A stretch of DNA of 64,000 bases from contig JAUCBJ010001846.1 of the NCBI GenBank assembly GCA_032718475.1, positions 62,001 through 126,000 on the forward strand. Reading direction: 5' to 3'. This DNA comes from Nemertoderma westbladi (lineage: Eukaryota; Animalia; Xenacoelomorpha). A model generated the notes under the pieces. That model saw nothing but the letters and a program-made list of their open reading frames with translations, made no database searches and had not been told where the DNA came from. Each line of letters starts with the position of its first letter. Positions within the stretch are counted from its first letter, which is position 1. This document shows positions 1-64,000 of the stretch, piece after piece. The translations under genes and the position numbers were made by a program.

Positions 1-39
1 AACCCGAATCAGGGGCTTATCATCAACAACACTAAACCA

Positions 40-708
40 ATGGGAAACTCCCCGTTACTTCGCTTATTACAGCTAGCTAACCCCGCCAAACCCATTGGGG
101 GGTATTGTTATTCAGCTGGGCTTGAAGGGGCTGTGAACACTGGCCTTGTGCAAAACAAAAAAGACCTTCAAGATTGGCTAAACACCCTGCTAGGTGAGGT
201 GCTTGTGTACAATGATTGTGCCTTAATGATTCGATTAATGCAGAGTTTATGCGCATCGAACATGTCCCAACTTTTACACTGGAACCAGTATGCGCTGGCT
301 ATTTTAGGTAACCAAGAGGCCTATGACGAGTCTAGAAAAATGGGTCAAGCCTTGCTGATGCTGGCCAAAAAACTGGGTATTCAGTTGCCTGCTAAACCTG
401 TTGACACACCCATCAGTTATGTCGTTTCTTATTGTTTGGTGGGGCATGCTTGGGGTATTTCCACCAACGACCTTATTTTAACCTATTTGTGGGGGTGGTT
501 AGAAAACCAACTATCTGGGGCCATGCGCTTACTACCCATTGGCCATTATGAAACACAAAAAATAATGTTAGCAGCTGATCAAACAATCAGTGCCTCCACA
601 CAGTTGGCCAAAAAAGTGCGCGATGACCAAATGGGGAAAAGCCTGCCGTTTTTTGAGCTATTATGTGCACAACACCAAACCCAATATACGCGTTTATTTC
701 AATCTTAA
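40..708 (+). CDS. ureF: Urease accessory protein UreF (intact copy)
   Basis: [22 protein letters not shown]-terminal motif, C-terminal YTRLFQS, directly upstream of ureG. Confidence 0.9.
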
Positions 709-719
709 AAGGAGGTATG

Positions 720-1325
720 ATGAAAAAAAGCCCATTTCGAATTGGTATCGGGGGGCCTGTTGGTTCAGGCAAAACAGCATTGATTCAACAATTGTGTATG
801 AATATGAAAGACACCTATCAAATGGCCGTTGTGACCAACGACATTTACACCCAAGAAGATGCCCAATTTTTAGCCAAACACCAAGCACTAGAAGCGGACC
901 GAATTGTGGGGGTTGAAACAGGCGGGTGTCCACACACGGCTATTCGGGAAGATGCCTCCGCTAATTTAATGGCCATTGAAGGTTTGGAAAAACGCTTCGA
1001 TAACCTAGATTTAATCATTGTTGAATCAGGGGGCGATAATTTAAGTGCCACCTTTAGCCCCGATTTGGCTGATATGACCTTGTATGTTATTGATGTTTGC
1101 GCGGGTGATAAAATACCTCGAAAAGGAGGTCCAGGCATTACCCGCTCTGATTTGCTGATCATCAACAAAATGGATTTAGCCCCCTATGTGGGCGCATCGC
1201 TGGCGATGATGAAAAAAGATTCAACAAGGATGCGAGGCGATAAACCCTTTGTATTCACCAACTTAAAAACACAACAAAATGTAAACCAAGTGATTGACTA
1301 CATTCAAACCAACATGGTGCTGTAG
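720..1325 (+). CDS. ureG: Urease accessory GTPase UreG (copy 1)
   Basis: [10 protein letters not shown]-loop, ETGGCPH, ESGGDNL and NKMD motifs; SD AGGAGG at 710-715 (start 717 or 720). Confidence 0.97.
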
Positions 1326-1356
1326 GCGACAGTACATTGATTAAGTGTTACCGTTT

Positions 1357-2337
1357 TCAGTCAATTAATTGATCAACTAAGTTTAACAAGGTTTGCTGCT
1401 CGTCTTGATCCAACATGCTACCTGAAAGTATTTGGTCAACCGCCTTGCGCCAATTTTGTAAATATTGTTGGGCTTGAGAAAGGGCAGTTGTTTGGTGAAA
1501 ATGACTTAAAATTAACCGAATTTGGCTATCATCACGTTTTTTAATGTAGCTTTCTACCTGTGTCTTCAGTGTGCTGGATGCCTGCATACCTAAAATTAGT
1601 GGCAAGGTGATTTTCCCTTCCACTAAATCGTGACCAGAAGGTTTGCCTAGCACATGATCTGACGACTGATAATCCAACAGATCATCAGATAATTGAAAAA
1701 TCATGCCCACATAATAGCCATAGCGTGAAAAAATCGTACATATCTCAGGGCTTGCGCTATGAGTATGGCAAACAATTTTGCCGATTAACTCAAACAAGCT
1801 GGCTGTTTTTTTCTCAATGATTTTTAAATAATCATTGATTGATAAATCAATATTAAATGCCAAGCGCATTTGGCTGACCTCACCTTCAGCCAATACACTC
1901 ATACAATGAGAAAACTCATACCCAAGACTTGGGTCATCGGCAACCAACATCAAGGCGCGGGCGGATAAAAAATCACCCGCCAAAATACTCAATGTATTGC
2001 CCCAAACATGACGTACACTGGGTTGGTGACGCCTAAATTCAGCTTGATCGATCACATCATCATGCAGTAAAGTCGCCATGTGAATCATTTCAATTGCCGC
2101 GGCTTGTTTAAAGTCTGTCTGCACATTTGTTACATCTTTTTTTGGGTGTGTTGTCATGATTTGATCAAGCATCATCCATACAAGTGGACGAATCATTTTG
2201 CCCTGACGTGCTAAATAATAATGAATAATCTCAGCTAGCAGCGGCTCATCACTTTGAAAACAAGTGGAAAAATAGGTCTTAAACTGCTTAAAACGTTCAG
2301 CAATTTGGGTATGTTGAGCGAATATTTTTTCAAACAT
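1357..2337 (-). CDS. ispB: Polyprenyl (octaprenyl) diphosphate synthase (copy 1)
   Basis: GKMIRP, LLHDDVID...RR and FQLSDDLLD aspartate-rich motifs; likely start MFEKIF at 2337. Confidence 0.9.
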   Translation of the reverse strand: MFEKIFAQHTQIAERFKQFKTYFSTCFQSDEPLLAEIIHYYLARQGKMIRPLVWMMLDQIMTTHPKKDVTNVQTDFKQAAAIEMIHMATLLHDDVIDQAEFRRHQPSVRHVWGNTLSILAGDFLSARALMLVADDPSLGYEFSHCMSVLAEGEVSQMRLAFNIDLSINDYLKIIEKKTASLFELIGKIVCHTHSASPEICTIFSRYGYYVGMIFQLSDDLLDYQSSDHVLGKPSGHDLVEGKITLPLILGMQASSTLKTQVESYIKKRDDSQIRLILSHFHQTTALSQAQQYLQNWRKAVDQILSGSMLDQDEQQTLLNLVDQLID

Positions 2338-2348
2338 GCCTGCTTTGA

Positions 2349-2747
2349 TTACTGAACACAACTCACCACCCGTCCAACAATAATCAAAAGTGGAGACTGT
2401 AGGCGTATATTCCCCACCCAAGCCTCGGCTTTTTTCAATTGTGTTTTATAAATCTGTTGATCGGCTGTGGTACCTTTGACAATAAAAGCCATGGGGGTAT
2501 CTAGTGGCATACCGTGGTCTTTTAAATTTTTAATACAAATATCTAAACTAGCTTTTCCCATGAAAAATACCAATGTTTTAAACGGATCAATTACCTTTTC
2601 CCATGGCACTTGATAGGCGAGCTTGCCCGAACCATCGCCATGTAGGGTTAAAAACTCAACCGAATGGGCACAGTCGCGATGCGTTAGGGGAATGTTGGCA
2701 TAAGACGCACAGCCATTGGCCGCACTGACCCCTGGGACAATGCTAAA
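2349..2747 (-). pseudogene. cysG: 5'-truncated duplicate of cysG (C-terminal ~132 codons only)
   Basis: Identical to 10911-11309 and cut at the repeat/island junction. Confidence 0.92.
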
Positions 2748-2821
2748 AACAAGACTGAAAACAGGATCAAGGGGGTGTTGAGGAGGAGGGGTGTGTTATA
2801 AAGTTTAAGGGTGAAAAATAG

Positions 2822-2890
2822 TGACATTGATTTTGGAAATTATTTTTCATTTCTATTGTCATTTTTTTTCAAAATGAGTGTTAACTGAAT
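2822..2890 (+). repeat. 69-bp partial copy of the MITE-like element at 29100-29269 (right part)
   Basis: TGACATTGATTTTGGAAA...GAGTGTTAACTGAAT matches 29200-29268 at 67/69. Confidence 0.9.
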
Positions 2891-2921
2891 GAAATATAAA
2901 ATTAACTTGTCACTCAACCTG

Positions 2922-3788
2922 TCATCCTACATCCACCAAAGCCCCAAAAATACTCTCTAAATCCAGACTTAAAGATTCAATTGGACGAATCAGCATGGCA
3001 AAATACGTTTGCCAAAGAATCACACCTGCCACGCCTTGCATATTAAAACTAATGACATAGCCTGCAATCAGTGTTACAAACATCAATAAGTAGACAGGCA
3101 ATGTCAGCATAAAGTTTTCTCTTGCATTCTTTATCATCTTCAATGCGATGGTTTCATACCATTTAGGTAGATGCTCAGAGAGATGTGTTTGTTTAAGGGT
3201 TTGAATGGATTGTTCTGTTTCTTTTTCGGCTAAGTTATTCCATTGTGTTCTATTGTATTTATATTTGCCTTTTATAAAAAAGCTATAGCCCAGTACAAAC
3301 ACGACACTAAAGATACAAAGCAAAGTGATAGATAGATTGATGGTAATGCTTAAAAATATAAGGGCTAATATAATTTGCAAACATGTTCCCAATATTAAGG
3401 TAGAAGATTCTGTAAAGATTGATATATAAGCCTGTCTTGTTCTTTCAAATGTTTCAATCGCATGGTCTTTATTGATTGAATGCTTTTGCGTAGCCTGAAT
3501 GCTCTGATAAGAAAAAAGTCTTGATCCATAAATATTGAGGTAAGTTGTAACTGCATGCATTGCAATGTTGAAGATGCCAAATATAGCGGTAATGCTTAAC
3601 ATCAATATCACGCTTTTTAAAACTTCTGGTGAGGTGCTGTTGGCATCTAAAAAGAGTTGGTAAATTCCTAAAGGAAATATCATGGAAACTAAAGAAGTAC
3701 ATACAAGAAGCGTTAAGAATACATAACTTAACTTTTTAGGCAAAGTTTTAAATGCTTGTTGTAGAGTTTTGATATAAAGCTTAAACAT
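2922..3788 (-). CDS. ABC exporter transmembrane domain (lasso D-like), no nucleotide-binding domain, possibly truncated
   Basis: About 6 hydrophobic segments; ends LIRPIESLS...ALVDVG, where ABC membrane domains join the NBD; no Walker A. Confidence 0.65.
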   Translation of the reverse strand: MFKLYIKTLQQAFKTLPKKLSYVFLTLLVCTSLVSMIFPLGIYQLFLDANSTSPEVLKSVILMLSITAIFGIFNIAMHAVTTYLNIYGSRLFSYQSIQATQKHSINKDHAIETFERTRQAYISIFTESSTLILGTCLQIILALIFLSITINLSITLLCIFSVVFVLGYSFFIKGKYKYNRTQWNNLAEKETEQSIQTLKQTHLSEHLPKWYETIALKMIKNARENFMLTLPVYLLMFVTLIAGYVISFNMQGVAGVILWQTYFAMLIRPIESLSLDLESIFGALVDVG

Positions 3789-5679
3789 CTTTTAAAGTTT
3801 CTTTCACTTTGGGGCTTGTGTAGTTGGGGTGGGAGAGTTTCAGTTTGGTGGCTTTATCGTTTTTTATAAAACGAAGCCAGCTTTCTGCTATTAGTTGATT
3901 ATGCAAATAACCTGTTCGCAAAGAAGCTGGATAGCCCTTGATTCTTGAAGAGGAAAGTTCCGAATATAGAAGCTTTAGAAATTCTTTTGGCTCTACCATA
4001 TTAAATTGATACAACATGGATGCAGAAGGATTGTTGGTAAAAATATCTAATAACTTTTGACTGTCATTTCTAATCATATGAACCATCATCTCGCCATAAG
4101 ATGTTTTAAATTTTTTAGTTCTAATAGATTCAGGCATAATATTTGAGAAACTGTGTCTTTGAATTTGTTTTTCTCTTGCATATTCTTCATAAAAAGAAAT
4201 ATCTTCGTGATAAGCAATATCATAAAGAAAGTGCTGAGCAATGGAATCAAAAAATTCAATAATACGTGCATCTAGCAACGGTGTTTTGTATGGAATCATA
4301 GAACTAAAAGCATCATGAAAATAAGAAGGATACTCTTCTAAAAATAAATGTCTTTGTCTATGAGTTAGTGTTGGTTCTTTTATCCATTTGCTTTGATTCA
4401 GCAATATTTTAAAAAAAGAACTAAGATTTACTTTGCCTGATACATTGTGTTCATACATGAAAGCATTGGGAATGAAAGTTAATTTGTTTCCTAAATAAAT
4501 CAGCAAACTTAAATAGAAGGACTTAAAAGAACTATTGCCAAGTTTTTGAATCACTTTAGATATACTTGCAAAACCTTTTTGCTGCATCAAATCATCTAAG
4601 CAATATTGACTACCTTCAGTTACATAATCGCCTTCACCACTCCATATAGAATGACAACCTAATTGTACAGCTAAGTTTTCTATAATTTCTTGCCAAAAAG
4701 GAAGACTCGTTGTAGCGGGTGTATCAATTCTTCTCCATGCGTCATTTGAAGATAGGCCATGAATATGAAGTAGCTTAGAACATTCAATAGGATAAAACTG
4801 GCAAGCTGTTTGATCAGCACACTGTTTAGCTAAGCCTAAGTCGTTGGTGTTGTGAAATACAGGATCACTAAAATACATGCTAAGTGCATAATTAGATTGC
4901 TTTTTATTGGCATAAATTGCACTAGCCACGGTTGCAGAATCTAAACCTCCGCTTATTTCAATCAGTTTTTTAGATGAATCTTGTGTTGTAACGACATTTT
5001 TCATCAAGTCTTCAAACGATTCACAGGCTTCTTTGAAAGATAACTTAGTTAAATCATTAGGATAATTGGAGTAATTAGAATAAGTTTTGTGCTCAATATC
5101 TAAAATCTGTTTCTTCAGATGAAAGCTAATACATGTGCCGCTACCCAAAAGCCTGACATTTTTTAAGCAGGTATCATGAAAAGATTCTGAAATATTATTT
5201 TGAAAAGAAAGCCACTGTTGTAAGCGTTGAGCATCTACCTCTAATTCAAAATTAGGAATCAGAAGTAAAATTCTTGAATCCGTTGTAATGTAATGGTTAT
5301 TGTGAAGCGATACCACATAAAGAGGAGGGCTTGTATAAAACGATGAAATAATTAAAAACTGATTGCCTGTATAAGCTGTGGCAATATAGATGCCTGCAAT
5401 ATCTTTTCTTGCCTCATTGTAGTTATTTTTCCATCTATCATTCCATAGCTGTTTATCTATTATTGGGTTTTCAAGATTCATGTATTGATCATTAAAAGTA
5501 CAAAAGCCTTGCCCTAAAAAGTTGGCATTTAGTTTTTGATATTGGTGTCTAAAGATTGCTTTCTTAACAATGCCTGCATCTTGTAAAAAGGATTTAAAAT
5601 CATTTCCAAGCCACTCTTTGCAAGACAAATACCATTGTTTAATCAACGCTTCTTTTTTTCCAATTCCAATCATCAACAT
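3781..5679 (-). CDS. Lasso peptide cyclase (asparagine-synthetase-like, C protein)
   Basis: EISGGLDSATV PP-loop, WSGEGD, TPLLDARIIEF; 632 aa; no N-terminal Cys of true AsnB; adjacent to B2, RRE and precursor. Confidence 0.9.
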   Translation of the reverse strand: MLMIGIGKKEALIKQWYLSCKEWLGNDFKSFLQDAGIVKKAIFRHQYQKLNANFLGQGFCTFNDQYMNLENPIIDKQLWNDRWKNNYNEARKDIAGIYIATAYTGNQFLIISSFYTSPPLYVVSLHNNHYITTDSRILLLIPNFELEVDAQRLQQWLSFQNNISESFHDTCLKNVRLLGSGTCISFHLKKQILDIEHKTYSNYSNYPNDLTKLSFKEACESFEDLMKNVVTTQDSSKKLIEISGGLDSATVASAIYANKKQSNYALSMYFSDPVFHNTNDLGLAKQCADQTACQFYPIECSKLLHIHGLSSNDAWRRIDTPATTSLPFWQEIIENLAVQLGCHSIWSGEGDYVTEGSQYCLDDLMQQKGFASISKVIQKLGNSSFKSFYLSLLIYLGNKLTFIPNAFMYEHNVSGKVNLSSFFKILLNQSKWIKEPTLTHRQRHLFLEEYPSYFHDAFSSMIPYKTPLLDARIIEFFDSIAQHFLYDIAYHEDISFYEEYAREKQIQRHSFSNIMPESIRTKKFKTSYGEMMVHMIRNDSQKLLDIFTNNPSASMLYQFNMVEPKEFLKLLYSELSSSRIKGYPASLRTGYLHNQLIAESWLRFIKNDKATKLKLSHPNYTSPKVKETLKDV

Positions 5680-5684
5680 GGTAT

Positions 5685-6152
5685 TTACAATAATACTTGA
5701 TGGAGGTTATCCTGAAGGTAGTTTTCTTTTTTGATGACAGTTAATCCCCTTATTTGATTGAATATGTCTATTTGTTGTAAAGATTTTTTGGTTTGATACT
5801 CTAACCAAGCATGTTGAATAATTTTACCACCCGCTCCATCTTTTGCTACTGCGTAAACAACATAGGACTTAAAACCAAATACCCCGCAATACAAATGAAA
5901 AGCAACAGAGGCAGTTAAACAAGTTAATGCTATATTATTGTTTTCATAATTGCTTGCTACAAGTTTTCGTAAACGATTGAGCTTTTTATGGAACAAAAAG
6001 CTGATGGGTTCTTGTGGATGGAATGTGGTATCAATGTAACTGCATTGCCGACAACATTTTAAAATCGCTTTATCTGTAGTTTTAGATTCATTGAGGTTTG
6101 ATAAAAAACTAGCATGTAAGAGCTTAAAAAGTAATAAATCTTTTTTCATCAA
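5685..6152 (-). CDS. Lasso leader peptidase (B2, transglutaminase-like)
   Basis: TCLTASVA ... QHAWLEY Cys/His motifs typical of lasso B2; 155 aa. Confidence 0.88.
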   Translation of the reverse strand: MMKKDLLLFKLLHASFLSNLNESKTTDKAILKCCRQCSYIDTTFHPQEPISFLFHKKLNRLRKLVASNYENNNIALTCLTASVAFHLYCGVFGFKSYVVYAVAKDGAGGKIIQHAWLEYQTKKSLQQIDIFNQIRGLTVIKKENYLQDNLHQVLL

Positions 6153-6952
6153 AGGTTAAAGTCTGCATGTAAAGCAAATGCCCAACTGTTTGCATGAAAA
6201 CTAAATTGTTTTTTATGTTGATCTAACACATAGTGAGCACTTAAATGGCTACTTTCTATTTTTTCAATAATATTGCCTTGGCGCTTATTTTCTGCCTTTG
6301 AAATACAGCTATTAAGTAAAAGTACTTCTGCATGATGTTTTAAGGCTGTGTTTTGAAGAAATCTTATGTATTTTTGATATTTAGAATATGCATTTTTTAC
6401 AGAATAATCTCTAAAAAACAAATCAGGTAAGGCTATTAAAATACCTTTGTTATTAAGAACAGATGGAATCTTTCTAAGATAAGAAGTAATGTCATAACAA
6501 AAGATCAAATTGATTCCAAAAAATGAAGCATATTGAATCCATCTTTTTTCCAAAACGGGCATCCAACTTCTTCTATAAATTAAAATTTCAATCTGATCTT
6601 CTCTTTTTAAACGTAAATTAAAAACCAAGGAGAATATATAAGGTAATAGAAACTTACCATGAGCTGATATAACAATAAAAGGTTGATTCCATTTCTCTAC
6701 ATCGACTTCTATAAAATTTTGGAAATACTTTGCAAAAGCAATATGTTGTGAACAACATAAATAATCATAGTATACCCTCATGTTGTTGATATAACCTTTT
6801 TCCAAAAGCAACCTTTGGGCTTTAGGCAAGGTAAATCTCAAAACAAAATTATGCAGATACGCTAAAGCAGTATGAAGACATCTTTTATAAAAGGAGGTAT
6901 AAAAACTTCTTAAAAATAAATGAAGATGTAAAGACTCTACACAAGCCTTCAT
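6149..6952 (-). CDS. Divergent lipid-A/lysophospholipid acyltransferase-like protein (LpxL/HtrB-like)
   Basis: FIVISAHG, NKGILIALPD and C-terminal NSWAFALH follow the LpxL motif order; the acidic residue of HxxxxD/E is not evident. Confidence 0.55.
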   Translation of the reverse strand: MKACVESLHLHLFLRSFYTSFYKRCLHTALAYLHNFVLRFTLPKAQRLLLEKGYINNMRVYYDYLCCSQHIAFAKYFQNFIEVDVEKWNQPFIVISAHGKFLLPYIFSLVFNLRLKREDQIEILIYRRSWMPVLEKRWIQYASFFGINLIFCYDITSYLRKIPSVLNNKGILIALPDLFFRDYSVKNAYSKYQKYIRFLQNTALKHHAEVLLLNSCISKAENKRQGNIIEKIESSHLSAHYVLDQHKKQFSFHANSWAFALHADFNL

Positions 6953-7530
6953 GTTTGACTATAAAAAGCTACTTTTTCATCTTCTATTGTATAACCCATA
7001 TTTTTTAGAGCACTTCGGGCAATAGCAAATGCCTTTTTAAGAGGCATGTGGGTTAGCATCTCAAATAGAAGCAGCGTAAACAATAAAGTAGAGTTGCCAT
7101 CGGGGTAACGAGGAAAGCCAATATAGTTTTTAGTTTTATGTTCTAACCAAACATCTGCCCAAGTTTGAGTACCTGTCATACAAGCAGTAGAAAGTATCAA
7201 TTGACATTTGCTTTTGTTTGGATGTTGTGAAAGTAAAGTTTCAAGTTGTTGAGTTTGAATGAGATTATTCTCAAACTTGTACTTTAAGGGCACAGATTCG
7301 TGGACTTCAGGTAAAGAAAAACCTGCGTTGTCTTGCGAATCACTGTCTCCATGCCCGTCAATAATCAGGTAAGGGGTTTTAGGTGTTTTTGTAATATGTT
7401 TTACAAAATCATCAGCGCTTCCGATATAGTGCATCAATACTTCGTAACATAAATATTCTAAAGATGATCGTATAGCTTGAGTGGACAATGAATCACTGAT
7501 GCAAAAAATGGTTACTTTTTTGTTTTTCAC
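6949..7530 (-). CDS. Stand-alone caspase/CHAT-like (clan CD) cysteine protease
   Basis: YLIIDGHG and LILSTACMTG, i.e. His-Gly and Ala-Cys dyad motifs each after a hydrophobic strand; GTG start. Confidence 0.65.
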   Translation of the reverse strand: MKNKKVTIFCISDSLSTQAIRSSLEYLCYEVLMHYIGSADDFVKHITKTPKTPYLIIDGHGDSDSQDNAGFSLPEVHESVPLKYKFENNLIQTQQLETLLSQHPNKSKCQLILSTACMTGTQTWADVWLEHKTKNYIGFPRYPDGNSTLLFTLLLFEMLTHMPLKKAFAIARSALKNMGYTIEDEKVAFYSQT

Positions 7531-7804
7531 AAAGATTGTGTTTTTGAATTAAACCAACCTCTATTAAATCATCAATAGCCAATTGTAAATAGTTTTTAGA
7601 TGAATGTTTAGAATCGGTTACTATTTCTATTGATTCAGCTATATTTGAAAGTTCGTTTAATGTAAGTTTTTTGTTTTCTAAAATTTTTTGAACAATAAAC
7701 GTGTGAACTTCTGAAAGCTCCAATATTTCTTCGTCTTTGTGTACCACCATGTTGTTGTCTAAAACAACATGGTGCATACCACAATAAGCGTAAGCTTCTT
7801 TCAT
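7493..7804 (-). CDS. RiPP recognition element (PqqD-like, lasso B1)
   Basis: About 100 aa; LELSEVHTFIVQKI...LAIDDLIEVGLI PqqD-like pattern; directly downstream of the precursor. Confidence 0.75.
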   Translation of the reverse strand: MKEAYAYCGMHHVVLDNNMVVHKDEEILELSEVHTFIVQKILENKKLTLNELSNIAESIEIVTDSKHSSKNYLQLAIDDLIEVGLIQKHNLCEKQKSNHFLHQ

Positions 7805-7809
7805 ATAAG

Positions 7810-7974
7810 CTAACTACCGCCACCGATACTGATAGTGCCTGTATTAAAACCGGAGCCACCACCTTTAGAGCCTCTCGGACGTGTTCCGTCACCCGGTTTA
7901 TTCTTTGTTCTCTGCGTTGCAATAGCAATATCTCCATGTTTCTTAATAGGAACATAATTTAATTTTTTCTTCAT
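7810..7974 (-). CDS. Lasso peptide precursor, 54 aa: leader MKKKLNYVPIKKHGDIAIATQ + RTKNKPGDGTRPRGSKGGGSGFNTGTISIGGGS
   Basis: SD GGAGG at 7980-7984; leader has Y-x-P...G-x5-T-x with Thr at -2; Asp at core position 8; first gene of the cluster. Confidence 0.9.
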   Translation of the reverse strand: MKKKLNYVPIKKHGDIAIATQRTKNKPGDGTRPRGSKGGGSGFNTGTISIGGGS

Positions 7975-8560
7975 AAATACCTCCACAGATTTCAAAATAA
8001 GATTTTAACTTAATAAACTCCCTTATTTCAAGATACTTTTAATAAATCTACATGTTGTAAATTCTTAAAAATCATATCCCCACGCAAATAAAGCAGTATA
8101 AAAATGAATTTAGATACCAAATATGAAGCAGGATTTTTTTGCTTATTCCAGAAAAAAGCAGGGATAATCTCATCTTTAACATGGCCTTTGTTATTGAGTG
8201 CATCCCCTACCAGCAGTAATCTTTTAATCAAGAACAGACATATGAATGAAGTTGCCAGAACGCTAATATCTGTTCATTTTGATGAACAACGATACTTGAA
8301 TCCAACTTAACATGTATAGAATCGACAAATTGATAAACACACATTTGGGCTTAAAAGTAGCCCCATGAAACTATCTTTCCCCTTATTAATTGGTTGCTGA
8401 CACTATTTAACCTCCAAGTAACACCCATTTTTCTCAATTTGATTCTCCGTTTGATTCACATTCCATCATTTTCTTGAGGGTTAATGAATTAGATGTGTTG
8501 GTTGTTTTTGTGAATGCTTATGACCTATTCTTTAAACAAAACTTGATTCAACACCATTAG

Positions 8561-8755
8561 TTAAAGACATTGCGCATTACTTGGATTTGAAAGTATATAA
8601 GCAGTTTCTTCATAAGATTGAAAATCTTCAAGGCTCATTACAACAGCAGTTTTCTTGTTTTGACGAGTAATCAAAATGGGCTGATGATCATCACTGACTT
8701 TGTCTAGGTTTTTTGCTAATTGATCTCGGAATGAAGAGTAAGTAATCGTTTCCAT
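8561..8755 (-). pseudogene. yefM: Phd/YefM antitoxin, C-terminally shortened, orphan (no toxin gene)
   Basis: METITYSSFRDQLA...ITRQNKKTAVVMSLEDFQSYEETAY; 64 aa vs ~83 typical; start lies 17 bp from the island junction. Confidence 0.8.
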
Positions 8756-8772
8756 ATAAAATTTGGTTTAAT

Positions 8773-9270
8773 AATGATTGTGCCTTAATGATTCGATTAA
8801 TGCAGAGTTTATGCGCATCGAACATGTCCCAACTTTTACACTGGAACCAGTATGCGCTGGCTATTTTAGGTAACCAAGAGGCCTATGACGAGTCTAGAAA
8901 AATGGGTCAAGCCTTGCTGATGCTGGCCAAAAAACTGGGTATTCAGTTGCCTGCTAAACCTGTTGACACACCCATCAGTTATGTCGTTTCTTATTGTTTG
9001 GTGGGGCATGCTTGGGGTATTTCCACCAACGACCTTATTTTAACCTATTTGTGGGGGTGGTTAGAAAACCAACTATCTGGGGCCATGCGCTTACTACCCA
9101 TTGGCCATTATGAAACACAAAAAATAATGTTAGCAGCTGATCAAACAATCAGTGCCTCCACACAGTTGGCCAAAAAAGTGCGCGATGACCAAATGGGGAA
9201 AAGCCTGCCGTTTTTTGAGCTATTATGTGCACAACACCAAACCCAATATACGCGTTTATTTCAATCTTAA
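8773..9270 (+). pseudogene. ureF: 5'-truncated duplicate of ureF (first 57 codons missing)
   Basis: Identical to 211-708 and cut at the junction. Confidence 0.92.
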
Positions 9271-9281
9271 AAGGAGGTATG

Positions 9282-9887
9282 ATGAAAAAAAGCCCATTTC
9301 GAATTGGTATCGGGGGGCCTGTTGGTTCAGGCAAAACAGCATTGATTCAACAATTGTGTATGAATATGAAAGACACCTATCAAATGGCCGTTGTGACCAA
9401 CGACATTTACACCCAAGAAGATGCCCAATTTTTAGCCAAACACCAAGCACTAGAAGCGGACCGAATTGTGGGGGTTGAAACAGGCGGGTGTCCACACACG
9501 GCTATTCGGGAAGATGCCTCCGCTAATTTAATGGCCATTGAAGGTTTGGAAAAACGCTTCGATAACCTAGATTTAATCATTGTTGAATCAGGGGGCGATA
9601 ATTTAAGTGCCACCTTTAGCCCCGATTTGGCTGATATGACCTTGTATGTTATTGATGTTTGCGCGGGTGATAAAATACCTCGAAAAGGAGGTCCAGGCAT
9701 TACCCGCTCTGATTTGCTGATCATCAACAAAATGGATTTAGCCCCCTATGTGGGCGCATCGCTGGCGATGATGAAAAAAGATTCAACAAGGATGCGAGGC
9801 GATAAACCCTTTGTATTCACCAACTTAAAAACACAACAAAATGTAAACCAAGTGATTGACTACATTCAAACCAACATGGTGCTGTAG
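9282..9887 (+). CDS. ureG: UreG (copy 2)
   Basis: Translation identical to copy 1. Confidence 0.95.
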
Positions 9888-9918
9888 GCGACAGTACATT
9901 GATTAAGTGTTACCGTTT

Positions 9919-10899
9919 TCAGTCAATTAATTGATCAACTAAGTTTAACAAGGTTTGCTGCTCGTCTTGATCCAACATGCTACCTGAAAGTATTTGGTCA
10001 ACCGCCTTGCGCCAATTTTGTAAATATTGTTGGGCTTGAGAAAGGGCAGTTGTTTGGTGAAAATGACTTAAAATTAACCGAATTTGGCTATCATCACGTT
10101 TTTTAATGTAGCTTTCTACCTGTGTCTTCAGTGTGCTGGATGCCTGCATACCTAAAATTAGTGGCAAGGTGATTTTCCCTTCCACTAAATCGTGACCAGA
10201 AGGTTTGCCTAGCACATGATCTGACGACTGATAATCCAACAGATCATCAGATAATTGAAAAATCATGCCCACATAATAGCCATAGCGTGAAAAAATCGTA
10301 CATATCTCAGGGCTTGCGCTATGAGTATGGCAAACAATTTTGCCGATTAACTCAAACAAGCTGGCTGTTTTTTTCTCAATGATTTTTAAATAATCATTGA
10401 TTGATAAATCAATATTAAATGCCAAGCGCATTTGGCTGACCTCACCTTCAGCCAATACACTCATACAATGAGAAAACTCATACCCAAGACTTGGGTCATC
10501 GGCAACCAACATCAAGGCGCGGGCGGATAAAAAATCACCCGCCAAAATACTCAATGTATTGCCCCAAACATGACGTACACTGGGTTGGTGACGCCTAAAT
10601 TCAGCTTGATCGATCACATCATCATGCAGTAAAGTCGCCATGTGAATCATTTCAATTGCCGCGGCTTGTTTAAAGTCTGTCTGCACATTTGTTACATCTT
10701 TTTTTGGGTGTGTTGTCATGATTTGATCAAGCATCATCCATACAAGTGGACGAATCATTTTGCCCTGACGTGCTAAATAATAATGAATAATCTCAGCTAG
10801 CAGCGGCTCATCACTTTGAAAACAAGTGGAAAAATAGGTCTTAAACTGCTTAAAACGTTCAGCAATTTGGGTATGTTGAGCGAATATTTTTTCAAACAT
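9919..10899 (-). CDS. ispB: Polyprenyl diphosphate synthase (copy 2)
   Basis: Translation identical to copy 1. Confidence 0.9.
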   Translation of the reverse strand: MFEKIFAQHTQIAERFKQFKTYFSTCFQSDEPLLAEIIHYYLARQGKMIRPLVWMMLDQIMTTHPKKDVTNVQTDFKQAAAIEMIHMATLLHDDVIDQAEFRRHQPSVRHVWGNTLSILAGDFLSARALMLVADDPSLGYEFSHCMSVLAEGEVSQMRLAFNIDLSINDYLKIIEKKTASLFELIGKIVCHTHSASPEICTIFSRYGYYVGMIFQLSDDLLDYQSSDHVLGKPSGHDLVEGKITLPLILGMQASSTLKTQVESYIKKRDDSQIRLILSHFHQTTALSQAQQYLQNWRKAVDQILSGSMLDQDEQQTLLNLVDQLID

Positions 10900-10910
10900 G
10901 CCTGCTTTGA

Positions 10911-12284
10911 TTACTGAACACAACTCACCACCCGTCCAACAATAATCAAAAGTGGAGACTGTAGGCGTATATTCCCCACCCAAGCCTCGGCTTTTTTCAA
11001 TTGTGTTTTATAAATCTGTTGATCGGCTGTGGTACCTTTGACAATAAAAGCCATGGGGGTATCTAGTGGCATACCGTGGTCTTTTAAATTTTTAATACAA
11101 ATATCTAAACTAGCTTTTCCCATGAAAAATACCAATGTTTTAAACGGATCAATTACCTTTTCCCATGGCACTTGATAGGCGAGCTTGCCCGAACCATCGC
11201 CATGTAGGGTTAAAAACTCAACCGAATGGGCACAGTCGCGATGCGTTAGGGGAATGTTGGCATAAGACGCACAGCCATTGGCCGCACTGACCCCTGGGAC
11301 AATGCTAAAGGGAATGCTGTGATCGGCTAAATGCGTAATTTCCTCACCCCCCCGACCAAAAACAAATGGGTCACCCCCTTTTAATCGAACCACATGCTTG
11401 CCTGCTTGGTAATGTTCAACCATCAGATCACAAATAACCGATTGTGGAACACTTTTGCCATAGCCGCGTTTACCCACCGCAACTAACTGAGCATCTCGCC
11501 TTACAAATTCTAAAACGCCCTGACCGATTAGTTGATCATGCAACAACACATCAGCACGTCTCATCAATCGACAAGCTTTGAGTGTTAAAAGCTCAGGGTC
11601 GCCTGGCCCTGCACCCACAATTGAGACACTGCCTGTATGATGTTGACGATTATTAAACTGTTTTAAGCAAGTGTTGGCATGGGCTAACATGGCTTGATGG
11701 GTTTGATAATTCAACAATTGATCTAATTGGTCATCCAGCAAGTATTGCCAAAAACGTTTTTTGGTTTCATCCAAACGCATTTTTTGAACCAAAGGGCGTA
11801 GGGTGTCAACCACCTCAATTAACTGGGTATAAGTTTTGGGCAGTTGTTGGAGTAGGTGTTTGCGAATGCCAGCACTGAGCATGGGGGCTTTGGTGCTGCT
11901 ACTGATGGCAATTAAAAGGGGGCTGCGATCAATCACAGACGGGACAACCGCACTACAAAAATTGGGCTGGTCAACTACATTTACCAAACAGTTTGTTTGA
12001 CTTGCTTGATGATAAATTTGTTGATTAATCAAGGGGTCATCGGTTGCAGCAATCACCAAGAACTGATCCTCTAAATCACATAGGTCATAACATCGTTTGA
12101 CTAAAAATAATCGGTGGGTTTGATCGTCCAGTGTCTTAATTTCAGGTAAAATTTCGGGGGCAACAACTGTTAGTATCACACCGGCTTGATAAAGGCGTTT
12201 TGCTTTTTGAAACGCAATTTTTCCCCCACCCACAATTAAACACTTTTTTTGATGCAGGTCTAAAAAAAGGGGGTACAAACTCAT
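10911..12284 (-). CDS. cysG: Siroheme synthase (multifunctional CysG)
   Basis: YPLFLDL..IVGGG dehydrogenase domain; VGAGPGDPELLTLKA and RLKGGDPFVFGRGGEE methyltransferase motifs. Confidence 0.97.
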   Translation of the reverse strand: MSLYPLFLDLHQKKCLIVGGGKIAFQKAKRLYQAGVILTVVAPEILPEIKTLDDQTHRLFLVKRCYDLCDLEDQFLVIAATDDPLINQQIYHQASQTNCLVNVVDQPNFCSAVVPSVIDRSPLLIAISSSTKAPMLSAGIRKHLLQQLPKTYTQLIEVVDTLRPLVQKMRLDETKKRFWQYLLDDQLDQLLNYQTHQAMLAHANTCLKQFNNRQHHTGSVSIVGAGPGDPELLTLKACRLMRRADVLLHDQLIGQGVLEFVRRDAQLVAVGKRGYGKSVPQSVICDLMVEHYQAGKHVVRLKGGDPFVFGRGGEEITHLADHSIPFSIVPGVSAANGCASYANIPLTHRDCAHSVEFLTLHGDGSGKLAYQVPWEKVIDPFKTLVFFMGKASLDICIKNLKDHGMPLDTPMAFIVKGTTADQQIYKTQLKKAEAWVGNIRLQSPLLIIVGRVVSCVQ

Positions 12285-12736
12285 TGACTTAACAATTGAT
12301 CTTGCAAGAAATAATCAAATCGTGAAAAAGCCGCTTCAATGGCTTGCAAACTGTAGGGCTTTGCAAATAAAAAACCATTAATACCGCAACGGCGCATAAA
12401 ACCAATTTGATCGAGCAATACATCCCCCACCGCGACGATCATATTTTGATAATGTAGGTCATTCACCAAACGATACGCCTGACTATAGCCCCGCCCATCT
12501 GTAAATGCTGGGAACTCAATTTCGATCACTGATAAAGACTGATAATTAATTGATTGCAAATCAATCACATGATCAACTGATGAAAGCCGAACCCCTAGTG
12601 GTAGCGCATTTTCAAGCAAGCTGGGTTCATTTTTAACCCACTCAATGGGTAAAACGGTGTTTTCAACTAATTGATCAGGTGATGTTTTAAAGTGCCAAGG
12701 GTAGGGGCAAAAATCACCTTTGTGATAAAAGTTCAT
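12281..12736 (-). CDS. DUF934 family protein
   Basis: IEFPAFTDGRGYSQAYRL...GDVLLDQ...MRRCG; typical partner of cysI. Confidence 0.9.
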   Translation of the reverse strand: MNFYHKGDFCPYPWHFKTSPDQLVENTVLPIEWVKNEPSLLENALPLGVRLSSVDHVIDLQSINYQSLSVIEIEFPAFTDGRGYSQAYRLVNDLHYQNMIVAVGDVLLDQIGFMRRCGINGFLFAKPYSLQAIEAAFSRFDYFLQDQLLSQ

Positions 12737-14376
12737 TGATACACCCGTTTTTTAAACGGGGCAACCCCAATTCGTTTATAAGTCGCTAAAAACGTTTCAC
12801 CGTCGAGCTTGTGTTGGGTGTAGGTTTGAACCACAGTATCAATGGCCGCTAACAGGCCATCGTGTGGCACGGCAGGCCCCATCACTTTGGCGCGCAACCC
12901 TAAGGCAGCTGAGCCCCCTAAGCCAATTTGATACCAATATTCCCCTTTTTTATCCACCCCTAAAATCCCAATATCCGCTGCATGGTGATGGCCGCACGCA
13001 TTCATACAGCCCGACATTTTAAGGCTGATCCCCCGAGCGGCGTATTGATCCTGAATGGCTTCAAAATGTTGTTGAATTTTCATCGATAAATCAATGGTCG
13101 GCGCATTGGCAAGGGAGCAAAAATCAAACCCTGGGCAACAAATTAAATCACCAATGGTGCCAATATTAGCGGTGGCTAAATCAGCCGCTTTTAATTGTTG
13201 CCATAATGGGTAGAGTTTTTCATATTCCACATCGGGTAACACCAAATTTTGATCATGAGTTGAACGAATCATTGAAAAGCTGTACTGATCAGATAAATCA
13301 GCAAGCAAATGCATTTGCTTGCTGCTAATATCGCCCGCTGCTTTTTGGCCTGATTTTAAAGAAACCATCACAATTCGATACCCAGAAACCTTATGTGAAA
13401 AGGTATTTTTCTCAAACCACTGTTCAAAGGCTGTGTCTGCTTTTGCAATTGCTGGCAGGTCACTGGCCAATCCTTTTTGATAGCCCAGCATTTGAAAATG
13501 TTGTTGAAAACTTTCTAACTTTTGATTAGATACGACATAATCTGCTTTTCTTTTTGCCCATTCGACTTCAACCAATTCCCTAAACTGCTCAATGCCCAAG
13601 GCATTGACTAAAATTTTAATACGCGACTTATATATATTGTCGCGACGGCCTTGCTCGTTATAAATACGAAGGATTGCTTCTAAATACGACAATAAATCTT
13701 TTTTGGGTAAAAATTCTCGAATCACCTTGCCTGCAAAAGGCGTACGACCCATCCCCCCACCGACTAACACCTCAAAACCCACCTCATCTGTTTTGGTGTC
13801 ACGCACAATGTAAAGGCCAATATCATGCCACAAAACAGCTGCGCGATCATGTTGTTTACAACCACTGACGGCAAACTTAAATTTGCGCGGCAAAAAAGAA
13901 AATTCAGGGTGTAAGGTTGACCATTGGCGAATGAGTTCGCAATATGGTCGTGGGTCTTCCACCTCGCCTTCGGCTACCCCTGCTAAATGATCAGCCGTGA
14001 CATTGCGAATACAATTGCCGCTGGTTTGCATGGCATGCATTTGAACACTTGCTAAATCGCCCAACACTTGGGGGATTTTTTCAAGGGGTATCCAGTTAAA
14101 TTGAATGTTTTGGCGAGTGGTCATATGACCATAACCCTTATCGTAACGATCTGCAATATCAGCTAACATCCGAAGCTGTTTACTATTCATCAGTCCATAA
14201 GGAATCGCCACCCGAAGCATAGGGGCATGACGCTGAATATAGAGCCCGTTCATTAAACGAAGGGGGCGAAACTGCTCTTCAGATAACGCCCCCTTCAAAA
14301 AACGCTGTGTTTGGTCTGTAAATTCTTTAACCCGTGCATCAACAAGGGCTTGGTCGACTGCGTTGTATTGATACAT
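12733..14376 (-). CDS. cysI: Sulfite reductase hemoprotein (nitrite/sulfite reductase)
   Basis: MYQY start, LPRKFK, CPGFDFC and SGCMNACG siroheme/Fe-S ligands. Confidence 0.93.
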   Translation of the reverse strand: MYQYNAVDQALVDARVKEFTDQTQRFLKGALSEEQFRPLRLMNGLYIQRHAPMLRVAIPYGLMNSKQLRMLADIADRYDKGYGHMTTRQNIQFNWIPLEKIPQVLGDLASVQMHAMQTSGNCIRNVTADHLAGVAEGEVEDPRPYCELIRQWSTLHPEFSFLPRKFKFAVSGCKQHDRAAVLWHDIGLYIVRDTKTDEVGFEVLVGGGMGRTPFAGKVIREFLPKKDLLSYLEAILRIYNEQGRRDNIYKSRIKILVNALGIEQFRELVEVEWAKRKADYVVSNQKLESFQQHFQMLGYQKGLASDLPAIAKADTAFEQWFEKNTFSHKVSGYRIVMVSLKSGQKAAGDISSKQMHLLADLSDQYSFSMIRSTHDQNLVLPDVEYEKLYPLWQQLKAADLATANIGTIGDLICCPGFDFCSLANAPTIDLSMKIQQHFEAIQDQYAARGISLKMSGCMNACGHHHAADIGILGVDKKGEYWYQIGLGGSAALGLRAKVMGPAVPHDGLLAAIDTVVQTYTQHKLDGETFLATYKRIGVAPFKKRVYQ

Positions 14377-14391
14377 CTGCTTTACTCCAAA

Positions 14392-15225
14392 CTAATTGAC
14401 CTGATCTAAGGTGATAATCTCTAAATTGCGTCGGTTTTGCAATAAAAGCTGATCGCCTGCGGTATAAATATTGTAAATCATGGTACGCTTCCCGCTTTCC
14501 CAGATGGCCTCCACTAGGGGCTGATCAAGTTTCTCAATGGGCTTGTTCGATTGATAGTTGGTGTAGCTTTGTGTCATTAAATGGCCTTCTTGATGCCAAA
14601 CCCCTTTTGCTTTTAACCGGTAGGGGTGGGCAATGTCATCTTGGTAAATAATCACATCCACCTGTGCCAACAGTTGGTGTTGATCGGCATAGGTTTGTTG
14701 GGTATTTAGACTTATTTGAATGCGCTCACTAAATTGAAAGTTTTTCGTCATCTCCCATGATGTTCCTAGAAGTTGGGGAGCCTTTTGCTGCTCATCGACA
14801 TAGCCCAAACGAACGGCTGACAAGCGAACACCCCCCACAGGGTCTTCTAAAATAAGATAGTTAGATAAAACATCTACCAATAAAAAAGTCTGCTTGGTGT
14901 TTAGGCCAATGGCCAAGCGAAGCGTTTCTTTTTCAGTCGTTGTAAAATCACCCGTCACAGTGGCTTGTGTGTAGCGAACAATTAATTCGTTCTTGATGTG
15001 CGACCACATGCCTTTGGTATGTACGCGAGCAGGTTTATTTAAATAGTTTAGGTCAATTTGGGCAGCTACTTTTGATGCCCTTTCAAATTTAACTTTAGAA
15101 ACAAATCGGCTAGCGGCCTGATCAGTGATGTTAACAAGCTGCCATGAGCCCTCAATAGGATGGGCAATGCCTGATAAAAAAATACTTAACAAGCACCCAG
15201 TGGTTAGTAATTTATAACGATTCAT
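14392..15225 (-). CDS. Hypothetical exported protein with two lipocalin-like repeats
   Basis: Signal-peptide-like N-terminus; IEGSWQL...KGMWSH..NELIVRYT repeated as LLGTSWEM...KGVWHQ..HLMTQSYT. Confidence 0.6.
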   Translation of the reverse strand: MNRYKLLTTGCLLSIFLSGIAHPIEGSWQLVNITDQAASRFVSKVKFERASKVAAQIDLNYLNKPARVHTKGMWSHIKNELIVRYTQATVTGDFTTTEKETLRLAIGLNTKQTFLLVDVLSNYLILEDPVGGVRLSAVRLGYVDEQQKAPQLLGTSWEMTKNFQFSERIQISLNTQQTYADQHQLLAQVDVIIYQDDIAHPYRLKAKGVWHQEGHLMTQSYTNYQSNKPIEKLDQPLVEAIWESGKRTMIYNIYTAGDQLLLQNRRNLEIITLDQVN

Positions 15226-16375
15226 AATAACGCTGTAAAACTTTCAAAACTTCTGGTCGGGTGAAATGAGCGGGCACGGGTTTACTTGAACCTAAAAGTT
15301 CCCTTAATTTTGTGCCTGATAACAATAAACGATCCTTTTGTTCATGCGGACAGGTTTTAAGCGAGCTCATACCATCGCAACGCTTGCACCAAAATGTCCA
15401 ATCCAGCTTCAACGGCTTTATTTCAAGAGTATTGGTCGGTATTTGATCAAAAATAGCTTGGGCATCAAACGCCCCATAATAATCCCCTACCCCAGCATGG
15501 TCGCGCCCCACAATTAAATAGGCGCATCCAAAGTTTTGGCGAAAAAGGGCGTGTAATAAGGCCTCTTTGGGACCAGCGTAGCGCATGTCCATGGGGTAAC
15601 CAGCTTGTAAAACAGTGTTGGGCATATAATAATGATCAACCAACTTTGTAATGGCCTCAATGCGCACCTTGGCGGGTATATCACCCGATTTAAGCTGACC
15701 TAAAATGGAATGAATCAACACCCCATCACAGGTCTCTAAAGCGATTTTGGTTAAAAACTCATGCGATCGGTGCATGGGGTTACGCGTTTGAAACGCCACC
15801 ACGTTGGACCACCCCCGTTTTATAAACGTTTTTCTAACCACTTCGGGGGTTAAATAAATAGTAGGAAAATCTTGTTTAAACACACCTTCGGTGAGCACCT
15901 CAAGTTGTCCGCCCAAATAAACATCGCCTTGGGCCATTACTTGTTTAACACCAGGGTGGTTGGGGTCAGTGGTTCCAAAAACAGCCTCACATTCAAGGTT
16001 TTTATCAGGCTTGTATTGATCCGCTACATGAAGTAACCCGGACAAGGTTTTATTCACGGAGAAAAGCTCAACGGTATCACCCACTTTTATTTGAGCGGCT
16101 TGATAAGGTGTGCAAGAAAGTGTGATGGGAATAGGCCAAAATAACCCATTGGACAAGCGCATATTTTCACAAACACTTTGCCAATCTGCTTGGCTCATAA
16201 AACCGCTTAAGGGGGTAAACGCCCCCATGCCCATCATCAGCAAATCGCCTAGCTCTTTGGAGCTTAACGTTAGTTGATGTTTTGATTTGATCGCATGAAT
16301 ATGGGCTAAACGCGCCTTTTCAATCAAAAGCGGCTTTAAGCCTTGACCCCCATGAGGGGGAACTAATTGGGTCAT
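15212..16375 (-). CDS. sat: Sulfate adenylyltransferase (Sat type)
   Basis: FQTRNPMHRSHE, GRDHAGVG and LSGTKLR motifs. Confidence 0.97.
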   Translation of the reverse strand: MTQLVPPHGGQGLKPLLIEKARLAHIHAIKSKHQLTLSSKELGDLLMMGMGAFTPLSGFMSQADWQSVCENMRLSNGLFWPIPITLSCTPYQAAQIKVGDTVELFSVNKTLSGLLHVADQYKPDKNLECEAVFGTTDPNHPGVKQVMAQGDVYLGGQLEVLTEGVFKQDFPTIYLTPEVVRKTFIKRGWSNVVAFQTRNPMHRSHEFLTKIALETCDGVLIHSILGQLKSGDIPAKVRIEAITKLVDHYYMPNTVLQAGYPMDMRYAGPKEALLHALFRQNFGCAYLIVGRDHAGVGDYYGAFDAQAIFDQIPTNTLEIKPLKLDWTFWCKRCDGMSSLKTCPHEQKDRLLLSGTKLRELLGSSKPVPAHFTRPEVLKVLQRYYESL

Positions 16376-16393
16376 ATCAAATTAATTGATGAG

Positions 16394-17191
16394 TTAAACA
16401 AATTTATACCAAAATAACATTAAAACCACCAATGATAAAACCCCTACCACTAATCGTTTAGCCAGTTTATCAGACACCCGATTCATCCAAATGCCTCCTA
16501 AAATCACCCCTGGAATACTGCCGCTAATTAGCAGCAAAAAAAGCCCATAGTCAAAGCGACCTTCAAACAAATGCCCTGCCCCTGCGATCATGGTTAAAAA
16601 AAGGGTGTGAAGTAGATCAGACCCCACCAACAAACGAATGGGTAGGGTAGGGTAAAGCAGCCCAATAATAGCCAACCCCAACACCCCGCCGCCCACTGAG
16701 GAGATTGAAACCAAAAAACCCAACAAGGCGCCGGCGCCGATTAGTACACAGTTTCGATACCTTGAGCTTACACCCAACAATCCTGCATCTGGTTTAGATT
16801 TGGCCGACTGCCACTGCGCAATGACCGGCCGCATTAAGGTGATTAAAAGCGTTATCACCACTACCACCAAAAGCACCCAGCCTACTAAATCATCATGTTG
16901 ATCAAGTGGGTAGTGTTTTAGCCATCTGAGTGTTAAAAGCGAGCTTGGTATACTGCCCGCTAATAAATATAAAACAATGGTGGATGAAAAGGCACGGTGG
17001 TAAAAATAGTTTAAGGTTCCAAAAAACTTGGTGACAAATACCACCACCAAATCCGTCCCCACCGCCACAACCGGCGGGATTCCAAAAAATATAATTAAGG
17101 TGGGGGTTAACAGTGAACCACCGCCCACACCCGTTAAGCCCACCATGATGCCAATCAAAAATGAGGCTGTTAGGTATAAAAATTCAATCAC
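16394..17191 (-). CDS. TauE/SafE family membrane protein
   Basis: GLTGVGGGSLLTP, AVGTDL, 8 TM segments; GTG start. Confidence 0.9.
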   Translation of the reverse strand: MIEFLYLTASFLIGIMVGLTGVGGGSLLTPTLIIFFGIPPVVAVGTDLVVVFVTKFFGTLNYFYHRAFSSTIVLYLLAGSIPSSLLTLRWLKHYPLDQHDDLVGWVLLVVVVITLLITLMRPVIAQWQSAKSKPDAGLLGVSSRYRNCVLIGAGALLGFLVSISSVGGGVLGLAIIGLLYPTLPIRLLVGSDLLHTLFLTMIAGAGHLFEGRFDYGLFLLLISGSIPGVILGGIWMNRVSDKLAKRLVVGVLSLVVLMLFWYKFV

Positions 17192-17250
17192 TGCTAGCTA
17201 CCATACAGCATGGTTAAATATCACATCGTGGGTATGTTTATTAGCTATTT

Positions 17251-17649
17251 TCATTCTTTAAAACGCAAATGCATTATTTTGTCATCCACTTTTTCCAGCT
17301 TAAGTTCTAAACGTAATGAATCGCGTAGATTTGCCAGTAATTCACCAGGCGAAGAATGTTGATCTTTATCCATCTGCTTTATAACTTTTAATACTAATTT
17401 TATTTGTTTCCGTGAACCTAAAAGCTGGATATCAGCCATTGCACGCTCAAAATTCTCTTGAATTTTTCCTGACATCTTGCGGTGACATGAAAATTCTAAT
17501 TGTCTGTAAGCCTCAAGCAAATAGCTTATTCGCGACGATCTGCGCTCATTGGCAACATCTCGACGTGCTGCAAAATAATGCCCAACCCAGTGACCCACCA
17601 AAGCAATGGTAAAGGCTGCCATCAATTGAGAAAAAAGCACCCAATCCAT
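17251..17649 (-). CDS. Hypothetical protein with an N-terminal TM helix
   Basis: 132-aa ORF co-oriented with the operon and filling the cysH-tauE gap. Confidence 0.7.
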   Translation of the reverse strand: MDWVLFSQLMAAFTIALVGHWVGHYFAARRDVANERRSSRISYLLEAYRQLEFSCHRKMSGKIQENFERAMADIQLLGSRKQIKLVLKVIKQMDKDQHSSPGELLANLRDSLRLELKLEKVDDKIMHLRFKE

Positions 17650-17656
17650 TATTTAA

Positions 17657-18370
17657 TTAATGCTGAATGGACTGAATGTGTAAGCCACATTCTTTTGTAT
17701 CTGGGTTTTCCCACCACCAACGGCCTGAGCGTACATCTTCACCCGCTACAATCGCGCGGGTACAAGGCGCGCAGCCAATGCTTGCAAACTTTTTATCATA
17801 GAGTTGGTTATAGGGCAGTTGATTGGATTTGATGTACGCCCACACTTGTTGTTCAGACCAATCCAGTAGGGGATTGATTTTATAAAGGCCATTATTTTCA
17901 TCCCACTCAATTGCTTCAAGGTTCTCTCTTGTGACAGATTGATCTTTGCGAATGCCAGTTATCCACGCTTTTTTACCTTTAAGCGCACGTTTAAGGGGCG
18001 CTACTTTACGAATAAAACAACATTGTTTACGGTGTTCAATGCTGTCATAAAAGGCGTTAATACCATTTTGGGCAACAAACTTTTCAATAGACTCAGCATT
18101 GGGGTAAAAAACGGCAATTTGCTTTTGATAACGCCTGCGAATGGAGTCGATCAGCAAAATGGTTTCTTCATGTAACCGACCCGTGTCCAAGGTAAAAATG
18201 AAAACGTCTGGAAAATTCATCATTAAAAGATCAGTTATCACCATATCTTCAATGCTTAGGCTATTGGCAAAGGCCACATCAACATGCGTTTCAATGCCTT
18301 TTTTAAGTACGGTAAGTGTTTGTTGAAGTTGAGCAGAGAAATCAGCCAAGTCGCTTGTCATATCACACAC
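17657..18370 (-). CDS. cysH: APS/PAPS reductase (Fe-S APS-reductase type)
   Basis: LDTGRL, CCFIRKV, SIGCAPCT and ECGLH motifs; start could be 18361. Confidence 0.95.
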   Translation of the reverse strand: MCDMTSDLADFSAQLQQTLTVLKKGIETHVDVAFANSLSIEDMVITDLLMMNFPDVFIFTLDTGRLHEETILLIDSIRRRYQKQIAVFYPNAESIEKFVAQNGINAFYDSIEHRKQCCFIRKVAPLKRALKGKKAWITGIRKDQSVTRENLEAIEWDENNGLYKINPLLDWSEQQVWAYIKSNQLPYNQLYDKKFASIGCAPCTRAIVAGEDVRSGRWWWENPDTKECGLHIQSIQH

Positions 18371-18424
18371 CTAAAAAATAAAAGTTTCCCCATTCTAAAA
18401 ATTTTTAACGATTTCTCAAAACAA

Positions 18425-19084
18425 TTATTGGTTAAGACCAACAGCCACTGCACCCTCATAATTTAAATAAACCTGATAATGTTTTGATTCCCAACGCCTT
18501 GAAACCGCATCATCCAAAAACACAATTAAACGATGGGGTGTGAAATGGGAAGCAATGATGATCGAAATATGGTGATTAATAGTTAGCGCATGTTGGTTAT
18601 TCTCAATGCGAAGCCCTGTCAGTTCAAGGCCCTTATATTTAGCCAGCAAATCAATATACAAATGGGCTTGATGAGTTAACGAAGCAATATCGGTGCCAAA
18701 CAATTGATAAAGTGGCTTATCAAGCGCTGCTCGATCAACCATGCGCCCCAACCGATCCACCACTTTTTTATTGTTCCAAAGTGCCCAAGGCTTTTCCCAA
18801 TTCACATATAAAAATAATTGATTCAAACGACCTCGACGCAACCAAATGCGAGCATTGCTGGGAAAAAAATCAGCTAAAACCGTTTGAATCGCCAAAAGGT
18901 CTGGCCACGTTCCAAAGGTGGTAAGTGCTTGTATTTTTTCTTTTAAACGTGCGCGGTCAATTAAGTGGGGGCTTTTAACATGCAATGTAAAAGAATGTGT
19001 TGGCCAACGGTTTAGGTCATTCCAAATACCTGCCAGCAAAATAATCAATAACAATAAACTGCCTAATAAAAAACGAAGCTGCAT
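18425..19084 (-). CDS. ftsQ: Cell division protein FtsQ/DivIB-like (divergent)
   Basis: N-terminal TM, EKPWALWN..VVDRLG, YLNYEGAVAV; directly downstream of ddl. Confidence 0.7.
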   Translation of the reverse strand: MQLRFLLGSLLLLIILLAGIWNDLNRWPTHSFTLHVKSPHLIDRARLKEKIQALTTFGTWPDLLAIQTVLADFFPSNARIWLRRGRLNQLFLYVNWEKPWALWNNKKVVDRLGRMVDRAALDKPLYQLFGTDIASLTHQAHLYIDLLAKYKGLELTGLRIENNQHALTINHHISIIIASHFTPHRLIVFLDDAVSRRWESKHYQVYLNYEGAVAVGLNQ

Positions 19085-19110
19085 GCAAAAACCTTCACTA
19101 AAACCGATAC

Positions 19111-20013
19111 CTAAACTGACTTTGTCAAATCAATTAATTGCTGTACCAATGCATCATATGACAAACCTGCCCCCGCCGCTGCTTTTGGAAAAATACTTTT
19201 CGCTGTCATCCCTGGTACGGTGTTGATCTCCAATAAATAAAAATTATCACCATCGTAGCGGCAATCAATTCTGCCCCAATGCTGACAGCCCAACGTGGAA
19301 AAGGCCTGCTTAATCATTTGGTTTAATTTTGTCTGATGCACAGCAGATAAATCAGCCGGACACAACAGTTGGGGTGGGCTTTCATATTTGGTTTGATAAC
19401 TGTGAATGGGGGCATTTAGGTTAATTTGAACAGATGGGAGTATTTGATCCCCTAAAATGGCCATACTGATTTCAGTTCCCGCAATATATTGCTCAACCAA
19501 CACTTGACTAAATGTTGATTGATCTAAAAAATCATCCAAAGATGTTTGATCCTCCACCAAGGCCAGCCCAATGCTTGATCCGCCGCTAACCGGTTTAACA
19601 ACAGCTGGAAATTCAATTAACCGATCAGCCGGCAACAATTTACCCCCTTTTATAACAAAACCCTTGGGGACACAAAGCCCTGCCTGTTGCCATACCTTTT
19701 TTGTTTTTGCTTTATCAAAACATATGGCCGACTCCTTGGCGCCTGTGCCTAAATAAGGAATCGATTGAGCACCTAGCCAAGCAGCCAATGCGCCATCCTC
19801 CCCCCAATGGCCATGCACTAAATTAATCGCTACGGTAAAACTATTTTTGGTTAAAAAATGTTGATCACTTAAAATCTCGGCGGTTATATCAACTAATGTT
19901 GATCGATACCCCAAATGCTGGCAAGCCTTGGCGAAGGTGTGTCCGCCTTTTAATGAAATTTCTCGCTCAGATGACGGCCCTCCAACCAATATTGCAATCA
20001 ATTCATTAGTCAT
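19111..20013 (-). CDS. ddl: D-alanine--D-alanine ligase
   Basis: GGPSSEREIS, HGHWGEDG and LEINTVPGMT motifs. Confidence 0.96.
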   Translation of the reverse strand: MTNELIAILVGGPSSEREISLKGGHTFAKACQHLGYRSTLVDITAEILSDQHFLTKNSFTVAINLVHGHWGEDGALAAWLGAQSIPYLGTGAKESAICFDKAKTKKVWQQAGLCVPKGFVIKGGKLLPADRLIEFPAVVKPVSGGSSIGLALVEDQTSLDDFLDQSTFSQVLVEQYIAGTEISMAILGDQILPSVQINLNAPIHSYQTKYESPPQLLCPADLSAVHQTKLNQMIKQAFSTLGCQHWGRIDCRYDGDNFYLLEINTVPGMTAKSIFPKAAAGAGLSYDALVQQLIDLTKSV

Positions 20014-20902
20014 TCCCTACAATTCTTACCTCTTTTTCTAAATCAACACCCATTTTTGATCGCACAACATGTTGGATGTGATCAATCAAATATTCAATGT
20101 CTGTGGCAGTTGCTTGCTTAACATTCACAATAAAATTAGCATGCTTACTTGAAACTTTTGCCCCACCAATACCAAACCCTTTTAAACCCGCGGCCTCAAT
20201 TAAAAGCCCTGCAAAATCAGTTGGGGGATTTTTAAATACTGACCCACAGCTTCTTTGATCAACCGGCTGGGTGTTTTTTCGTACCAACAAATAATGTGCA
20301 CAGCCTAGTTTGGCATTATTATCCTCAAAACAAAAACGAGCACCCACAATGACTCCATATATAGGCAAGCGACAAAACCGATACCCAATCTCACAATCCT
20401 TTGGGGTCAAACTATGTAAAACCCCTTGTTGATCCACCACTTCAATAAAGCACACATAATCCCAAATAGAAAAACCATGGGCACCTGCGTTCATCATCAA
20501 AGCCCCCCCTACACTCCCTGGAATGCCCACCAAAAATGCAGCCCCTAGCTGATCATTTTTTTCAACTTCTCTTGCCAAACGCATCACACCAACGCCTGCA
20601 CCAACATCCACTTGTGTACCCGTAAAAGCCATGTTTCTCATTTGACTCAAATTGATCGAAACTCCCAAAAGCCCGCCGTCGCGAACCAGCGTATTGCTCA
20701 TAAATCCCAAAAAGTGAACCGCTATTTCAGGGCAGTACCTTGACCGAAGCTTAAAAAACGCACAAACCTCATCAACACATTTGGGGTAAAACAAATGAGC
20801 CAAAACACCCCCTGCCCCCCAAACACTTAAGCGCTTGGCACACACATCTAAAAGCCATTTATCTTTTGAAAAACTAGGCTGAATCGCTCTTACACCTTGC
20901 AT
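20006..20902 (-). CDS. murB: UDP-N-acetylenolpyruvoylglucosamine reductase
   Basis: GIPGSVGGALMMNAGA, GSVFKNP and KHANFIVN motifs. Confidence 0.96.
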   Translation of the reverse strand: MQGVRAIQPSFSKDKWLLDVCAKRLSVWGAGGVLAHLFYPKCVDEVCAFFKLRSRYCPEIAVHFLGFMSNTLVRDGGLLGVSINLSQMRNMAFTGTQVDVGAGVGVMRLAREVEKNDQLGAAFLVGIPGSVGGALMMNAGAHGFSIWDYVCFIEVVDQQGVLHSLTPKDCEIGYRFCRLPIYGVIVGARFCFEDNNAKLGCAHYLLVRKNTQPVDQRSCGSVFKNPPTDFAGLLIEAAGLKGFGIGGAKVSSKHANFIVNVKQATATDIEYLIDHIQHVVRSKMGVDLEKEVRIVGND

Positions 20903-22299
20903 GTATCACAAAGCGTTTGAGCATGCTCACCAATACTACCCGCCCCTAACATTAGCAACACATCATCGGGCGCTACCAAATCCGTCAACAAATTGACTAG
21001 CTGATCAGATTGATACAGGTAAAATACATCCCCCACAGGGTGTGTGGCTTTAATGGCCTGATACAATACCTCCCCACTACCTTTCACATCAAAGGGTTCC
21101 CCTGCCCCATAGGTGGGTAAAATAATCAGTATTGATAGACTCGCTAAAACTTTTACAAAATCACTTAATAAATTCATGGTTCGGGTGTAGCGATGCGGCT
21201 CAAACACGACCACTAGCCGCCGACCTGAATAAGCCTGCTTAGCTGCCAGTAGACATTGCTCAATCTCTCTGGGATGATGGCAATAATCATCCACTAAATC
21301 AATTTCGCACCCACCTAATACCAAACAATAGGTCGAAAAACGGCGCTTAACCCCCTGATAAGTCGATAAACTAGGTAATAAATTTTTATAATCAAAGCCT
21401 AGCGCGCACAGCACAGCCACCGCAGCCAATAGATTTTGAACGGTATAAACGCCATGTAAATGGGTTTGAATATCTACCAACTCATCCCCTTGATACAAAA
21501 TACTAAACACATTGCCTGTAGACAGATGTTGTCTATTAAATGCCTGAATATCGGCTGTTTTGGACTGCCCATAGGTGATCACACGACCTGAATAATTAGC
21601 CAATAATTTAATGCATGCAGGATCATCTGCACAAACCACTAAACAGCCTTGGGGGTGTATTTGTTGTACAAATTGCAAAAATGCGTTTTGAAACTTATCA
21701 AAAGAGCCTCCATAGTTGGATAAATGGTCATTATCAATATTAAGAATTACCCCAATTTTGGGATTAAGATGTAAAAAACTTTGATCACTTTCATCCCCCT
21801 CGCAAATACAATACGCACTTATCCCTAAATGGGCATTGTATGAATGGCCTTGAGGCTGCCCGCCCATTAAATAGGTGGGGTCTAAGCCTGCTTTTTTCAA
21901 TAAAAATGACAACATCCCCACCACACTGGTTTTGCCATGTGAGCCGCTTACCACAATTGAATGCTCATACCCATTGACAATATGCGCTAATAATTCGCCG
22001 CGAGAAATGGCGGGAATACCTTGCGCTAAGGCTTGAGCTATTTCAGGATTACTTGAATCAATAACGCTAGAGAAAATCACCATATCAGCTGAGCCGACTT
22101 GTGTTTTGCAATGACCGGCGTGTATCGTGGCGCCCGCTCGCTTTAAGTGTTCAGCCAATGGCGTTTGGCGTTTATCAGAACCGTTAACGAGATGCCCTTT
22201 TTTTAAACACAAATACGCCAACGCACTCATACCATGCCCCAATATGCCAATAAAATGAAGACATTTTGGTGAGTTAAAAAAGGAAGACGATATCATCAA
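20890..22299 (-). CDS. murC: UDP-N-acetylmuramate--L-alanine ligase
   Basis: HFIGILGHGMS, GSHGKTS, EGDESD, DDYCHHP and FEPHRYTR motifs. Confidence 0.96.
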   Translation of the reverse strand: MMISSSFFNSPKCLHFIGILGHGMSALAYLCLKKGHLVNGSDKRQTPLAEHLKRAGATIHAGHCKTQVGSADMVIFSSVIDSSNPEIAQALAQGIPAISRGELLAHIVNGYEHSIVVSGSHGKTSVVGMLSFLLKKAGLDPTYLMGGQPQGHSYNAHLGISAYCICEGDESDQSFLHLNPKIGVILNIDNDHLSNYGGSFDKFQNAFLQFVQQIHPQGCLVVCADDPACIKLLANYSGRVITYGQSKTADIQAFNRQHLSTGNVFSILYQGDELVDIQTHLHGVYTVQNLLAAVAVLCALGFDYKNLLPSLSTYQGVKRRFSTYCLVLGGCEIDLVDDYCHHPREIEQCLLAAKQAYSGRRLVVVFEPHRYTRTMNLLSDFVKVLASLSILIILPTYGAGEPFDVKGSGEVLYQAIKATHPVGDVFYLYQSDQLVNLLTDLVAPDDVLLMLGAGSIGEHAQTLCDTCKV

Positions 22300-22475
22300 G
22301 CGGGATTTTTAACCAAAAACTGCGCGCCACAATAGGGGCAGCGCCCAGTGTTTTTTTGATCAATTTCAATATAAACACGCGGGTGTGTCATTTGGTTAGG
22401 GTTAATGGGGCATGAAACCGGTAAATCATTTGGACTCACCTCAAAATAAGATCTCACTTCTGCTTTTTTACTCAT
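22296..22475 (-). CDS. Small CHCC-type zinc-finger protein
   Basis: SCP...HPRVYI...CPYCG; start MSKK overlaps the ilvE stop. Confidence 0.85.
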   Translation of the reverse strand: MSKKAEVRSYFEVSPNDLPVSCPINPNQMTHPRVYIEIDQKNTGRCPYCGAQFLVKNPA

Positions 22476-23395
22476 AGTGCTGTTAGCCATTGTGAATGGT
22501 TTTTTGTGCGGCCGCGAATACAATCAAAATAACGCTGTTGAATCTTTTTGGTAATAGGGCCAGGTTTGCCTGAACCAATGGTTCGCCAGTCAATTTCATA
22601 AATGGGGGTTATCTCGGCTGCTGTGCCTAAAAAAAAGGCTTCATCAGCAATATAGACTTCATCTCTTGTAATCCGCCTGTGAGCATATTCAATGCCCAGC
22701 TCATCCATTAAAGTTAAAAGGGTATCGCTTGTAATACCATTTAACGATGAACCAACCGATGGGGTATGAACCAGGCCATCACGTACGATAAATAAGTTCT
22801 CGCCGCTACCTTCTGCGACAAAACCATCTACATCCAGCATTAATGCTTCATCAAAGCCCGCTTGTTGCGCCTCTTTAAGCGCTAACATGGAGTTAATATA
22901 ATGACCATTGGCCTTAGCGCGACACATCGCCACATTAACGTGATGGCGGTTAAATGATGAGGTTTTAATGCGAATGCCGTTTTCAATGCCTTCATCCCCC
23001 AAATAACTACCCCACGACCACGCCGCAATTGCCACATGTACTTTAAGGCCATCAGCTCGAAGCCCCATGCCCTCTGACCCATAAAAACAAATGGGCCGAA
23101 TGTAGGCATCTTTTAGTTTGTTTTCTCTGAGCACCTCAAGCGTTGCCTGCTTAATTTGTGCCTGTGAAAAGGGGATATCCATTTGTAAAATATGGGCTGA
23201 ATCAAACAATCGACGGATGTGTTCATCTAGGCGAAAAACGACTGTTTGTTGATCATCTGAAAAATACGCCCGTATACCCTCAAATACGCCCATGCCATAA
23301 TGCAGGGTGTGGGTTAGTACATGAACTTTTGCATCTCGCCACGGCAACATTTTGCCATCCATCCAAATCCAACCATCTCGATCCGAAAAATTCAT
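22472..23395 (-). CDS. ilvE: Branched-chain amino acid aminotransferase
   Basis: HTLHYGMGVFEGIRAY, EGSGENLF and GTAAEITP motifs. Confidence 0.97.
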   Translation of the reverse strand: MNFSDRDGWIWMDGKMLPWRDAKVHVLTHTLHYGMGVFEGIRAYFSDDQQTVVFRLDEHIRRLFDSAHILQMDIPFSQAQIKQATLEVLRENKLKDAYIRPICFYGSEGMGLRADGLKVHVAIAAWSWGSYLGDEGIENGIRIKTSSFNRHHVNVAMCRAKANGHYINSMLALKEAQQAGFDEALMLDVDGFVAEGSGENLFIVRDGLVHTPSVGSSLNGITSDTLLTLMDELGIEYAHRRITRDEVYIADEAFFLGTAAEITPIYEIDWRTIGSGKPGPITKKIQQRYFDCIRGRTKNHSQWLTAL

Positions 23396-23406
23396 GCACT
23401 CTCCAA

Positions 23407-24174
23407 TTAATACAGTGTTTTATCCTTAACATGGGCACTGTATTTCGACAGTGCAGCCCTAATATCAGCCTTTAAATCCGCATAAAACGGGGCAAAACTA
23501 GGCCTATTTTGGGTTAAGCCTAACAAATCTTCGGTTACCACAATTTGGCCATCGCAATGATTACCTGAGCCAATACCAATTAAGGGAATATTAACACTTG
23601 ATACGATATTTTTAGCAACATCAGGCTTAACGCATTCTGCCACCAAAGCAAACACCCCGGCATTTGAAAGCGCTTGAGCGCAATCAACCATTGATTTAGC
23701 AAGTTCTGAGTTTCCACCCACTGACAAAAAACGCCCCAAGCGCTTAACATATTGAGGCAACAATCCAATATGACCCATGATAGGAATGCCGCGATTGACT
23801 AAAAATTCAACGGTTGGGATCATGGCCTGATCAACCTCTAATTTCAAAGCATCCGCACCCGTTTTTGCCAATAAATAGGCGGCATTTTCAAAGGCTGTCT
23901 CAGGGTTTTTTTGATAACTTCCAAAGGGCATATCTATCACCACCAAAGCATGGCTGCATGCATTTGCCACACTCAAGCCATGATAAGCCATGGTTTCTAA
24001 ATCAACCGAGAGTGTATTTTTTTGTTGGTTTAACACCATATCCAATGAATCACCCACTAAAATAATATCAACCAAGGGATCAATAATTCCAGCCATTAAA
24101 CCATGGTAAGCGGTGGCTGCAACCCATTGTTCTGGTCGCCCCTTTTTTAGGTGCTCAACAATAACTTTTTGCAT
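23407..24174 (-). CDS. panB: 3-methyl-2-oxobutanoate hydroxymethyltransferase
   Basis: LVGDSL, DMPFGSY, GHIGLLPQ and GIGSG..CDGQI motifs. Confidence 0.95.
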   Translation of the reverse strand: MQKVIVEHLKKGRPEQWVAATAYHGLMAGIIDPLVDIILVGDSLDMVLNQQKNTLSVDLETMAYHGLSVANACSHALVVIDMPFGSYQKNPETAFENAAYLLAKTGADALKLEVDQAMIPTVEFLVNRGIPIMGHIGLLPQYVKRLGRFLSVGGNSELAKSMVDCAQALSNAGVFALVAECVKPDVAKNIVSSVNIPLIGIGSGNHCDGQIVVTEDLLGLTQNRPSFAPFYADLKADIRAALSKYSAHVKDKTLY

Positions 24175-24192
24175 TTTATTTGTAAAAATTGA

Positions 24193-25005
24193 TCAAAAAG
24201 GACTTAAGCGAATGATATAAAACAATAGAATAATCATCAACACTAACCGAAACAGCACCTTAACAACTTCTTCAGATGCCCCATGATGAATTTTTTTGCC
24301 CACAAAACAACCCAGCGGCAAACCTATCATGATTAAAGCACTAGCTGACCAATTAATGTATCCACCCTGCTCGCTTGATTCAACTACCCCTAAATAAGGT
24401 AAAAATATAAACAACAATGTTGAAAAAGTAGTTAAACAAAGCCCTGTTGTAACTGAAAAACGAATGGCTGATTTAGTCGAGAGCCCATAAAAACTATGCA
24501 TATACGGCACAATGAAAAAACCACCGCCTATGCCACACACAATTGCAAGTGGCACAAATAGCACAAGCGGCATTAATCCACCAAAAAAATTAAACCGACT
24601 ATTTCTTAATGCATCTACCCAAAAAGCAGCCGTTTTTGAGCCCCTTAAAAACTGCAATAAAATAACAATGATCAACAACGTAAAAATCCAATGATCAGGT
24701 AATATTTGTAAGGCAAAATTCCCAATCAAAACCCCCACAATTAAATAAGGCAGAGCTTGTTTTAAAAGTTGCCAATCAATTGACCTGCGATGATAAAGGG
24801 TGGAGAATAAAAAACTAGCCGCCATCGCAAGCAAAGTGGTTGCAATACTTTGGGTGAGTAAATCTTGCCCATAATAAAAGCGATTATAAACAAGCAAAGC
24901 GGGTAAAATAACTGAACCACCACCCATCCCTAACAATGCAGTCAAAAGGCCTGTTAAAATGCCAACCAACAATAACAATACATCAATCAATATCGATTCC
25001 ATCAC
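24193..25005 (-). CDS. TauE/SafE family membrane protein
   Basis: LLGMGGGSVILP and GIGGGFFIVP repeats; multiple TM segments. Confidence 0.8.
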   Translation of the reverse strand: MMESILIDVLLLLVGILTGLLTALLGMGGGSVILPALLVYNRFYYGQDLLTQSIATTLLAMAASFLFSTLYHRRSIDWQLLKQALPYLIVGVLIGNFALQILPDHWIFTLLIIVILLQFLRGSKTAAFWVDALRNSRFNFFGGLMPLVLFVPLAIVCGIGGGFFIVPYMHSFYGLSTKSAIRFSVTTGLCLTTFSTLLFIFLPYLGVVESSEQGGYINWSASALIMIGLPLGCFVGKKIHHGASEEVVKVLFRLVLMIILLFYIIRLSPF

Positions 25006-26134
25006 CCCACCCTTTTCTAAAGCAATTAAAATACCCGGCCAAGTTTACCTAGTGGGCGGTTGGGTTAGAGACCACCTGCTAGGGCTTAAATCTTCAGAAA
25101 AAGATTATGTGGTCACTGGCATCACAGCTGATCAAATGCTCAATTTAGGCTTTAAACAAGTTGGCAAGGATTTCCCTGTATTTTTACATCCTACCACACA
25201 TGAAGAATACGCGCTGGCTAGAACTGAAAAAAAACAAGGCGTAGGTTATTATGGCTTTGTTTGTGACGCAAGCCCTCATGTTTCTTTAACGGATGATTTA
25301 TCAAGGCGGGATTTAACCATCAACGCCATTGCCATGGATCAAAATGGCCAAATCATTGATCCGTTTGGTGGTAAGCGGGATATTCAACAAAAAAAACTTC
25401 GTCATATTTCACCCGCCTTTAAGCAGGACCCGGTTCGGGTTTTGCGTGTGGCGCGTTTTGCAACCAAACTAGCACCATTTGGTTTTACCATTGCACAATC
25501 CACCCAGCAAATGATGGCCGATATCGTCAAACAAGGTGAAGCTAGCCACTTAATTGCTGAACGCATATGGCAAGAATTTGTTAAAACACTAAACTACCCC
25601 AATATTAGTGTATTTTTTAACACCCTCAATGATTGCAATGCTCTTGGTATTATTGCCCCCCATATCAACGCTTCGACCATTTGTGCCAATCAAGCCAATA
25701 TTAGTCGTGCTTTTGAGTATTGTGCTGGAGATAAAGCACTGTACTTAGGATTTATACTGCGTGATATGCTACATATTCATATCCAAACGTTACTGACCAA
25801 ACTTAAAGCCAGCAAGCAGATGACAGAGATTGTCTCCAATGCCAGCCTAATTTATGCGTGTTTAACAGGTAACAAACATTCACCCACCGATTATTTAACC
25901 TTTTTTCGTCAATGGGATATTTTTAGAAATCCTAAGCGAGCTAAAACCATACTAGCTTTGTATGCAAAAGTAGACTCTCGGCATGCTAGGCGCATTGAAA
26001 AAATTAATCGTGCTATTGATGGGATTCAACAGTTAGATGCTAGTTCTATTATTAAAAAAAAGAACAATACCAATAAAAATATTAAAGAAATTATGGAATG
26101 CGCTTATTTGGGCGTTATTGAATCGTGTTTATAA
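24959..26134 (+). CDS. cca: tRNA nucleotidyltransferase (CCA-adding enzyme)
   Basis: YLVGGWVRD, EEYALARTE, RRDLTINA and DPVRVLRVARF motifs; start uncertain. Confidence 0.95.
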   Translation: MPTNNNNTSINIDSITPPFSKAIKIPGQVYLVGGWVRDHLLGLKSSEKDYVVTGITADQMLNLGFKQVGKDFPVFLHPTTHEEYALARTEKKQGVGYYGFVCDASPHVSLTDDLSRRDLTINAIAMDQNGQIIDPFGGKRDIQQKKLRHISPAFKQDPVRVLRVARFATKLAPFGFTIAQSTQQMMADIVKQGEASHLIAERIWQEFVKTLNYPNISVFFNTLNDCNALGIIAPHINASTICANQANISRAFEYCAGDKALYLGFILRDMLHIHIQTLLTKLKASKQMTEIVSNASLIYACLTGNKHSPTDYLTFFRQWDIFRNPKRAKTILALYAKVDSRHARRIEKINRAIDGIQQLDASSIIKKKNNTNKNIKEIMECAYLGVIESCL

Positions 26135-26163
26135 AAAAACGCCCACACAAGGCGGGCGTTTTT
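26135..26163. terminator. Bidirectional intrinsic terminator between cca and pstS
   Basis: AAAAACGCCC-9nt-GGGCGTTTTT perfect stem between convergent genes. Confidence 0.85.
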
Positions 26164-26183
26164 AACCAAGATAATTGGAAAAA

Positions 26184-27260
26184 TTAATTCAGAAGTTCTC
26201 TGTATTTTTTAACCAAATTGGCACTTAACGGCACAAAGCCATCTTTTTTCACCACGTTTTGACCTTGTTGTGAGAGCACCATTTTCAAAAACTCAGTTGT
26301 TCTTTTATTCAATCCTTTTTCAGGGTGTTTATTTACATACACATACAATAAACGACTCAACGGATAGCTACCTGAAACAATATTTTCAACCGTTGGCTTT
26401 ACATAAGGCCCACTATTTTTTTTGGCCACTTCAATGGTTTTAACCCCTGAAACGTTATAACCCATACCGGAATACCCAATAGCATTGAGATTAACAGCCA
26501 CTGCTTGTACAACCGCAGCACTGCCGGGCTGCTCGTTCACATCGGATCGATAATCGCCCTTACAAAGGGCTTTTTGCTTAAAATAGCCATAGGTGCCTGA
26601 GACAGAATTACGACCAAATAGTTGAATTTTTGACCGGCTTGTACCAATATCTGACCAATTGTTAATGGGGCTTTTATAGCCACACTTAAGCGTGCTTGAA
26701 AAAATGGCATCAATTTCAGGAATTGTTAACCTCCTAACTTTGTTAGCCGTGTTTACATAAAGCGCTAAGCCATCCAGCGCAACGGGAATTTGTGTGGGTT
26801 CATAGCCAAATCTTTTCACAAAAGAGTCAATTTCTTTTTTCTTCATCGCACGGCTCATGGGGCCAAAGTGAGACGATGATTCTGTCAAGGCAGGAGGCGC
26901 AGTTGAAGAACCAGCCGCCTGAATTTGCATGTTCATGCTCGAATAAAAGTCTCTAAATTTTTCTGACCAAAGTGTCATTAAATTAGCCAACGTATCTGAA
27001 CCCACACTCACCAAATTACCATTGACTCCACTGACTGGTTTATAAATTGGCATGCCCGCTTTGGTGTATTGGGGCGTCATGTCATGATCATATTCTGTTT
27101 GATCGTAGTCGTTCTGATGTACCACATCAGTTTGGTTTTGACCACCGCTAGCATGATAATCATCGGTGTCTTGATTATTAAAATTCATTAATAATGCAAC
27201 ACCAATTCCCACCAAAATAATTAAAGAAAGCCATTTACTTTTCATTATTTGAGTCCTCAT
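26184..27260 (-). CDS. pstS: Phosphate-binding protein PstS (no pstCAB adjacent)
   Basis: SVGSDTL, GSSTAPPAL, GRNSVSGTYGYF and YPLSRLLYVYVN motifs. Confidence 0.93.
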   Translation of the reverse strand: MRTQIMKSKWLSLIILVGIGVALLMNFNNQDTDDYHASGGQNQTDVVHQNDYDQTEYDHDMTPQYTKAGMPIYKPVSGVNGNLVSVGSDTLANLMTLWSEKFRDFYSSMNMQIQAAGSSTAPPALTESSSHFGPMSRAMKKKEIDSFVKRFGYEPTQIPVALDGLALYVNTANKVRRLTIPEIDAIFSSTLKCGYKSPINNWSDIGTSRSKIQLFGRNSVSGTYGYFKQKALCKGDYRSDVNEQPGSAAVVQAVAVNLNAIGYSGMGYNVSGVKTIEVAKKNSGPYVKPTVENIVSGSYPLSRLLYVYVNKHPEKGLNKRTTEFLKMVLSQQGQNVVKKDGFVPLSANLVKKYRELLN

Positions 27261-27541
27261 TGTTATTTTTTTTCAACACCTAATGATCTCAAGGTATCTT
27301 AAGTGCGAGACTACAAGAGTCAAAATAAGGTGTCAACAATTTTATGGCTGGATTGAAATGCTTGATACCAAAAAGTATGAAAGCACCTTTGATTTGTCCA
27401 ATAATATAGACATATTAGGTTATTGTTTCATTCAAAAATAGAGAAATTCTATACAGAAATAATCAAAAATTATTTGCCAAATAAACCACACAATGCGCCC
27501 TATTGAATTCACCTGTCAAAAAAGAGCTAGGCAGACCTGCA

Positions 27542-28303
27542 CTATTTACGAAAAACATATTCATTGCAGCCCATTTTGCCGCCCACTGTCTTTATTTTTT
27601 CCAATTGATAGCCTTTAACTATGATAAAAATCAACAATCTGCTCAGGGGTAGAAACTTCAAAGGGATACCCACCTACCCAGTCAATCAGGTCAACCCAAA
27701 TATTCATGCCCCTAGGTATTTTTCGACGTGTGACTAATTTCAGAACAACGCTTGGCAATGTTGGGTACAAAAGATGCAGCCCAATTAAAATAGGCCGACT
27801 GATCAAAAATTTGTTGTATAACTTTTTAATAACCGTCCAGTACGCACTGGCAAATGGCTGATAATTATACAAAGCAATCAATAACTTGCCGCCCTTTTTG
27901 ACATTCACATTGATATTTTCCAATGCGTTGTACATATTGCCTGTGTGGTGCAGCACACCCCACGAATACACAATATCGAATGTGCCTATCTTTTTTAGAT
28001 AATCAACATCCAACGCCGAGCCTTCCTCAATGTGCCATTTGTCATCATTTTTGAAGTATCTGAGCTTCAACTCACGGGTGCAAGCCACACACGCTGGATC
28101 ATAATCAAATGAAAAAACACGAGCGCCCAGCCGCCTTGACGCCAAAGAAAACAAGCCACTACCTAAAAAAGATAAGCCCGCTAAAGTGCTCCCAAAATTT
28201 CTTTTTAAGCTATTTTCGGCCTCGACAATACGTTGCTCCCCCAATTGGCACCGAATTTAAACCGACGCCCGTCTTTAACTTCCTCACGATGCGTTGATAT
28301 CAA
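27542..28303 (-). pseudogene. Class I SAM-dependent methyltransferase, degraded
   Basis: RFKFGANW N-terminus and GGKMGCNEYVFRK C-terminus are out of frame with ORF 27615-28244; SAM motif appears shortened (SFLGSGLFS); YSWGVLHHTG present. Confidence 0.8.
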
Positions 28304-28377
28304 AAAAACCTCTATAGACCTAAACATCCAATGATAAACTATTATAAAGAAATGCCAACACTCACCACCTGCTTTGG

Positions 28378-29413
28378 CTAAATTTTTTGCTTGGGAAAAG
28401 CACTTGAAAAGGTGATGACCTGCTGGGCGATTTGCGCAATAGCGTACTCATAAAAGGCTTGGTTTGCTTGGGTGTCACATAAGCCAAAAAGTTGTTGGCC
28501 TGCTTGGGTAAAAAGTGCTTTTCCTGTTTGTAACTGGTTGTTATCTTTTTTAGGGAACTCAAGTAATATTGGCTGCTTGTGATAAAAAAATATTGCCACC
28601 TCCATAGAGCCCATACTTTTCGTACCCTCCAACTGGATCAAACGATATTAACCCAATGGCATCTAAATGTTTTAGCGCTTTAAAATTAATCCCTTGCTCC
28701 TTGTATATTTCATTTTCATAATCAAAAATCAGAGGCACTCCATCCCCTATCACCCACACAAACTGGCAAAATTTTGTAAAAAACTTTGCATCACTTTTAT
28801 CCATCAAGGCCACTAAATTAAGCGTTCGTTTTGAATAGACGTTAGGGTTGGTAGCCTCTTTTGCCAATAAATTTGCCCAAAGTAATTGCATGATTGTATC
28901 CGATACCTTATCGCAGTGATCAAACAAATGAACCAACCAGTCTTCATCTAATTTTTCGGGCTTGGCATTTGGGGGCAGGTTTTTGATGGCTTGGGTAGTG
29001 ATTGATTCAGTATTTTTTGTTTTCGGGTTTGTTGGTGTGCCCACCAAACAGCCGCACGCTTTTCAATACCACCAACGGCTACATCCGCCTTGGCCATTAC
29101 ACTGGAGTAACACACATTCTGAAAACTACAAAAAGATACCAAAAACACTCCAACCTCAAACACACCAAAAAATCATGGCAATTTATCTATTCAAGAAAAT
29201 GACATTGATTTTGGAAAATCTTTTTCATTTCTATTGTCATTTTTTTTCAAAATGAGTGTTAACTGAATTTTATGATTTTAGCTTTTTGTCCTCGGCCTTT
29301 TTAACGATTCTTTTAGGCTCATACAAAATATCAACTGCATTGAACATTTTTTTAGAAAACACAGTTGCAGGCTTGGTTAAATCACCTAAATCAACAGAAA
29401 TATTATCTAGCAT
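28378..29413 (-). pseudogene. DUF2806-like protein, frameshifted and interrupted by a 170-bp insertion
   Basis: SD GGAGG + MLDNISVDLGDLTKPATV at 29413; continues MAKADV..., LDEDWL...VSD..MQLLWANLLAKEA..P..YSKRTL in pieces. Confidence 0.78.
29100..29269. mobile_element. 170-bp non-coding MITE-like insertion with sub-terminal inverted repeats
   Basis: 18-bp IRs at 29108-29125 and 29244-29261 (16/18), each 8 bp from the end; flanked by TTA at 29097-29099 and 29270-29272; removal rejoins the gene in frame. Confidence 0.7.
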
Positions 29414-29447
29414 TTATAACCCTCCCAAAAATATCAGCTTGGCGCGC

Positions 29448-32081
29448 TTAAGCTGCCCCATGACATTGCTTATACTTTTTGCCTGAGCCACACGGGCAAA
29501 GGTCGTTTCGACCCACTTTATCTTTAATCGCTTTTTGATCCATTGGTGGGTTTTCTATTTCCCCTTCCACAGGGGCATTATTTGGTTTGAACCCTTGGTC
29601 ACCTTTGATATCACTGGAAAGAATTGCCCGCGCTAGGGTGGCTGACCAGTTGGCTTCAAACTGGTCAAGCAATGTAAATGATTGGTGTTTGTATTCTTGA
29701 ATGGGGTTTTTTTGGGCGTAAGACTGCAAGTAAATGCCTTGTTTTAGGTGATCTAAATGTTTTAAATGCTCTACCCACAACATGTCCGAAACCTGCAAGG
29801 CAATCATTCTATAAACCCCTAAATGGGTGGTGGCATCATCTGCTTGTTCAAGTTGTGTTTGATACAATTTTTTGGCTTGCTCGCAAAAAAACGAAATGGC
29901 CTCATCGGCCTGAGTCGTCTCCCCTAAATTGCCCAACCCAAAGGAAAATGCACCGCCTAGTTGATGGGTTAATAGTTTGCCAACCACTGGCCAATCCCAC
30001 ATATCATCGGCTTGGGGCTCGTTTGCATGCACAACATCCCCTACCCACTGCTCAATCGCCTCAAAAACAATGTTATCAAAAGCTGTGGTCAGCAAAATTG
30101 TTTCGCGCTTTTTATAAAATACTTGGCGCTGGTAGTTGGCCACGTTGTCAAATTCCCATAAATTTTTGCGTGTGCCAAAATGGTGCGATTCCACACGTTT
30201 TTGAGCATTGGCAATGGAACGATTAATCATAGGGTGTTCAATAGATTGGTTATCCGAAACCCCTAAACCTTGCAAAATAGAACGCATGCGATCTGAGGAA
30301 AAAATACGCAACAGTTCATCTTCAAGTGAGACATAAAAACGTGTCTCCCCCGGATCACCTTGGCGACCTGAACGCCCACGCAGTTGGTTATCGATTCGCC
30401 TTGATTCATGGTGTTCTGTACCCAAAATAAAAAGCCCCTCCATCTCAATGACCTGTTGATGTACTTGCTCCCACTGTTTGGTTACTCTATCAATATCGCC
30501 TTGGGTTTTCTCCTCGCCTAACTGTTCAATTAATGCGTTTAGGTTACCACCCAATACAATATCGGTTCCACGACCAGCCATATTCGTTGCAATGGTAATC
30601 GCCCCCACGCAACCCGCTTGTGCCACAATATGAGCTTCTTTTTCATGTTGTTTGGCATTGAGTACTTGGTGGGGTAGTTTAGCTTTTGTTAGCTTTTGTG
30701 AAAGCTTCTCAGAGACTTCAATCGACGCGGTGCCAATCAATACGGGTTGGCCAGTGGCATGGCGAATTTTAACTTCATCAAGTAACATGTCAAATTTTTC
30801 TTTTAATGTCCCATAAATTCGATCAGGGTGATCAATACGCACCATCGGTTGATTGGTAGGCACTACCAACACATCTAGTCCATAAATTTGCCTAAATTCC
30901 CCTGCCTCGGTAAAGGCGGTGCCGGTCATGCCACTTATTTTTTCATAAAGCAAAAAAAAGTTTTGGTAGGTAATGGAGGCTAGCGTTTTACTTTCAGGCG
31001 AGATCACAAGCCCCTCTTTTGCCTCTATTGCTTGATGAAGCCCCTCTCCCCAGCGCCTGCCGGCCATGGCGCGGCCGGTGAATTCATCAATGATCAAAAC
31101 TTGACCTTGTCGAATAATGTAGTGTTGATTGTTGAAATAATGCCCTTGCGCTCGCATAGCGATCTCCAAGTGGTGTATTAAATTTAGGTGCGCTGGGTCG
31201 TGTAGTTGATCATCTGCCCCTAACAACTCTGCTTTTCTCAGCAAGTGTTGGGCACTTTCATACCCTGTTTCAGTTAAGGTTGCGCTTTTACTTTTTTCAT
31301 CTAATAGGTAATCTACCTTTTCGTCTTCTTCCTCTCGACTGGCGGTCATTTTTTTAACCAATTGATTAATTTTTTGATAAAGCAACGAGCCATCTTCTGA
31401 GTGGCCGGATATCACCAAAGGGGTACGCGCCTCATCAATTAAAATAGAGTCAATCTCATCAATAATGGCGTAGCCTAAATTGCCCATAGCGCACTCACCC
31501 ACATCAAGCACCATGTTTTTTCGCAAATAATCAAAACCAAATTCGTTATTCGCCCCATAGATAATGTTGTTTTGGTAAGCGTTTTGCCGCTGTTCAAAGG
31601 GCATGTCGGAATAAATAACCCCAGCCGTTAAGCCCAGCCCTTCAAACAAAGTTTTCATTTGCTCGTGGTCGCGTTTGGCTAAATAATCATTCACTGTTAC
31701 AACATGAACAGGCTTGCCCGTTAGGGCATTAAGGGCGGCGGGCAGCGTTGCGACCAAGGTTTTACCTTCGCCTGTTTTCATCTCGGCAATTTGGCCTTGG
31801 TGCAAAATAATGCCGCCGATCAGCTGTACATCAAAATGACGAAGCCCCAGCAAACGATTGGAGGCTTCTCGAACCATTGCAAATACTTCAACCAAGTGTT
31901 GATCTGTTTTTTCCCCTTTTTGAATAGCTTCACCAATAGCTGACATACGCGATTGGATGGCTTCTAAACTCAATGGCTTTATTTGGGGCTCAAAGGCGTT
32001 GATTTGTGAAACGACAGGTTGCATTTTTTGGATGGCTCGGTCATTTTTTGAGCCAATGATTTTTTCAATCCACGAAAACAT
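29448..32081 (-). CDS. secA: Preprotein translocase ATPase SecA
   Basis: MKTGEGKTL, IATNMAGRGTDI and C-terminal SEC-C GRNDLCPCGSGKKYKQCHG. Confidence 0.99.
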   Translation of the reverse strand: MFSWIEKIIGSKNDRAIQKMQPVVSQINAFEPQIKPLSLEAIQSRMSAIGEAIQKGEKTDQHLVEVFAMVREASNRLLGLRHFDVQLIGGIILHQGQIAEMKTGEGKTLVATLPAALNALTGKPVHVVTVNDYLAKRDHEQMKTLFEGLGLTAGVIYSDMPFEQRQNAYQNNIIYGANNEFGFDYLRKNMVLDVGECAMGNLGYAIIDEIDSILIDEARTPLVISGHSEDGSLLYQKINQLVKKMTASREEEDEKVDYLLDEKSKSATLTETGYESAQHLLRKAELLGADDQLHDPAHLNLIHHLEIAMRAQGHYFNNQHYIIRQGQVLIIDEFTGRAMAGRRWGEGLHQAIEAKEGLVISPESKTLASITYQNFFLLYEKISGMTGTAFTEAGEFRQIYGLDVLVVPTNQPMVRIDHPDRIYGTLKEKFDMLLDEVKIRHATGQPVLIGTASIEVSEKLSQKLTKAKLPHQVLNAKQHEKEAHIVAQAGCVGAITIATNMAGRGTDIVLGGNLNALIEQLGEEKTQGDIDRVTKQWEQVHQQVIEMEGLFILGTEHHESRRIDNQLRGRSGRQGDPGETRFYVSLEDELLRIFSSDRMRSILQGLGVSDNQSIEHPMINRSIANAQKRVESHHFGTRKNLWEFDNVANYQRQVFYKKRETILLTTAFDNIVFEAIEQWVGDVVHANEPQADDMWDWPVVGKLLTHQLGGAFSFGLGNLGETTQADEAISFFCEQAKKLYQTQLEQADDATTHLGVYRMIALQVSDMLWVEHLKHLDHLKQGIYLQSYAQKNPIQEYKHQSFTLLDQFEANWSATLARAILSSDIKGDQGFKPNNAPVEGEIENPPMDQKAIKDKVGRNDLCPCGSGKKYKQCHGAA

Positions 32082-32191
32082 AGCTAAATTTATAGTTAAA
32101 GGTTGGCTTATTGTAGCGCAACTTGTTTGATTAGCTAGGCTGTTGGGTGGTTGGCTAAATTTGATGAAAAATTTTGAAAGCAGCGGTGGCT

Positions 32192-32783
32192 TTAAGAGGT
32201 GCTTTTAGGTTGATATTTTGTGAGTGTTTTGGGAAATTTTCTTTTAACAATCAAATCAGCATGGGCTTTAATTTGACCGCCGATTTTCTCTTTTTCTATT
32301 TCAAATAGGCTGACTTGAACATCATGTTTTTTAGCCAGCTTCATGGCGGGAATAATATCGGTATCGCCTGTTACAAGTAAAATTCGATTAACCTTGCCCA
32401 GTAGTGAAATAGTGGCAATATCTAAGCCAATTCGCATATCAACGCTTTTTTGTTAAAAAATTGGGCGATAAGCTTGCTTATCTTTATCATAACTCCAATC
32501 TTGTAAGCGTAAATTGCCTTGCCGAATGGCAAATAGCTGTTTTTTGGATAATTTATCTAACAAAATATCTTCTTTTGGGGGATATTTTTTTCCATTAGGA
32601 TCTACCAGCTCTTTTTGAAATGAAGGTGCATCGTAATACAAAATCTTATGCAAGTATTCTTCATTTTTTATCAACTAGGTTTAAAAGAAATTTCTCAATC
32701 TCAGCATCAAAAAATAAAAACTGGCATCTCTTAAATACCTCTCTTAGGTAACCGCCATCCGCCAGTAAGCTACATTTTTTCAT
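32192..32783 (-). pseudogene. NYN-domain (PIN-like RNase) protein with a frameshift and an internal stop
   Basis: MKKCSLLADGGYL; ILYYDAP; RPIF*QKSVDMRIGLDIA; LVTGDTDIIPAMKLAK. Confidence 0.82.
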
Positions 32784-32898
32784 TTTCCCCACAAAAATAA
32801 AAGGGCAACAAGCGACCCTTAAAAATATGAGTCGCCTACGGCCATAGCGGATTAATAGTATGATAGGATCAATATATAGTTTATTGCATAATAAATGA

Positions 32899-32970
32899 TA
32901 TTAAAGTCCGAATTTTCGACTGGTTTGGAGCGTAGCGGAAAACCAGTCCGACAACATCCACTTGTTGGCT
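32899..32970 (-). other. Degenerate attC-like site
   Basis: Minus strand reads AGCCAACAAGTGGATGTTGTCGGACTGGTTTTCCGCTACGCTCCAAACCAGTCGAAAATTCGGACTTTAATA, 13 bp after a stop codon; 9-bp central stem; R' GTT is mutated. Confidence 0.65.
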
Positions 32971-32983
32971 TTTGCTTGAATTT

Positions 32984-33747
32984 TCACTCAACGCTCTCAG
33001 TAACTTCAATAATCTTACTTGATTTTAGACTTATATTGGCCGCAAACTTTGATATATCTATCTCAAGGAAGCGCCACCCCTCATCATCGACACCAGACTG
33101 AACATACAATTCCAAATTAAAATCCATTGGCTTTTTATCTTTTGTGTATATCTTTTTCTTGATAACCATCAGATTACCCATGACTCGATTAAAAAAGTGA
33201 TCTGAAGCAAAAAATGCTGCCCGATATTCACTTTGATACTTGAATTTAGTATGCTTCAGATATACTTCACGCCAAAATTCACCTACTATCGTTTTGGGGT
33301 GGTTATCTATATCGTAGTACTCGAACCTCGCCGTGGCTAAAAAATTTCCGACCATCTTGGTTTTCTAAATCTTCAAATGGCTCATTTAGGCGCTGCATAA
33401 ATAAATCAAAGTTATCTTTATAAAGCTCTACAATATACTTAGAGTCGCCAATTGCTTTGTCATCCTTTTTGGTACTCATGCAAAAAACAAAATACTGCTT
33501 TATATACTCTTCGTCATTGCCAACTCTGATACATTTGAATTCAATGCCCCTGAAACTTCCAGTAGGTAGTTTATTTGTGAACTTTTCATATTCTTTAGGA
33601 GGGAAAACTCATTGAGCATTCTTGAGAATCAGATTGGCCTACTTCATCTTCAATTTTTATGTACTTTGTTAATTCATAAAATCGAAATATGCCGACGGAG
33701 ATTTTTTCGGCAATTTCTAATGATGGAGTAAATTTGTACAACTTCAT
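32984..33747 (-). pseudogene. Hypothetical (cassette-like) gene with two frameshifts
   Basis: Read by hand: MKLYKFTPS... from 33747, shifts near 33600 and 33325, ends ...IEVTESVE. Confidence 0.7.
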
Positions 33748-33800
33748 TCTTTATCTGGCTCCATACACGACGGACAGCTAGCTAATAATAGATGCTTATC

Positions 33801-34829
33801 TCAAGTCGCATGCAACACCAAATTTTTCTCAAACTCATTCAAACGCTTCCAAATGCTTCTAAGCTCGGTGATGGTTGTCCAATTATGTAAAAAAAGTGAA
33901 AAACTGCCATGCACTTTTTGAAAGGCATTGCTTACTTGCACCACCACCCCTAGCTGAATCAGCCCTGTAAACAAACTAGAGCCCACAAATAAATACGGCA
34001 CAATCATCATGAACTGATCATAAAAATTCAACCACAAATCAAAGTACCCATAATGCAAATAAAGCCGCTGATAATTAAACCGAATGCCTAAAAAAAGCTC
34101 CTTTAAGGTTTCAGGCTTGGCATAATTGATTTTATCATCCTCGCCTAGTACCAAATCTTTACGAAATGCAGCCTCAACTTTTTGGTTGTTATATTCCAAA
34201 CCGGGTAAATACCACCCCACCAACCATGAAATTAAAAGCCCACCAAGGGATACTACCAAAGCTACCCAAACCAGTGAACCATCCGCGACTTTAAGCCAAC
34301 TTAAGCCCACACTCGTGCTCAAGTTCCACAAAATCGGTAAAAAGGCCACCAAAGTCATAATGGCTCGAACAATTTGTAAGCCTAATGATTCCACAATGCG
34401 GGCAAAACGATTGCAGTCTTCTTGAATACGTTGGCTTGCGCCTTCAATTTCAGCCGTTACATTACGCCAGCGGGGAATATAGTCAAAGGTGATGGCCTCG
34501 CGCCAACGAAGACCATATATACGCGTAAACCAGCCTGTTAAAGTGGCTAAAATTACATAGGGGAAGGCCACAACCGAAAACGAGGGGTCGCCTTCAAGCC
34601 CATTGTATAAATAACTTAAAGATAGCAGGTGATCAAAAAAAAGCGTGATGCCTACCTGTGGATCATTCACATAATTGCCCGCATTTTGAAGCAAGTTATA
34701 AAACCTTCCATACCACTGGTTAATCGCTACTGTCATTTGCACCTGTAGCCACAACGACCCTAATAAAAGTAGCGCCCCACCCCATGCCCACATGGCCCAA
34801 TGCTTCGTCCAGAAAAATGCTTTAATCAT
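33801..34829 (-). CDS. SbmA/BacA-like peptide transporter
   Basis: AINQWYGRFYNLLQ, IEGASQRIQED, NNQKVEAAFRKDLVLGED and WTTITELRSIWKRL motifs. Confidence 0.88.
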   Translation of the reverse strand: MIKAFFWTKHWAMWAWGGALLLLGSLWLQVQMTVAINQWYGRFYNLLQNAGNYVNDPQVGITLFFDHLLSLSYLYNGLEGDPSFSVVAFPYVILATLTGWFTRIYGLRWREAITFDYIPRWRNVTAEIEGASQRIQEDCNRFARIVESLGLQIVRAIMTLVAFLPILWNLSTSVGLSWLKVADGSLVWVALVVSLGGLLISWLVGWYLPGLEYNNQKVEAAFRKDLVLGEDDKINYAKPETLKELFLGIRFNYQRLYLHYGYFDLWLNFYDQFMMIVPYLFVGSSLFTGLIQLGVVVQVSNAFQKVHGSFSLFLHNWTTITELRSIWKRLNEFEKNLVLHAT

Positions 34830-34840
34830 GTTGAATCTGC

Positions 34841-35635
34841 TCAGTTTGTTTGTAAATAGTTTGCCTTAATTTCATCTACATACTGTTGATCCACTGGGTG
34901 ATAGGGTGTTTCTCGTTTGTGGCCGAGGTTTCGATACCATACAAATGTGTCAAGATCATCAATCATTAAAAATGGGTTGCCCTTGATTTGCTCGCCCAAG
35001 GTTGTAAATAAACGATTCCCATAATCATGCCCTGGCAAAACAACAAGATAGCTGGGTAATGTGGCCAGTTTTTGTAGCGTTGAAAAAAGCACCTTTGCAT
35101 CACCACAACGCAGGTCACAGCGCCCTGACCCAAAAACAAACAAACTATCGCCTGAGAACAAATAATCCCCCACCTGATAACAAACCGACCCCGGCGTATG
35201 ACCAAAGGCATGCAACACGTTGATTGATGTTTGGCCTAAAACAATACGCTGCTCATCGTCTAGCATTTGAATATTGCTTGGCAGCGGCGTTTGGCAAAAA
35301 TCACATTCTTGTTTTGATAAGTGAACAGGCACGTCGGGGTAGCGAGATGACAGATCATCTAAACCATGGATGTGATCATGGTGGGTGTGGGTTAATAAAA
35401 TTGCTGCTAGTTGCCAGCCATGGATTTGAATGTGAGTATCAATCGCATCAATCTCCCATGCGGGATCAATCGCCGCCGCCGTTTTTGTGGATGAATCTAC
35501 AATAAAATATTGCAAATTATCCATCGGCCCACATTGAAGTGTATAAATACAACCCCCTTCAAACGAATGAACGGTTTTGATTATTCTCACGTCAGTGCAA
35601 CACTCTAAAATCATCTGCATGGCGCATTTGCCCAT
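34841..35635 (-). CDS. MBL-fold metallo-hydrolase (glyoxalase II-like)
   Basis: THTHHDH, GHTPGS, FSGDSLF and PGHDY motifs; start uncertain. Confidence 0.9.
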   Translation of the reverse strand: MGKCAMQMILECCTDVRIIKTVHSFEGGCIYTLQCGPMDNLQYFIVDSSTKTAAAIDPAWEIDAIDTHIQIHGWQLAAILLTHTHHDHIHGLDDLSSRYPDVPVHLSKQECDFCQTPLPSNIQMLDDEQRIVLGQTSINVLHAFGHTPGSVCYQVGDYLFSGDSLFVFGSGRCDLRCGDAKVLFSTLQKLATLPSYLVVLPGHDYGNRLFTTLGEQIKGNPFLMIDDLDTFVWYRNLGHKRETPYHPVDQQYVDEIKANYLQTN

Positions 35636-36029
35636 GACGCAACAAAAGGGCAGCCGCCTCGTTGTGTTTTACTTTTTGAGCGCCCACAATTAACTGATGA
35701 TAATGCTCAAAACTATCCTCAACGGGATAAAGTTCTAGGGCTAAAAATGCCTCCAAGGCATGCAGGCGATTAGCGGCCACAATTAAATCAATGGGGTAAA
35801 TCAAGCGACCCGTACCACCCCAAGCGACTTGCTGGTGTTGAATGTTTTGATGCCCTAAAAAATCAACTAATACAAAGCTGACTGGGTAATCAATGGGGTC
35901 GTCCTCGGTTTTAACTACAAAGTTTTTCCAAATTTTTTCGATTGAAAGTCCACTTGACTGCATGCTATCAAGTATTTTGGCTTTTAAAATCGACAACAAT
36001 TTAGGGTCTCGCCATTTGGAATCCTTCAT
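35592..36029 (-). CDS. Hypothetical protein
   Basis: 145-aa ORF translationally coupled to the Trm112-like gene. Confidence 0.6.
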   Translation of the reverse strand: MKDSKWRDPKLLSILKAKILDSMQSSGLSIEKIWKNFVVKTEDDPIDYPVSFVLVDFLGHQNIQHQQVAWGGTGRLIYPIDLIVAANRLHALEAFLALELYPVEDSFEHYHQLIVGAQKVKHNEAAALLLRHGQMRHADDFRVLH

Positions 36030-36211
36030 TTTTCAACATCCGGTGTGGTCGGTTGAGTAACTGGTTTTGCACAATCTTTAAGTAACATGGGTATGCCAGA
36101 TTCAATTGGGTAAGCTAGCTTGCAAGCATCACACAAAAATTCAGTGGCCTGATGCTTTAGTTTCCCTAAACAAGCAGGGCAGGCCAAACGCGCTAATAAA
36201 TCCTTTTTCAT
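36026..36211 (-). CDS. Trm112/YcaR family protein
   Basis: LACPACLGKL...CDACKLAYPIESGIPMLL. Confidence 0.9.
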   Translation of the reverse strand: MKKDLLARLACPACLGKLKHQATEFLCDACKLAYPIESGIPMLLKDCAKPVTQPTTPDVEK

Positions 36212-36228
36212 CTCAACATTCTATCATG

Positions 36229-38640
36229 TCAAAAAATAGGCTGCATTTTGTTACAAACCTTAGGCAAACCCATTGTTTGCCAAGGCCAAAGTTTGGCTTG
36301 TTTGACGATAATATGGGCGGACTGCATTTGCACATACACCCCCCCGAAACAGCCCGTGCTGTAATTTTTAACATTGTGTGAGCGGTAGCGATCCACAACT
36401 GAACGGGCAGGATGCCCATACCCATTAAACCGCGCATGCACAAAAATGGCATGCTCAAGTTTTTTGTGGTGTGCCAACCACTTTTTGCCTGATGAATAGC
36501 GGCTGCCTTGATGAGGAACAATCATCACATCGGCCTGCACATCCTTTCTTTTATTGACCAAAAGCGCTTCTTCTTTAAAGCCAATATCAGCCGCGATTAA
36601 AAAGGTTTTAACACCTGTTCTGACCATCAAAACACAGCTATGCGCATTATTGTTTTTAAAGGTTAAACCTTCCCACGGATACACAAATTCAAAATACACG
36701 CCATCCCATACCCATGGGTCTGCGTTTTGGCACAACTTTCCATTTTCTAAAAGCCCCGCTTGCCCTTCATATTTTTTGACCACATCAAACGAAGTGCCCA
36801 CCAAATTAATGCCACCTGCATGGTCGCGGTCAGCGTGGCTTGCCACAAACGCATCTAAACGCTTAACCCCTAAGCGTTTGAGTTTAGGCAACACAACAAA
36901 ATGGGTGTGGTGGGGGTAACCCGTGTCAAAAAGCAGGTGGTGATTTTTGGTTTCGATTAAAATCGATAAGCCATGACCAATATCCATGATGTGAAAATCA
37001 ACGGCCCCCTCGTTTGGTCGCATACGAAAATGAGCAACAAACAAACCCACTACAAAACCTAAAATAGCTAGGTAACGAACAAACCGACGGTTAAAAAAAA
37101 CAGCTACCAACGACAAACAAGTGGACAAAAAAATAAAAAGTGTCCACCCAATCTCAACCGACCAAAGCGGCCAAAACAACCCCTCAACACTGGCCAAAAA
37201 AGACATCAAAACACCCATCAAATCATTGATCACTTGCCAACACCAAGCGGCTATCGATTGCATGCCCAACCCAAATGTCAAAAGCCCTAATAAAGTTAAG
37301 GGCACAACCGTATAACCAAAAGGTAAAACCAACACAGCATTGAAAAAACCACTGAACACCCCTTGCTTAATCCCCAAATGCAAAAAAAGCGGTAATAACC
37401 AAATACTTAAAAAAATCGATACCCCGAATACCCCCCACAACATTGAACGCACACTTATTTGACCGCCTATTTGATGAAAACGACACATTTTCAAAAACAG
37501 CACAATACCAAGCACCGCACAATAAGATAACCAAAAACTGGTTGAAAATAACACTGTAGGCTTTACCAACAGCATCACACAAGCTGAAAAATTAAGCAGG
37601 CTAAATAACGAAGGTGTGTTGGTTTGAAATAAACGACAAAGTACATACAAAAACAACATCAACCACGCCCGCCAAGCTGGGATATTCATGCCTGAAAGGA
37701 GCACATAACAAAAACTCACCAACAAACTAACCAACAACAAGGTATTGATCATGCGACCCAAATAGGACTTATTCACCAAAAAAACCAAGCCGCAAAGCAT
37801 GCCATACACAAATAAAAACACCAACCCAATGTGTAAACCTGATATCACAAACAAATGAATCAACCCTGTTTTTTGAAGCAACAATTGATCAGATGGCTTC
37901 ATCCGGGATCGATCCCCCAACGTTAAGGCTTGTAAAATTCCCCCATGCTCAAAATTTGATAAATGGTCAGAAATTGTTTGACGAAACCAATACAACCCCT
38001 TCCAAATGGTTGGTACTGGCTCTATTTTTTTATATGCTTTTACATATGCCAAGCCGTCAAGGGATTGACTATACAAATAGGTTGAATAATTAAAAATATC
38101 AGGCTCATTCGTGCTGTGCACGGGCTTTAAACCCATCTTAATGGCCAAATAATCGCCCAAGCGAACTTTTAATCCAGAACGCTTATAGTCAGACACACGA
38201 AGTGTTAGCTGCTTTTTTTCTCGCCCCAACACATTTTGGCTAAATTGCTTGCTCCAACTGTCGGTTTGAAAAAAATATTGATCCGACCGATTAGATGATT
38301 TCACCAAACTTGAAACCACCCCATACACCCAATAGGTGGGAGAGGTAGATAATTCATTTTGAACCCTGAATCGATCCCCCATGGCAAAAAACTGCATGCT
38401 GCCCACCCACAACATTAAAACCCCAATGACCAGCGCATTTAATTGCAGGGTAATATAGCGAGACAGCCCTAAAAAAATAAGCCCTATCCCAAGTACATAA
38501 AAAAATAAACTACCTGTATTGAGCCATGTAACGCTGACTAAAAAAATAGCTGACCCTAGGCCAATAAATAACCCAGTATAAGAAAGGGGGCGGCTTTCAT
38601 GTAAAATAGATTGAAAATACTTTGATAAACGACTAATCAA
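36229..38640 (-). CDS. comEC: DNA internalization competence protein ComEC/Rec2
   Basis: GLIHLFVISGLHIG, SFWLSY and MBL domain DIGHG, SHADRDHAGG. Confidence 0.93.
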   Translation of the reverse strand: MISRLSKYFQSILHESRPLSYTGLFIGLGSAIFLVSVTWLNTGSLFFYVLGIGLIFLGLSRYITLQLNALVIGVLMLWVGSMQFFAMGDRFRVQNELSTSPTYWVYGVVSSLVKSSNRSDQYFFQTDSWSKQFSQNVLGREKKQLTLRVSDYKRSGLKVRLGDYLAIKMGLKPVHSTNEPDIFNYSTYLYSQSLDGLAYVKAYKKIEPVPTIWKGLYWFRQTISDHLSNFEHGGILQALTLGDRSRMKPSDQLLLQKTGLIHLFVISGLHIGLVFLFVYGMLCGLVFLVNKSYLGRMINTLLLVSLLVSFCYVLLSGMNIPAWRAWLMLFLYVLCRLFQTNTPSLFSLLNFSACVMLLVKPTVLFSTSFWLSYCAVLGIVLFLKMCRFHQIGGQISVRSMLWGVFGVSIFLSIWLLPLFLHLGIKQGVFSGFFNAVLVLPFGYTVVPLTLLGLLTFGLGMQSIAAWCWQVINDLMGVLMSFLASVEGLFWPLWSVEIGWTLFIFLSTCLSLVAVFFNRRFVRYLAILGFVVGLFVAHFRMRPNEGAVDFHIMDIGHGLSILIETKNHHLLFDTGYPHHTHFVVLPKLKRLGVKRLDAFVASHADRDHAGGINLVGTSFDVVKKYEGQAGLLENGKLCQNADPWVWDGVYFEFVYPWEGLTFKNNNAHSCVLMVRTGVKTFLIAADIGFKEEALLVNKRKDVQADVMIVPHQGSRYSSGKKWLAHHKKLEHAIFVHARFNGYGHPARSVVDRYRSHNVKNYSTGCFGGVYVQMQSAHIIVKQAKLWPWQTMGLPKVCNKMQPIF

Positions 38641-40363
38641 AATAATGACTGATCATTTGATCAACTTGCTTAAGATCATCTACATCATCAATTGCACTGG
38701 GCAAAAACTCAACAACCTGATCAATACCTTTTTGATCAAACAACAAAAAGGCGGGGGGACCTACCAACCCTTTTTGACTCAAAAAAGCAACATGTTCAGG
38801 TGCCATGGCAGTGACATCAAAAAAAACAAATGCCAAGCGCTTTACATAAGCGCGCACAGCTGTATTGTTCAAAAAAAAGTGTTTCTCTTTCAAGCAACTA
38901 ATGCACCAATCAGCATAGAGCAACACTAGCTTAGGGCGATTAACTGTTTCAAGCAAGTGGATCAATTCAGATGTTTTGCTGACCACATCAATCACATCCT
39001 CATTTGGTGAATCTGCCCAATGATAACGTACCACACCACTTTCAACCCAATAAACACTCACCAACAATGCCCCCAATAACAATGTCCCAATGGGTAAAAG
39101 CCTTGAAGCCATGTGTGTGCAAACCAAGCGTACCATATCAAACAAACAAAAACCCAGCATCGCCAACCAAATAACACCTAAATATTCACCACTGATCAGT
39201 GTGGTGCTATTCCAAAAAGCCAGCACCAGTAATACATAAACAATCAATCGCTTAGACAACAATAAATATGGGCCTGATTTGGGCATCATTTTTTGACCAA
39301 ACAAAGCAATCAAAATCAGCGGCAGACTCGCCCCCAACGCAAAAATAAGGGCAAAAATACCCACCTCCCAAACAACAAGATGCTTACTTGTGCCCACCTG
39401 AGCAATTAACCCCGCCAAAAGCGGCGCCGAGCAGGCAGAAATGAATACCAAATTTGCAAACCCCAACAAAAACGCACGCCCATAAACAAAGCGCACGCCA
39501 AGTAGCGCTTGGTGCAGTTTATCTTTCCAAGCCCCTGAAAAACTGGGCAACAAGTGCCCCCACAATACCCAAGCAGCACAACACAGTAAAAACAACACCA
39601 AAAACAATTTAACCACCCAATTTTGCAAGTACACTTGCAAAAATTGAGCAAAGTAAAACACCAAAAATGCTAGTAAAAAATAAGACAATAATAAACCAAA
39701 TCCGTAACCAAGCACCAAATGGGCCGATTGGGCTGTTGATGTTTTATGTTGGCCGGCAATCAACAAAAATAGTGTCCCCAATACTGGTAGACTACACGGG
39801 TTAATGACCATTAAAAGGCCTAGTAAAAAAACAGCCAGTACCTGATACCACCCTAAGTCAACCCATGAACTTTTGGGCTGATTTTTTACAGGCAAAGCAT
39901 TCAGTATGAATGCGTTGTCAGCTGTTGACCACAAAAAACGCTTTGTTCTTGGGGGCAAACAAGGCCCATTTTTTTGACAGCCTTGGAGAGTAAAATCAAA
40001 ATACGTGAACGTTTTTTTTGTTTGATCTTGAAGCGGAAACTGTAGTACAAAGTCTGATAAAAACACCTCTTGTTTGCCAAAATAAGGGTCATCATAAACT
40101 TGCCCTGTTGGCCAAATAGGTTTTTCAAGCTGAACATCACTATTTGCTTGAATGCTTGAACGATAAGCATAATACCCCTTTTGAACGTCCACACGAACAA
40201 CTACAGCCTTTAAAGATTGATCATATTCAACGCCAGCCCTAAATGCCCGATCAACCACATCCCAAACATTTTCAGCCAATAAAAAAGTTGAAATTAGCGA
40301 GAAAAAAAGGGCAATAATTGTAAGAAAAATAAATCGTCTTGCCTTATAATGGAGGCATGTCAT
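38633..40363 (-). CDS. dsbD: Thiol:disulfide interchange protein DsbD
   Basis: DPYFG, QGC...CLPP, NPCSLP, SACSAP and WCISC motifs. Confidence 0.9.
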   Translation of the reverse strand: MTCLHYKARRFIFLTIIALFFSLISTFLLAENVWDVVDRAFRAGVEYDQSLKAVVVRVDVQKGYYAYRSSIQANSDVQLEKPIWPTGQVYDDPYFGKQEVFLSDFVLQFPLQDQTKKTFTYFDFTLQGCQKNGPCLPPRTKRFLWSTADNAFILNALPVKNQPKSSWVDLGWYQVLAVFLLGLLMVINPCSLPVLGTLFLLIAGQHKTSTAQSAHLVLGYGFGLLLSYFLLAFLVFYFAQFLQVYLQNWVVKLFLVLFLLCCAAWVLWGHLLPSFSGAWKDKLHQALLGVRFVYGRAFLLGFANLVFISACSAPLLAGLIAQVGTSKHLVVWEVGIFALIFALGASLPLILIALFGQKMMPKSGPYLLLSKRLIVYVLLVLAFWNSTTLISGEYLGVIWLAMLGFCLFDMVRLVCTHMASRLLPIGTLLLGALLVSVYWVESGVVRYHWADSPNEDVIDVVSKTSELIHLLETVNRPKLVLLYADWCISCLKEKHFFLNNTAVRAYVKRLAFVFFDVTAMAPEHVAFLSQKGLVGPPAFLLFDQKGIDQVVEFLPSAIDDVDDLKQVDQMISHYFD

Positions 40364-40977
40364 TTAACTATCCACACAAAATACCCCTGTTGATATCAAA
40401 CAACCAAGTGCTTATGCCTGATGGCCTGATCACGTTGACTGTCTCTAATATTTCTGAGATTAAAATGCTTTCGCACATATTGGAAAATGATAGCATAGTT
40501 GGCGTGGTGCTAAAAAAAGGGAAGGATTGCTTCAAAATGGGCTGTGCAGGCCATGTGGAAAATATTCATTACACAGATAGCGAATACGCATTGACCCTCA
40601 ACGGTTTTAAGCGTTTTTTAATCCGACGTAAAAAGCTATCCCCATTTCTATATTGGCAAGCCTTTGTATCTTGGGATGCTGAAAACAAACAAACACAAGA
40701 CTTTAGCCAACAAGAACATGACCGATTGGCTCACACCATTACCGCTTACTTGAAAAAGTCAAATAACACTGAAAATCCCCAAAATGATGACAACTTAATC
40801 AATCAACCCATTGACCTATTAATCAATAATAACGAATTACTTAATTCGTTTAAACCCCTTGAAAAACAAGCGCTGCTTGAATCAAAAGACTTAAAATCTC
40901 GCTACGAACTGATCATGTCATTGATGAGTATGCGTATCAAACAAACCCATCCTAACAGTCAATATACATTCAATTAA
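40357..40977 (+). CDS. Lon N-terminal substrate-binding domain protein
   Basis: IPL...VLMPDG..TL, MGCAGHV, LNGFKRF and EKQALLE motifs; likely start MSFNY. Confidence 0.8.
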   Translation: MSFNYPHKIPLLISNNQVLMPDGLITLTVSNISEIKMLSHILENDSIVGVVLKKGKDCFKMGCAGHVENIHYTDSEYALTLNGFKRFLIRRKKLSPFLYWQAFVSWDAENKQTQDFSQQEHDRLAHTITAYLKKSNNTENPQNDDNLINQPIDLLINNNELLNSFKPLEKQALLESKDLKSRYELIMSLMSMRIKQTHPNSQYTFN

Positions 40978-41035
40978 CAACTAAGCTCACCGGCGGCAGT
41001 GGAGGAAGCCTAGGGTAGATGAGTGCCTGTTAATT
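40972..41035 (-). other. Degenerate attC-like site after the DUF2130 gene
   Basis: Minus strand reads AATTAAC...CTCCACTGCCGCCGGTGAGCTTAGTT-GTTAATT, with perfectly complementary 7-bp ends, starting at the stop codon. Confidence 0.5.
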
Positions 41036-42219
41036 ACTTTCTTCATCACTAGCCAATTCCAATTGTGGCACTGTCTGAACGGCACTTCCTGCTATTCCCT
41101 TAATTGATCCATACATATGGATTGTATTAAAAGAACCTTATCGATTTGTTTTTGGCGTTTTTTCCAATTTGCTTCCATTGAGCGCTTTTCGGTATTTAAA
41201 TCGTTTTGCATTTGTGTAAAGCCTTCTACAATTGCTTCAATCTGTAATTTAAATTCATTGCTTGTAAGAAAATCATAAAGCATCCCCATTTTATCGCCCT
41301 TGTTTTCTTGTGTAGTTATGGCGGTGCTAATTCGAATTATAGACTCTCTTAAAACCGTACACAGACCTTTGAATTCATCAAACGAACACACCCAAATGCC
41401 TTCTCTCAATCCCATACAATCCATGTCAGCAGGCATTGCATCTGTTACCAATACGCCTATGTCTGCATTTTTATCTCGGATATCAGATTTGAACTTTTCT
41501 ATCCATGATGGCTGGAAGTTTTTTGTTCTTTTGCTTTCGTAGTAGATGGTTCCGCAATTCTGGCGACTGAGAGTGTGAACTGTTTGTAAACAGTCAGCGC
41601 CTCGTTCACCTTTTTTTATTTCATTGATAGAATCAAGCGGAAATTGAGCAGATAACCACTGCTCAATCGCTAGTTCTTGGACTTCACCTTGTAATTGCGT
41701 TGACCCTTGTTCAGCTTTGCGCTGCGCTTCAGCCATCTGTTTTTTTAGCTGATTTATAACCTGCTCTTTCTTGGAAATATTAAGTTATGCTTCCAACTCT
41801 ATCTTATCTTTGAGTTCTCCTTTCTCACGCTTTAGCCTCTCAATATCTGCCTTGAATTTGTTAAGCACTTTGACCTGCTCGGATTTCTCTTCTAATTCCT
41901 TACGAAGGGCTGCTATTCTTTCCTCTTGCTCTTCTTTGGCTTGCTCCTTTAACGACTGCTCTAGTTTTGCAAGCTCTTCCTTTACACCGCTTTTAATAGC
42001 GCTAGACACTCGCTCCTTATAATCCTCATTTGCCTTTTCAATAGCCTCTTTTGCTGCCTTTAGCTCTTCTTCCTTTGATTCTAAATCTTTACGTTCTTTT
42101 GCGATTTTATCGTTGTATTTCTTCTTAAGCTCACCGTCCAATTGATGATATAAGATTTCGTTTACGTCGATTTCTTCGCCGCAATTAGGACAGCTTATTT
42201 TGTTCGATTCTTTACTCAT
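41034..42219 (-). pseudogene. DUF2130 family protein with an in-frame stop and a frameshift
   Basis: ISCPNCGEEID, QGSTQLQGEVQELAIE, YYESKRTK; stop at 41785-41787; C-terminal MYGSIKGIAG is out of frame. Confidence 0.85.
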
Positions 42220-43372
42220 AATTTTTCCTTGTTTCGGCTAATTGCTGTTCAACAACCATATTGCCTCGATGAACAAGCACATACTCATCGACATAACCAA
42301 GTTGGTTGATAATTTGATCACTTTTTTTACCCTTAATTTTTTCAACCTCAACTGAACTATAATTCACCAAGCCGCTGGCAACCACATGCCCACTTTCATC
42401 TTGGCACGCCACTAAATCCCCCCGAACAAACGACCCACTCACTTTTTTAACCCCCACCGGCAACAAACTTCCCCCTTCATTAAGCAAGGCATTAACAGCC
42501 CCTTTATCCACAACCAACACCCCCCGATGTTTTCGTTGACTCCCTAGCCAAACTTTTTTGCCAGCTTTCTTTAGATGAGCAGGGCGAATGCGTGTGCCAA
42601 CAATTGCGTCTCCTAACAAGCTGGGTAAAACCTTAGGGTCTGCGCCTGAAGCAACGATTGTTTCAATGCCAAAACTTCCTGCAAGTTTTGCTGATAACAC
42701 CTTGCTTAACATACCCCCTGATCCATATTCAGAAGGTGCATCTCCAGCCGCCTGTATTAACTTTGGGTTATCTGATTGAATAGAATCAATCAGTTTTGAT
42801 ACATTGTCTGATCGCACAGCACCAAGCTTATTTGTCCGAGGGTTTTTATTATAAACACCTGCCTGATTGGTTAACAAAACAAGCCGCTTGGCTAAAATAG
42901 CCCCCGCCAACATGGCCGATAGCTGATCATTATCGCCAAACTGAATCTCTGAAAAAGACACCACATCGTTTTCATTCACAATGGGTAAAATAGACTCACC
43001 CAATAAACCACTTAAGGTGCTTTGAATATTAAGATATCGCTTGGCGTCTGAGAAATCATCATGCGTTAACAGCACCTGAGAAATCTGTATGCCAAGTTTT
43101 GAAAAAGCGGACTGATAACGATGCATTAAAATACCCTGCCCGACTGAGGCAGCCATTTGCAAACGATACAGCTGATCAACTTTCCCATCCCAACCTAAGG
43201 CTTGTTTGCCAAGCGCAACGGCCCCTGAAGATACCAAAACAAGGCGATAACTTTTTTGCAACTGGGCAATTTGATCAAAAAGAAAATGAACACTGCCTCT
43301 AAGCAGGTCAGCAACAACACTGCTGCCCAACTTCACCACCCAAACGGGCTTGCGTGTTTTATTGATCGTCAT
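42212..43372 (-). CDS. proB: Glutamate 5-kinase
   Basis: VVKLGSS, VSSGAV, NENDVV, GDNDQLSA, GSGGMLSK motifs and a PUA domain. Confidence 0.97.
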   Translation of the reverse strand: MTINKTRKPVWVVKLGSSVVADLLRGSVHFLFDQIAQLQKSYRLVLVSSGAVALGKQALGWDGKVDQLYRLQMAASVGQGILMHRYQSAFSKLGIQISQVLLTHDDFSDAKRYLNIQSTLSGLLGESILPIVNENDVVSFSEIQFGDNDQLSAMLAGAILAKRLVLLTNQAGVYNKNPRTNKLGAVRSDNVSKLIDSIQSDNPKLIQAAGDAPSEYGSGGMLSKVLSAKLAGSFGIETIVASGADPKVLPSLLGDAIVGTRIRPAHLKKAGKKVWLGSQRKHRGVLVVDKGAVNALLNEGGSLLPVGVKKVSGSFVRGDLVACQDESGHVVASGLVNYSSVEVEKIKGKKSDQIINQLGYVDEYVLVHRGNMVVEQQLAETRKNYE

Positions 43373-44372
43373 TAGCCAATTGATCCAAAAAATCTTGCAT
43401 ATTCACTATCAACGCATCAAGGCCTGCTTTTGTTTTAGCCGACACTAAAAATGACGGCTGGCTAAAATAACCAGCCGCCCAATTCTTTAAGGCTGTTCGC
43501 TCTTTTAGTGACAACAAATCACACTTATTTAAAATAATAAAGTACGGACGTTTAACCAGCATATCGCTATAAGCACTAATTTCTCGATAAAGCGTTTCAA
43601 AACTACTTTGTGCTGCCTGATGACCCAAGGATGCATCCAGCACATACAACAATACCTTAACGCGCGATAGGTGTTTTAAAAACCGAATGCCCAAACCCAA
43701 GCCTTCAGAGGCACCCTCAATTAAACCGGGTATATCAGCCAACACCCAACGCTTGTCAATATCACTTTCAATCACAGCCAAATGAGGGTGGAGGGTGGTA
43801 AACGGATAATCGGCGATTTGTGTTGTGGAACCTGAAACAGCTTGCGTTAAACTTGACTTACCGGCATTGGGCAGCCCTGCCAAGCCAGCATCAGCCAGCA
43901 CTTTAAGCTCCAAGTGTACCTTCAATGCTTGACCTGCTTGACCTAATGTGGCTTTTCTAGGGGCTTGATGAACACTAGTTTTAAAATGATCATTACCCAA
44001 ACCCCCTTGACCCCCTTTGGCCACTAACAGCTCATCGGCTTGGTTAATAATTTCACCCATTAAATGATCGGTACCAGAGACATAAACCTGTGTACCCAAG
44101 GGCACTGGAATACGAATACTCTTAGCACAAGCACCGTGGCAGTTCTTGCCGCGACCAGATTGGCCATCTTTTGCAATAAATCGATTATTACCTCGAAAAT
44201 CCGCTAGCGTATTTAAGTTTTGATCAGCCACAAAAAACACATGCCCACCATTGCCGCCATTGCCACCATCTGGCCCGCCTCTTGGTATGCAGCGCTCTCG
44301 CCTGAAACTTACAGCGCCCTTGCCGCCACTACCTGCACGAACAAAAACTTCAGCTTCATCTACAAATTTCAA
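43359..44372 (-). CDS. obgE: GTPase ObgE/CgtA
   Basis: GGPDGGNGG, GLPNAGKS, YPFTTL and DIPGLIEGA motifs. Confidence 0.97.
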   Translation of the reverse strand: MKFVDEAEVFVRAGSGGKGAVSFRRERCIPRGGPDGGNGGNGGHVFFVADQNLNTLADFRGNNRFIAKDGQSGRGKNCHGACAKSIRIPVPLGTQVYVSGTDHLMGEIINQADELLVAKGGQGGLGNDHFKTSVHQAPRKATLGQAGQALKVHLELKVLADAGLAGLPNAGKSSLTQAVSGSTTQIADYPFTTLHPHLAVIESDIDKRWVLADIPGLIEGASEGLGLGIRFLKHLSRVKVLLYVLDASLGHQAAQSSFETLYREISAYSDMLVKRPYFIILNKCDLLSLKERTALKNWAAGYFSQPSFLVSAKTKAGLDALIVNMQDFLDQLANDDQ

Positions 44373-44375
44373 CGA

Positions 44376-44633
44376 TTATTGGGGGTAAACACTGACAGAT
44401 TTTTTATTTAAACGCCCCAAGACTTCAAACTTAACACAGCCCGTCACTTTGGCGTACAAGGTGTCGTCGTTCCCACGGGCGACATTAAGCCCGGGATGAA
44501 ACTTGGTGCCACGCTGGCGAACCAAAATATTACCGGCACTTACAAGTTGTCCACCATAACGCTTAACACCTAGTCGCTTTGATATCGAATCTCGACCATT
44601 GTTCGTACTACCTGCTGCCTTTTTATGTGCCAT
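44376..44633 (-). CDS. rpmA: 50S ribosomal protein L27
   Basis: [16 protein letters not shown]. Confidence 0.99.
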
Positions 44634-44647
44634 TTGAAAACTCCGAT

Positions 44648-44965
44648 TTACGCTTGAATATCAACAACTTCTAAATGTGTTTCTAAGGGACGGAACCCTT
44701 GGCGCTTTAGATAAGACTTGCGTCTTTTAAATTTCATGATGCGTATTTTTTTACCCTTTTGGTGCGATTTAACCATCACAACCACCTTGGCATTTTCTAC
44801 AAGGGGCTGGCCGATTTTGATGTTATCATCGTTTTGAACCATTAATACTTGGTCAAAAACATGCGCTTTGCCTACCTCAGCGTATTTTTGCATTGAGTCG
44901 ACGGCAAAATGATCGCCTTTTTTAATTTTGTGCTCAACACCGCCAGCTTTAATAATTGCGTACAT
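44648..44965 (-). CDS. rplU: 50S ribosomal protein L21
   Basis: MYAIIKAGG...KFKRRK..KRQGFR; directly upstream of rpmA. Confidence 0.96.
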
Positions 44966-45079
44966 TTTTACTCTGTTTTTAAGAAATTACAAGCACAATG
45001 GCTTTTATCTTGTGGTCATTTTTAGGGCTTTTATTATACAATTAAATTCTTAATTTTCAATATCAATTCCACACCGCTT

Positions 45080-46837
45080 ATGAAAACAGTTTATTGGTTA
45101 TGTTTTTTTGCTTGTTTGCATGTTCTGCCCATCAACGCTTTGTCTTTAATTGAATTTTATGATCGCGCATTTAGTAAAAGCCCAGCGCTAGATACAAAGC
45201 AACAGACTTTAGAAAACACACAGGATGCCATTGACTTAGTCCGAGCTAAAAGCTATCCCACGCTTGACTTAACGGCTTCTGGTACAAAATCTTCTCAAAA
45301 ACAAGACAATGTGGCTGATAAAAGTTTATATAACAGCGCATCGGGCATTTCACTCAACTATAGCTTTGTGGCGCTTCATGATGAACAGGTTCAAATTAAA
45401 GAACTTGAGCATCAAAATAGCGCAATTGACCTTGAGTCTTCTAAAAAATCATTTGGCATTAAACTGATCAAAGCCTATTTAACGGCCTCAAAAATTCAAA
45501 GCACAATCAAACAGTTGTTGGCTCAAAAAAAGTGGTTAATTAATAAAGTTACACAAGCCGAAACTGAAGATAGGTTGGGTGGCGGCAACAAAATGAATTT
45601 GTATACACTGGGTACGCAGCTAGCCTCGGTTCATGATCAAATCAAGGCGCAAGAATCAGTTTACATTGGGGCTATTAATGAATTGGTTGAGTTATACGGC
45701 GGTTATGTTGGAGATGTTCATCGCTTAAATGTGAATCGCATTGAATCTATTTTTGATCCTTCAATGATAGCGCTTGAACAATTAATTAATGCCGCCCTTA
45801 TGCATGATCAATCTGTACAATCTGCATACAATCAAATCAAAATTAATAATTTATCTATTCAAATTGGTAAAAACGCGAATATTCCATCACTAAGTGTATT
45901 TGGCCGATTTCAAAGAACTGGGTCTGATATCTCAACAATTTCATCGGGTTGGATTACAACCCCAAGCTCATCATCAACTATTAATAATTTATCGTTTGGT
46001 TGGAACTTAAGTTGGAGTATATATGACCAAGGGGTTCTGAAAAATGCGGTGAATAATTTGCTCGTTCAAAAATTGCAACTTAACAACCAACTATTAATCG
46101 CCCAGCGTTTGGTGAAAAAAAAGGCGCATCAAACTTACCATGATTTATTGCTGCTAGGTGATCGGCTTGAATTGATCAAAGACGGGATTGATAATGCCAA
46201 CAATGTATTAAAAATACGCGAAGCCCAGCACCGCTTTGATTCGGTCAACACTGATGGGTTATTGTCAGCTCAAGAACAGTTAGTGAAGTTTGAAAACTCA
46301 CTGCTGAATATACACGTTGAGCACATTCAAAAACAGCTTGATTTAAAAGTTTTAATGAGCAATTTTTCTAGGAACGATGCCCTAACCATCAACAATTGGC
46401 TGGATGATAAACCCAAGCATTTAGACTATTACCAAGCTGTTGATGAAAAATTTAATGTATTTAAAGCCCAGTTCACGCCCCCTAAAAGGCCTAGCCACAA
46501 CCCCTTAACTCATCAAAACTTACCCCCAAATCCTGCCCCAATTATTGCACCGGTTTCTCAAAAAAACCCAAATACCGAACTAAAATCTCAGGCTGAAGAG
46601 GTATTTTATACCACTCACTTAGCAGCCCAAGCAGAAACCATTGATCAATCAGCCAACCAAGTCCTAATTACACCTAATACCCCTAAAGAATTGATAGATG
46701 TTGAGTTTGAACACCCTGATCAGGATCAAGCATTAGATGCTGATGATCCTGATCAAGCTGTGTATCATTATTTCCACGAATACTTAAATGCAGCTGATCA
46801 GCCAATTGACCTTGAACCAACACCAACCCCGCCATAA
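45080..46837 (+). CDS. TolC-family outer membrane protein with a long Pro/Asp-rich C-terminal tail
   Basis: Signal peptide, LSLIEFYDRA, YPTLDL and IPSLSV repeats, GWNLSWSIYDQG. Confidence 0.8.
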   Translation: MKTVYWLCFFACLHVLPINALSLIEFYDRAFSKSPALDTKQQTLENTQDAIDLVRAKSYPTLDLTASGTKSSQKQDNVADKSLYNSASGISLNYSFVALHDEQVQIKELEHQNSAIDLESSKKSFGIKLIKAYLTASKIQSTIKQLLAQKKWLINKVTQAETEDRLGGGNKMNLYTLGTQLASVHDQIKAQESVYIGAINELVELYGGYVGDVHRLNVNRIESIFDPSMIALEQLINAALMHDQSVQSAYNQIKINNLSIQIGKNANIPSLSVFGRFQRTGSDISTISSGWITTPSSSSTINNLSFGWNLSWSIYDQGVLKNAVNNLLVQKLQLNNQLLIAQRLVKKKAHQTYHDLLLLGDRLELIKDGIDNANNVLKIREAQHRFDSVNTDGLLSAQEQLVKFENSLLNIHVEHIQKQLDLKVLMSNFSRNDALTINNWLDDKPKHLDYYQAVDEKFNVFKAQFTPPKRPSHNPLTHQNLPPNPAPIIAPVSQKNPNTELKSQAEEVFYTTHLAAQAETIDQSANQVLITPNTPKELIDVEFEHPDQDQALDADDPDQAVYHYFHEYLNAADQPIDLEPTPTPP

Positions 46838-47519
46838 CGGCGGTTTCAGCGCGAAGTATTCGACTACCCAAATTAACCACTGAACAATTCATTTGGTTAA
46901 ATGCATCCATCTCCTGAGCACTCCAGCCCCCTTCAGGCCATACTAATAAATCAATTGGGCAATTAAGTTTTAGTGAAGCTGAGCGAATTGATTGTACGGT
47001 TTGAGGGGCAAAAATGATTTTTTTGACGGCTTCGGTCGTGGTTGATAAATAATCTTCAAGTGTTTGAACGGGGTGAATGGTGACCCGATCATTTCGACTA
47101 CACTGCTCAGTGGCCTGAGTAGCAATTTTTTTCCAATGTTTATGTTTTTTTTCACTGATTAATTTTTTCTGATCGCTATTTTGACTAAATATTGGCCAAA
47201 TACTAGATGCACCAAGCTCAACCGCCTTTTGGATGACGATATCCATTTTCTCATTTTTAATGATTGATGCCACCACACCTACCGAAGTAATCGGTCGGGT
47301 GGGTTGAAATTTTTTAGCCTCAATTAAAACCTTCGCTGTCTTTGGGTTTAAAAATGTTGTTTGATACTCATGTCCATCAAAATTAAATAAAAAAAATTGG
47401 GCGCCCTTTTTAAAACGCACCACATTCACTAGGCGATGAAAAAGGGGTTTATCTAGTTGATATTCATGCCCCACCTCAAGGCTTTGATTGATATAAAATC
47501 GATACGCTCGTTTCATCAA
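46683..47519 (-). CDS. rsmE: 16S rRNA m3U1498 methyltransferase
   Basis: QKAVELGA, ATEQCSR, WPEGGWS and LGSRILRAETA motifs. Confidence 0.93.
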   Translation of the reverse strand: MMKRAYRFYINQSLEVGHEYQLDKPLFHRLVNVVRFKKGAQFFLFNFDGHEYQTTFLNPKTAKVLIEAKKFQPTRPITSVGVVASIIKNEKMDIVIQKAVELGASSIWPIFSQNSDQKKLISEKKHKHWKKIATQATEQCSRNDRVTIHPVQTLEDYLSTTTEAVKKIIFAPQTVQSIRSASLKLNCPIDLLVWPEGGWSAQEMDAFNQMNCSVVNLGSRILRAETAVMAGLVLVQGQLADQLHLSIRGNNDTQLDQDHQHLMLDPDQGVQTQHLSIL

Positions 47520-48556
47520 TTGCTAGATAACAAACGTGCTTGAAGGGCAGGGGTTATTTGTAGTTGATCATATTGATCAAATAAAAGCGCATACTTAACA
47601 TCAAATTTTTTAACCAAGGCCATAAATTGCTTAGGGCCACCCACCAACAGTGCTGTTGCCATTACGTCGGCTTCTGCCCCTGTCTTGGCAAGCACTGTGA
47701 CTGACTTTGTGTGCTCAACAGGCTGGCCATTTTTAGGGTTAATAATGTGAGAAATGCGCCTACCGTTTTGATGATAAAAACGGGTATAGTTGCCTGAAGT
47801 TGCAATGCTTTCTGATTTTTTCATCTGCACAATACCGATTATTTTTTTCGGATTATTTGGGTGTTGTATGGCCACCTTCCATTTGGTTTTACCTTTGCGG
47901 CCTTTGGCGGTGATATCGCCCCCAATGTTAATAATGACGTTTTCAATGCCTTGTTGGTTTAAAAAACTGGCTGTCCAATCTGCAATGTAGCCTTTTGCAA
48001 TGGCACCGATATCAATTTTAACCTTCGGGTTGGTGCTACTAAGTTGTTTGTTTTTAATGCGAAGTTGATGCATGCTGGGTTTTGATTGGATAATTTGTTG
48101 AATATGGCTATTTTTGGGGGGTTTAATTGGGTTGATGGTTTGGCGATGAAAGCCCCACAATGCAACCAATTGGCCAATAGCAGGGTTAAAAAGCCCATCG
48201 GTTTTTGTTTCATAATATTTAGCAGCTTCAATCAAATCAATGAGCGCTTCATTGATATTAATAGGCTGTTGTTTTAAAATGGCGCGGTTTACTTTTTCGA
48301 TCAACCCCCCTACTTCCCAGCTATGCCAATCGCGATGTAAAAGTTTGTATTGTGTTTGTAGTTGATCAAAAATTATCTCAGCCGATTGTTTGTTGGGCAA
48401 ACGTATTTGAACATTAACTCGCGTGCCAAAGACTAAAAAATCTTTTTTATGCAATGTTTGATCATCTGTTTTTAAAAGAGGCGAGAAGAGGATCACAATG
48501 ACCAAAAAGGCAGCGATAATAAGCCCAAGGATTATTTTTCTTGCAGGTTTTAACAT
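47516..48556 (-). CDS. apbE: FAD:protein FMN transferase ApbE
   Basis: DIGAIAKGY, NIGGDI, ATSGNY, HIINPKNG and ADVMATAL motifs. Confidence 0.93.
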   Translation of the reverse strand: MLKPARKIILGLIIAAFLVIVILFSPLLKTDDQTLHKKDFLVFGTRVNVQIRLPNKQSAEIIFDQLQTQYKLLHRDWHSWEVGGLIEKVNRAILKQQPININEALIDLIEAAKYYETKTDGLFNPAIGQLVALWGFHRQTINPIKPPKNSHIQQIIQSKPSMHQLRIKNKQLSSTNPKVKIDIGAIAKGYIADWTASFLNQQGIENVIINIGGDITAKGRKGKTKWKVAIQHPNNPKKIIGIVQMKKSESIATSGNYTRFYHQNGRRISHIINPKNGQPVEHTKSVTVLAKTGAEADVMATALLVGGPKQFMALVKKFDVKYALLFDQYDQLQITPALQARLLSSN

Positions 48557-49485
48557 ATGGCTTGCACTAGCAAATCAGCCACGTTTTGTTGGATATGGTT
48601 GTTAATTTCACAAATCCCTGTTGGGCTGGTGATGTTAATTTCTGTTATGTAATTGCCGATCATATCTAGCCCAACAAAAAACAAACCATGGGTTTGAAAA
48701 AAGCATTGTAGTTGATCACAGATGATTCGCTCTTTTTGGGCTAAAGGTCGAACGATCGGCTGTGCACCCATGGCTAAGTTGCCTCGACCCCACTTTCCTT
48801 GAGGTTGTCGAACTAATACGTGTTCGACAGGTTTGCCATCTATCATTAAAATACGTTTATCGCCTTGTTCAATTTCAGGCAAATAGACTTGTGCAACAAC
48901 CAATTGGGTTTGGTTAGCGCTGAGGTTGTTGATAATTATTTTAAAATTGGGATCAAAAAATTCTGTGATAAACACATTTTTTCCCCCCATACCATCTAGG
49001 GGTTTAATAACAATTTTTTCATATCTTTTGGCAAACAGTGTTATGTCTTTTTCGCTCGCGCTAATTAGCTGATCAGGTATGAGAGCAGGAAAATATTGGG
49101 TCATGCTTTTTTCATTTAATTGGCAAAGGGTGCTGGGCTGGTTGTAGATTGGGATGTCTTTCTCACAGGCCGCCAGTAGTTGGCAAGCGTATAAATAGTT
49201 TGCATCAAAGGGAGGGTCTTTTCGAATGAACAAGGTGTCAAAATACGAGACGTGGTAGTTTTTGGGGGGCTTTGTTATTTGGTAAAAGGATTGTTGATTG
49301 AAGTCAATATTGATCGCAGTTGCTCGAATACGCACCTGTTTATCACCCAAAAAAATATGGTGGGTATTAAATATATACACCCTATGTCTTGCTACCTGTA
49401 GCGCTTTGATTATTTGCAAAGTGCTGTCTTTTTTTGGATTTAGTTGGTCAAGGGGATCGATCCAAAACCCGATTTTTTTAGACAT
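48550..49485 (-). CDS. gshB: Glutathione synthetase
   Basis: KKDST, RKDPPFD, KPLDGMGG, RGNLAMG and EINITSPTG motifs. Confidence 0.97.
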   Translation of the reverse strand: MSKKIGFWIDPLDQLNPKKDSTLQIIKALQVARHRVYIFNTHHIFLGDKQVRIRATAINIDFNQQSFYQITKPPKNYHVSYFDTLFIRKDPPFDANYLYACQLLAACEKDIPIYNQPSTLCQLNEKSMTQYFPALIPDQLISASEKDITLFAKRYEKIVIKPLDGMGGKNVFITEFFDPNFKIIINNLSANQTQLVVAQVYLPEIEQGDKRILMIDGKPVEHVLVRQPQGKWGRGNLAMGAQPIVRPLAQKERIICDQLQCFFQTHGLFFVGLDMIGNYITEINITSPTGICEINNHIQQNVADLLVQAIC

Positions 49486-50692
49486 GTTGTGCTTCTTTAG
49501 TAGCTGCTAGTAGGGCGATTCTTCCAATCACGTGGTGTGCGTAAAACAGATCGCATTGTTGATCATTGATGTTAATGGGTTGTATGGTCATCCCTGGTGA
49601 GTTGAGGTTATCTTGCGTGTTTTTTTCTTGGTGAGATCGTGAAAAAACTTTAACCAATTGATGGCCAATGTATAAAAAGGTAAGTTCAGCGGTATTTTTG
49701 TTTTCATCAATTAAGTTAGAGGCAACGCCTTCTTGAATGAAGACTTGTTCAACACTTGATTTACCTTTGCTGTAACGCATTTTTTTTCGTTGTTGGCGGT
49801 TTAAGGTGTCAAAGTCGGTCATGTCAAATATTGGCATCACGCCCATGCCGTAGCTACCACTATCTGATTTAATAAATAAAAATGGTTTTTTTTCAATGCC
49901 ATAGTCATCGTATTTTTGCTTAATTTTTTTAAATATTGCCTCAGAATCACGCCGCAAACAACCGCTGATGACGTTGTTATATAAGTTGTTGTCCTGGCAG
50001 GTTGAAAAAAAGGCACCTAGTAGCCACGAGTCAATGCCTGTTATTTCACCCAATTCTCTTGCAATGGATTGGTAGTGTGTGAAGTGCGTGCTTTTTTTTC
50101 GCTGATGCCAACCTAAATGAACAGATGGTATGGTTTGTTGGCTAGAAAGGTTGTTTAATTTTTCCCAATCGCTGCTGATTAAATCATCGTTTAATAGGAT
50201 CAGATCAGGCATGAAATTATTTGAGCTCACCATCCCTTTTATATTTTCAATCGGATGTAGTTTTAGGTTATGTTGATCAACTTTGGTGGTATCTTTAATA
50301 TTAAGTGAACCAATATTAACCGCTACACCTGTTTGTTGAATTACTTTAAAAAGTTGAGCAATATTTTTAAGGTAGTGGGTATTCCTAGGTTGATATTCAA
50401 CCATTAATAATATTTTTTGTGTGTTGGGGTAATGGGTGCTTAGGTATTGACTAAAAATTGTCGAGGCATGCGTAATATCTGTTTCACTTAAAATAGAAAA
50501 AGAAGAGGGAAAAAGGTTGGTATCAACCGCACTGATTTTAAATTCTGAATCACGAATATCAACTGAGCTATAAATAGGTACTTCTAAGTTTTGAAATTTT
50601 TTCTCAAAAAAAAGTTCTATTTTTTCTTTTTTATTTGAAATAATTTCATAGATTTTAGGCGATATTTTCGTATTATTTAAATGATAGATCAT
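49478..50692 (-). CDS. gshA: Glutamate--cysteine ligase (GshA, ATP-grasp type)
   Basis: PIYSSVDIRD...VDTNLFP, LLNDDL, GWHQRKKS and KSDSGSYGMGV motifs; likely start MIYHL. Confidence 0.9.
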   Translation of the reverse strand: MIYHLNNTKISPKIYEIISNKKEKIELFFEKKFQNLEVPIYSSVDIRDSEFKISAVDTNLFPSSFSILSETDITHASTIFSQYLSTHYPNTQKILLMVEYQPRNTHYLKNIAQLFKVIQQTGVAVNIGSLNIKDTTKVDQHNLKLHPIENIKGMVSSNNFMPDLILLNDDLISSDWEKLNNLSSQQTIPSVHLGWHQRKKSTHFTHYQSIARELGEITGIDSWLLGAFFSTCQDNNLYNNVISGCLRRDSEAIFKKIKQKYDDYGIEKKPFLFIKSDSGSYGMGVMPIFDMTDFDTLNRQQRKKMRYSKGKSSVEQVFIQEGVASNLIDENKNTAELTFLYIGHQLVKVFSRSHQEKNTQDNLNSPGMTIQPININDQQCDLFYAHHVIGRIALLAATKEAQHV

Positions 50693-50706
50693 AAGGTAAA
50701 AAAAGA

Positions 50707-52032
50707 ATGCAAGACCAACTACCAAAAGTGTGGACTGAATGTGTGGATAGTCTAAAACAAATTGTATCTGAAACAAAGATCAATTTATGGATACATTCTT
50801 TGCAAGCAGAGTTGGCGGATAATTGCCTAACTTTATTGGCACCTAACCAAATTTATCACGACCATGTCCAAAAACATTTTTTAGAATTAATTAAGGAGCT
50901 GGTGAGTGCTATTTCTAAAAATACAATCACCATTAAATTGCAAATTAAAACAAACGACTTAAAACTTAAACCAGACAATACTTCGCATAAACAACTTATT
51001 AAAGCTAAAAAAAGCCCATTTAAAAAAGAGTATACATTTAAAAATTTAGTGATTGGCAATGCCAATCAATTGGCGATTGAAATTGCTATCAAAATCGCCA
51101 ACACCCCCCTTAATTTAGAATATAACCCCTTTTTCATTTATGGGTCATCAGGCTTGGGTAAAACTCATTTAATGCACGCCATCGCCAACACTATTTTAGA
51201 AAAATTTAAAGATATTAAAATTGCTTACATTGAAAGCCAAAACTTTGTTAAAAGTTTTATTAGCGCCCTTAAAAATAAAAAAATCGACCAATTCAGCGAA
51301 TATTACCAATCGCTAGATGTTTTACTGATTGATGATATTCATTTTTTTGCCCATAAAGGGGGCTCTCAACAAGAATTGTTTTATACCTTCAACTCTCTGT
51401 TTAATGCAAAAAGCCAAATTATTTTAAGTGCTGATCAATTCCCTAGAGAAATTAACGGGTTGGAAGACCGTCTAAAAACACGATTCGGTGCAGGCCTTAC
51501 AGTTTCTATCAAACCCCCTGAGTTAGAGATGAGAATGACCATTCTCAAAGAAAAAGCTAAACAAAAAAAGATTAAAATTAGTGACGATGCCACTTTATTG
51601 ATTGCAAAAAATGTGCAATCCAGTATTCGTGATCTAGAAGGTATTATTAATAGACTGCAAGCCTATCAAAAAATTAAAAAAGAACTGATTGATATCAACT
51701 ATGTTAAAAAAACAATCGGTGATTTGCTCTCTACCTACACAAACCTTGTAACCATTGAAAAAATACAACAAGTAGTATGCCAATATTTTCAACTATCGCT
51801 TAAAGAAATTTTATCCAGCAGCCGTTCAAAAAAAATTGTTAGAACCCGACAAATCGCCATGTTTTTATGCCGAGAACTCACCAATAAAAGCCTACCTGAA
51901 ATTAGCGTAAGTTTTGGAAAAAAAGATCATACCACCGTGTTATATGCCTGTCGAAAAATTGAAACTATTAAAAATAACAACCAAGAATTTATTCTTGATC
52001 ACATCACAAAAATTAAACAAATACTGTCTTAA
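50707..52032 (+). CDS. dnaA: Chromosomal replication initiator DnaA
   Basis: YNPFFIYGSSGLGKTHL, LLIDDIHF, RQIAMFL and KDHTTVLYA motifs. Confidence 0.99.
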   Translation: MQDQLPKVWTECVDSLKQIVSETKINLWIHSLQAELADNCLTLLAPNQIYHDHVQKHFLELIKELVSAISKNTITIKLQIKTNDLKLKPDNTSHKQLIKAKKSPFKKEYTFKNLVIGNANQLAIEIAIKIANTPLNLEYNPFFIYGSSGLGKTHLMHAIANTILEKFKDIKIAYIESQNFVKSFISALKNKKIDQFSEYYQSLDVLLIDDIHFFAHKGGSQQELFYTFNSLFNAKSQIILSADQFPREINGLEDRLKTRFGAGLTVSIKPPELEMRMTILKEKAKQKKIKISDDATLLIAKNVQSSIRDLEGIINRLQAYQKIKKELIDINYVKKTIGDLLSTYTNLVTIEKIQQVVCQYFQLSLKEILSSSRSKKIVRTRQIAMFLCRELTNKSLPEISVSFGKKDHTTVLYACRKIETIKNNNQEFILDHITKIKQILS

Positions 52033-52184
52033 AAAGTTGTGAATAAAAACTGTATATCTACAAAAAATTTGTTTTTAACAAACTATTCACAGTATTTAAT
52101 TTTTACTTTTCCTTAGTAACTACTATTAATTTTTTGTTTTTTATATAATCATATTCATACTTTTACTACTAAACTTTAATATAT
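52033..52184. promoter_or_regulatory. Candidate oriC (dnaA-dnaN intergenic region)
   Basis: Perfect DnaA box TGTGAATAA at 52038-52046; 1-mismatch boxes at 52072-52080 and 52083-52091; then a very AT-rich tract with TACTACTATT (DnaA-trio-like). Confidence 0.65.
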
Positions 52185-53294
52185 ATGAATATCAGTATTA
52201 ATAAAGAAAGTGTTTTACAAGCATTACAAAAAGTTGTTGGTGCATATGAAAAAAACCATTCACATCCTTCTTTGGCGAATGTTCTTATCAATATCTCAAA
52301 AAATCAACTAAAATTTATTTGCACAAACCTAGAAATTGAAATTACCACACTCACTCAATTAACCAATCTGTCTGAAAATGCTGATTTTAGTGTCTCAGTT
52401 AGCAAATTTTATGATATCTTCCGCCTACTGCCCGATGAGGAAATTTTTTTAAACTACGAAAAAGAGAAAGACCTTTTAATTATTCAAGGAAAACATTCCA
52501 AATTTTCATTAAAAACACTATCCACCAACTTATTTCCAGCCTTTGAGTCAGCCGAAAAACAACATGCTTTAACCATTAAAAGTGCTGACCTTATAGTGCT
52601 TATTAAACAAACCTCTATTTGCATTGCAAATAAAGATTTTAGGGTATTTTTAAATGGTTTATTGTTTCACGTGAAACCTGATGAATTAATCTGCGTCTCA
52701 AGCGACTCCCATCGCCTAGGGCTTGCTAAAAAATCGGTCGAAGCTGACTTTGAGAAAAAAGTCATCATCCCTAGACGATCCATTATTGAGATATTAAAAA
52801 TTATTCAACTTGAAGAAAGCGAGGTCATCTCCATTAACTTCTTTTCCTTATTTTTAGAAATACAACTTCAAGATACCCTACTTAAAACCAAATTAATCGT
52901 AGGTGAATTTCCTGATTACAAAAACCTAATACCCTTAGATCATCAAATTCAACTTATTGCCAACAAAACAGAACTTCAGCAAGCTGTCAAAACAATAGCT
53001 GTCGTTCTTGAAGACAAAAAAAACACCCTTATTTTAGAAATTTATGAAAATATTCTAATTATCAAAAACCATCAACTATCCAGCGATGAAGAAAAATCAG
53101 AAATACGAATAACCTTAGAACAAAACTACCCTAATTTTAAAATTGCTTTTAATGCACGATATTTACTAGAAATTCTTAGGGAAATAACAGGCGAGAAAAT
53201 CAAATTTAACTTTACCAAACCCACTGAAAGTTGCTTAATTTACCCAAGTGACGATAGTTTTTATCAATACGTTGTCATGCCCATGAATATTTAA
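52185..53294 (+). CDS. dnaN: DNA polymerase III beta clamp
   Basis: TNLEIEI, SSDSHRL, GEFPDY and YVVMPM motifs; position after dnaA. Confidence 0.97.
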   Translation: MNISINKESVLQALQKVVGAYEKNHSHPSLANVLINISKNQLKFICTNLEIEITTLTQLTNLSENADFSVSVSKFYDIFRLLPDEEIFLNYEKEKDLLIIQGKHSKFSLKTLSTNLFPAFESAEKQHALTIKSADLIVLIKQTSICIANKDFRVFLNGLLFHVKPDELICVSSDSHRLGLAKKSVEADFEKKVIIPRRSIIEILKIIQLEESEVISINFFSLFLEIQLQDTLLKTKLIVGEFPDYKNLIPLDHQIQLIANKTELQQAVKTIAVVLEDKKNTLILEIYENILIIKNHQLSSDEEKSEIRITLEQNYPNFKIAFNARYLLEILREITGEKIKFNFTKPTESCLIYPSDDSFYQYVVMPMNI

Positions 53295-56743
<3,449 letters not shown>

Positions 56744-56761
56744 AAACAAAAGGAGTCAAAA

Positions 56762-56971
56762 ATGGCCAGAGTCACCATTGAAAAAGCATTAGAAAACATC
56801 CCCAATCACTTTCAGCTAGTTAAAACAGCTATCAAGCGCGTTGAGCAACTTGAAGAAGGTGGGCCTCCCTTGGTTGAAAAACGATCTGAAACAGAAAATA
56901 ACATGATAATTGCGCTTCGTGAAATTGAAGAAAAGAAAATTAATGTCAATATTCTTGAAGAAACCATCTAA
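56762..56971 (+). CDS. rpoZ: RNA polymerase omega subunit
   Basis: MARVTIE...NHFQLV...IALREIE; SD AGGAG. Confidence 0.93.
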   Translation: MARVTIEKALENIPNHFQLVKTAIKRVEQLEEGGPPLVEKRSETENNMIIALREIEEKKINVNILEETI

Positions 56972-56979
56972 TCAACATT

Positions 56980-57513
56980 GTGGTAAAACTAAGCACACCA
57001 ACGACTAATCAAAATTTACAAGCGTCCGATTTTAACCTACCCGACCCCAACAACCAACAATGGTCACTTAAAGACTGTCAGGGCACAAAAGGCTTACTGG
57101 TCATGTTTATCTGCAATCATTGCCCCTATGTTCAGTCAATACTCAAAGCCATCAAAGAAGACACCGATAAACTATTAACACATCAAATTAAATCCGTTGC
57201 CATTATGTCAAACGACATTAACCAATACCCAGAAGACGCCCCCCAAAACATGCAACATTTATCCGAACAGCAACAATTTAAATTCCCCTACCTATATGAT
57301 CAGACCCAATCAGTTGCCAAACAATACGGGGCCGTTTGCACACCCGATTTTTTCGGGTTTGATCAACACCTTAAACTATGTTATCGAGGCCGGTTGCGAT
57401 CAGAAAATAACACCCCTGAACTACGATCATTTATGATAAAACTTGCTAATAATCAAAACATTGATCACCTGACCCAACAGCCCAGTATAGGCTGCTCAAT
57501 TAAATGGAAGTAA
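56980..57513 (+). CDS. Thioredoxin-fold (AhpC/TSA-like) protein
   Basis: FICNHCPYV, AVCTPDFF, YRGRL and PSIGCSIKWK motifs. Confidence 0.9.
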   Translation: MVKLSTPTTNQNLQASDFNLPDPNNQQWSLKDCQGTKGLLVMFICNHCPYVQSILKAIKEDTDKLLTHQIKSVAIMSNDINQYPEDAPQNMQHLSEQQQFKFPYLYDQTQSVAKQYGAVCTPDFFGFDQHLKLCYRGRLRSENNTPELRSFMIKLANNQNIDHLTQQPSIGCSIKWK

Positions 57514-59522
57514 AAAAAAATCAACACACCCTAGCCGATGTCATCCGTGTGTTAAGTGCCCAAGCCATTGATCAAGCAAACTCTGGCCACCCTGGCATGC
57601 CCATGGGCATGGCCGATATCGCCCAAGTGCTGTGGACAAAATACCTAACCCATGACCCAGCACACCCCAACTGGCCTAACCGTGATCGCTTTATCCTATC
57701 AAATGGTCATGGCTCTATGCTGTTATATGCCCTACTTCATCTGACAGGCTATGACCTACCCATGGAGCAAATTAAACAATTCAGGCAACTTCATTCCCAA
57801 ACACCCGGTCACCCAGAAACCCATGAAACCATAGGTGTTGAAACCACCACTGGCCCCTTGGGTCAAGGATTTGCCAATGCGGTGGGCATGGCCATATCAG
57901 CCCAGCTTTTGGCTGCCCAATTCAATACCCCGACCCATACCTTAATTGATTATTACACCTACGTATTTGTAGGCGATGGTTGTTTAATGGAGGGCATCTC
58001 ACATGAATCTGCCTCTCTTGCAGGTCACCTAGGTTTAAAAAAACTAATTGTTTTTTATGATGATAACCAAATCACCATTGACGGACACACCAACCAAACC
58101 TTTAGTGAAAATACCGCCAACCGTTTTTTAGCCTACAACTGGCATGTTATTCAGGTTGCTGGGCACCACCAACAGCACATTGCGTACGCCATTGACAAGG
58201 CCAAAGAACAAACCAAGCCCACTTTGGTTATTTGTAAAACCATCATCGGTTTTGGCTCACCCAACAAGCAAGGCCAAGCCAGTGTTCATGGTGCTCCACT
58301 GGGATCGAAAGAAACACAAGCTTTTTGTGAGCAAATTAGCTGGCCATACCCCCCGTTTGAAATTCCCGAATCTATTTATAAACAATGTGATGCGAGACCT
58401 AAAGGCAAAAAACACCACGACAAGTGGCAATCAGTTTGGGTTGACTATCAATCAAAACACCCTAAAAGGGCTGATGAATTTAAGCGCCGAAAAAACAAGC
58501 AATTACCTGATCAACTTGTTAGCAAGCTAAGTCAATGGACAGATAAAAAAATGGGTGAAATAAACACACCTTTGGCCACCCGACAAACCTCTCAAAAAAT
58601 ACATGCTTTTTTGGCAGTACATCTACCTGAACTTGTAGGCGGCTCAGCTGATCTTGCGGGATCAAACCTGACAACCAACGAATCCAGTCGCTTTATTGAA
58701 TCAAATAACTGGACAGGTAATAGTATTTACTTTGGTGTGCGAGAATTTGGAATGTCTGCCATTGCAAGTGGCCTAGCGCTATCAGGTTTTTTTAGACCCT
58801 ATGTTGCCACATTTTTGGTCTTTTCAGACTATGCCAGAAGTGCCATTCGCATGAGTGCTTTGATGAAGCTCAACACCATTTACATCATGACACACGATTC
58901 GATTGGTTTAGGGGAAGATGGCCCTACTCATCAACCAGTTGAGCATTTAAACAGCTTGCGTTTGATCCCTAACTTGTATGTATGGCGGCCGTGTGATTTT
59001 AAGGAAAATGCTGTTGCATGGCGTTTTGCTATTCAATCAACAAAGTCCCCCACACTACTTGCACTATCTCGACAAAAACTGCCCCAACTTAGCACAACAA
59101 TTGACGCCTCACATATTGAAAAAGGGGGTTATATACTGGCCAATTATGGAACTGATATTCAGGTCATGTTAATTGCCACAGGTTCAGAGGTCGAAATTGC
59201 CCATCAGGCCTTTGAAATACTTAAAAAACAAGGTATTAGCACACAGCTTGTTTCTATGCCATGTTGTGAGGTGTTTGATCAGCAACCTAAAGATTATCAG
59301 GCTCAAATTATTCCTCAAAGCGCACCGTGTAAAATTGCGATAGAAGCAGGCAATAAGGATCGTTGGTACAAGTATGTGGGTATAGAGGGCGAGGTGATTG
59401 GCTTAGATAGTTTTGGGGCATCAGGTAAGGCAAAAGATTTATATAAGCACTTTAAAATAACAACAGAACATGTGGTGTCAGTGTGTACAAAAAAACTTAA
59501 AATTAGTAGTCTAAACGACTAA
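57504..59522 (+). CDS. tkt: Transketolase
   Basis: SGHPGMP, GDGCLMEG and THDSIGLGEDGPTHQP motifs. Confidence 0.98.
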   Translation: MEVKKNQHTLADVIRVLSAQAIDQANSGHPGMPMGMADIAQVLWTKYLTHDPAHPNWPNRDRFILSNGHGSMLLYALLHLTGYDLPMEQIKQFRQLHSQTPGHPETHETIGVETTTGPLGQGFANAVGMAISAQLLAAQFNTPTHTLIDYYTYVFVGDGCLMEGISHESASLAGHLGLKKLIVFYDDNQITIDGHTNQTFSENTANRFLAYNWHVIQVAGHHQQHIAYAIDKAKEQTKPTLVICKTIIGFGSPNKQGQASVHGAPLGSKETQAFCEQISWPYPPFEIPESIYKQCDARPKGKKHHDKWQSVWVDYQSKHPKRADEFKRRKNKQLPDQLVSKLSQWTDKKMGEINTPLATRQTSQKIHAFLAVHLPELVGGSADLAGSNLTTNESSRFIESNNWTGNSIYFGVREFGMSAIASGLALSGFFRPYVATFLVFSDYARSAIRMSALMKLNTIYIMTHDSIGLGEDGPTHQPVEHLNSLRLIPNLYVWRPCDFKENAVAWRFAIQSTKSPTLLALSRQKLPQLSTTIDASHIEKGGYILANYGTDIQVMLIATGSEVEIAHQAFEILKKQGISTQLVSMPCCEVFDQQPKDYQAQIIPQSAPCKIAIEAGNKDRWYKYVGIEGEVIGLDSFGASGKAKDLYKHFKITTEHVVSVCTKKLKISSLND

Positions 59523-59715
59523 ACTAATAGGATTATTTATCAATATATTAATCTTAGAAAAATTAGACTTAAAGATTGTGGTTGTTTTGTTATTTAAATT
59601 AAATGATCAAAAAGATATAAGCTCAACTCGCATAACAAAAATGTTATTGGACAACTTAAGGAATATCACAATACCTAACAATCCCCTTCAGTTAACTTAA
59701 ATAATCAACAACGTC

Positions 59716-60723
59716 ATGGATCAAAAAACACGAATTGCAATCAATGGTTATGGTAGAATTGGTCGTGCAATACTTCGTGCTTTTTTTGAGCAAGGCTATC
59801 ATCAGTCAATGGATTTGATTGCTTTTAATAATCGAGGCGCAATACATACCCATGCGCATTTAACCGAATATGACAGTGTTCATGGTCGGTTTAATCATTC
59901 AGTTGACTGTGATGACCAACATTTATATATTGATCAATACCCTATCAAGCACCTACAACAAGTTGAGCCTGAAAAGCTCCCTTGGGCAGAACTTGAAATT
60001 GATGTAGTGTTAGAATGCACAGGCAAATTTACCTCAAAAAAGGGTTGTCAAAAACATTTAAAAGCCGGCGCTAAAAAAGTGCTCATTTCAGCCCCCGCTA
60101 AAGGTGATGTAGATAAAACAATTGTTTATGGGGTGAATCACCACCAACTTTTAGATGAGCATATGGTGGTATCTAATGCCTCTTGCACCACTAATTGTTT
60201 AGCACCACTGCTTTTTCCACTTTCTAAAACCATTGGCATTGAATCAGGATTGATGACCACCATTCATGCCTACACCAACGATCAAACATTGTTAGATGCT
60301 AGGCACAGCGACCTTCGGCGCGCTCGCGCAGCTAACTGTTCCATCATTCCCACCAAAACAGGGGCAGCAGCTACCATTGGTTTGATTATTCCTGAACTAA
60401 AAGGCAAGCTTGATGGTTTTGCCCTACGTGTACCCACCCCAAATGTGTCGATGGTGGATGTAACCTTTGTGCCTGAAAAAACAGCCTCGCTTGAACACAT
60501 TCATCAAATACTTCAAGCGGCGGCTGAAAATGAGATGAAACATGTTTTGAAATATACCGAGCAACCCCTAGTTTCAATTGACTACAACCACGCCCCTTAC
60601 TCATGTGTTTTTGATGCAACCCTATCAAGGCAAGTGGGCAAAAGCTTTAAACTGTGTGGTTGGTATGACAATGAATGGGCCTTTTCACTACGAATGTTAG
60701 ATGTTGCAAAATTAATGAAATAA
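59716..60723 (+). CDS. gap: Type I glyceraldehyde-3-phosphate dehydrogenase
   Basis: INGYGRIGR, SNASCTTNCLAP and WYDNEW motifs. Confidence 0.96.
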   Translation: MDQKTRIAINGYGRIGRAILRAFFEQGYHQSMDLIAFNNRGAIHTHAHLTEYDSVHGRFNHSVDCDDQHLYIDQYPIKHLQQVEPEKLPWAELEIDVVLECTGKFTSKKGCQKHLKAGAKKVLISAPAKGDVDKTIVYGVNHHQLLDEHMVVSNASCTTNCLAPLLFPLSKTIGIESGLMTTIHAYTNDQTLLDARHSDLRRARAANCSIIPTKTGAAATIGLIIPELKGKLDGFALRVPTPNVSMVDVTFVPEKTASLEHIHQILQAAAENEMKHVLKYTEQPLVSIDYNHAPYSCVFDATLSRQVGKSFKLCGWYDNEWAFSLRMLDVAKLMK

Positions 60724-60725
60724 AC

Positions 60726-61904
60726 ATGCTGCTTCAAACCATCCAAGACATTGATATTACCAGCCAACGCCTCATTATTCGCCAAGACTTCAACGTGCCA
60801 ATCAAGGATGGATGCATTCAAAGCCATGAGCGCATCAAAAGAAGCCTACCAACCATTAAATACGCTATGGTGCAAGGAAGCGGGGTTGTTTTGTTTTCCC
60901 ATTTAGGCAACCCGCAAAAAGAGCCAACAAAAAAATCACAATACAGCTTGCAAGTTGTTGCAGACGCACTAAGCAGTCAACTAAAAATGCCCGTTAAATT
61001 GATCCAAAATATAGCAGATGCTAAATTTACACCCAAAACCGTTCAATTACTTGAAAATACAAGATTTTTTAAAGGCGAAACCACAAACAGTATAGCACTT
61101 GCCAAACAATGGGCTAAACATTGCGACATATTTGTGATGGATGCCTTTGGCGCGGCGCATCGAGAACATGCTTCAACTGCGGGCATGGGTCAATATGCCA
61201 AAAAAGTGTGTGCAGGATTGTTACTTGAAGCAGAAATTCAAGCCATTGATTCAGTGATGCAATCGCCCAAACGGCCGCTTTTAGCCATTGTGGGGGGGGC
61301 TAAAATATCAACAAAAATTCATGTGCTCAAACATTTAGCCGACATTGCTGATCACATCATCATCGGTGGGGCGATGGCCAACACTTGCCTAGCGGCTCAA
61401 GGCATTGGTGTGGGTCAGTCGTTATATGAGCCCACACTCATTGAAAAAGTTCGATTACTTTTGGATCAAGCCAAGAGCGCTTGCCAGATTTATTTACCAG
61501 CGGACGTTAAAGTAGCCAAACAGATCACCGACACGACCAGTCGCATTTGCTCAATTGATGAACTTAAAAGTGATGAATCAATTTTTGATATTGGGTCAGA
61601 AACACTTGCCCATTATCAAAGGGTGATTGAATCATCACAAACCATTGTATGGAACGGTCCATTGGGCGCATTTGAATATGATGAATTTTGTGTAGGCACT
61701 TACAGAATAGCCAAATCAGTGGCTGATTGTGGTGCCCATACTGTGGTGGGTGGCGGGGATACCATCCATGCCTTAGAGTGTGTTGAGAAGTTGGGGCAAA
61801 TTAATTTTGTTTCAACAGGTGGCAGCGCATTTTTAGACTACTTATCTGGCAGAACCCTACCAGGGATCAAAAATTTAATGAAAAATCGGGAGCAATTATG
61901 TTGA
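60726..61904 (+). CDS. pgk: Phosphoglycerate kinase
   Basis: [26 protein letters not shown] and STGG motifs. Confidence 0.97.
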
Positions 61905-62929
61905 TATCAATGCGACAATTACTAGACCACGGGGCTGAAAATAACTACGGTGTGCCAGCCTTTAATGTGAACAATTTAGAACAAATTCAAGCCATTATGG
62001 AGGCGGCTGATCAAACAAATAGCCCCATTATACTGCAAAGTTCAGCAGGGGCTCGAAAATACGCCGGGGCTGAATTTGTTCGTCACTTGCTTTTAGGCGC
62101 ACTTGAAAAATGGCCACATATTCCGTTGGTTATGCACCAAGACCATGGGGCCTCCCCTGCGGTTTGTGTGCGTTCTATTCAGCTGGGTTTTTCATCTGTC
62201 ATGATGGATGGCTCCTTGCATGAAGATATGAAAACCCCCGCTGATTTTGACTACAATGTTCTAGTTACATCCCAAGTGGTTCAAATGGCGCATGCCTGCG
62301 GCGTTTCAGTCGAAGGCGAACTAGGCTGCTTAGGCTCCCTTGAAACAGGCCTTGCAGGCGAAGAAGATGGCTCAGGCGCCCAAGGGAAATTAAACAAAGC
62401 ACAACTGTTAACCGACCCACGAGAGGCCGCTGATTTTGTTAAGCAAACAAAAGTAGATGCCCTGGCCATTGCCATTGGCACCAGCCACGGGGCCTATAAA
62501 TTTAGTCAACCCCCTACAAAGGAGGTGTTATCGATTGAGCGTATTAAAGAAATTCACGTGCGAATCCCCAACACCCATTTGGTGATGCATGGCTCATCAT
62601 CGGTGCCACAGGACTGGCTAAAAACCATTAATGAACATGGCGGGCAAATGGGCAAAACCTACGGCGTGCCAATTGCTGAGATTCAAGAAGGTATCAAACA
62701 TGGGGTTCGCAAGGTCAATATTGACACCGACCTTCGCATGGCCTCCACCGGTGCGATTCGTCAATTTCTTAACGAACACCCCTCTGAATTTGACCCTAGA
62801 AAATATTTAATTGAGGCTAAAAAGGCCATGAAAACGATCTGTGTTGAGCGTTTTGAAGCCTTTGGTACAGCTGGCTGGGCGTCTAAAATTAAACCCCTCA
62901 GTTTAGGGGCGATGGTGGCAAGGTATTAA
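61898..62929 (+). CDS. fba: Class II fructose-bisphosphate aldolase
   Basis: [20 protein letters not shown] and LVMHGSS motifs. Confidence 0.97.
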
Positions 62930-63025
62930 TGATGAGTGCAAAATACTGCTTTCTAAGGTAGCTGCTATCCTTTACTCAGCAAACGAACATTTAGGCTTTT
63001 CAAATAAAGATTTTCGTTTGAATTA

Positions 63026-63051
63026 GCGTAAGGGCTCTGAATCCCTTACGC
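63026..63051. other. 9-bp perfect hairpin downstream of fba
   Basis: GCGTAAGGG-ctctgaat-CCCTTACGC, with no U-tract. Confidence 0.55.
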
Positions 63052-63285
63052 CCTCATCGTGTTTCATTATTGTGTAGATTGGGGCTGTTTTTAAATCTTA
63101 TCTGGCGATTAAATATAATTTGTGAACCACCTAAGTTTTGAAGATAAACTAAGGTTAAAATTTATATCTATCCATACGAAATAGTGATACAGTCCGAGCA
63201 CCGCAGCAAATCTATTTTTCTTAATTTGGTGTTAGGTGTACAAAAAGAAATTTTCGAGTCCTTGATGGCACAGCGATAGGAGAAA

Positions 63286-63758
63286 ATGATGAAAAAATTA
63301 ATTATAGTTGTTATTTCTTTCGGTCTTCTAGTTGGGTGTGCAGGCAGCGCAAGCCATAAAGTGGTAAGTTCACATCGAGCAGGAGATAGTAAACGTGCCC
63401 ACAAATTGATGTTGAGATTATAAAAGCACAAGCCGTTATAGACGGGGTCAACCGAAATAAGCAGGATGTTAGTGGGGCAGATGTAGTTGATGGAATATTA
63501 TGGTTCCTGTTTAATATGATCGCAAAATCGGGCAATTATACTGATGCTATTGATGCGGCAGATCGTCGCATTGGCGTTCTTCAATCATTGCGAAAGGATC
63601 AAAACTGCGAGGTTGTCTCAACAAAAAAACAAAACGCGGCGGCTTTAAAATTAAGCGAGGAACTCACAAAGTTGAACGACCTATATAAAACGGATGCGTT
63701 GACAAAAGAAGAGTGTAAGGTAGCGAAGCAAAAAGTTTTAAACAGTGTTAGCTATTAA
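63286..63758 (+). pseudogene. Lipoprotein with a C-terminal SHOCT-like domain, frameshifted near 63393
   Basis: SD AGGAG; MMKKLIIVVISFGLLVGC lipobox; continues in another frame into ORF 63516-63758 (EELTKLNDLYKTDALTKEECKVAKQKVL). Confidence 0.72.
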
Positions 63759-64000
63759 AGTGATTAACAGGATAAATGCAAGCGGGTCAGTAAAAAGCTG
63801 CTCCGTTTAGTTGCTAGTGATTGATAAATTAGATTGATCATAAATATTGTGTGTGAGACTGACGCTAATATGATGGAAGGGGCATTGTTGTAGATTTGCC
63901 TAAAACTCACTGATTCTTTGTTTTTTAAAACAATGAAGGGTGTGCAGTGCTTTGGTGCTAAGAGTAATTTTCATTTAAAGGCTTATCAAAGCATTTTGAT

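Follow-up and report, generated by a model that had tools for sequence, protein, structure and literature searches.

The locus raises the question of how a lasso peptide gene cluster came to lie between two copies of one housekeeping block, and whether the resulting unit is fixed in copy number. The window, i.e. the whole stretch of 64,000 nucleotides that was analysed, comes from an uncultured bacterium. Self-comparison of the two 2,537-bp copies of repeat R (Table 1) gave 0 mismatches, and the identity extended past neither end. No other long repeats were found by self-BLAST within the 64-kb window. The enclosed island of 6,025 bp had a GC content of 0.325 vs 0.419 in R, and one repeat plus the island form a unit of 8,562 bp. 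In copy 2, ureF lacks its first 57 codons, and in copy 1, cysG lacks its first 325 codons. The gene ureG and a polyprenyl synthetase gene, ispB by family (PF00348), are whole in both copies. Both breakpoints fall at codon boundaries; a meaning of this position was rejected, as the chance is 1 in 9 and no useful fusion frame was seen. The target is duplicated and each cut gene keeps one whole copy, which is the arrangement left without a recombinase by Campbell-type single-crossover insertion-duplication. The long direct repeats around the cargo also give it the form of an amplifiable unit. On the perfect duplication, the cut and copied genes and the Campbell-type ends, the alignment and gene calls agreed with the preliminary description.

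Table 1. Features of the duplication, the island and the lasso peptide cluster, in window coordinates
Feature	Coordinates	Strand	Description
ureF, intact	40..708	+	Pfam PF01730, E 2.5e-35
Repeat R, copy 1	211..2747		3' part of intact ureF, ureG, ispB-like gene, cysG 3' remnant
Island I	2748..8772		6,025 bp, GC 0.325; main contig 2861-8600
Dispersed intergenic repeat	2791..2890		Left end of the island
288-aa membrane protein	2922..3788	-	4 strong hydrophobic segments; stops 32 bp short of the dispersed repeat
Lasso macrocyclase (C)	3781..5679	-	632 aa; Asn_synthase E 7.6e-07; SGGLDS motif retained
Lasso leader peptidase (B2)	5685..6152	-	155 aa; NF033537 E 1.5e-04, PF13471 E 5.1e-05, both below curated cut-off
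267-aa protein	6149..6952	-	Atlas rank 4, score 0.92, 147 features, PF03279 on 29% of members
193-aa protein	6949..7530	-	Atlas rank 7, score 0.95, 174 features, PF12770 on 15% of members
103-aa protein	7493..7804	-	Likely the leader-binding RRE (B1), from size and position alone
Precursor (A)	7810..7974	-	54 aa, 21 of them in the leader (Gly-8, Thr-2)
yefM antitoxin locus copy	8564..8772	-	ORF 8561-8755, cut off after codon 64
Repeat R, copy 2	8773..11309		5'-truncated ureF, ureG, ispB-like gene, 3' part of intact cysG
12-bp microhomology	8774..8785	+	Also at 212-223 in ureF and in the DNA into which the other yefM locus continues
cysG, intact	10911..12284	-	Pfam PF00590 and PF13241

Close relatives of the host, in which an empty allele might be seen, were not found with IspB (best 40% among 32 loci) or UreG (best 75%, with 80 of 567 loci kept). 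Neither ispB nor cysG was carried by any of the 80 UreG loci kept, and the best relatives of CysG showed 44-46% identity. Island ORFs of at least 60 aa plus the precursor, with shorter frames for 7990-8570 only, were scanned against Pfam, NCBIfam and PHROGs. As had been described, no integrase or transposase was detected, and no Rep match was obtained either. Terminal inverted repeats were absent from the unit, which thus lacked the hallmarks of an integrative or transposable element (integrase, transposase, terminal inverted repeats or att sites). Iteron-like families, DnaA-box clusters and dif-like sites were not found in the unit, the last on a scan with Xer-site arms. Rfam gave no match in 1-14000, and island DNA had no match to phages. 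Promoter-like sites numbered 13, below the 28.3 of shuffled sequences.

Each end of the island runs through a repeated contig, 2791-2890 on the left and 8571-8772 on the right. Part of the dispersed repeat, 2822-2890, recurs at 29200-29268 (67/69 identical) and in more copies elsewhere in run X1, the contig set described below. Its fold was not significant against shuffles (z 0.47 to -1.17). The yefM copy on the right matches PF02604 and covers positions 1-64 of 83 of NF008499, and a second copy that reads on past the cut lies elsewhere in run X1. The two share a 202-bp contig, from which the other locus continues into contigs of 1,836 and 8,722 bp; the depths of its flanks are 34 and 31.7. 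This other locus is placed in the same genome solely by its equal depth. A 26-nt yefM pattern retrieved 0 stretches from metagenome_contigs. Compared with 8743-8785, the 8,722-bp contig differs by a single letter, which the contig fork puts at 8773. The microhomology begins one base from the island-repeat junction, and 12 letters would agree by chance at a given site with a probability of about 7e-8. The base at 8773 has the ureF letter, which puts the join at the microhomology's edge and not inside it. The right island junction is likely a microhomology join rather than the plain capture of a foreign circle. Such a capture had been proposed before, but each end of the insert is a copy of sequence that lies elsewhere in the run. 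The gene comEC, brought up in the same context, is indeed present in the window, but nothing ties it to the insertion event.

Depths and junctions were taken from run X1 only, the one run found to contain this DNA, which is kept as contigs and is possibly the source of the window, so it is not independent. Its size, 1.58 million contigs, marks the run as a mixed community. One contig look-up listed 8 of 23 pieces and 6 of 9 loose ends, the other 8 of 11 pieces. All four junctions were present as contigs. The left flank does not stop at a contig end, as a 47,812-bp contig continues upstream from 240. Repeat R had collapsed into a single contig, exactly 2,537 bp long, which is entered from flank A and from the island and left towards flank B and the island, and the complete loose-end table for one look-up held no further edge at its ends. 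The identity of the copies may therefore be by construction. It had been read as a sign of a very recent event, but an identity that may be an assembly product is no clock.

Contig depth in run X1 carries the warning that it is not equal to copy number. It was 32.3 in flank A (47,812 bp) and 36.8 in flank B (17,851 bp), and 31.7-37 in five other contigs. The island reached 49 over the 5,740 bp of its main contig, with 50 and 49.7 in its junction contigs. R stood at 87.5, 2.5 times the flank, close to the flow predictions of 82.0 (A plus link) or 86.8 (B plus link). A fixed single unit would give 34.5 for the island and 69 for R. Because R and flank B have the same GC content (0.419 and 0.417), the excess depth of R does not come from GC bias. 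The ratio of island to flank mean was 1.42, and that of R to flank mean minus one was 1.53. The resulting unit copy number of 1.42-1.53 is an estimate from one run and contigs only, and the shared yefM contig lay below prediction (68 vs 81-83, about 2 SD low assuming 150-bp reads). A mean of about 1.4-1.5 units per chromosome, in variable tandem copies and without a mobile-element enzyme, is likely. The earlier idea of an amplifiable 8,562-bp unit is supported by contig depths that would place it above one copy per chromosome.

The depth of R and an island deeper than its flanks fit an array A-(R-I)n-R-B and disfavour a merge of two strains. It is fairly probable that this array is chromosomal, that copies are gained and lost by homologous recombination between the repeats and that mean n is likely 1.4-1.5. 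The order A-R-I-R-B was inferred from the graph, because no flank-repeat-island read was seen. Nor did any piece listed in run X1 span R, which leaves a like picture for tandem copies, excised circles and chromosomes without the island. A single A-R-I-R-B fixed in every cell, i.e. a plain Campbell-type insertion-duplication, would have the same four junctions, and its extra depth would be local library bias. Regional bias does exist, as flanks A and B lie 14% apart, and the shared yefM contig at 68 is at twice chromosomal depth. However, the island, both links and R exceed the prediction in step (1.42-1.53) while five other contigs stay at 31.7-37, which makes the fixed insertion unlikely. The unit might instead occur mainly as a free circle, with the chromosomes empty (A-R-B) and the loop unrolled by the assembler. 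This would give the same graph and depths and agrees with the lack of a listed piece across R. It is nonetheless doubtful, as 1.4 unintegrated copies per chromosome would hardly be maintained with no Rep match, iteron-like family or DnaA-box cluster, and 2.5 kb of sequence identity would drive integration of a circle. The even flank depths would also speak against a whole-genome amplification that favours circles.

The repeated contigs at both island ends could in principle have led to a wrong pairing of paths, with the R copies truly far apart and a rearrangement at the 202-bp yefM copy. By depth, the island (49) goes with its R link (49.7), and the two flanks of the other yefM locus (34, 31.7) go together; such a layout predicts 34 for the island and links and 69 for R. 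Wrong pairing is accordingly very improbable. Hardly credible is the assembly artefact against which the preliminary description had cautioned, a merge of island-bearing and island-free strains. The run is a mixed community by size and empty chromosomes may well exist, but a merge would place the island below flank depth, and both novel junctions stand at about 50. Missing reads across a junction, or repeat copies at half the flanking depth, had been named as signs of misassembly; instead, junction contigs occurred on both sides and R exceeded the flank as given above.

For the chromosomal array, the following origin can be proposed. The cluster may first have adjoined DNA of the host lineage, in this or a sister strain, with the truncated yefM on one side and the dispersed repeat on the other. 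The 6-kb piece would then have been joined to ureF via the 12-bp microhomology and to cysG through a second illegitimate join. The joining route could have been a bridge between sister chromosomes or a transient circle integrating by one crossover; both would lead to the same product and leave ureF and cysG whole. Once flanked by 2.5-kb repeats, the unit, which brings no recombinase, would amplify or be excised through RecA-type unequal exchange.

Judged by its sequence, the cargo is a lasso cluster of the canonical triculamin/lariocidin-like type with a KPGDG core, a predicted Arg1-Asp8 ring and an extra-long tail. The precursor core reads RTKNKPGDGTRPRGSKGG and is followed by 15 more Gly/Ser-rich residues. 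Matches to NF050022 (score 16.7 vs a cut-off of 27) and NF050021 were weak and below cut-off. Alignment with the precursors of Bacillus wiedmannii p536 (L118), a further canonical comparison cluster, gave 46% and 39%. Searches for precursor relatives were of little value: nothing was found in a word-seeded protein search, which says little, and tblastn against plasmids missed the L118 precursors too. A lariocidin-core family search in one unrelated genome plus 14 controls gave no signal and was uninformative. The macrocyclase had 59 relatives (best 38% identity). It is full-length and related to the cyclases of triculamin/lariocidin-like clusters by its one match among 72,556 plasmids, which lay inside a gelatinamin-like cluster with PGDG precursors. 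Five weak partial matches of the cyclase profile came from viral contigs, and a word-seeded protein search found nothing, which says little. Pairwise comparison of B2 gave E 0.088. The 103-aa protein, likely B1, matched neither PqqD, PDB nor the B1 of L118. The 288-aa protein is likely the membrane half of the exporter, a label drawn from its position. It had no ATPase domain, no family or PDB match and no similarity to the tested L118 transporter, and the exporter of the cluster looks incomplete.

Two further genes provide leads. The 267-aa protein, still unassigned, may be lipid A acyltransferase-like and is a candidate self-resistance acyltransferase. The 193-aa protein, likewise unassigned and with a sequence in which His-Gly and Ala-Cys motifs can be read, is a lead for a CHAT/caspase-fold cysteine protease and a candidate tail-trimming enzyme. 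Single-sequence models of both were poor (pLDDT 41 and 42, respectively) and without a fold match, and the 193-aa ORF had no significant match to the L118 clostripain. Class V, with a clostripain-family transpeptidase and a Lys2 cross-link, does not apply, as position 2 is Thr and only the CHAT-like lead was obtained. The product is predicted to be a cationic lasso peptide closed by an Arg1-Asp8 ring, and its target would be the ribosome, as for lariocidin. A broader proposal is speculative and, taken as a whole, unlikely. A deep-branching wild gammaproteobacterium would use accordion amplification of a self-made 8.6-kb unit to adjust its dose of a ribosome-targeting lasso antibiotic. The cluster would also be a new lariocidin branch, in which the long Gly/Ser tail is trimmed or re-ligated by a CHAT/caspase-fold protease and self-protection comes from a lipid-A-type acyltransferase instead of a GNAT.

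Taken alone, the geometry of the duplication is of an ordinary, known kind. What the junction and depth data add is a concrete route that needs no recombinase, probably running in this natural population from a microhomology join to repeat-driven copy change. The cargo is distantly related to the new antibiotic scaffold lariocidin. The Arg1 core, long tail and different tailoring genes make it a ready candidate for heterologous expression. If active, the product would widen the known chemistry and self-resistance of the lariocidin family.

Compared with known systems, the end geometry is identical to that of Campbell-type insertion-duplications. The locus differs in showing no evidence of a replicon or an outside circle, in insert ends that both copy DNA elsewhere in run X1 and in the 12-bp microhomology at one junction. 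Duplication followed by RecA amplification is an established two-step course (PMC11721125), and the Streptomyces amplifiable unit AUD90 overlaps the stambomycin cluster (PMC5869714). Such units share with the locus long direct repeats around a cargo and copy number change via homologous recombination, and their first junctions can show microhomology or none. In contrast to them, the repeats here are a copied housekeeping block cut mid-gene, not IS, rRNA or modular-gene repeats, and the inferred level is low (mean about 1.4-1.5) and in a wild population. In transformation-made merodiploids of Streptococcus pneumoniae (PMC3784515) and in small-fragment-driven amplification in yeast (PMC3521702), duplication is triggered by a bridging DNA fragment, which joins two chromosome points to yield a tandem duplication or circle, as proposed here. 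Those systems use existing repeats or designed homology of at least 20 nt, whereas here 12 bp occur at one end and the candidate bridge carries 6 kb of cargo.

The canonical triculamin-like clusters are those of lariocidin (lrc, PMC11451635), gelatinamin (gel, PMC13178200) and palmamin (pal, PMC12070363). Shared with them are a leader-type precursor with Thr-2, a probable stand-alone B2 and a full-length cyclase, as well as PGDG centred on Asp8 in a core with many cationic residues, the features by which PMC12070363 delimits the type. The cluster differs from them in a transporter without an ATPase domain and in the absence of GNAT or clostripain matches, with the 193-aa and 267-aa genes instead. 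KNKPGDGTR is identical in the L118 core, whereas the cyclase is only 23% identical to that of L118. Lariocidin B and gelatinamin A cross-link Lys2, while the core here starts with Arg, has Thr at position 2 and leads into a tail about 14-15 residues longer than in the canonical clusters.

The two copies of R, a direct repeat holding part of ureF, ureG, an ispB-like gene and part of cysG, were identical over 2,537 bp in a self-comparison of the window, with identity ending exactly at both ends. The first copy leaves ureF whole and the second cysG, and each carries one set of ureG and the ispB-like gene, as the preliminary description had stated. The insert between them, island I, comprised 6,025 bp. 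Mobility genes, terminal repeats and RNA families were looked for in I and none was found, in agreement with the recombinase-free island proposed there.

Of the words of 2748-12747, a fraction of 0.99 was present in sequencing run X1, the sole run with this DNA and possibly the window's source. A lone contig, exactly 2,537 bp long, represented R; left flank A and I both led into it, and it led out to right flank B and to I (one table of its loose ends was complete, the other listed six of nine). Flank A extended over 47,812 bp as a contig, which ruled out a contig-end overlap as the source of the duplication. None of the X1 pieces listed spanned R; the order A-R-I-R-B was thus traced as a route around a loop rather than seen on one molecule. 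Because R was collapsed and variants were dropped in the contigs, the identity of its copies, which may have been produced by the assembly, gives no date for the event; the very recent capture once read from it was not upheld.

Contig depth, taken from one run and not equal to copy number, was 32.3 for A, 36.8 for B, 34 and 31.7 for the contigs flanking the other copy of the yefM antitoxin locus and 37 for the piece over 29200. The island showed 49, the junction contigs 50 and 49.7, and R 87.5. A single unit per chromosome predicts 34.5 for I and 69 for R, and the loop-flow model predicts 82-87 for R. On the flank mean, the implied unit number was 1.42 by island depth and 1.53 by R depth (1.33-1.71 over the bases tried). 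R has the same GC content as B, so GC bias does not explain its excess depth. An assembly merging strains with and without I, the caveat attached to the preliminary description, would put the depth of I below that of the flanks; the opposite was observed. The shared yefM contig, at 68 versus 81-83 predicted, counts against a tandem array of R-I units, and the 14% between A and B counts against a clean depth reading.

The right 209 bp of I are a copy of the yefM locus, whose gene breaks off in I at codon 64 of about 83. A 1,836-bp X1 contig reads on past this codon, and the 30 letters of its loose end form, by eye, an open frame. On the opposite side, a contig of 8,722 bp differed from 8743-8785 in one letter, placed at 8773 by the contig fork at 8772. 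The 12 letters 8774-8785 (ureF 212-223), one base from the junction, are common to the yefM locus and ureF; chance identity of 12 letters at a fixed place is about 7e-8. For bacterial duplication junctions, an end-joining microhomology range of 5-25 bp is given (10.64898/2026.05.22.727201).

The left end of I carries a dispersed repeat also present at 29200-29268 and elsewhere in X1; at this cysG-side junction, 2748-2790 had a single context among the pieces listed. With copies of yefM and the dispersed repeat at its ends, the cluster probably lay within DNA of the host lineage until its move to the present site, which does not fit the simple circle capture suggested earlier. The window also contains comEC. 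A bridge between sister chromosomes or a transient circle would join the ends, with an identical product by either route (analogues in PMC3784515 and PMC3521702), and copies would later be gained or lost via RecA, a step modelled on PMC11721125 and PMC5869714. The R-I-R geometry is an already known kind, and such a recombination product is ordinary; unusual here is how clearly the junction and depth evidence can be read. Short-patch illegitimate recombination is a further analogue for junction formation.

The closest relatives reached 40% for IspB, 75% for UreG (best among the matches listed) and 44-46% for CysG, the latter including gammaproteobacterial names. No close host relative was found in GTDB or the metagenome scan. 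The host is inferred to be a divergent gammaproteobacterium, and these values make an undescribed long-branch lineage likely.

Features of the window outside the cargo genes
Feature	Position	Description
R, copy 1	211-2747	
Island I	2748-8772	
R, copy 2	8773-11309	
Palindrome	13299-13324	Perfect, 26 bp, within sulfite reductase gene
Methyltransferase	27615-28244	
DUF2806 fragment	28559-29047	
Stretch with second dispersed-repeat copy	29048-29270	Between secA and the two preceding features; X1 contigs break here
SbmA/BacA-family peptide importer	33801-34829	PF05992, E 2.3e-113
DUF2130 gene	41092-42219	Apparently split: 41092-41736 (Pfam match), 41785-42219 (coiled-coil)
dnaA-dnaN-recF-gyrB	50707-56743	By ORF sequence; low-GC stretch at 50-54 kb

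The contig breaks at the second dispersed-repeat copy make further short repeats likely. The DUF2130 gene is possibly a pseudogene, and a replication origin may lie near dnaA-gyrB. Relatives of SbmA/BacA import some antimicrobial peptides.

The lasso cargo forms a minus-strand operon in the order precursor, likely B1 (RRE), a 193-aa gene, a 267-aa gene, B2 (leader peptidase), cyclase and membrane protein. Atlas leads suggested CHAT and lipid A acyltransferase as candidates for the 193-aa and 267-aa products, respectively. CHAT and clostripain have a common His-Cys fold. The membrane protein, the putative transporter, lacks an ATPase domain, and its gene end adjoins the dispersed repeat; the cluster may thus be incomplete. 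A narrow search of an incomplete literature collection for lasso-peptide clusters with tandem amplification and copy number matched only a Streptomyces review.

In a profile search, the precursor weakly matched the lariocidin/triculamin core model. For the cyclase, one record among 72,556 plasmids matched, a Bacillus wiedmannii p536 cluster (L118) comprising GNAT, B1, B2, macrocyclase C, two ABC transporters and clostripain; GNAT and clostripain were not found in the window's cluster. L118 precursors align with the window's at Gly-8, Thr-2 and KPGDGTR. At 4033-4820, L118 has a tandem series of five triculamin-like precursor genes that lack annotation; four of them share one core and the fifth is a variant. 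The closest cyclase relative (P0001, 38%), a cluster of five metagenome proteins, showed an altered ATP-loop motif in the alignment.

The gelatinamin and lariocidin clusters share L118's gene set (PMC13178200; PMC11451635). A cationic core with PGDG on Asp8 defines the family, which already has gammaproteobacterial members (PMC12070363). Long-tailed members may already be included in Figure S17 of PMC12070363 and Extended Data Figure 9 of the lariocidin study. The cargo is a distant, testable member of this topical antibiotic family, its core set apart by Arg1, Thr2 and a longer tail.

Follow-up and report, generated by a model that had tools for sequence, protein, structure and literature searches.

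A putative lasso peptide operon with a lariocidin/triculamin-like core, very divergent enzymes, and an unusual accessory gene set

The window (the whole 64,000-nucleotide stretch of DNA analyzed) carries seven genes that we read, on balance, as a lasso operon of the lariocidin/triculamin type with very divergent enzymes and an accessory set unlike that of published clusters (Table 1). That this is a lasso cluster with a lariocidin/triculamin-like core seems highly probable to us. Inspection of the open reading frames (ORFs) in the window confirmed the seven co-oriented, overlapping or abutting frames described in an earlier sequence-only reading: all lie on the minus strand, tightly packed from position 7974 (the ATG of A) down to 2922 (the stop of D), with overlaps of 38, 4, 4, and 8 nt and two gaps of 5 nt at the junctions between consecutive frames. 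The motifs named at the time were likewise located, being KPGDG in A, C78 and H114-A115-W116 in B2, SGGLDS (S243 to S248) in C, and H60-G61 and C117 in X193. The promoter-like site upstream of A is one of the two best consensus matches within positions 2600 to 8900. As had been suggested, the gene combination appears unrecorded, in that the searches made returned no second example, and a literature search found no paper that pairs a lasso peptide with a CHAT domain. Three features had escaped the earlier reading: the missing ATPase half of the transporter, the exact 2.5-kb repeats on either side of the cluster, and the 15-residue extension of the precursor.

Table 1. Features of the operon and its surroundings (positions in the window)
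Feature	Position	Strand	Remarks
A, precursor	7810..7974	-	54 aa from ATG; GGAGG 7 nt upstream
B1, probable leader-binding RRE (PqqD-like)	7493..7804	-	103 aa; directly after A
X193, His/Cys protein of a small CHAT-like (caspase-fold) family	6949..7530	-	193 aa; predicted tail-processing peptidase
Y267, family not assigned; LPLAT/LpxL-like fold as a lead only	6149..6952	-	267 aa
B2, leader peptidase (transglutaminase-like Cys protease)	5685..6152	-	155 aa
C, Asn-synthetase-like lasso cyclase	3781..5679	-	632 aa; PP-loop SGGLDS intact
D, ABC-exporter-like membrane domain, without ATPase domain	2922..3788	-	288 aa
Promoter-like site TTGAAA-18-TAAAAT upstream of A	8002..8031	-	10/12 positions; consensus match only
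Low-GC insert carrying the operon	2748..8772		6,025 bp; bounded by repeat copies
Left direct repeat copy	211..2747		2,537 bp; 3' part of ureF, ureG, polyprenyl synthase, 3' part of cysG
Right direct repeat copy	8773..11309		100% identical to 211..2747; runs into full-length cysG (10911-12284)
B1-like second-gene fragment upstream of A	8228..8350	-	BLASTP vs B1 residues 12-37
yefM antitoxin gene, C-terminally short	8561..8755	-	64 aa; PhdYeFM_antitox E 1e-21
Host-type repeat just downstream of D	2822..2890		69 nt; 97% identical to window 29200-29268

Residues 1 to 21 of A form the leader, in which positions -8 and -2 are Gly and Thr, respectively. The core begins at Arg22, with Arg at position 1, Thr at position 2, and the ring acceptor Asp29 at position 8, and residues 40 to 54 form 15 extra, Gly/Ser-rich residues at the C terminus. 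The sole NCBIfam matches of A were the lariocidin/triculamin models NF050022 (17.0 bits, cut-off 27) and NF050021 (15.9 bits, cut-off 40), both below their cut-offs with E values of 0.006 to 0.009; two Bacillus wiedmannii precursors passed NF050021 with 69 and 63 bits. A shares 46% and 39% identity with two lariocidin-family precursors of B. wiedmannii, and the 46% alignment includes the leader. Nine consecutive core residues, KNKPGDGTR, are common to A and the precursors of B. wiedmannii plasmid p536, and from leader through core M1, K3, K4, L5, K11, G14, T20, and KPGDGTR are invariant between A and the B. wiedmannii precursors. The precursor label holds. Judged by the curated NCBIfam test, A is a relative of the lariocidin/triculamin family and not a member. 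The proposed lariocidin/triculamin class agrees with the kind of core, the two best NCBIfam matches, and the 46% alignment but not with the cut-offs, both of which A misses.

The enzymes, too, support a canonical-type lasso cluster of A, B1, B2, and C. C passes Pfam Asn_synthase (29.5 bits, cut-off 21) and retains the PP-loop residues S243, G244, G245, D247, and S248, consistent with the Asn-synthetase-like cyclase that it had been taken for. It is nearly an orphan in sequence terms: 59 relatives were found among 1.84 billion representatives, the best being one metagenomic cluster (P0001) at 38% identity and all others being at most 27% identical. The lasso cyclase model NF033535 is matched by 30 of 32 aligned C-family sequences; C itself gave no match to it at an E value of ≤0.001. 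Among 72,556 plasmids, the best tblastn match of C was the cyclase of the B. wiedmannii p536 cluster, at 23% identity. In a quick tree, C and P0001 share a long branch apart from the Bacillales lariocidin-type cyclases, and an AU test rejected the grouping of C with these (P = 0.0058, for a group named after the tree had been seen). Since C lies outside this clade, the shared core could be convergent, as has been argued for the triculamin-like peptide family (PMC12070363). The matches of B2 above noise were confined to lasso B2 and transglutaminase-core families, all below threshold (Transglut_core3, E of 5e-5 and 23.6 bits versus a cut-off of 26; NF033537 lasso B2, 22.2 bits versus 33). Together with the invariance of C78, S82, H114, A115, W116, and E118 between B2 and two annotated lasso B2 proteins, they sustain its reading as the B2 peptidase. 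B1 had no Pfam or NCBIfam match but aligned with two annotated lasso PqqD proteins (hhalign E of 0.0055, 61 collinear columns), which weakly supports its designation as a probable PqqD-like leader-binding RRE.

On this basis, we propose that the operon makes a cationic lariocidin/triculamin-type lasso peptide by the canonical leader-dependent route. B1 would bind the leader, B2 would cleave after Gln21, and C would adenylate Asp8 and close an 8-residue Arg1-Asp8 macrolactam around the tail. X193, through His60/Cys117, would remove the 15- to 17-residue Gly/Ser-rich C-terminal extension, likely by a cut after Lys16, the residue lined up with the site (basic residue, then Gly) at which the clostripain-like LrcF and GelP cleave, and might join the new C terminus to Lys3 or Lys5. 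Export by D would depend on an ATPase partner from elsewhere. If it behaves as lariocidin does, whose family comprises ribosome-blocking antibiotics, the product would bind to the small subunit of the ribosome. The predicted forms have calculated monoisotopic masses of 3142.60 Da (33-residue lasso), 1735.96 Da (peptide ending at Lys16), and 1717.94 Da (with a second ring). Two structure models (pLDDT of 42 and 41) were too poor to use.

It is possible rather than probable that the cluster in its present form gives rise to an exported product. The designation of D as an ABC membrane domain is weakly supported by six helices in a 2+2+2 hydropathy layout and by alignment with the membrane halves of three lasso-cluster ABC proteins (hhalign E of 0.0033, 142 columns) but not by any Pfam match. 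D has no ATPase domain and ends 18 residues beyond its last helix, and the 174 nt downstream, up to the direct repeat, hold no NBD-like frame. Profile searches of the 6,025-bp insert found no GNAT self-resistance gene, and the cluster contains no clostripain-like transpeptidase gene. In tri, lrc, and gel, self-resistance comes from a GNAT (PMC12070363, PMC11451635, PMC13178200).

These absences would also fit an incomplete or decaying lasso-cluster fragment, caught at a tandem-duplication junction, whose ATPase, and possibly a resistance gene as well, went missing at the break and which no longer has an exported or tolerated product. The insert ends in a 69-nt host-type repeat, and all cluster copies in sequencing run X1 continue into the direct repeat, with no other context or diverged copy at ≥80% likeness. 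In addition, debris surrounds the operon, namely, a B1-like fragment (11/26 residues identical to B1 and 22/26 positive, E of 6e-8; the continuation in another frame was not significant) and a short yefM that matches positions 1 to 64 of the 83 of PRK11409, adjoins no toxin gene, and shares 74.6% DNA identity with the yefM of an Acinetobacter towneri plasmid. However, all seven ORFs, including one of 632 codons, are open at a GC content of 29 to 36%, where stops arise easily. B2 and C retain their catalytic motifs and X193 its His/Cys pair, gene coupling and the ribosome-binding site are kept, and the complete identity of the repeat copies points to an event so recent that decay would not yet be visible. 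An incomplete or decaying operon appears rather unlikely to us. The operon stands on an AT-rich patch, apparently of recent acquisition, in the chromosome of a Gram-negative bacterium; GC is 0.29 to 0.35 in the insert versus 0.40 to 0.45 in its surroundings, and GC3 is 0.22 to 0.33 versus 0.37 to 0.43 in host genes.

The assignment of X193 as caspase/CHAT-like is moderately supported by its motifs and its relatives, though not by a profile match of its own in the Pfam search. H60, G61, C117, and G120 are invariant in 7/7 family sequences, whose Bacillota members are 26 to 31% identical to X193. Pfam CHAT scores 16 to 18 bits in three of six relatives (cut-off 24), covering the Cys-motif half of the profile (positions 211 to 264), and an Atlas lead also points to CHAT (0.95, 174 shared features). 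As in CHAT/clan CD cysteine peptidases (PF12770), the His-Gly and Cys motifs follow predicted strands and lie 57 residues apart; unlike CHAT, the family is only about 180 to 190 aa long and has 0 members at the Pfam cut-off, its protease role being a prediction. The clostripain family shares clan CD with CHAT cysteine peptidases. BLASTP and hhalign line up the HG and Cys motifs of X193 with those of the clostripain-related peptidase, short of significance. LrcF and GelP, the class V lasso transpeptidases, are clostripain-family enzymes. The second ring of lariocidin B and gelatinamin A is built on Lys2 (PMC11451635, PMC13178200); the second core residue of A is Thr. X193 sits at the spot where one would look for a protease acting on the tail. 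The analogy to LrcF and GelP makes tail trimming or formation of a second ring by X193 plausible. We hold its action on the peptide tail only tentatively, and a second ring is improbable.

The label of LpxL-like acyltransferase did not survive for Y267, which gave no Pfam match at an E value of ≤10, an hhalign E of 0.9 against E. coli LpxL/LpxM/LpxP, and no tblastn match on plasmids; its matches in 2/401 genomes are at chance level. No acidic residue stands five positions past the His that hhalign places on the catalytic His of LpxL. What remains is a language-model lead, 20 of 30 Atlas matches falling in the Lip_A_acyltrans set (0.92, 147 shared features). Fatty acylation of the product, which had been inferred from this label, is consequently without alignment support, and a protective or lipidating acyl transfer by Y267 would be a guess only.

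Conceivably, X193 and Y267 are not tailoring enzymes but provide immunity, for instance, by inactivating peptide that comes back into the cell, as a protease or a membrane-associated protein might, or are unrelated passengers, in which case the extension would stay on the product or be removed by a host protease. None of the X193 relatives examined in Bacillota adjoins a lasso gene; they stand alone, and one on a Priestia plasmid lies next to a GNAT and a resistance-type glyoxalase-superfamily gene. Y267 has no recognizable catalytic motif, and, with no GNAT in the cluster, a different immunity function would be expected. On the other hand, both genes are embedded with 4-nt overlaps between B1 and B2, inside the biosynthetic core and not at its edge, and the extension of A, which begins just past the residues aligned with the LrcF/GelP cut site, needs explaining. 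We consider nontailoring roles unlikely.

Equally unlikely, in our estimate, is that the integrated layout represents one path through an ambiguous assembly graph and that the 8,562-bp unit is wholly or partly a circle or tandem array. Run X1 contigs branch at the 69-nt repeat, and depths are 87.5 for the direct repeat (one collapsed contig), 49 for the insert, 50 and 49.7 for the insert-repeat junctions, and 32.3 and 36.8 for the flanks. The repeat thus equals flank plus insert, with about 1.4 copies of the unit per chromosome, and, as no contig spans the repeat, the contigs leave the order of the pieces undefined. Yet no replication gene lies in the insert, and the ends of the repeat, within ureF and within cysG, suit the junction of a duplication more than they suit a plasmid. 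The same depths would arise if part of the population had amplified a tandem duplication, and run X1, being possibly the source of the window, is not independent evidence.

The B. wiedmannii p536 cluster, an uncharacterized look-alike of lrc and gel with which we compared the operon directly, consists of a GNAT, five precursors, PqqD, B2, C, two ABC genes, and a clostripain-related peptidase. This is the layout described for lrc (Paenibacillus sp. M2) and gel (gelatinamin; Brevibacillus gelatini) in PMC11451635 and PMC13178200, which, with PMC12070363, are the sources for our comparison with these two. Shared with lrc and gel are the leader-dependent A/B1/B2/C set, a 20- to 21-residue leader with Gly at -8 and Thr at -2, an 8-residue ring on Asp8, and a gene for a Cys/His peptidase-like protein; the cationic core, with a basic residue followed by Gly near core position 16 to 18, is common to p536 as well. 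As differences, A scores below the cut-offs, carries its 15 extra residues, and has Arg1 and Thr2 rather than Lys. Likewise, a 193-aa CHAT-like protein replaces the clostripain-family (C11) enzyme of ~425 aa, one membrane-only D replaces two full ABC half-transporters, and the operon lacks GNAT and has an extra 267-aa gene.

Reports of triculamin-like lasso clusters in Pseudomonadota already exist, and the family extends beyond Actinomycetota and Bacillota, its main sources in the earlier view. PMC12070363 and PMC11451635 describe canonical triculamin-like clusters from Burkholderiaceae, Xenorhabdus, and Photorhabdus, as well as lrc-like ones from Alpha- and Gammaproteobacteria. Canonical triculamin-like examples are palmamin (pal, Chitinasiproducens palmae) and those of Trinickia, Paraburkholderia, Burkholderia, Xenorhabdus, and Photorhabdus (PMC12070363). 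By its description there, pal resembles the operon in its canonical A/B1/B2/C/D set, triculamin-like PGDG core, and Gram-negative host but comprises these five genes only, without the protease-like and 267-aa genes. The Thr at -2, missing in clade b of PMC12070363, is present in the A leader. According to PMC12070363 and the preprint 10.64898/2026.07.03.736388, the noncanonical triculamin cluster tri (Streptomyces triculaminicus) shares the PGDG cationic core and a post-core precursor sequence absent from the family-typical product. However, tri has no leader, no B1/B2, and an N-terminally truncated cyclase, whereas the operon has a leader, B1, B2, and a full-length C, and the tri follower is predicted to be helical and is needed for cyclase recognition, unlike the short, Gly/Ser-rich extension of A.

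In conclusion, given its unusual helper genes and a transporter without its motor half, the operon would represent a variant of a known lasso antibiotic family that may no longer fully work.

The seven open reading frames run head to tail on the minus strand, from the ATG of the first at position 7974 to the stop codon of the last, D, at 2922, which is exactly the span given in the sequence-only reading for its seven co-oriented genes. Four of the junctions are overlaps (38, 4, 4, and 8 nt), and the remaining spacings are 5 nt. The ATG at 7974 is the best reading of the first start, with a GGAGG 7 nt upstream. A chance run of open frames is ruled out by the 632-codon frame, sustained in DNA of 33% GC, together with family-specific motifs in four of the genes. 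The operon region is compositionally foreign, with a GC content of 0.29 to 0.35 versus 0.40 to 0.45 in its surroundings and a third-position GC of 0.22 to 0.33 versus 0.37 to 0.43 in six host genes.

Judged jointly, the precursor A, B1, B2, and the cyclase C would make up a canonical-type lasso cluster in which most proteins fall below curated thresholds. The earlier assignment to this kind of cluster is borne out by a cyclase above its Pfam cutoff, by invariant B2 motifs, and by a matching precursor layout. C (632 aa) scored 29.5 bits with Pfam Asn_synthase (PF00733; cutoff, 21) and did not itself match NF033535, the NCBIfam model of the lasso isopeptide bond-forming cyclase, at an E value of ≤0.001; in an alignment of C with 31 of its HMMER matches, 30 of the 32 sequences did match this model. 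A full HMMER search of 1.84 billion representative proteins found only 59 relatives of C at an E value of ≤0.001. The closest, P0001, is a five-member cluster known from metagenomes only, on contigs of at most 7 kb, and shares 38% identity over the full length; all relatives besides P0001 have an identity of ≤27%. The PP-loop of C (SGGLDS) is conserved at S243, G244, G245, D247, and S248, and the family profile retrieves AsnB-type structures from the PDB, where phmmer searches with C and B2 returned nothing relevant. The close cyclase relatives P0001 and P0060 to P0063 (38% identity) carry SAEVSS at the position of this loop, and their lineage may have lost ATP binding or use it differently. 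Scans with C yielded no matches among 5,051 candidates in a word-indexed protein search and no relatives among 42 pattern matches in genome contigs. Likewise, metagenome contigs contained no relative among 320 pattern matches to the alignment of C with its relatives (A1) or 49 to P0060, and viral contigs contained none.

B2 scored 23.6 bits with Transglut_core3 (PF13471; cutoff, 26) and 22.2 bits with the lasso B2 model NF033537 (cutoff, 33), its only matches above noise, and it shares C78, S82, H114, A115, W116, and E118 as invariant residues with two annotated lasso B2 proteins. B1 had no profile match in Pfam or NCBIfam and no BLASTP match to one lasso PqqD protein; its hhalign alignment with two annotated lasso PqqD proteins is collinear, with an E value of 0.0055 and a probability of 6.6%.

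The lariocidin/triculamin character that the sequence-only reading had assigned to the peptide is supported by a KNKPGDGTR stretch and a leader layout shared with family members, at scores below the curated cutoffs. The sole NCBIfam matches of the precursor are the lariocidin/triculamin core domain NF050022 (17.0 bits; cutoff, 27) and the lariocidin family NF050021 (15.9 bits; cutoff, 40). As controls, precursors of Bacillus wiedmannii passed both models, with 69.2 and 62.7 bits for NF050021 and 37.5 and 29.8 bits for NF050022. The window precursor is 46% and 39% identical to precursors of B. wiedmannii plasmid p536 in alignments that extend from the leader into the core. Among the residues invariant in this comparison are Gly at −8, Thr at −2, and the stretch KPGDGTR, and KNKPGDGTR is identical between the window core and one p536 precursor. 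The leader ends in Thr20-Gln21, followed by Arg22, with Asp29 at core position 8. Alignment with precursors that pass NF050021 would thus place cleavage after Gln21 and a ring between Arg1 and Asp8; a core of the length typical for the family would end at residue 39. In the family, PGDG is near-invariant around the ring Asp and basic residues are numerous (PMC12070363); the window core has both features, and its residues 1 to 16 carry a net charge of +5. Past residue 39 follow 15 additional Gly/Ser-rich residues that are absent from all compared precursors. Published family precursors have one of the two, a leader or a follower (PMC12070363 and preprint 10.64898/2026.07.03.736388), whereas the window precursor combines a leader with an extension.

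The best tblastn match of C among 72,556 plasmids is the cyclase of p536. Its neighborhood contains a GNAT gene, five tandem precursor genes, PqqD, B2, C, two ABC genes, and a clostripain-related peptidase gene, an order that equals the lariocidin (lrc) and gelatinamin (gel) architecture as described in PMC11451635 and PMC13178200. The five precursor genes (5033 to 5820 of the plasmid record, L036) are absent from its listed features; four have the same core and one is a variant. A quick maximum-likelihood tree was computed from C, the 31 relatives aligned with it, and the two plasmid cyclases. In this tree, C pairs with P0001 on long branches, outside the clade that includes the p536 cyclase and a protein of Paenibacillus alvei. 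An AU test rejected the grouping of C and P0001 with the p536 clade (P = 0.0058), with the group named after the tree had been seen and long branches involved. Together, tree and test suggest that the window peptide is closer to lariocidin than the window enzymes are. Convergence has been argued for the triculamin/lariocidin peptide family (PMC12070363), and the mismatch between peptide and enzymes agrees with it without amounting to proof.

Where the lrc and gel clusters have a clostripain-like gene, the operon has a CHAT-like one, and the insert, the low-GC segment that contains the operon, lacks both the GNAT gene and the transporter ATPase. Class V lasso peptides, exemplified by lariocidin B and gelatinamin A, have a second ring made by a clostripain-like transpeptidase, according to PMC11451635 and PMC13178200. 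No open reading frame of the insert matches a clostripain (family C11) model, and the acceptor Lys2 of class V is Thr2 in the window, with Lys at core positions 3 and 5. Lys16-Gly17 is present in the core, but 16 residues follow, so that it is not the C terminus. The sequence-only reading had regarded such clusters as known mainly from Actinomycetota and Bacillota. This taxonomy is outdated: canonical triculamin-like clusters have been published from Burkholderiaceae, Xenorhabdus, and Photorhabdus, and lrc-like ones from Alpha- and Gammaproteobacteria (PMC12070363 and PMC11451635). Burkholderia and E. coli have served as laboratory hosts for the peptide family (PMC12070363). Canonical triculamin-like clusters in Gram-negatives are already known, and the tailoring proposed for the window, by analogy, ranges from plausible to a guess. 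Five features distinguish the operon: enzymes that are nearly orphans, a CHAT-like gene at the place of a clostripain-like one, a precursor with both a leader and an extension, the lack of GNAT and ATPase, and a location at a duplication junction. Our literature search found no report joining a lasso peptide with a CHAT domain or with a lipid A biosynthesis acyltransferase; the lariocidin figures and extended data or bioRxiv supplements may already include lrc-like clusters from Gammaproteobacteria that differ in their accessory genes.

X193, a protein of 193 aa, itself matched no profile (in Pfam, none at an E value of ≤10), and a word-indexed protein search gave no match among 124 candidates. 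Relatives of about 180 residues with 26 to 31% identity were found by tblastn on a plasmid of Priestia filamentosa and in a Bacillus record, and by genome searches in 5 of the 401 genomes sampled from a single phylum. One of the three tblastn records, a Yersinia pestis plasmid (E = 0.08), was rejected as lying within a low-complexity frame of 630 residues, and one of the five genome matches (G035) was dropped as a 40-residue partial. The alignment of X193 with the six relatives retained has 20 invariant columns, including H60, G61, C117, and G120 in all seven sequences. Three of the six relatives match Pfam CHAT (PF12770) at 16.1 to 18.1 bits (cutoff, 24) over the part of the profile with the Cys motif, and the Atlas, a protein-language-model resource, places X193 in a CHAT cluster (0.95; 174 shared features). 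The family profile reached only E values of >1 against the PDB. From these patterns, X193 is probably a minimal CHAT-like Cys/His peptidase recruited into the operon. None of its relatives adjoins lasso genes. On P. filamentosa plasmid pBEH1 (L035, 5217 to 6975), the relative lies between a GNAT gene and a glyoxalase superfamily gene annotated "response to antibiotic," which hints at a resistance role for this small family.

Within the operon, X193 occupies the position at which lrc and gel carry their clostripain-like enzyme. That enzyme cleaves on the C-terminal side of the penultimate basic residue and closes the second ring of class V, as described in PMC11451635 and PMC13178200. Comparison of X193 with the p536 clostripain-related peptidase was not significant (BLASTP E values of at least 1.9; hhalign E value of 0.064 over 11 columns); these short alignments superpose the His-Gly and Cys motifs. 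By analogy, X193 would cut at Lys16-Gly17, a site analogous to the lrc/gel cut. Tail cutting by X193 is plausible in this sense, and religation by it would be a guess. The monoisotopic masses calculated for the predicted products are 3142.60 Da for the complete lasso of 33 residues, 1735.96 Da for one trimmed behind Lys16, and 1717.94 Da for one with a second ring.

What the sequence-only reading had observed held with one exception, the LpxL-like label of Y267 (267 aa), which reflects a pattern only and failed with Pfam, hhalign, and tblastn alike. Y267 had no Pfam match at an E value of ≤10, no tblastn match on plasmids, no match among 392 candidates in a word-indexed protein search, and matches in 2 of 401 genomes, which is chance level. 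Against an alignment of Escherichia coli LpxL, LpxM, and LpxP, hhalign gave an E value of 0.9 and placed one His on the catalytic His of LpxL. The catalytic motif of LPLAT/lipid A acyltransferases (PF03279) is His-x4-Asp/Glu; in Y267 the aligned His is followed by GKFLL, and the acidic residue five positions on is absent. In the Atlas, 20 of 30 matches of Y267 fall in the Lip_A_acyltrans set (0.92; 147 shared features), below the level typical of true members. The suggested fatty acylation of the product is thus unsupported. Modeled from single sequences with AlphaFold, X193 and Y267 reached mean pLDDT values of 42.3 and 41.2, and the models gave no Foldseek match at an E value of ≤0.001 (TM score, <0.35), a comparison that is meaningless at this quality.

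D shows a 2+2+2 helix layout in its hydropathy profile, and hhalign aligned it with the membrane halves of three lasso cluster ABC proteins (E = 0.0033; 142 columns); tblastn on plasmids returned nothing. Its stop codon lies 18 residues past the last helix, and neither the D gene nor the 174 nt between it and the repeat contains a nucleotide-binding domain or an ATPase-like frame. Of the two parts that define an ABC exporter, D has a putative six-helix membrane domain and lacks the nucleotide-binding domain.

As assembled, the insert (2748 to 8772; 6,025 bp) is flanked by two identical direct repeats (see the table), each of which spans part of ureF, all of ureG, a polyprenyl synthase gene, and part of cysG. 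In form, this layout is a tandem duplication that carries foreign DNA where its copies meet. A scan of genome contigs with the polyprenyl synthase found only relatives of ≤40% identity, mostly from Bacillota, and no empty site. The B1-like fragment, upstream of the precursor gene and similar to the N terminus of B1, is probably what is left of a second RRE gene after a frameshift. The yefM gene is truncated and has no toxin gene (yoeB) beside it. The window's stretch was found in one public DNA sequencing run (X1), possibly its source, with no RNA run listed. In X1, about 220 nt of yefM also occur in another context, with loose ends at 8564 and 8785. X1 contigs branch at the 69-nt element, which is thus a dispersed host repeat. 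Rfam gave no match in the window.

Coordinates of features in and around the insert and in the host chromosome
Feature	Position	Strand	Size	Remarks
Direct repeat, left copy	211-2747		2,537 bp	100% identical; completes ureF
69-nt element	2822-2890, 29200-29268		69 nt	97% identical at both sites; downstream of D and downstream of secA
Promoter-like site, TTGAAA-18-TAAAAT	8031-8002	-		Upstream of A; sequence match
B1-like fragment	8228-8350	-	40-residue frame	Similar to B1 residues 12-37 (E = 6e-8)
yefM antitoxin gene	8561-8755	-		64 of 83 profile positions
Direct repeat, right copy	8773-11309		2,537 bp	Completes cysG
SbmA/BacA family peptide-antibiotic transporter gene	33801-34829	-		PRK12369, 464 bits; SbmA model, E = 8e-85
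dnaA-dnaN-recF-gyrB, origin region	50707-56743	+		Only gyrB scanned; other three named by size and order

The depth of X1 was 32.3 and 36.8 in the flanks, 49 in the insert, 50 and 49.7 at the insert-repeat junctions, and 87.5 in the repeat. Since repeat depth equals flank plus insert, the 8,562-bp unit of repeat and insert is present at about 1.4 copies per chromosome. This would mean a tandem array amplified in part, an excised circle, or the two together, for each of which the X1 contigs look alike. A second or diverged copy of the cluster at ≥80% likeness was not found in X1. That the cluster is incomplete strikes us as a real possibility, though less likely than not.

A phage or plasmid origin of the window is rejected by the presence of dnaA-dnaN-recF-gyrB, secA, and murC, which identify it as chromosomal. 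It further contains comEC, dsbD, a TolC family gene, and the SbmA/BacA family gene, at a distance of 26 kb from the lasso operon. Along its entire length, the long insertion domain included, GyrB shares 54% identity with E. coli GyrB. Gene content and GyrB likeness point to a Gram-negative host, probably a deep-branching gammaproteobacterium. Ten window proteins had no exact match in a collection of 15 billion proteins. The slightly higher X1 depth of the right flank fits its nearness to the origin.

In conclusion, the operon is a worthwhile mining lead, with product and activity predicted and a gene set that may be incomplete. As antibiotic scaffolds that bind the ribosome, lariocidin and its relatives form a new class, and the second ring is of interest for peptide engineering (PMC11451635 and PMC13178200). 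The window core differs naturally (Arg1, Thr2, Pro12) and would be useful for structure-activity work, and X193, a small Cys/His protein that looks unrelated, is a candidate tail-processing enzyme. The operon also brings together a precursor with both a leader and a follower-like extension and biosynthetic enzymes for which 1.84 billion representative proteins contain hardly any relatives, and it illustrates one route into a chromosome, by way of the junction between exact tandem copies of 2.5 kb. The boldest reading would unite a leader/core/Gly-Ser follower precursor, a CHAT/caspase-like enzyme of about 190 residues that replaced the clostripain-like enzyme independently, LPLAT-like acylation, and a ribosome-targeting product. 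The tail would be cut and then possibly joined to a ring lysine by the CHAT/caspase-like enzyme, and the product would be acylated by the LPLAT-like protein. We consider this combination improbable as a whole. If true, class V-like lasso antibiotics would gain a new tailoring logic, encoded on an 8.6-kb unit that was captured recently and can be amplified.

Follow-up and report, generated by a model that had tools for sequence, protein, structure and literature searches.

The 267-aa ORF at 6149-6952 of the window (the whole stretch of 64,000 nucleotides that was analysed) is a real gene, coupled to both of its neighbours within a lasso peptide cluster. Its product is predicted, with good support, to adopt the LPLAT fold of the LpxM/PatA type and, as judged by sequence comparison, it lies outside the LpxL/LpxM late lipid A acyltransferase family (PF03279). 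We tentatively propose, with somewhat less than even confidence, that this protein transfers a fatty acyl chain to a Ser or Thr hydroxyl of the lasso peptide, which would give a lipidated lasso. The cluster spans 5 kb and, together with the repeat copies that enclose it, is organised as follows:

211..2747, no strand assigned, exact direct repeat of 2537 bp, left copy (spans ureG and polyprenyl synthetase, with part of ureF and the 3' part of cysG)
2922..3788, minus strand, membrane protein of 288 aa (hydropathy threshold exceeded in 5 segments, with ABC-exporter-like spacing)
3781..5679, minus strand, C, lasso cyclase, asparagine-synthetase-like (lasso and Asn-synthetase models, mostly below cut-off)
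5685..6152, minus strand, B2, lasso leader peptidase, transglutaminase-like (PF13471 E 5e-5 and NF033537 E 1.5e-4, both below cut-off)
6149..6952, minus strand, 267-aa LPLAT-fold (LpxM/PatA-like) protein (fold search, profile match, alignment)
6949..7530, minus strand, 193-aa probable caspase/CHAT-like His-Cys peptidase (GHG and TAC motifs, by eye)
7493..7804, minus strand, probable RRE/B1 of 103 aa (resembles PqqD by eye; family searches gave nothing significant)
7810..7974, minus strand, 54-aa lasso precursor (ATG at 7974 behind GGAGG)
8773..11309, no strand assigned, right copy of the exact 2537-bp direct repeat (sequence repeat)

The 267-aa ORF is read from 6952 to 6149 without any internal stop, the plus frame being rich in stops, and the probability of 267 open codons arising by chance at the local base composition is about 2e-10. 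The original prediction had described this ORF as carrying ISAHG, ILIALPD and SWAFALH in that order, as overlapping both neighbours by 4 bp and as belonging to a lasso operon, and most of this description stands. The three motifs, which contain His98 (codon 6661-6659), Asp177 (codon 6424-6422) and Trp257, do occur in this order along the ORF, and all of them sit on columns invariant in 7/7 family members (see below). The upstream overlap is indeed 4 bp, the start sharing ATGA with the stop of the 193-aa gene; the downstream one is 4 bp only if B2 starts at the TTG at 6152, and is otherwise 1 bp (TGATG, with the next ATG). The lasso setting, with B1 and the peptidase on one side and B2 on the other, is probable, with B2 and C matches below or near curated cut-offs and a B1 recognised by eye.

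phmmer, run in full against 1.84 billion representatives, returned six relatives (E 1.2e-13 to 4e-5), one of them a hypothetical protein of Albidovulum. The LPLAT-fold family thus comprises seven sequences, which have a mutual identity of 15-43% and ten invariant columns: H98, R127, R128, E135, W138, Y141, P176, D177, A203 and W257. The ORF has no significant match in Pfam, NCBIfam or PADLOC, and a sequence search of the PDB gave no sensible match; a word-indexed homolog search kept 0/392 candidates for the ORF and 1/7999 for the family alignment. No further loci were found in metagenome scans with the family alignment or one relative, none in a viral scan with one relative, and none by tblastn of plasmids with three family sequences. 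Among 401 genomes of Albidovulum's class, the single match to the family alignment was the Albidovulum genome itself. The family is rare and its distribution patchy. In a second class, the alignment had three matches (E up to 0.01) among 400 genomes; these lie in unrelated frames and were put down to chance.

The fold is supported by several comparisons. An AlphaFold2 model built from the seven-row alignment reaches a pLDDT of 73 and a pTM of 0.69, the pLDDT being below 50 after residue 246. With this model, the top nine Foldseek rows are LpxM and PatA (E 4.8e-4, TM 0.49), and structural re-alignment gives a Z of 11.4 for PatA (rmsd 4.7 Å, 194 aligned residues) and of 10.7 for LpxM (rmsd 5.3 Å, 219 aligned), the next fold reaching 8.0. 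In a search independent of Foldseek, among 48,161 PDB representative chains, a Z of at least 8 was obtained for two, LpxM (10.6) and PatA (10.4). At the sequence level, hhalign relates the family to 28 LpxL-like proteins (those of 30 loci that passed a homology filter) with 91% and E 1.1e-6 over 168 columns, and an HMM of the LpxL-like proteins recovers 5/7 family members at E 0.011 or better, the reversed controls being at E 1 or worse. In the ESM Atlas, the protein lies nearest to three unnamed clusters (0.92-0.94), and the next cluster, at 0.92, has PF03279 in 29% of its members.

Other results separate the family from the late acyltransferases. PF03279 itself does not match the 267-aa ORF, and one of the seven family members matches it at E 0.16. 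In a tree, the seven members are split from the 28 LpxL-like proteins at 100/100, a value to be read in the light of long branches and skewed composition. The first 70 residues are cationic (net +6 to +10 in 7/7) and amphipathic, and are modelled as three long helices; the peak N-terminal hydropathy is 0.85 in the 267-aa protein versus a median of 1.53 in the LpxL-like proteins, with no clear transmembrane helix.

The active site can be read from the alignment, in which His98 falls on LpxM His122, Asp177 on LpxM Asp192 and Trp257 on the C-terminal Trp, while Tyr126-Arg127 aligns to the YR/YK motif. Asp177 is invariant in the family and all 28 LpxL-like proteins have the aligned Asp. In agreement with the original prediction, the acid of the HX4D/E motif is absent: His98+5 is occupied by Leu103, and the acid is found in 0/7 family members versus 28/28 LpxL-like proteins. 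The block-II Arg (R159 in LpxM, R169 in LpxL) is present in 25/28 LpxL-like proteins and in 0/7 family members, which have Ala, Thr or Cys instead. In the LpxM of A. baumannii, His122 is reported to be hydrogen-bonded to Asp192 and Glu127 to pair with Arg159; E127 and R159 are both described as critical, and E137A as lowering E. coli LpxL 3000-fold (PMC6286764). As the two positions that form an ion pair in LpxM were lost jointly, the acceptor site would have been rebuilt in the family; given the LpxM and LpxL results, their loss could also mean low activity. The missing acid need not be a defect, since the dyad of PatA is His126 and Glu200 (PMC8519569), since LpxJ is reported to acylate lipid A without HX4D/E, blocks I and III (D132) being proposed as catalytic (PMC6148475), and since LpxM itself has the His122-Asp192 pair. 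A family in which the His/block-III dyad persists and the Glu/Arg pair is gone would fit an enzyme that is still active, its acceptor site having been rebuilt. All these results bear on the earlier description of the gene as lipid-A-acyltransferase-like: the LPLAT fold, set beforehand as the test, is supported by Foldseek, by the Z search and by hhalign, while membership of LpxL/LpxM is contradicted by the motif, the Arg and Pfam.

The possible substrate is the lasso precursor, whose type and extra tail, like the absence of a recognisable GNAT from the window, had escaped the original prediction. It is predicted to be lariocidin/triculamin-like, with a 21-aa leader and a 33-aa core, Thr standing at position -2:

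RTKNKPGDGTRPRGSKGGGSGFNTGTISIGGGS

This core has PGDG at positions 6-9 with Asp8 as acceptor, the motif that is described as defining the triculamin/lariocidin-like group (PMC12070363). It contains three Lys, three Arg and one Asp, starts with Arg1 and Thr2, and extends beyond Lys16 by a 17-residue Gly/Ser/Thr tail. The NCBIfam model lario_core matches the precursor at E 0.007 with 16.7 bits, under its curated cut-off of 27; the lariocidin core model matched 0/300 genomes and no control, an uninformative outcome.

The remaining cluster genes were compared with plasmid-borne clusters. The best match to cyclase C among 72,556 plasmids, two records of which matched, is the cyclase of a gel/lrc-type cluster of Bacillus wiedmannii (E 5e-16, 23% identity), which contains a GNAT, five precursors, B1, B2, C, two ABC transporters and a clostripain. 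Nine consecutive residues are common to the window core and to 4/5 B. wiedmannii cores, and the 103-aa gene corresponds to the B. wiedmannii B1 in position and size, not in sequence. The B. wiedmannii cluster (3189-12675, on plasmid p536) has its five PGDG precursors in tandem, and they are absent from the gene table of the plasmid. When the B. wiedmannii proteins were used as queries, no GNAT, clostripain or ABC ATPase was detected in 522 window frames (best GNAT match with one query, E 0.43), and no cluster ORF has a GNAT family match; the 267-aa ORF is therefore the only candidate transferase of the cluster. The 288-aa membrane protein has neither an ATPase domain nor a significant match, and an exporter without ATPase could mean that the cluster is decaying. 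A promoter scan gave 12 sites versus 27.5 in shuffles.

The 193-aa neighbour has no hydrophobic segment, and its GHG and TAC motifs are what we take to be the caspase/CHAT pattern. Its ESM Atlas neighbours include a CHAT cluster (0.95, PF12770 in 15% of members), and several unnamed clusters (0.96) include it as a small stand-alone protein. It has no Pfam CHAT match and no PDB match, and its single-sequence model has a pLDDT of 42. A word-indexed homolog search kept 0/124 candidates, and a genome scan gave 0/201, which is uninformative. A relative (E 3e-7) sits next to a GNAT gene on a plasmid of Priestia, outside any lasso cluster. The 193-aa protein is possibly a stand-in for GelP/LrcF, or possibly a passenger.

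A second context could be examined for one of the six relatives of the 267-aa protein, that of Albidovulum, whose contig carries the unit at 5956-7474. Directly upstream of the relative lies a peptide-like ORF of 44-47 aa:

MKTEDTAPVKPTLRDVKASAMVKGVTREYVGGTTTCWSPGCGTS

This short ORF is rich in Thr, Ser and Cys, contains Trp and has no Lys in its last 21 residues. It has no family match, no PGDG and no canonical lasso acceptor, nor would cleavage at any of the likely sites place an Asp or Glu at positions 7-9. Its stop is followed, before the relative, by a hairpin of -27.3 kcal/mol (z -3.9, 0/200 shuffles). The unit sits in a stretch of lower GC, adjoined by capsule genes, and neither a lasso cyclase nor a B2 was found in the incomplete Albidovulum genome. 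By eye, the locus resembles a precursor-plus-enzyme unit, which gives a modest hint at peptide substrates and none at lasso specificity. Two candidates were rejected at this locus: a convergent ORF, cut by the contig end, failed every test as the C-terminus of a lasso cyclase (237/1000 shuffles equalled its score), and two Erwinia plasmid matches to the peptide (E 6) had no related genes nearby and were ascribed to chance. The unit is possibly an undescribed, non-lasso peptide system.

According to the mechanism that we propose, the enzyme would use its amphipathic N-terminal helices to dock on the inner membrane, at its inner face, and draw an acyl chain from acyl-ACP or acyl-CoA, and His98, tuned by Asp177, would deprotonate the peptide hydroxyl. 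The acceptor would most plausibly lie in the extra tail (Ser20, Thr24, Thr26, Ser28 or Ser33) or be Thr2. The lipid could tether or mask the peptide, a cationic inhibitor of the ribosome, and trimming of the tail behind Lys16 may fall to the caspase-like protein next to it in the cluster. Besides the fold, the dyad precedents and the rebuilt acceptor site, three points argue for such O-acylation of the peptide: (i) the characterised relatives that were compared are reported to acylate hydroxyls (PMC8519569, PMC6286764), (ii) the neighbouring peptides of both loci are Ser/Thr-rich, with a Ser at the end, and the Albidovulum one is free of Lys in its C-terminal part, and (iii) the gene, placed between B1/peptidase and B2, overlaps the stop codon of one neighbour and the start codon of the other. 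Against it, all the characterised structural neighbours act on glycolipids, and no RRE domain is evident on the 267-aa protein. When O-acylation and acylation of Lys (discussed below) are taken together, action on the peptide appears slightly favoured. The fullest scenario, in which a lineage of lipid-A type was rebuilt for peptides, lipidates a lariocidin-type lasso on its extra tail, to be unmasked by the caspase-like protein, and has replaced the GNAT, is rather unlikely as a whole.

The setting of the cluster invites another explanation. The cluster forms a 6-kb island (2748-8772) between the two copies of a repeat of host genes; at the repeat ends, the left side has a whole ureF and the 3' part of cysG, and the right side a 5'-cut ureF and a whole cysG. 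The GC of the cluster enzyme genes is 0.29-0.36 versus 0.40-0.43. In one run, the contig depth, which is not a copy number, is 87.5 for the repeat, 49 for the cluster and 32-37 for the flanks, which suggests that the duplication is real and hints at a partial amplification. A 69-bp AT-rich element is found both at 2822-2890, at the downstream end of the cluster, and at 29200-29268, downstream of secA, with 97% identity; it has no significant fold (z -1.5), and loose contig ends at this element suggest further copies elsewhere. The 288-aa exporter-like protein ends about 30 bp before the element and is possibly truncated. At the island edge, a Phd/YefM antitoxin gene (8561-8755, minus strand; Pfam E 1e-21, 62/74 positions) has no recognisable toxin gene beside it.

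The peptidase-like and acyltransferase-like genes could thus be passengers, captured by a mobile island, or the 267-aa protein could be degenerate and bind without catalysis. This would agree with the low GC between duplicated flanks, with the incomplete exporter, with the loss of two LpxM-critical residues and with the 193-aa relative found outside a lasso cluster. We nevertheless hold it to be unlikely, as the ten columns, including the His/Asp pair, have stayed invariant despite 15-43% identity, as the gene, lying between B1 and B2, is linked to its neighbours at either end, and as a short peptide-like ORF also lies directly upstream at the Albidovulum locus.

A second alternative is that the enzyme replaces the GNAT (TriT/GelT/LrcE) and N-acylates Lys3, Lys5 or Lys16 of a cytoplasm-trapped peptide, thereby providing self-resistance. 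GelT is reported to acetylate Lys16 and thus inactivate gelatinamin, while GelP joins the C-terminus to Lys2 (PMC13178200). Acetylation of any Lys is described as abolishing activity, and deletion of gelT or triT as ending heterologous production (PMC13178200, PMC12070363). The window core has kept both the GelT site, Lys16, and the candidate TriT sites, Lys3 and Lys5, and the low GNAT score in the window (E 0.43) and the exporter without ATPase point the same way. This alternative is however quite unlikely in our opinion. The triculamin, gelatinamin and lariocidin clusters carry a GNAT, but the palmamin cluster is reported to work without any acetyltransferase (PMC12070363). The relatives compared are O-acyltransferases according to the reports cited above, the Albidovulum peptide-like ORF has neither PGDG nor C-terminal Lys, and a GNAT may lie elsewhere in the genome, beyond the window.

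The weakest alternative is membrane remodelling, in which acylated or aminoacylated lipid A, or another glycolipid, would let less of the cationic peptide in, in the way that AlmG counters polymyxin; AlmG works on lipid A and has ligase and carrier genes of its own. The structural neighbours are enzymes of lipids, all 7/7 members retain a cationic and amphipathic N-terminus, AlmG of Vibrio cholerae is described as a glycyltransferase of lipid A with a distant relationship to the late acyltransferases (PMC8880301), LpxJ acylates lipid A without HX4D/E (PMC6148475), and the potency of gelatinamin is reported to be limited by outer-membrane permeability (PMC13178200). We consider remodelling improbable all the same, because lariocidin, whose gene set is that of gelatinamin, is reported to bind the small ribosomal subunit (PMC11451635), so that a change in lipid A would not protect against a peptide made inside the cell, because none of the cluster ORFs was recognised as a carrier protein or a ligase, and because the family, rare and patchily distributed, stands well apart from the LpxL clade.

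The lariocidin-type peptides form a new class of ribosome-targeting antibiotics, for which the described tailoring consists of a GNAT and a clostripain. The window cluster seems to exchange both for unrelated or distantly related enzymes, and to have altered the core (Arg1, Thr2, 17 extra residues). Should the LPLAT-fold protein act on the peptide, as we favour, it would add an enzyme family to the lipidation of ribosomal peptides, and would provide either a new route of self-resistance or a natural lipolasso. Under the fullest scenario, the product would be a natural, lipid-masked form of the lariocidin class, made by a new enzyme class for ribosomal-peptide acylation. Were it to act on a lipid, it would still represent a lineage of acyltransferases that is new and whose active site has been rebuilt.

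Compared with known lasso systems, the window cluster shares with gel, lrc, tri and pal a cationic core, PGDG around Asp8, a probable A-B1-B2-C gene set and a probable His-Cys peptidase, and its core has Arg13-Gly14 and Lys16 as in gelatinamin. Unlike gel, lrc and tri, it has an LPLAT-fold gene in place of a GNAT, which was not found in the window; its putative peptidase is a 193-aa cytoplasmic CHAT-like protein, whereas the known clostripain exceeds 400 aa and is, in GelP, a predicted lipoprotein. The core is 33 aa long versus about 18 in known clusters, and the exporter is devoid of ATPase. The core starts with Arg1 and, in contrast to lariocidin and gelatinamin, has Thr2 instead of Lys2, so that the class V (double-ring) acceptor is absent and no such cross-link is expected at position 2, in addition to the lack of a clostripain match in the window frames.

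As for the enzyme, the block-I His and the block-III acid, the YR motif and the C-terminal Trp are all in register with those of LpxM (5KN7/5KNK), LpxL, LpxJ and PatA (5F2Z/7OJT). Its predicted fold is comparable to those of LpxM (A. baumannii) and PatA (M. smegmatis) with a Z of 10.4-11.4 and an rmsd of 4.7-5.7 Å over about 200 residues, and it has predicted amphipathic N-terminal helices, as in the LpxM/PatA group. It differs from LpxM, LpxL, LpxJ and PatA by an identity of 6-14%, by its own invariant Arg128, Glu135, Trp138 and Tyr141, and by its location in a peptide operon. Like AlmG, it could be a relative of late acyltransferases repurposed against a cationic peptide, but no ligase or carrier gene was recognised in its cluster.

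A literature search and one supplement revealed no LPLAT-fold enzyme in a lasso cluster, although the lariocidin and triculamin cluster maps could carry an unlabelled one. Lipidated lassos are already known, from other enzyme families. The original prediction knew of lasso acylation by GNATs only, which is too narrow, since the Tyr of the lipolasso Snou-LP is reported to be lipidated by a CoA-transferase (PMC13352647); lipidated lassos are also described as engineered IatT GNAT products (bioRxiv 2024.12.31.630886). In the consulted reports on AlbT, IatT and Snou-LP, the transferases belong to the GNATs or, for Snou-LP, to the CoA-transferases; their targets are Lys or Tyr, and none has the LPLAT fold. 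The window cluster, like those of albusnodin (AlbT), IatT and Snou-LP, would encode its own transferase for the acylation of its lasso peptide.

Follow-up and report, generated by a model that had tools for sequence, protein, structure and literature searches.

The 193-residue protein encoded at 6949..7530 of the window (X193; the window is the whole 64,000-nucleotide stretch of DNA analysed) is a stand-alone, signal-less domain of clan CD, CHAT-like in character, and no homologue of the C11 peptidases or of their members LrcF and GelP. Its gene belongs to an operon that is a very divergent example of the triculamin/lariocidin type of lasso peptide operon. The features of this operon, all on one strand, are as follows.

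8002..8031, minus strand: promoter-like sequence TTGAAA-18-TAAAAT, immediately ahead of the precursor gene (10/12 in a consensus scan; a pattern match only)
7810..7974, minus strand: precursor gene A, 54 residues plus stop by translation, with the core starting at Arg22
7493..7804, minus strand: B1-like gene, an open reading frame of 103 residues in the RRE position, its putative RRE identity drawn from size and position
6949..7530, minus strand: X193, CHAT-like (clan CD) cysteine peptidase domain, 193 residues from a GTG start in the list of open reading frames
6149..6952, minus strand: X267, orphan protein of 267 residues (open reading frame), sharing ATGA with the end of the X193 gene and 4 bases with the beginning of B2
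5685..6152, minus strand: B2 leader peptidase, transglutaminase-like, 155 residues (Transglut_core3 and NCBIfam lasso B2 matches)
3781..5679, minus strand: lasso cyclase C, asparagine synthase-like, 632 residues (Asn_synthase match at E 7.6e-7, passing the Pfam cut-off)
2922..3788, minus strand: polytopic membrane protein of 288 residues in the exporter position, with 5-6 hydrophobic segments

The seven genes run in the order precursor, B1-like gene, X193, X267, B2, cyclase and membrane protein, and all seven reading frames are open. The cyclase resembles that of a lariocidin-like cluster at 22% identity over residues 106-618 (pairwise E 2e-25; tblastn E 5e-16). For comparison we used an annotated lariocidin-like cluster on Bacillus wiedmannii plasmid p536 (locus L018), which encodes a Peptidase_C11 enzyme. 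The B2 protein matches Transglut_core3 (E 5.1e-5) and the NCBIfam lasso B2 model (E 1.5e-4), in both cases under the respective cut-offs, and its HAW-E motif aligns with that of the p536 B2 (E 0.088). A role for X193 as a second leader peptidase was considered and dropped, a B2 with this motif being already present. The B1-like protein has no PqqD match at E ≤ 1 and no BLASTP similarity to the p536 PqqD protein. The membrane protein shows no nucleotide-binding domain and no ABC family match in Pfam or NCBIfam, nor any similarity to the two p536 ABC transporters.

The initial annotation placed X193 between B1 and B2. That position holds, but X193 is not alone there, since X267 occupies the same interval, with an overlap of 4 bases at either end. 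X267 has no match in Pfam, NCBIfam or the PDB and no word-index homologue, and its single-sequence fold, made without an alignment, reaches a pLDDT of 41. As a lead, the Atlas places it near clusters resembling lipid A acyltransferases (score 0.92), where the family is found on 29% of members. The Atlas clusters nearest to X267, also a lead only, consist of unnamed proteins of 250-288 residues and are commonest in Acidobacteriota. The island as a whole is low in GC, with X193 and X267 no different from the rest (0.29-0.36), and is bounded by a perfect 2537-bp repeat; no GNAT gene was found in it with Pfam or NCBIfam. Upstream of the operon there are a B1-like fragment (8228..8344) and a gene for an antitoxin that lacks its toxin (8561..8755). 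One DNA sequencing run contains the region, and no RNA run is listed for it.

The motifs IIDGHG (residues 56-61) and LILSTACMTG (residues 111-120) had been taken as signs of a caspase/CHAT-like His-Cys dyad. Read from the sequence, His60 is encoded at 7351-7353 and Cys117 at 7180-7182. A phmmer search against 1.84 billion representatives retrieved 90 relatives at E ≤ 1e-3, nine of them at E ≤ 1e-10 and the best at 3.2e-25. When X193 was aligned with 69 of these, E25, H60, G61 and C117 proved to be invariant in all 70 sequences, with R21, G37 and G120 nearly so. Such conservation shows the motifs to be real rather than a matter of chance. The relatives are 103-216 residues long, with a single exception of 886, and the entire X193 model aligns to one domain, both of which bear out the description of the protein as standing alone. 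X193 has no hydrophobic segment, and in the model the first strand is already in place at residues 5-11.

X193 gives no match to the CHAT family (PF12770) at E ≤ 1, none to PDB sequences at E ≤ 10, none in PADLOC and none in a word-index homologue search. Within the family, seven of the 70 members match PF12770 weakly, with a best E of 0.0039. A match of X193 to NACHT in Pfam is at chance level only. The relatives constitute a family of minimal CHAT proteins of ~180 residues, 90 representative clusters in all, for which Pfam has no model.

The AF2 model (pLDDT 91.9, pTM 0.90) has as its top structural match the CHAT domain of SAVED-CHAT (8tl0), with a Foldseek E of 4.5e-9; in VIA, 175 of the 193 residues superpose on that domain with Z 17.5-17.6 and an rmsd of 2.9-3.0. 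Lower VIA scores are seen for DdvA (Z 13.9-14.2), Csx29 (13.0-13.6) and caspases (about 12). In a wide structure search, ranks 1-24 are all occupied by clan CD proteins or a caspase-like c-FLIP domain, with Z falling from 17.5 to 10.9. The entries listed below 8tl0 in this search are DdvA, separases, Csx29, caspases, MALT1, gingipains, legumain, the ligase OaAEP1, GPI transamidase and C11 enzymes. H60 and C117 are located near the ends of successive model strands (54-58 and 111-114), and a PDB profile search aligns the two catalytic residues with those of the 8tl0 CHAT domain (E 0.021) and caspase-1 (E 0.19), both matches being below threshold. Flavodoxin-like and CheY-like folds were rejected, such matches having TMq of 0.33-0.44 or Z below 9.3. 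The predicted fold of X193 is thus the caspase-hemoglobinase fold, closest to the CHAT domain. With the register of the His and Cys, this agrees with the initial annotation, which had named the lack of such a fold as evidence against itself.

The closest comparison in terms of pathway is with LrcF and GelP. The additional peptidase that the initial annotation ascribed to the lariocidin cluster is LrcF, a clostripain-family peptidase described in PMC11451635 as required for lariocidin B and C. As reported in PMC11451635 and PMC13178200, LrcF and GelP are C11 members of clan CD which cut peptides of this family at Arg/Lys17-Gly18 and join residue 17 to Lys2, position 2 being that of the ring Lys in lariocidin B (PMC11451635) and in gelatinamin A (PMC13178200). 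X193 is like them in being a clan CD His-Cys enzyme encoded in a lasso cluster of triculamin/lariocidin type, but the suggested comparison with LrcF holds at the level of the clan and no further. X193 gives no match to Peptidase_C11 (PF03415) at E ≤ 1, where the p536 enzyme scores E 2.3e-39; BLASTP finds no significant similarity between the two (E 1.9); and C11 (clostripain) structures match the X193 model with Z of 10.6 or lower. The enzymes differ in size too, with 193 residues in X193 against 425 in the p536 enzyme and ~48 kDa in GelP. GelP is a secreted or lipoprotein enzyme active outside the membrane, according to PMC13178200, and the p536 enzyme has a hydrophobic, signal-like start, whereas X193 has neither signal nor lipoprotein leader. 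Finally, C11 genes follow the transporters while that of X193 lies between B1 and B2.

The precursor has a leader of 21 residues with Thr at -2, and its gene a strong ribosome-binding site, GGAGG 5-9 nt before the ATG at 7974. The core is basic and triculamin/lariocidin-like, with Asp at core position 8 and the PGDG motif known from precursors of this type (PMC12070363). It is matched by the NCBIfam lario_core model with an E of 0.0071, below the cut-off, and the curated cut-offs of NF050022 and NF050021 are likewise not reached (16.7 bits against 27 and 15.7 bits against 40). Identity to the two B. wiedmannii precursors is 46% and 39%. Shared with these p536 sequences are the Thr at -2, a Gly located five positions beyond Asp8, and the run KPGDGTR, which is invariant in the alignment. 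Beyond the core there is a Gly/Ser-rich C-terminal extension of about 15 residues. The tail of 15 residues noted initially is borne out in two ways: the lariocidin core model stops at residue 46 of the 61-residue open reading frame, that is at core residue 18, and the B. wiedmannii precursors are shorter at the C-terminus by 14-15 residues.

The follower of triculamin is comparable to this extension, since both come after the PGDG core and are absent from the expected mature peptide. Triculamin precursors are, however, leaderless and paired with a truncated cyclase, whereas here there are a leader, a Gly/Ser-rich extension and a full-length cyclase. According to a preprint (bioRxiv 10.64898/2026.07.03.736388), the triculamin follower is predicted with AlphaFold3 to be a helix and binds the truncated cyclase; its removal is seemingly non-specific and due to the host, with no dedicated enzyme known.

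From the operon position of X193, the extended precursor and analogy with these systems, we tentatively propose, at rather less than even confidence, that X193 removes the C-terminal extension, perhaps after Lys16. B2 would first remove the leader and C would close the ring between Arg1 and Asp8. X193, acting in the cytoplasm, would then capture the tail as a thioester directly beneath the ring, our preferred candidate being Lys16, whose neighbour is Gly17; the initial annotation had proposed R13, K16 or an Asn as possible cut sites. The precursor contains the Lys16-Gly17 pair in its tail together with Lys3 and Lys5 in its ring, and a Lys16-Gly17 site would mirror the Lys/Arg17-Gly18 of GelP and LrcF, which likewise cut the tail between a basic residue and a Gly. 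Formation of the thioester would release the Gly/Ser-rich follower, a predicted leaving group of ~17 residues compared with the Gly or Gly-Leu released by LrcF and GelP. Resolution by water would yield a 16-residue lasso; attack by ring Lys3 or Lys5 is the less likely outcome. Indeed, we consider it quite improbable that X193 is a follower-releasing cytoplasmic transpeptidase which, from a Lys16 thioester and with expulsion of a 17-residue follower, passes the acyl group to Lys3 or Lys5. Alternatively, the tail may stay on the mature peptide, which would then just be a long lasso.

Several observations bear on this proposal. The overlaps of the X193 gene with its neighbours (38 bases with the B1-like gene, ATGA with X267), the 4-nt overlap between X267 and B2, and the promoter-like site ahead support a role in the pathway. 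At the β1-α1 junction X193 has an acidic residue, D13, and the family is acidic at position 12 in 36 of 70 members, at 13 in 23 and at 16 in 57. By analogy with the pockets of caspases and metacaspases, an acidic residue here would suit a basic P1. A complex prediction for X193 with precursor residues 22-54, run without alignment and without controls, scored 0.00, which counts neither for nor against it. One argument against the proposal is that X193 lacks the export signal of GelP and the p536 C11 enzyme, so that a peptide aimed at ribosomes would be matured within the producer, whose cluster has no GNAT.

X193 might instead protect the producer, inactivating in the cytoplasm, in place of a GNAT, lasso peptide that is retained or re-enters. 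The absence of both a GNAT from the island and a signal peptide from X193 would fit, as would GNAT-based self-resistance in producers of triculamin, gelatinamin and lariocidin, documented in PMC13178200 and PMC12070363. The genomic context of relatives could be read in the same way. In six of the 17 loci of X193 family members (16 from metagenome-assembled genomes, found by a locus scan with a five-sequence sub-alignment of a distant branch, and one Priestia plasmid), genes of detoxification type occur within three open reading frames: a GNAT in L001, MatE in L002, alpha/beta hydrolase and MBL-fold genes in L003, MBL-fold genes in L004, alpha/beta hydrolase genes in L005, and GNAT, glyoxalase and alpha/beta hydrolase genes in L017. 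These neighbouring families are very common, however, which makes six of 17 weak evidence. Threaded lasso peptides, moreover, are generally resistant to proteases, and between B1 and B2, with overlapping frames, is a strange place for an enzyme whose task is to degrade the product. We regard protection of this kind as rather improbable.

It is unlikely, too, that X193 and X267 are a passenger, a cassette of protease plus partner with a function in, for example, conflict or regulation and no relation to the peptide, though the family contexts do lend this something. None of the same 17 loci, all from distant branches, contains lasso genes or a relative of X267, which counts against the proposed tail removal. 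In favour of a passenger, X193 family members otherwise occur in unrelated contexts, some of them beside recombinases and relaxases (L009, L010, L015). X193 and X267 are also adjacent orphans, and the unnamed Acidobacteriota-rich clusters nearest to X267 would, as a lead only, point the same way. Nevertheless, an insertion that preserved 4-base overlaps on both sides and kept B2 and C translationally linked is hard to credit if recent, the lack of any X267 relative beside the 17 family members speaks against a passenger pair, and the GC of the two genes equals that of the remaining island. The cluster is, however, possibly decaying: its membrane protein has no ATPase domain, there is a B1-like remnant upstream, and B1, B2 and the precursor all fall below curated cut-offs. 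Add to this the lone antitoxin gene, the low GC and the flanking repeat, and X193 might be a component of a decaying or incomplete cluster with no current role. To this we give a slight chance, given that all seven frames are open, that X193 keeps every invariant residue of its family and that the precursor retains Thr-2, PGDG and the strong ribosome-binding site.

Searches for further clusters of this kind were negative. The closest relatives of X193 are two metagenome proteins, P0001 and P0002, grouped with it with a support of 96 in a quick tree. Locus scans found nothing with X193 in genome_contigs, with X193, P0001 and P0002 in metagenome_contigs, or with a family sub-alignment in viral_contigs; the cyclase likewise gave nothing in the metagenome_contigs scan and has no word-index homologue at E ≤ 1e-5. 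No second copy of the X193 lasso cluster was thus found with X193 or the cyclase in the word-index, genome_contigs and metagenome_contigs searches, which also tells against the proposed tail removal.

Among other known systems, the CHAT relatives (SAVED-CHAT, which is type III CRISPR-associated, DdvA, the TPR-CHAT protein Csx29 and separase) carry sensor or repeat domains and function in signalling and defence, while X193 is the bare domain, at 14-15% identity to this group. Legumain-type ligases (OaAEP1, butelase type) and the GPI transamidase subunit have the fold in common with X193 (Z 11.7 and 10.9). They show that in clan CD an amine can take the place of water in resolving the acyl-enzyme, while a propeptide is lost from the C-terminus. 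These enzymes are, however, eukaryotic, secretory, Asn/Asp-specific and much larger, and bear no sequence similarity to X193. We found no paper that connects CHAT domains with RiPPs or with lasso peptides, and the terms 'caspase', 'clan CD' and 'legumain' are absent from the text of a 2023 review of RiPP proteases.

Lasso peptides of the lariocidin type are antibiotics that target the ribosome. To reach the doubly cyclised (class V) form they need a transpeptidase of clan CD, so far known only from the C11 family. If X193 does remove the extension, tail processing in the lariocidin-type family would have been invented more than once, and the protein would be a compact candidate tool for trimming or cyclising peptides at the C-terminus as well as the first biochemical handle on the ~180-residue minimal CHAT family. 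Were the transpeptidase reaction to prove true as well, X193 would represent a convergent, non-C11 route to the reaction of LrcF and GelP, by which a Gram-negative organism makes a class V-like lasso shaped as a figure of eight. To our knowledge no other CHAT-type enzyme is on record in natural-product biosynthesis, so X193 would then be the first, and it might be the smallest peptide cyclase of clan CD.

The protein that the initial annotation placed at 6949..7530, with IIDGHG and LILSTACMTG motifs, is confirmed: the ORF listing holds there a frame of 193 aa (X193) carrying both, inside a putative lasso operon.

Genes of the putative lasso operon
7974..7810, minus strand: precursor, 54 aa
7804..7493, minus strand: B1-like gene, 103 aa
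7530..6949, minus strand: X193, 193 aa, GTG start
6952..6149, minus strand: orphan X267, 267 aa
6152..5685, minus strand: B2, 155 aa
5679..3781, minus strand: cyclase, 632 aa
3788..2922, minus strand: membrane protein, 288 aa

The motifs span residues 56-61 and 111-120, and the codons of His60 and Cys117, the catalytic pair, lie at 7351-7353 and 7180-7182. Searched alone, X193 matches no Pfam family beyond a chance-level NACHT match (E 0.064), no NCBIfam or PADLOC model and no PDB chain at E ≤ 10, and a word-index search found no homologues. When 1.84 billion representative proteins were searched exhaustively with phmmer, 90 relatives scored E ≤ 1e-3; nine of these reached E ≤ 1e-10, none reached E ≤ 1e-30, and the metagenome protein P0001 came first (38% identity, E 3.2e-25). 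With few exceptions the relatives stand alone, at about 170-215 aa in length. We aligned X193 with 69 of the 90, having left out by eye 21 that were fragments, multi-stretch matches or length outliers. E25, H60, G61 and C117 are invariant across the 70 sequences, and R21, G37 and G120 nearly so. Scanned singly, seven of the 70 give weak Pfam CHAT matches (best E 0.0039) and one a Peptidase_C14 match (E 0.085); this is thus a family without a curated model. All ten members looked up come from metagenome collections, as singletons or pairs; two carry the name 'hypothetical protein' and the others none. In a quick maximum-likelihood tree X193, P0001 and a second metagenome protein, P0002, form one clade (SH-aLRT 96), with Ser at position 16 where 57 of the 70 have Glu.

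An AlphaFold2 model built with the 70-sequence alignment (pLDDT 91.9, pTM 0.90) alternates strands with helices and places His60 and Cys117 directly after strands 54-58 and 111-114. The caspase/CHAT-type fold anticipated for it is borne out, a CHAT structure, 8tl0, being the best match in all three structural comparisons. In Foldseek against the PDB the top five rows are chains of this SAVED-CHAT filament (E 4.5e-9 to 1.7e-8, TMq 0.67-0.71), followed by MALT1, Csx29/TPR-CHAT, caspases and DdvA; matches near E 1e-4 include Rossmann-like enzymes and receiver domains, whose TMq is just 0.33-0.44. VIA-align on the Foldseek candidates gives Z 17.6 for 8tl0_C (rmsd 3.0 over 175 residues), 14.2 for DdvA, 13.8 for RgpB, 13.6 each for separase and Csx29, and about 12 for caspases. 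A wide search run independently over 48,161 chains reproduces the order, with 8tl0 at Z 17.5, legumain at 11.8, the ligase OaAEP1 at 11.7, GPI transamidase at 10.9, clostripain 9cip at 10.6 and other C11 enzymes at 10.4, 10.3 and 8.8. The family profile run against PDB sequences yields sub-threshold matches alone (CHAT 8tl0, E 0.021; caspase-1 chains, E 0.19-1.6), in which its GHG and AC columns align with the same columns of 8tl0 and caspase-1. On the strength of the fold searches and this register, the modelled X193 is best described as a bare clan CD domain, nearest to CHAT and akin to C11 at clan level only. Its hydropathy profile is free of hydrophobic segments, and the first strand begins at residue 5; lacking a signal peptide, X193 is predicted to be cytoplasmic.

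The operon is tightly packed around it: the B1-like gene overlaps X193 by 38 bases, the X193 stop and X267 start share ATGA, and X267 and B2 overlap by four bases. A promoter-like site (8031..8002, minus strand, 10/12 to consensus) precedes the precursor, and GGAGG lies 5-9 bases upstream of its ATG at 7974. The predicted cluster is very divergent. The cyclase exceeds the Pfam Asn_synthase cut-off (E 7.6e-7), B2 falls under cut-off (Transglut_core3, E 5.1e-5; NCBIfam lasso B2, E 1.5e-4), and the B1-like protein has no PqqD match in Pfam or NCBIfam scans. The membrane protein in the exporter position (2922-3788, minus strand, 288 aa) has five or six hydrophobic segments; Pfam and NCBIfam give it no nucleotide-binding domain or ABC family. 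X267, translationally coupled to both X193 and B2, matches nothing in Pfam, NCBIfam or the PDB and has no word-index homologue. The protein atlas clusters nearest to it consist of proteins without a name, 250-288 aa long and most frequent in Acidobacteriota, and one atlas lead, scoring 0.92, points to a lipid A acyltransferase-like cluster whose family is assigned on 29% of its members. If an acyltransferase, X267 could replace the absent GNAT.

The operon occupies a 6025-bp island (2748-8772; GC 0.33 vs 0.42) flanked by a perfect direct repeat of 2537 bp (211-2747 and 8773-11309) holding part of ureF, ureG, ispB and the 3' part of cysG; ureF is whole on the left only and cysG on the right only. 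Such a layout is what would result if a circle that bore the 2537-bp segment had integrated by a single crossover. The one sequencing run that contains the region, possibly that of the source sample, has unitig depths of 32 on one flank and 37 on the other, 49 across the island and 87.5 in the repeat. These depths fit a tandem array of about 1.4 units, and likewise an 8.56-kb circle accompanying a chromosome that lacks the island; the junction unitigs extend just 30 letters into the repeat. Upstream of the precursor, a 38-aa ORF (8228-8344, minus strand) resembles by eye the N-terminal part of the B1-like protein and is apparently what is left of a second B1 copy. The island's right edge carries a Phd/YefM antitoxin gene (8561-8755, minus strand, 64 aa, Pfam E 1e-21) with no toxin gene beside it. 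In the same part of the chromosome, some 17 kb away from dnaA-dnaN-recF-gyrB, is a homologue of SbmA/BacA-like peptide-antibiotic transporters (33801-34829, minus strand; NF009036, E 3e-139; SbmA model, E 8e-85).

For comparison, tblastn of the cyclase against plasmids gave one record, Bacillus wiedmannii p536 (E 5e-16); pairwise, the two cyclases are 22% identical over residues 106-618 (E 2e-25). The p536 locus, on a 536-kb plasmid, is annotated with a GNAT, a PqqD protein, lasso B2, an asparagine synthase-related protein, two ABC transporters and a clostripain-related cysteine peptidase, the last being Peptidase_C11 (E 2.3e-39) with a hydrophobic, signal-like N-terminal stretch. Ahead of PqqD, B2, cyclase, ABC transporters and peptidase, five precursor ORFs lie in tandem (5033-5820) and share a KPGDG core; two core variants differ in their end residues. 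The membrane protein of the window resembles neither ABC transporter. Gene set, KPGDG ORFs and Peptidase_C11 together mark this as a lariocidin/gelatinamin-type cluster.

The window's precursor is 46% and 39% identical to two of the p536 precursors, with K, P, G, D, G, T, R, a later G and Thr at -2 invariant. Its core starts at Arg1 (precursor residue 22) and has Lys3 and Lys5 in the ring, Pro6-Gly7-Asp8-Gly9 with Asp8 as ring-closing residue, and Arg11, Arg13, Gly14, Lys16 and Gly17 in the tail; a Gly/Ser-rich stretch free of basic residues then runs to Ser33. Positions 4-19 of the 19 in the NCBIfam lariocidin/triculamin core model match residues 31-46 of a longer 61-aa ORF (16.7 bits, under the cut-off of 27), so the conventional core ends at core residue 18. 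The 15-aa tail previously proposed is thus real, the precursor running 14-15 residues past those of p536. As described in PMC12070363 and bioRxiv 10.64898/2026.07.03.736388, canonical triculamin-like precursors have a leader only and non-canonical ones a follower only; this precursor, unlike either, has a leader and a C-terminal extension.

The peptidases known from such clusters act at the tail. According to PMC11451635, lariocidin LrcF is of the clostripain family, its deletion leaves only lariocidin A, and lariocidin B lacks Gly18 and has Arg17 joined to Lys2. PMC13178200 describes gelatinamin GelP as a C11-like enzyme of about 48 kDa that is predicted to bear a lipoprotein signal and that interconverts gelatinamins B and A in vitro by Lys17/Lys2 transpeptidation with glycine as leaving group; Arg13, Gly14 and Val15 thread the gelatinamin A ring, and Arg13-Gly14 is retained in the window's core. 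In triculamin, cyclisation needs the follower, whose removal by the host is seemingly non-specific (bioRxiv 10.64898/2026.07.03.736388). X193 differs from LrcF and GelP in belonging to another clan CD family, in being less than half their size and predicted cytoplasmic, in its place within the core operon and in the long leaving group of its presumed substrate. Searching the literature for links between CHAT and lasso peptides or RiPPs turned up unrelated papers only, judged by listings, and caspase, clan CD and legumain are all absent from the text of a RiPP protease review.

Other roles were weighed against the loci of 17 readable relatives, all distant: 16 MAG loci from a five-sequence sub-alignment (Saprospiraceae, Lachnospiraceae, Oscillospiraceae and other Clostridia) and a Priestia filamentosa plasmid. 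By Pfam scan of 85 neighbouring ORFs, tblastn and annotation, none of the 17 has a lasso gene or X267 relative nearby; neighbours vary by locus and none is conserved. It is unlikely that X193 and X267 are passengers, a protease-plus-partner cassette. Detoxification-type genes (GNAT, glyoxalase, MatE, alpha/beta hydrolase, MBL fold) lie within three ORFs in six of the 17 by raw count (L001-L005 and L017), and the window's island has no GNAT, both of which would fit a part for X193 in guarding the producer; we consider this distinctly unlikely. Recombinase or relaxase genes stand beside the relatives in three other loci (L009, L010, L015). That the lasso cluster is itself a leftover seems highly improbable, albeit consistent with an exporter-position protein that has neither ATPase domain nor similarity to the p536 transporters, with the B1-like fragment upstream, and with the lack of any comparable cluster in locus scans of genome and metagenome contigs or a word-index cyclase search.

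Tail processing is the reading we favour, tentatively. B2 would remove the leader and the cyclase close Arg1-Asp8; X193 would then attack a tail bond just below the ring, releasing the extension, its acyl-enzyme being resolved by water or a ring lysine. The latter outcome, transpeptidation, we regard as quite improbable. Lys16-Gly17 would be the favoured site, as the sole basic-then-Gly site past the threading residues and as a counterpart of Lys/Arg17-Gly18, where GelP and LrcF act. Acidic residues are common in the X193 family at the β1-α1 junction, which by comparison with caspase and metacaspase structures would form the P1 pocket, and D13 of X193 would suit a basic P1. The proposed chemistry is an analogy. 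With its clan CD domain, intact dyad, absence of an export signal, overlapping frames in a lasso operon and a precursor bearing an extra tail, X193 may, with somewhat less than an even chance overall, act in processing the tail of the lasso precursor.
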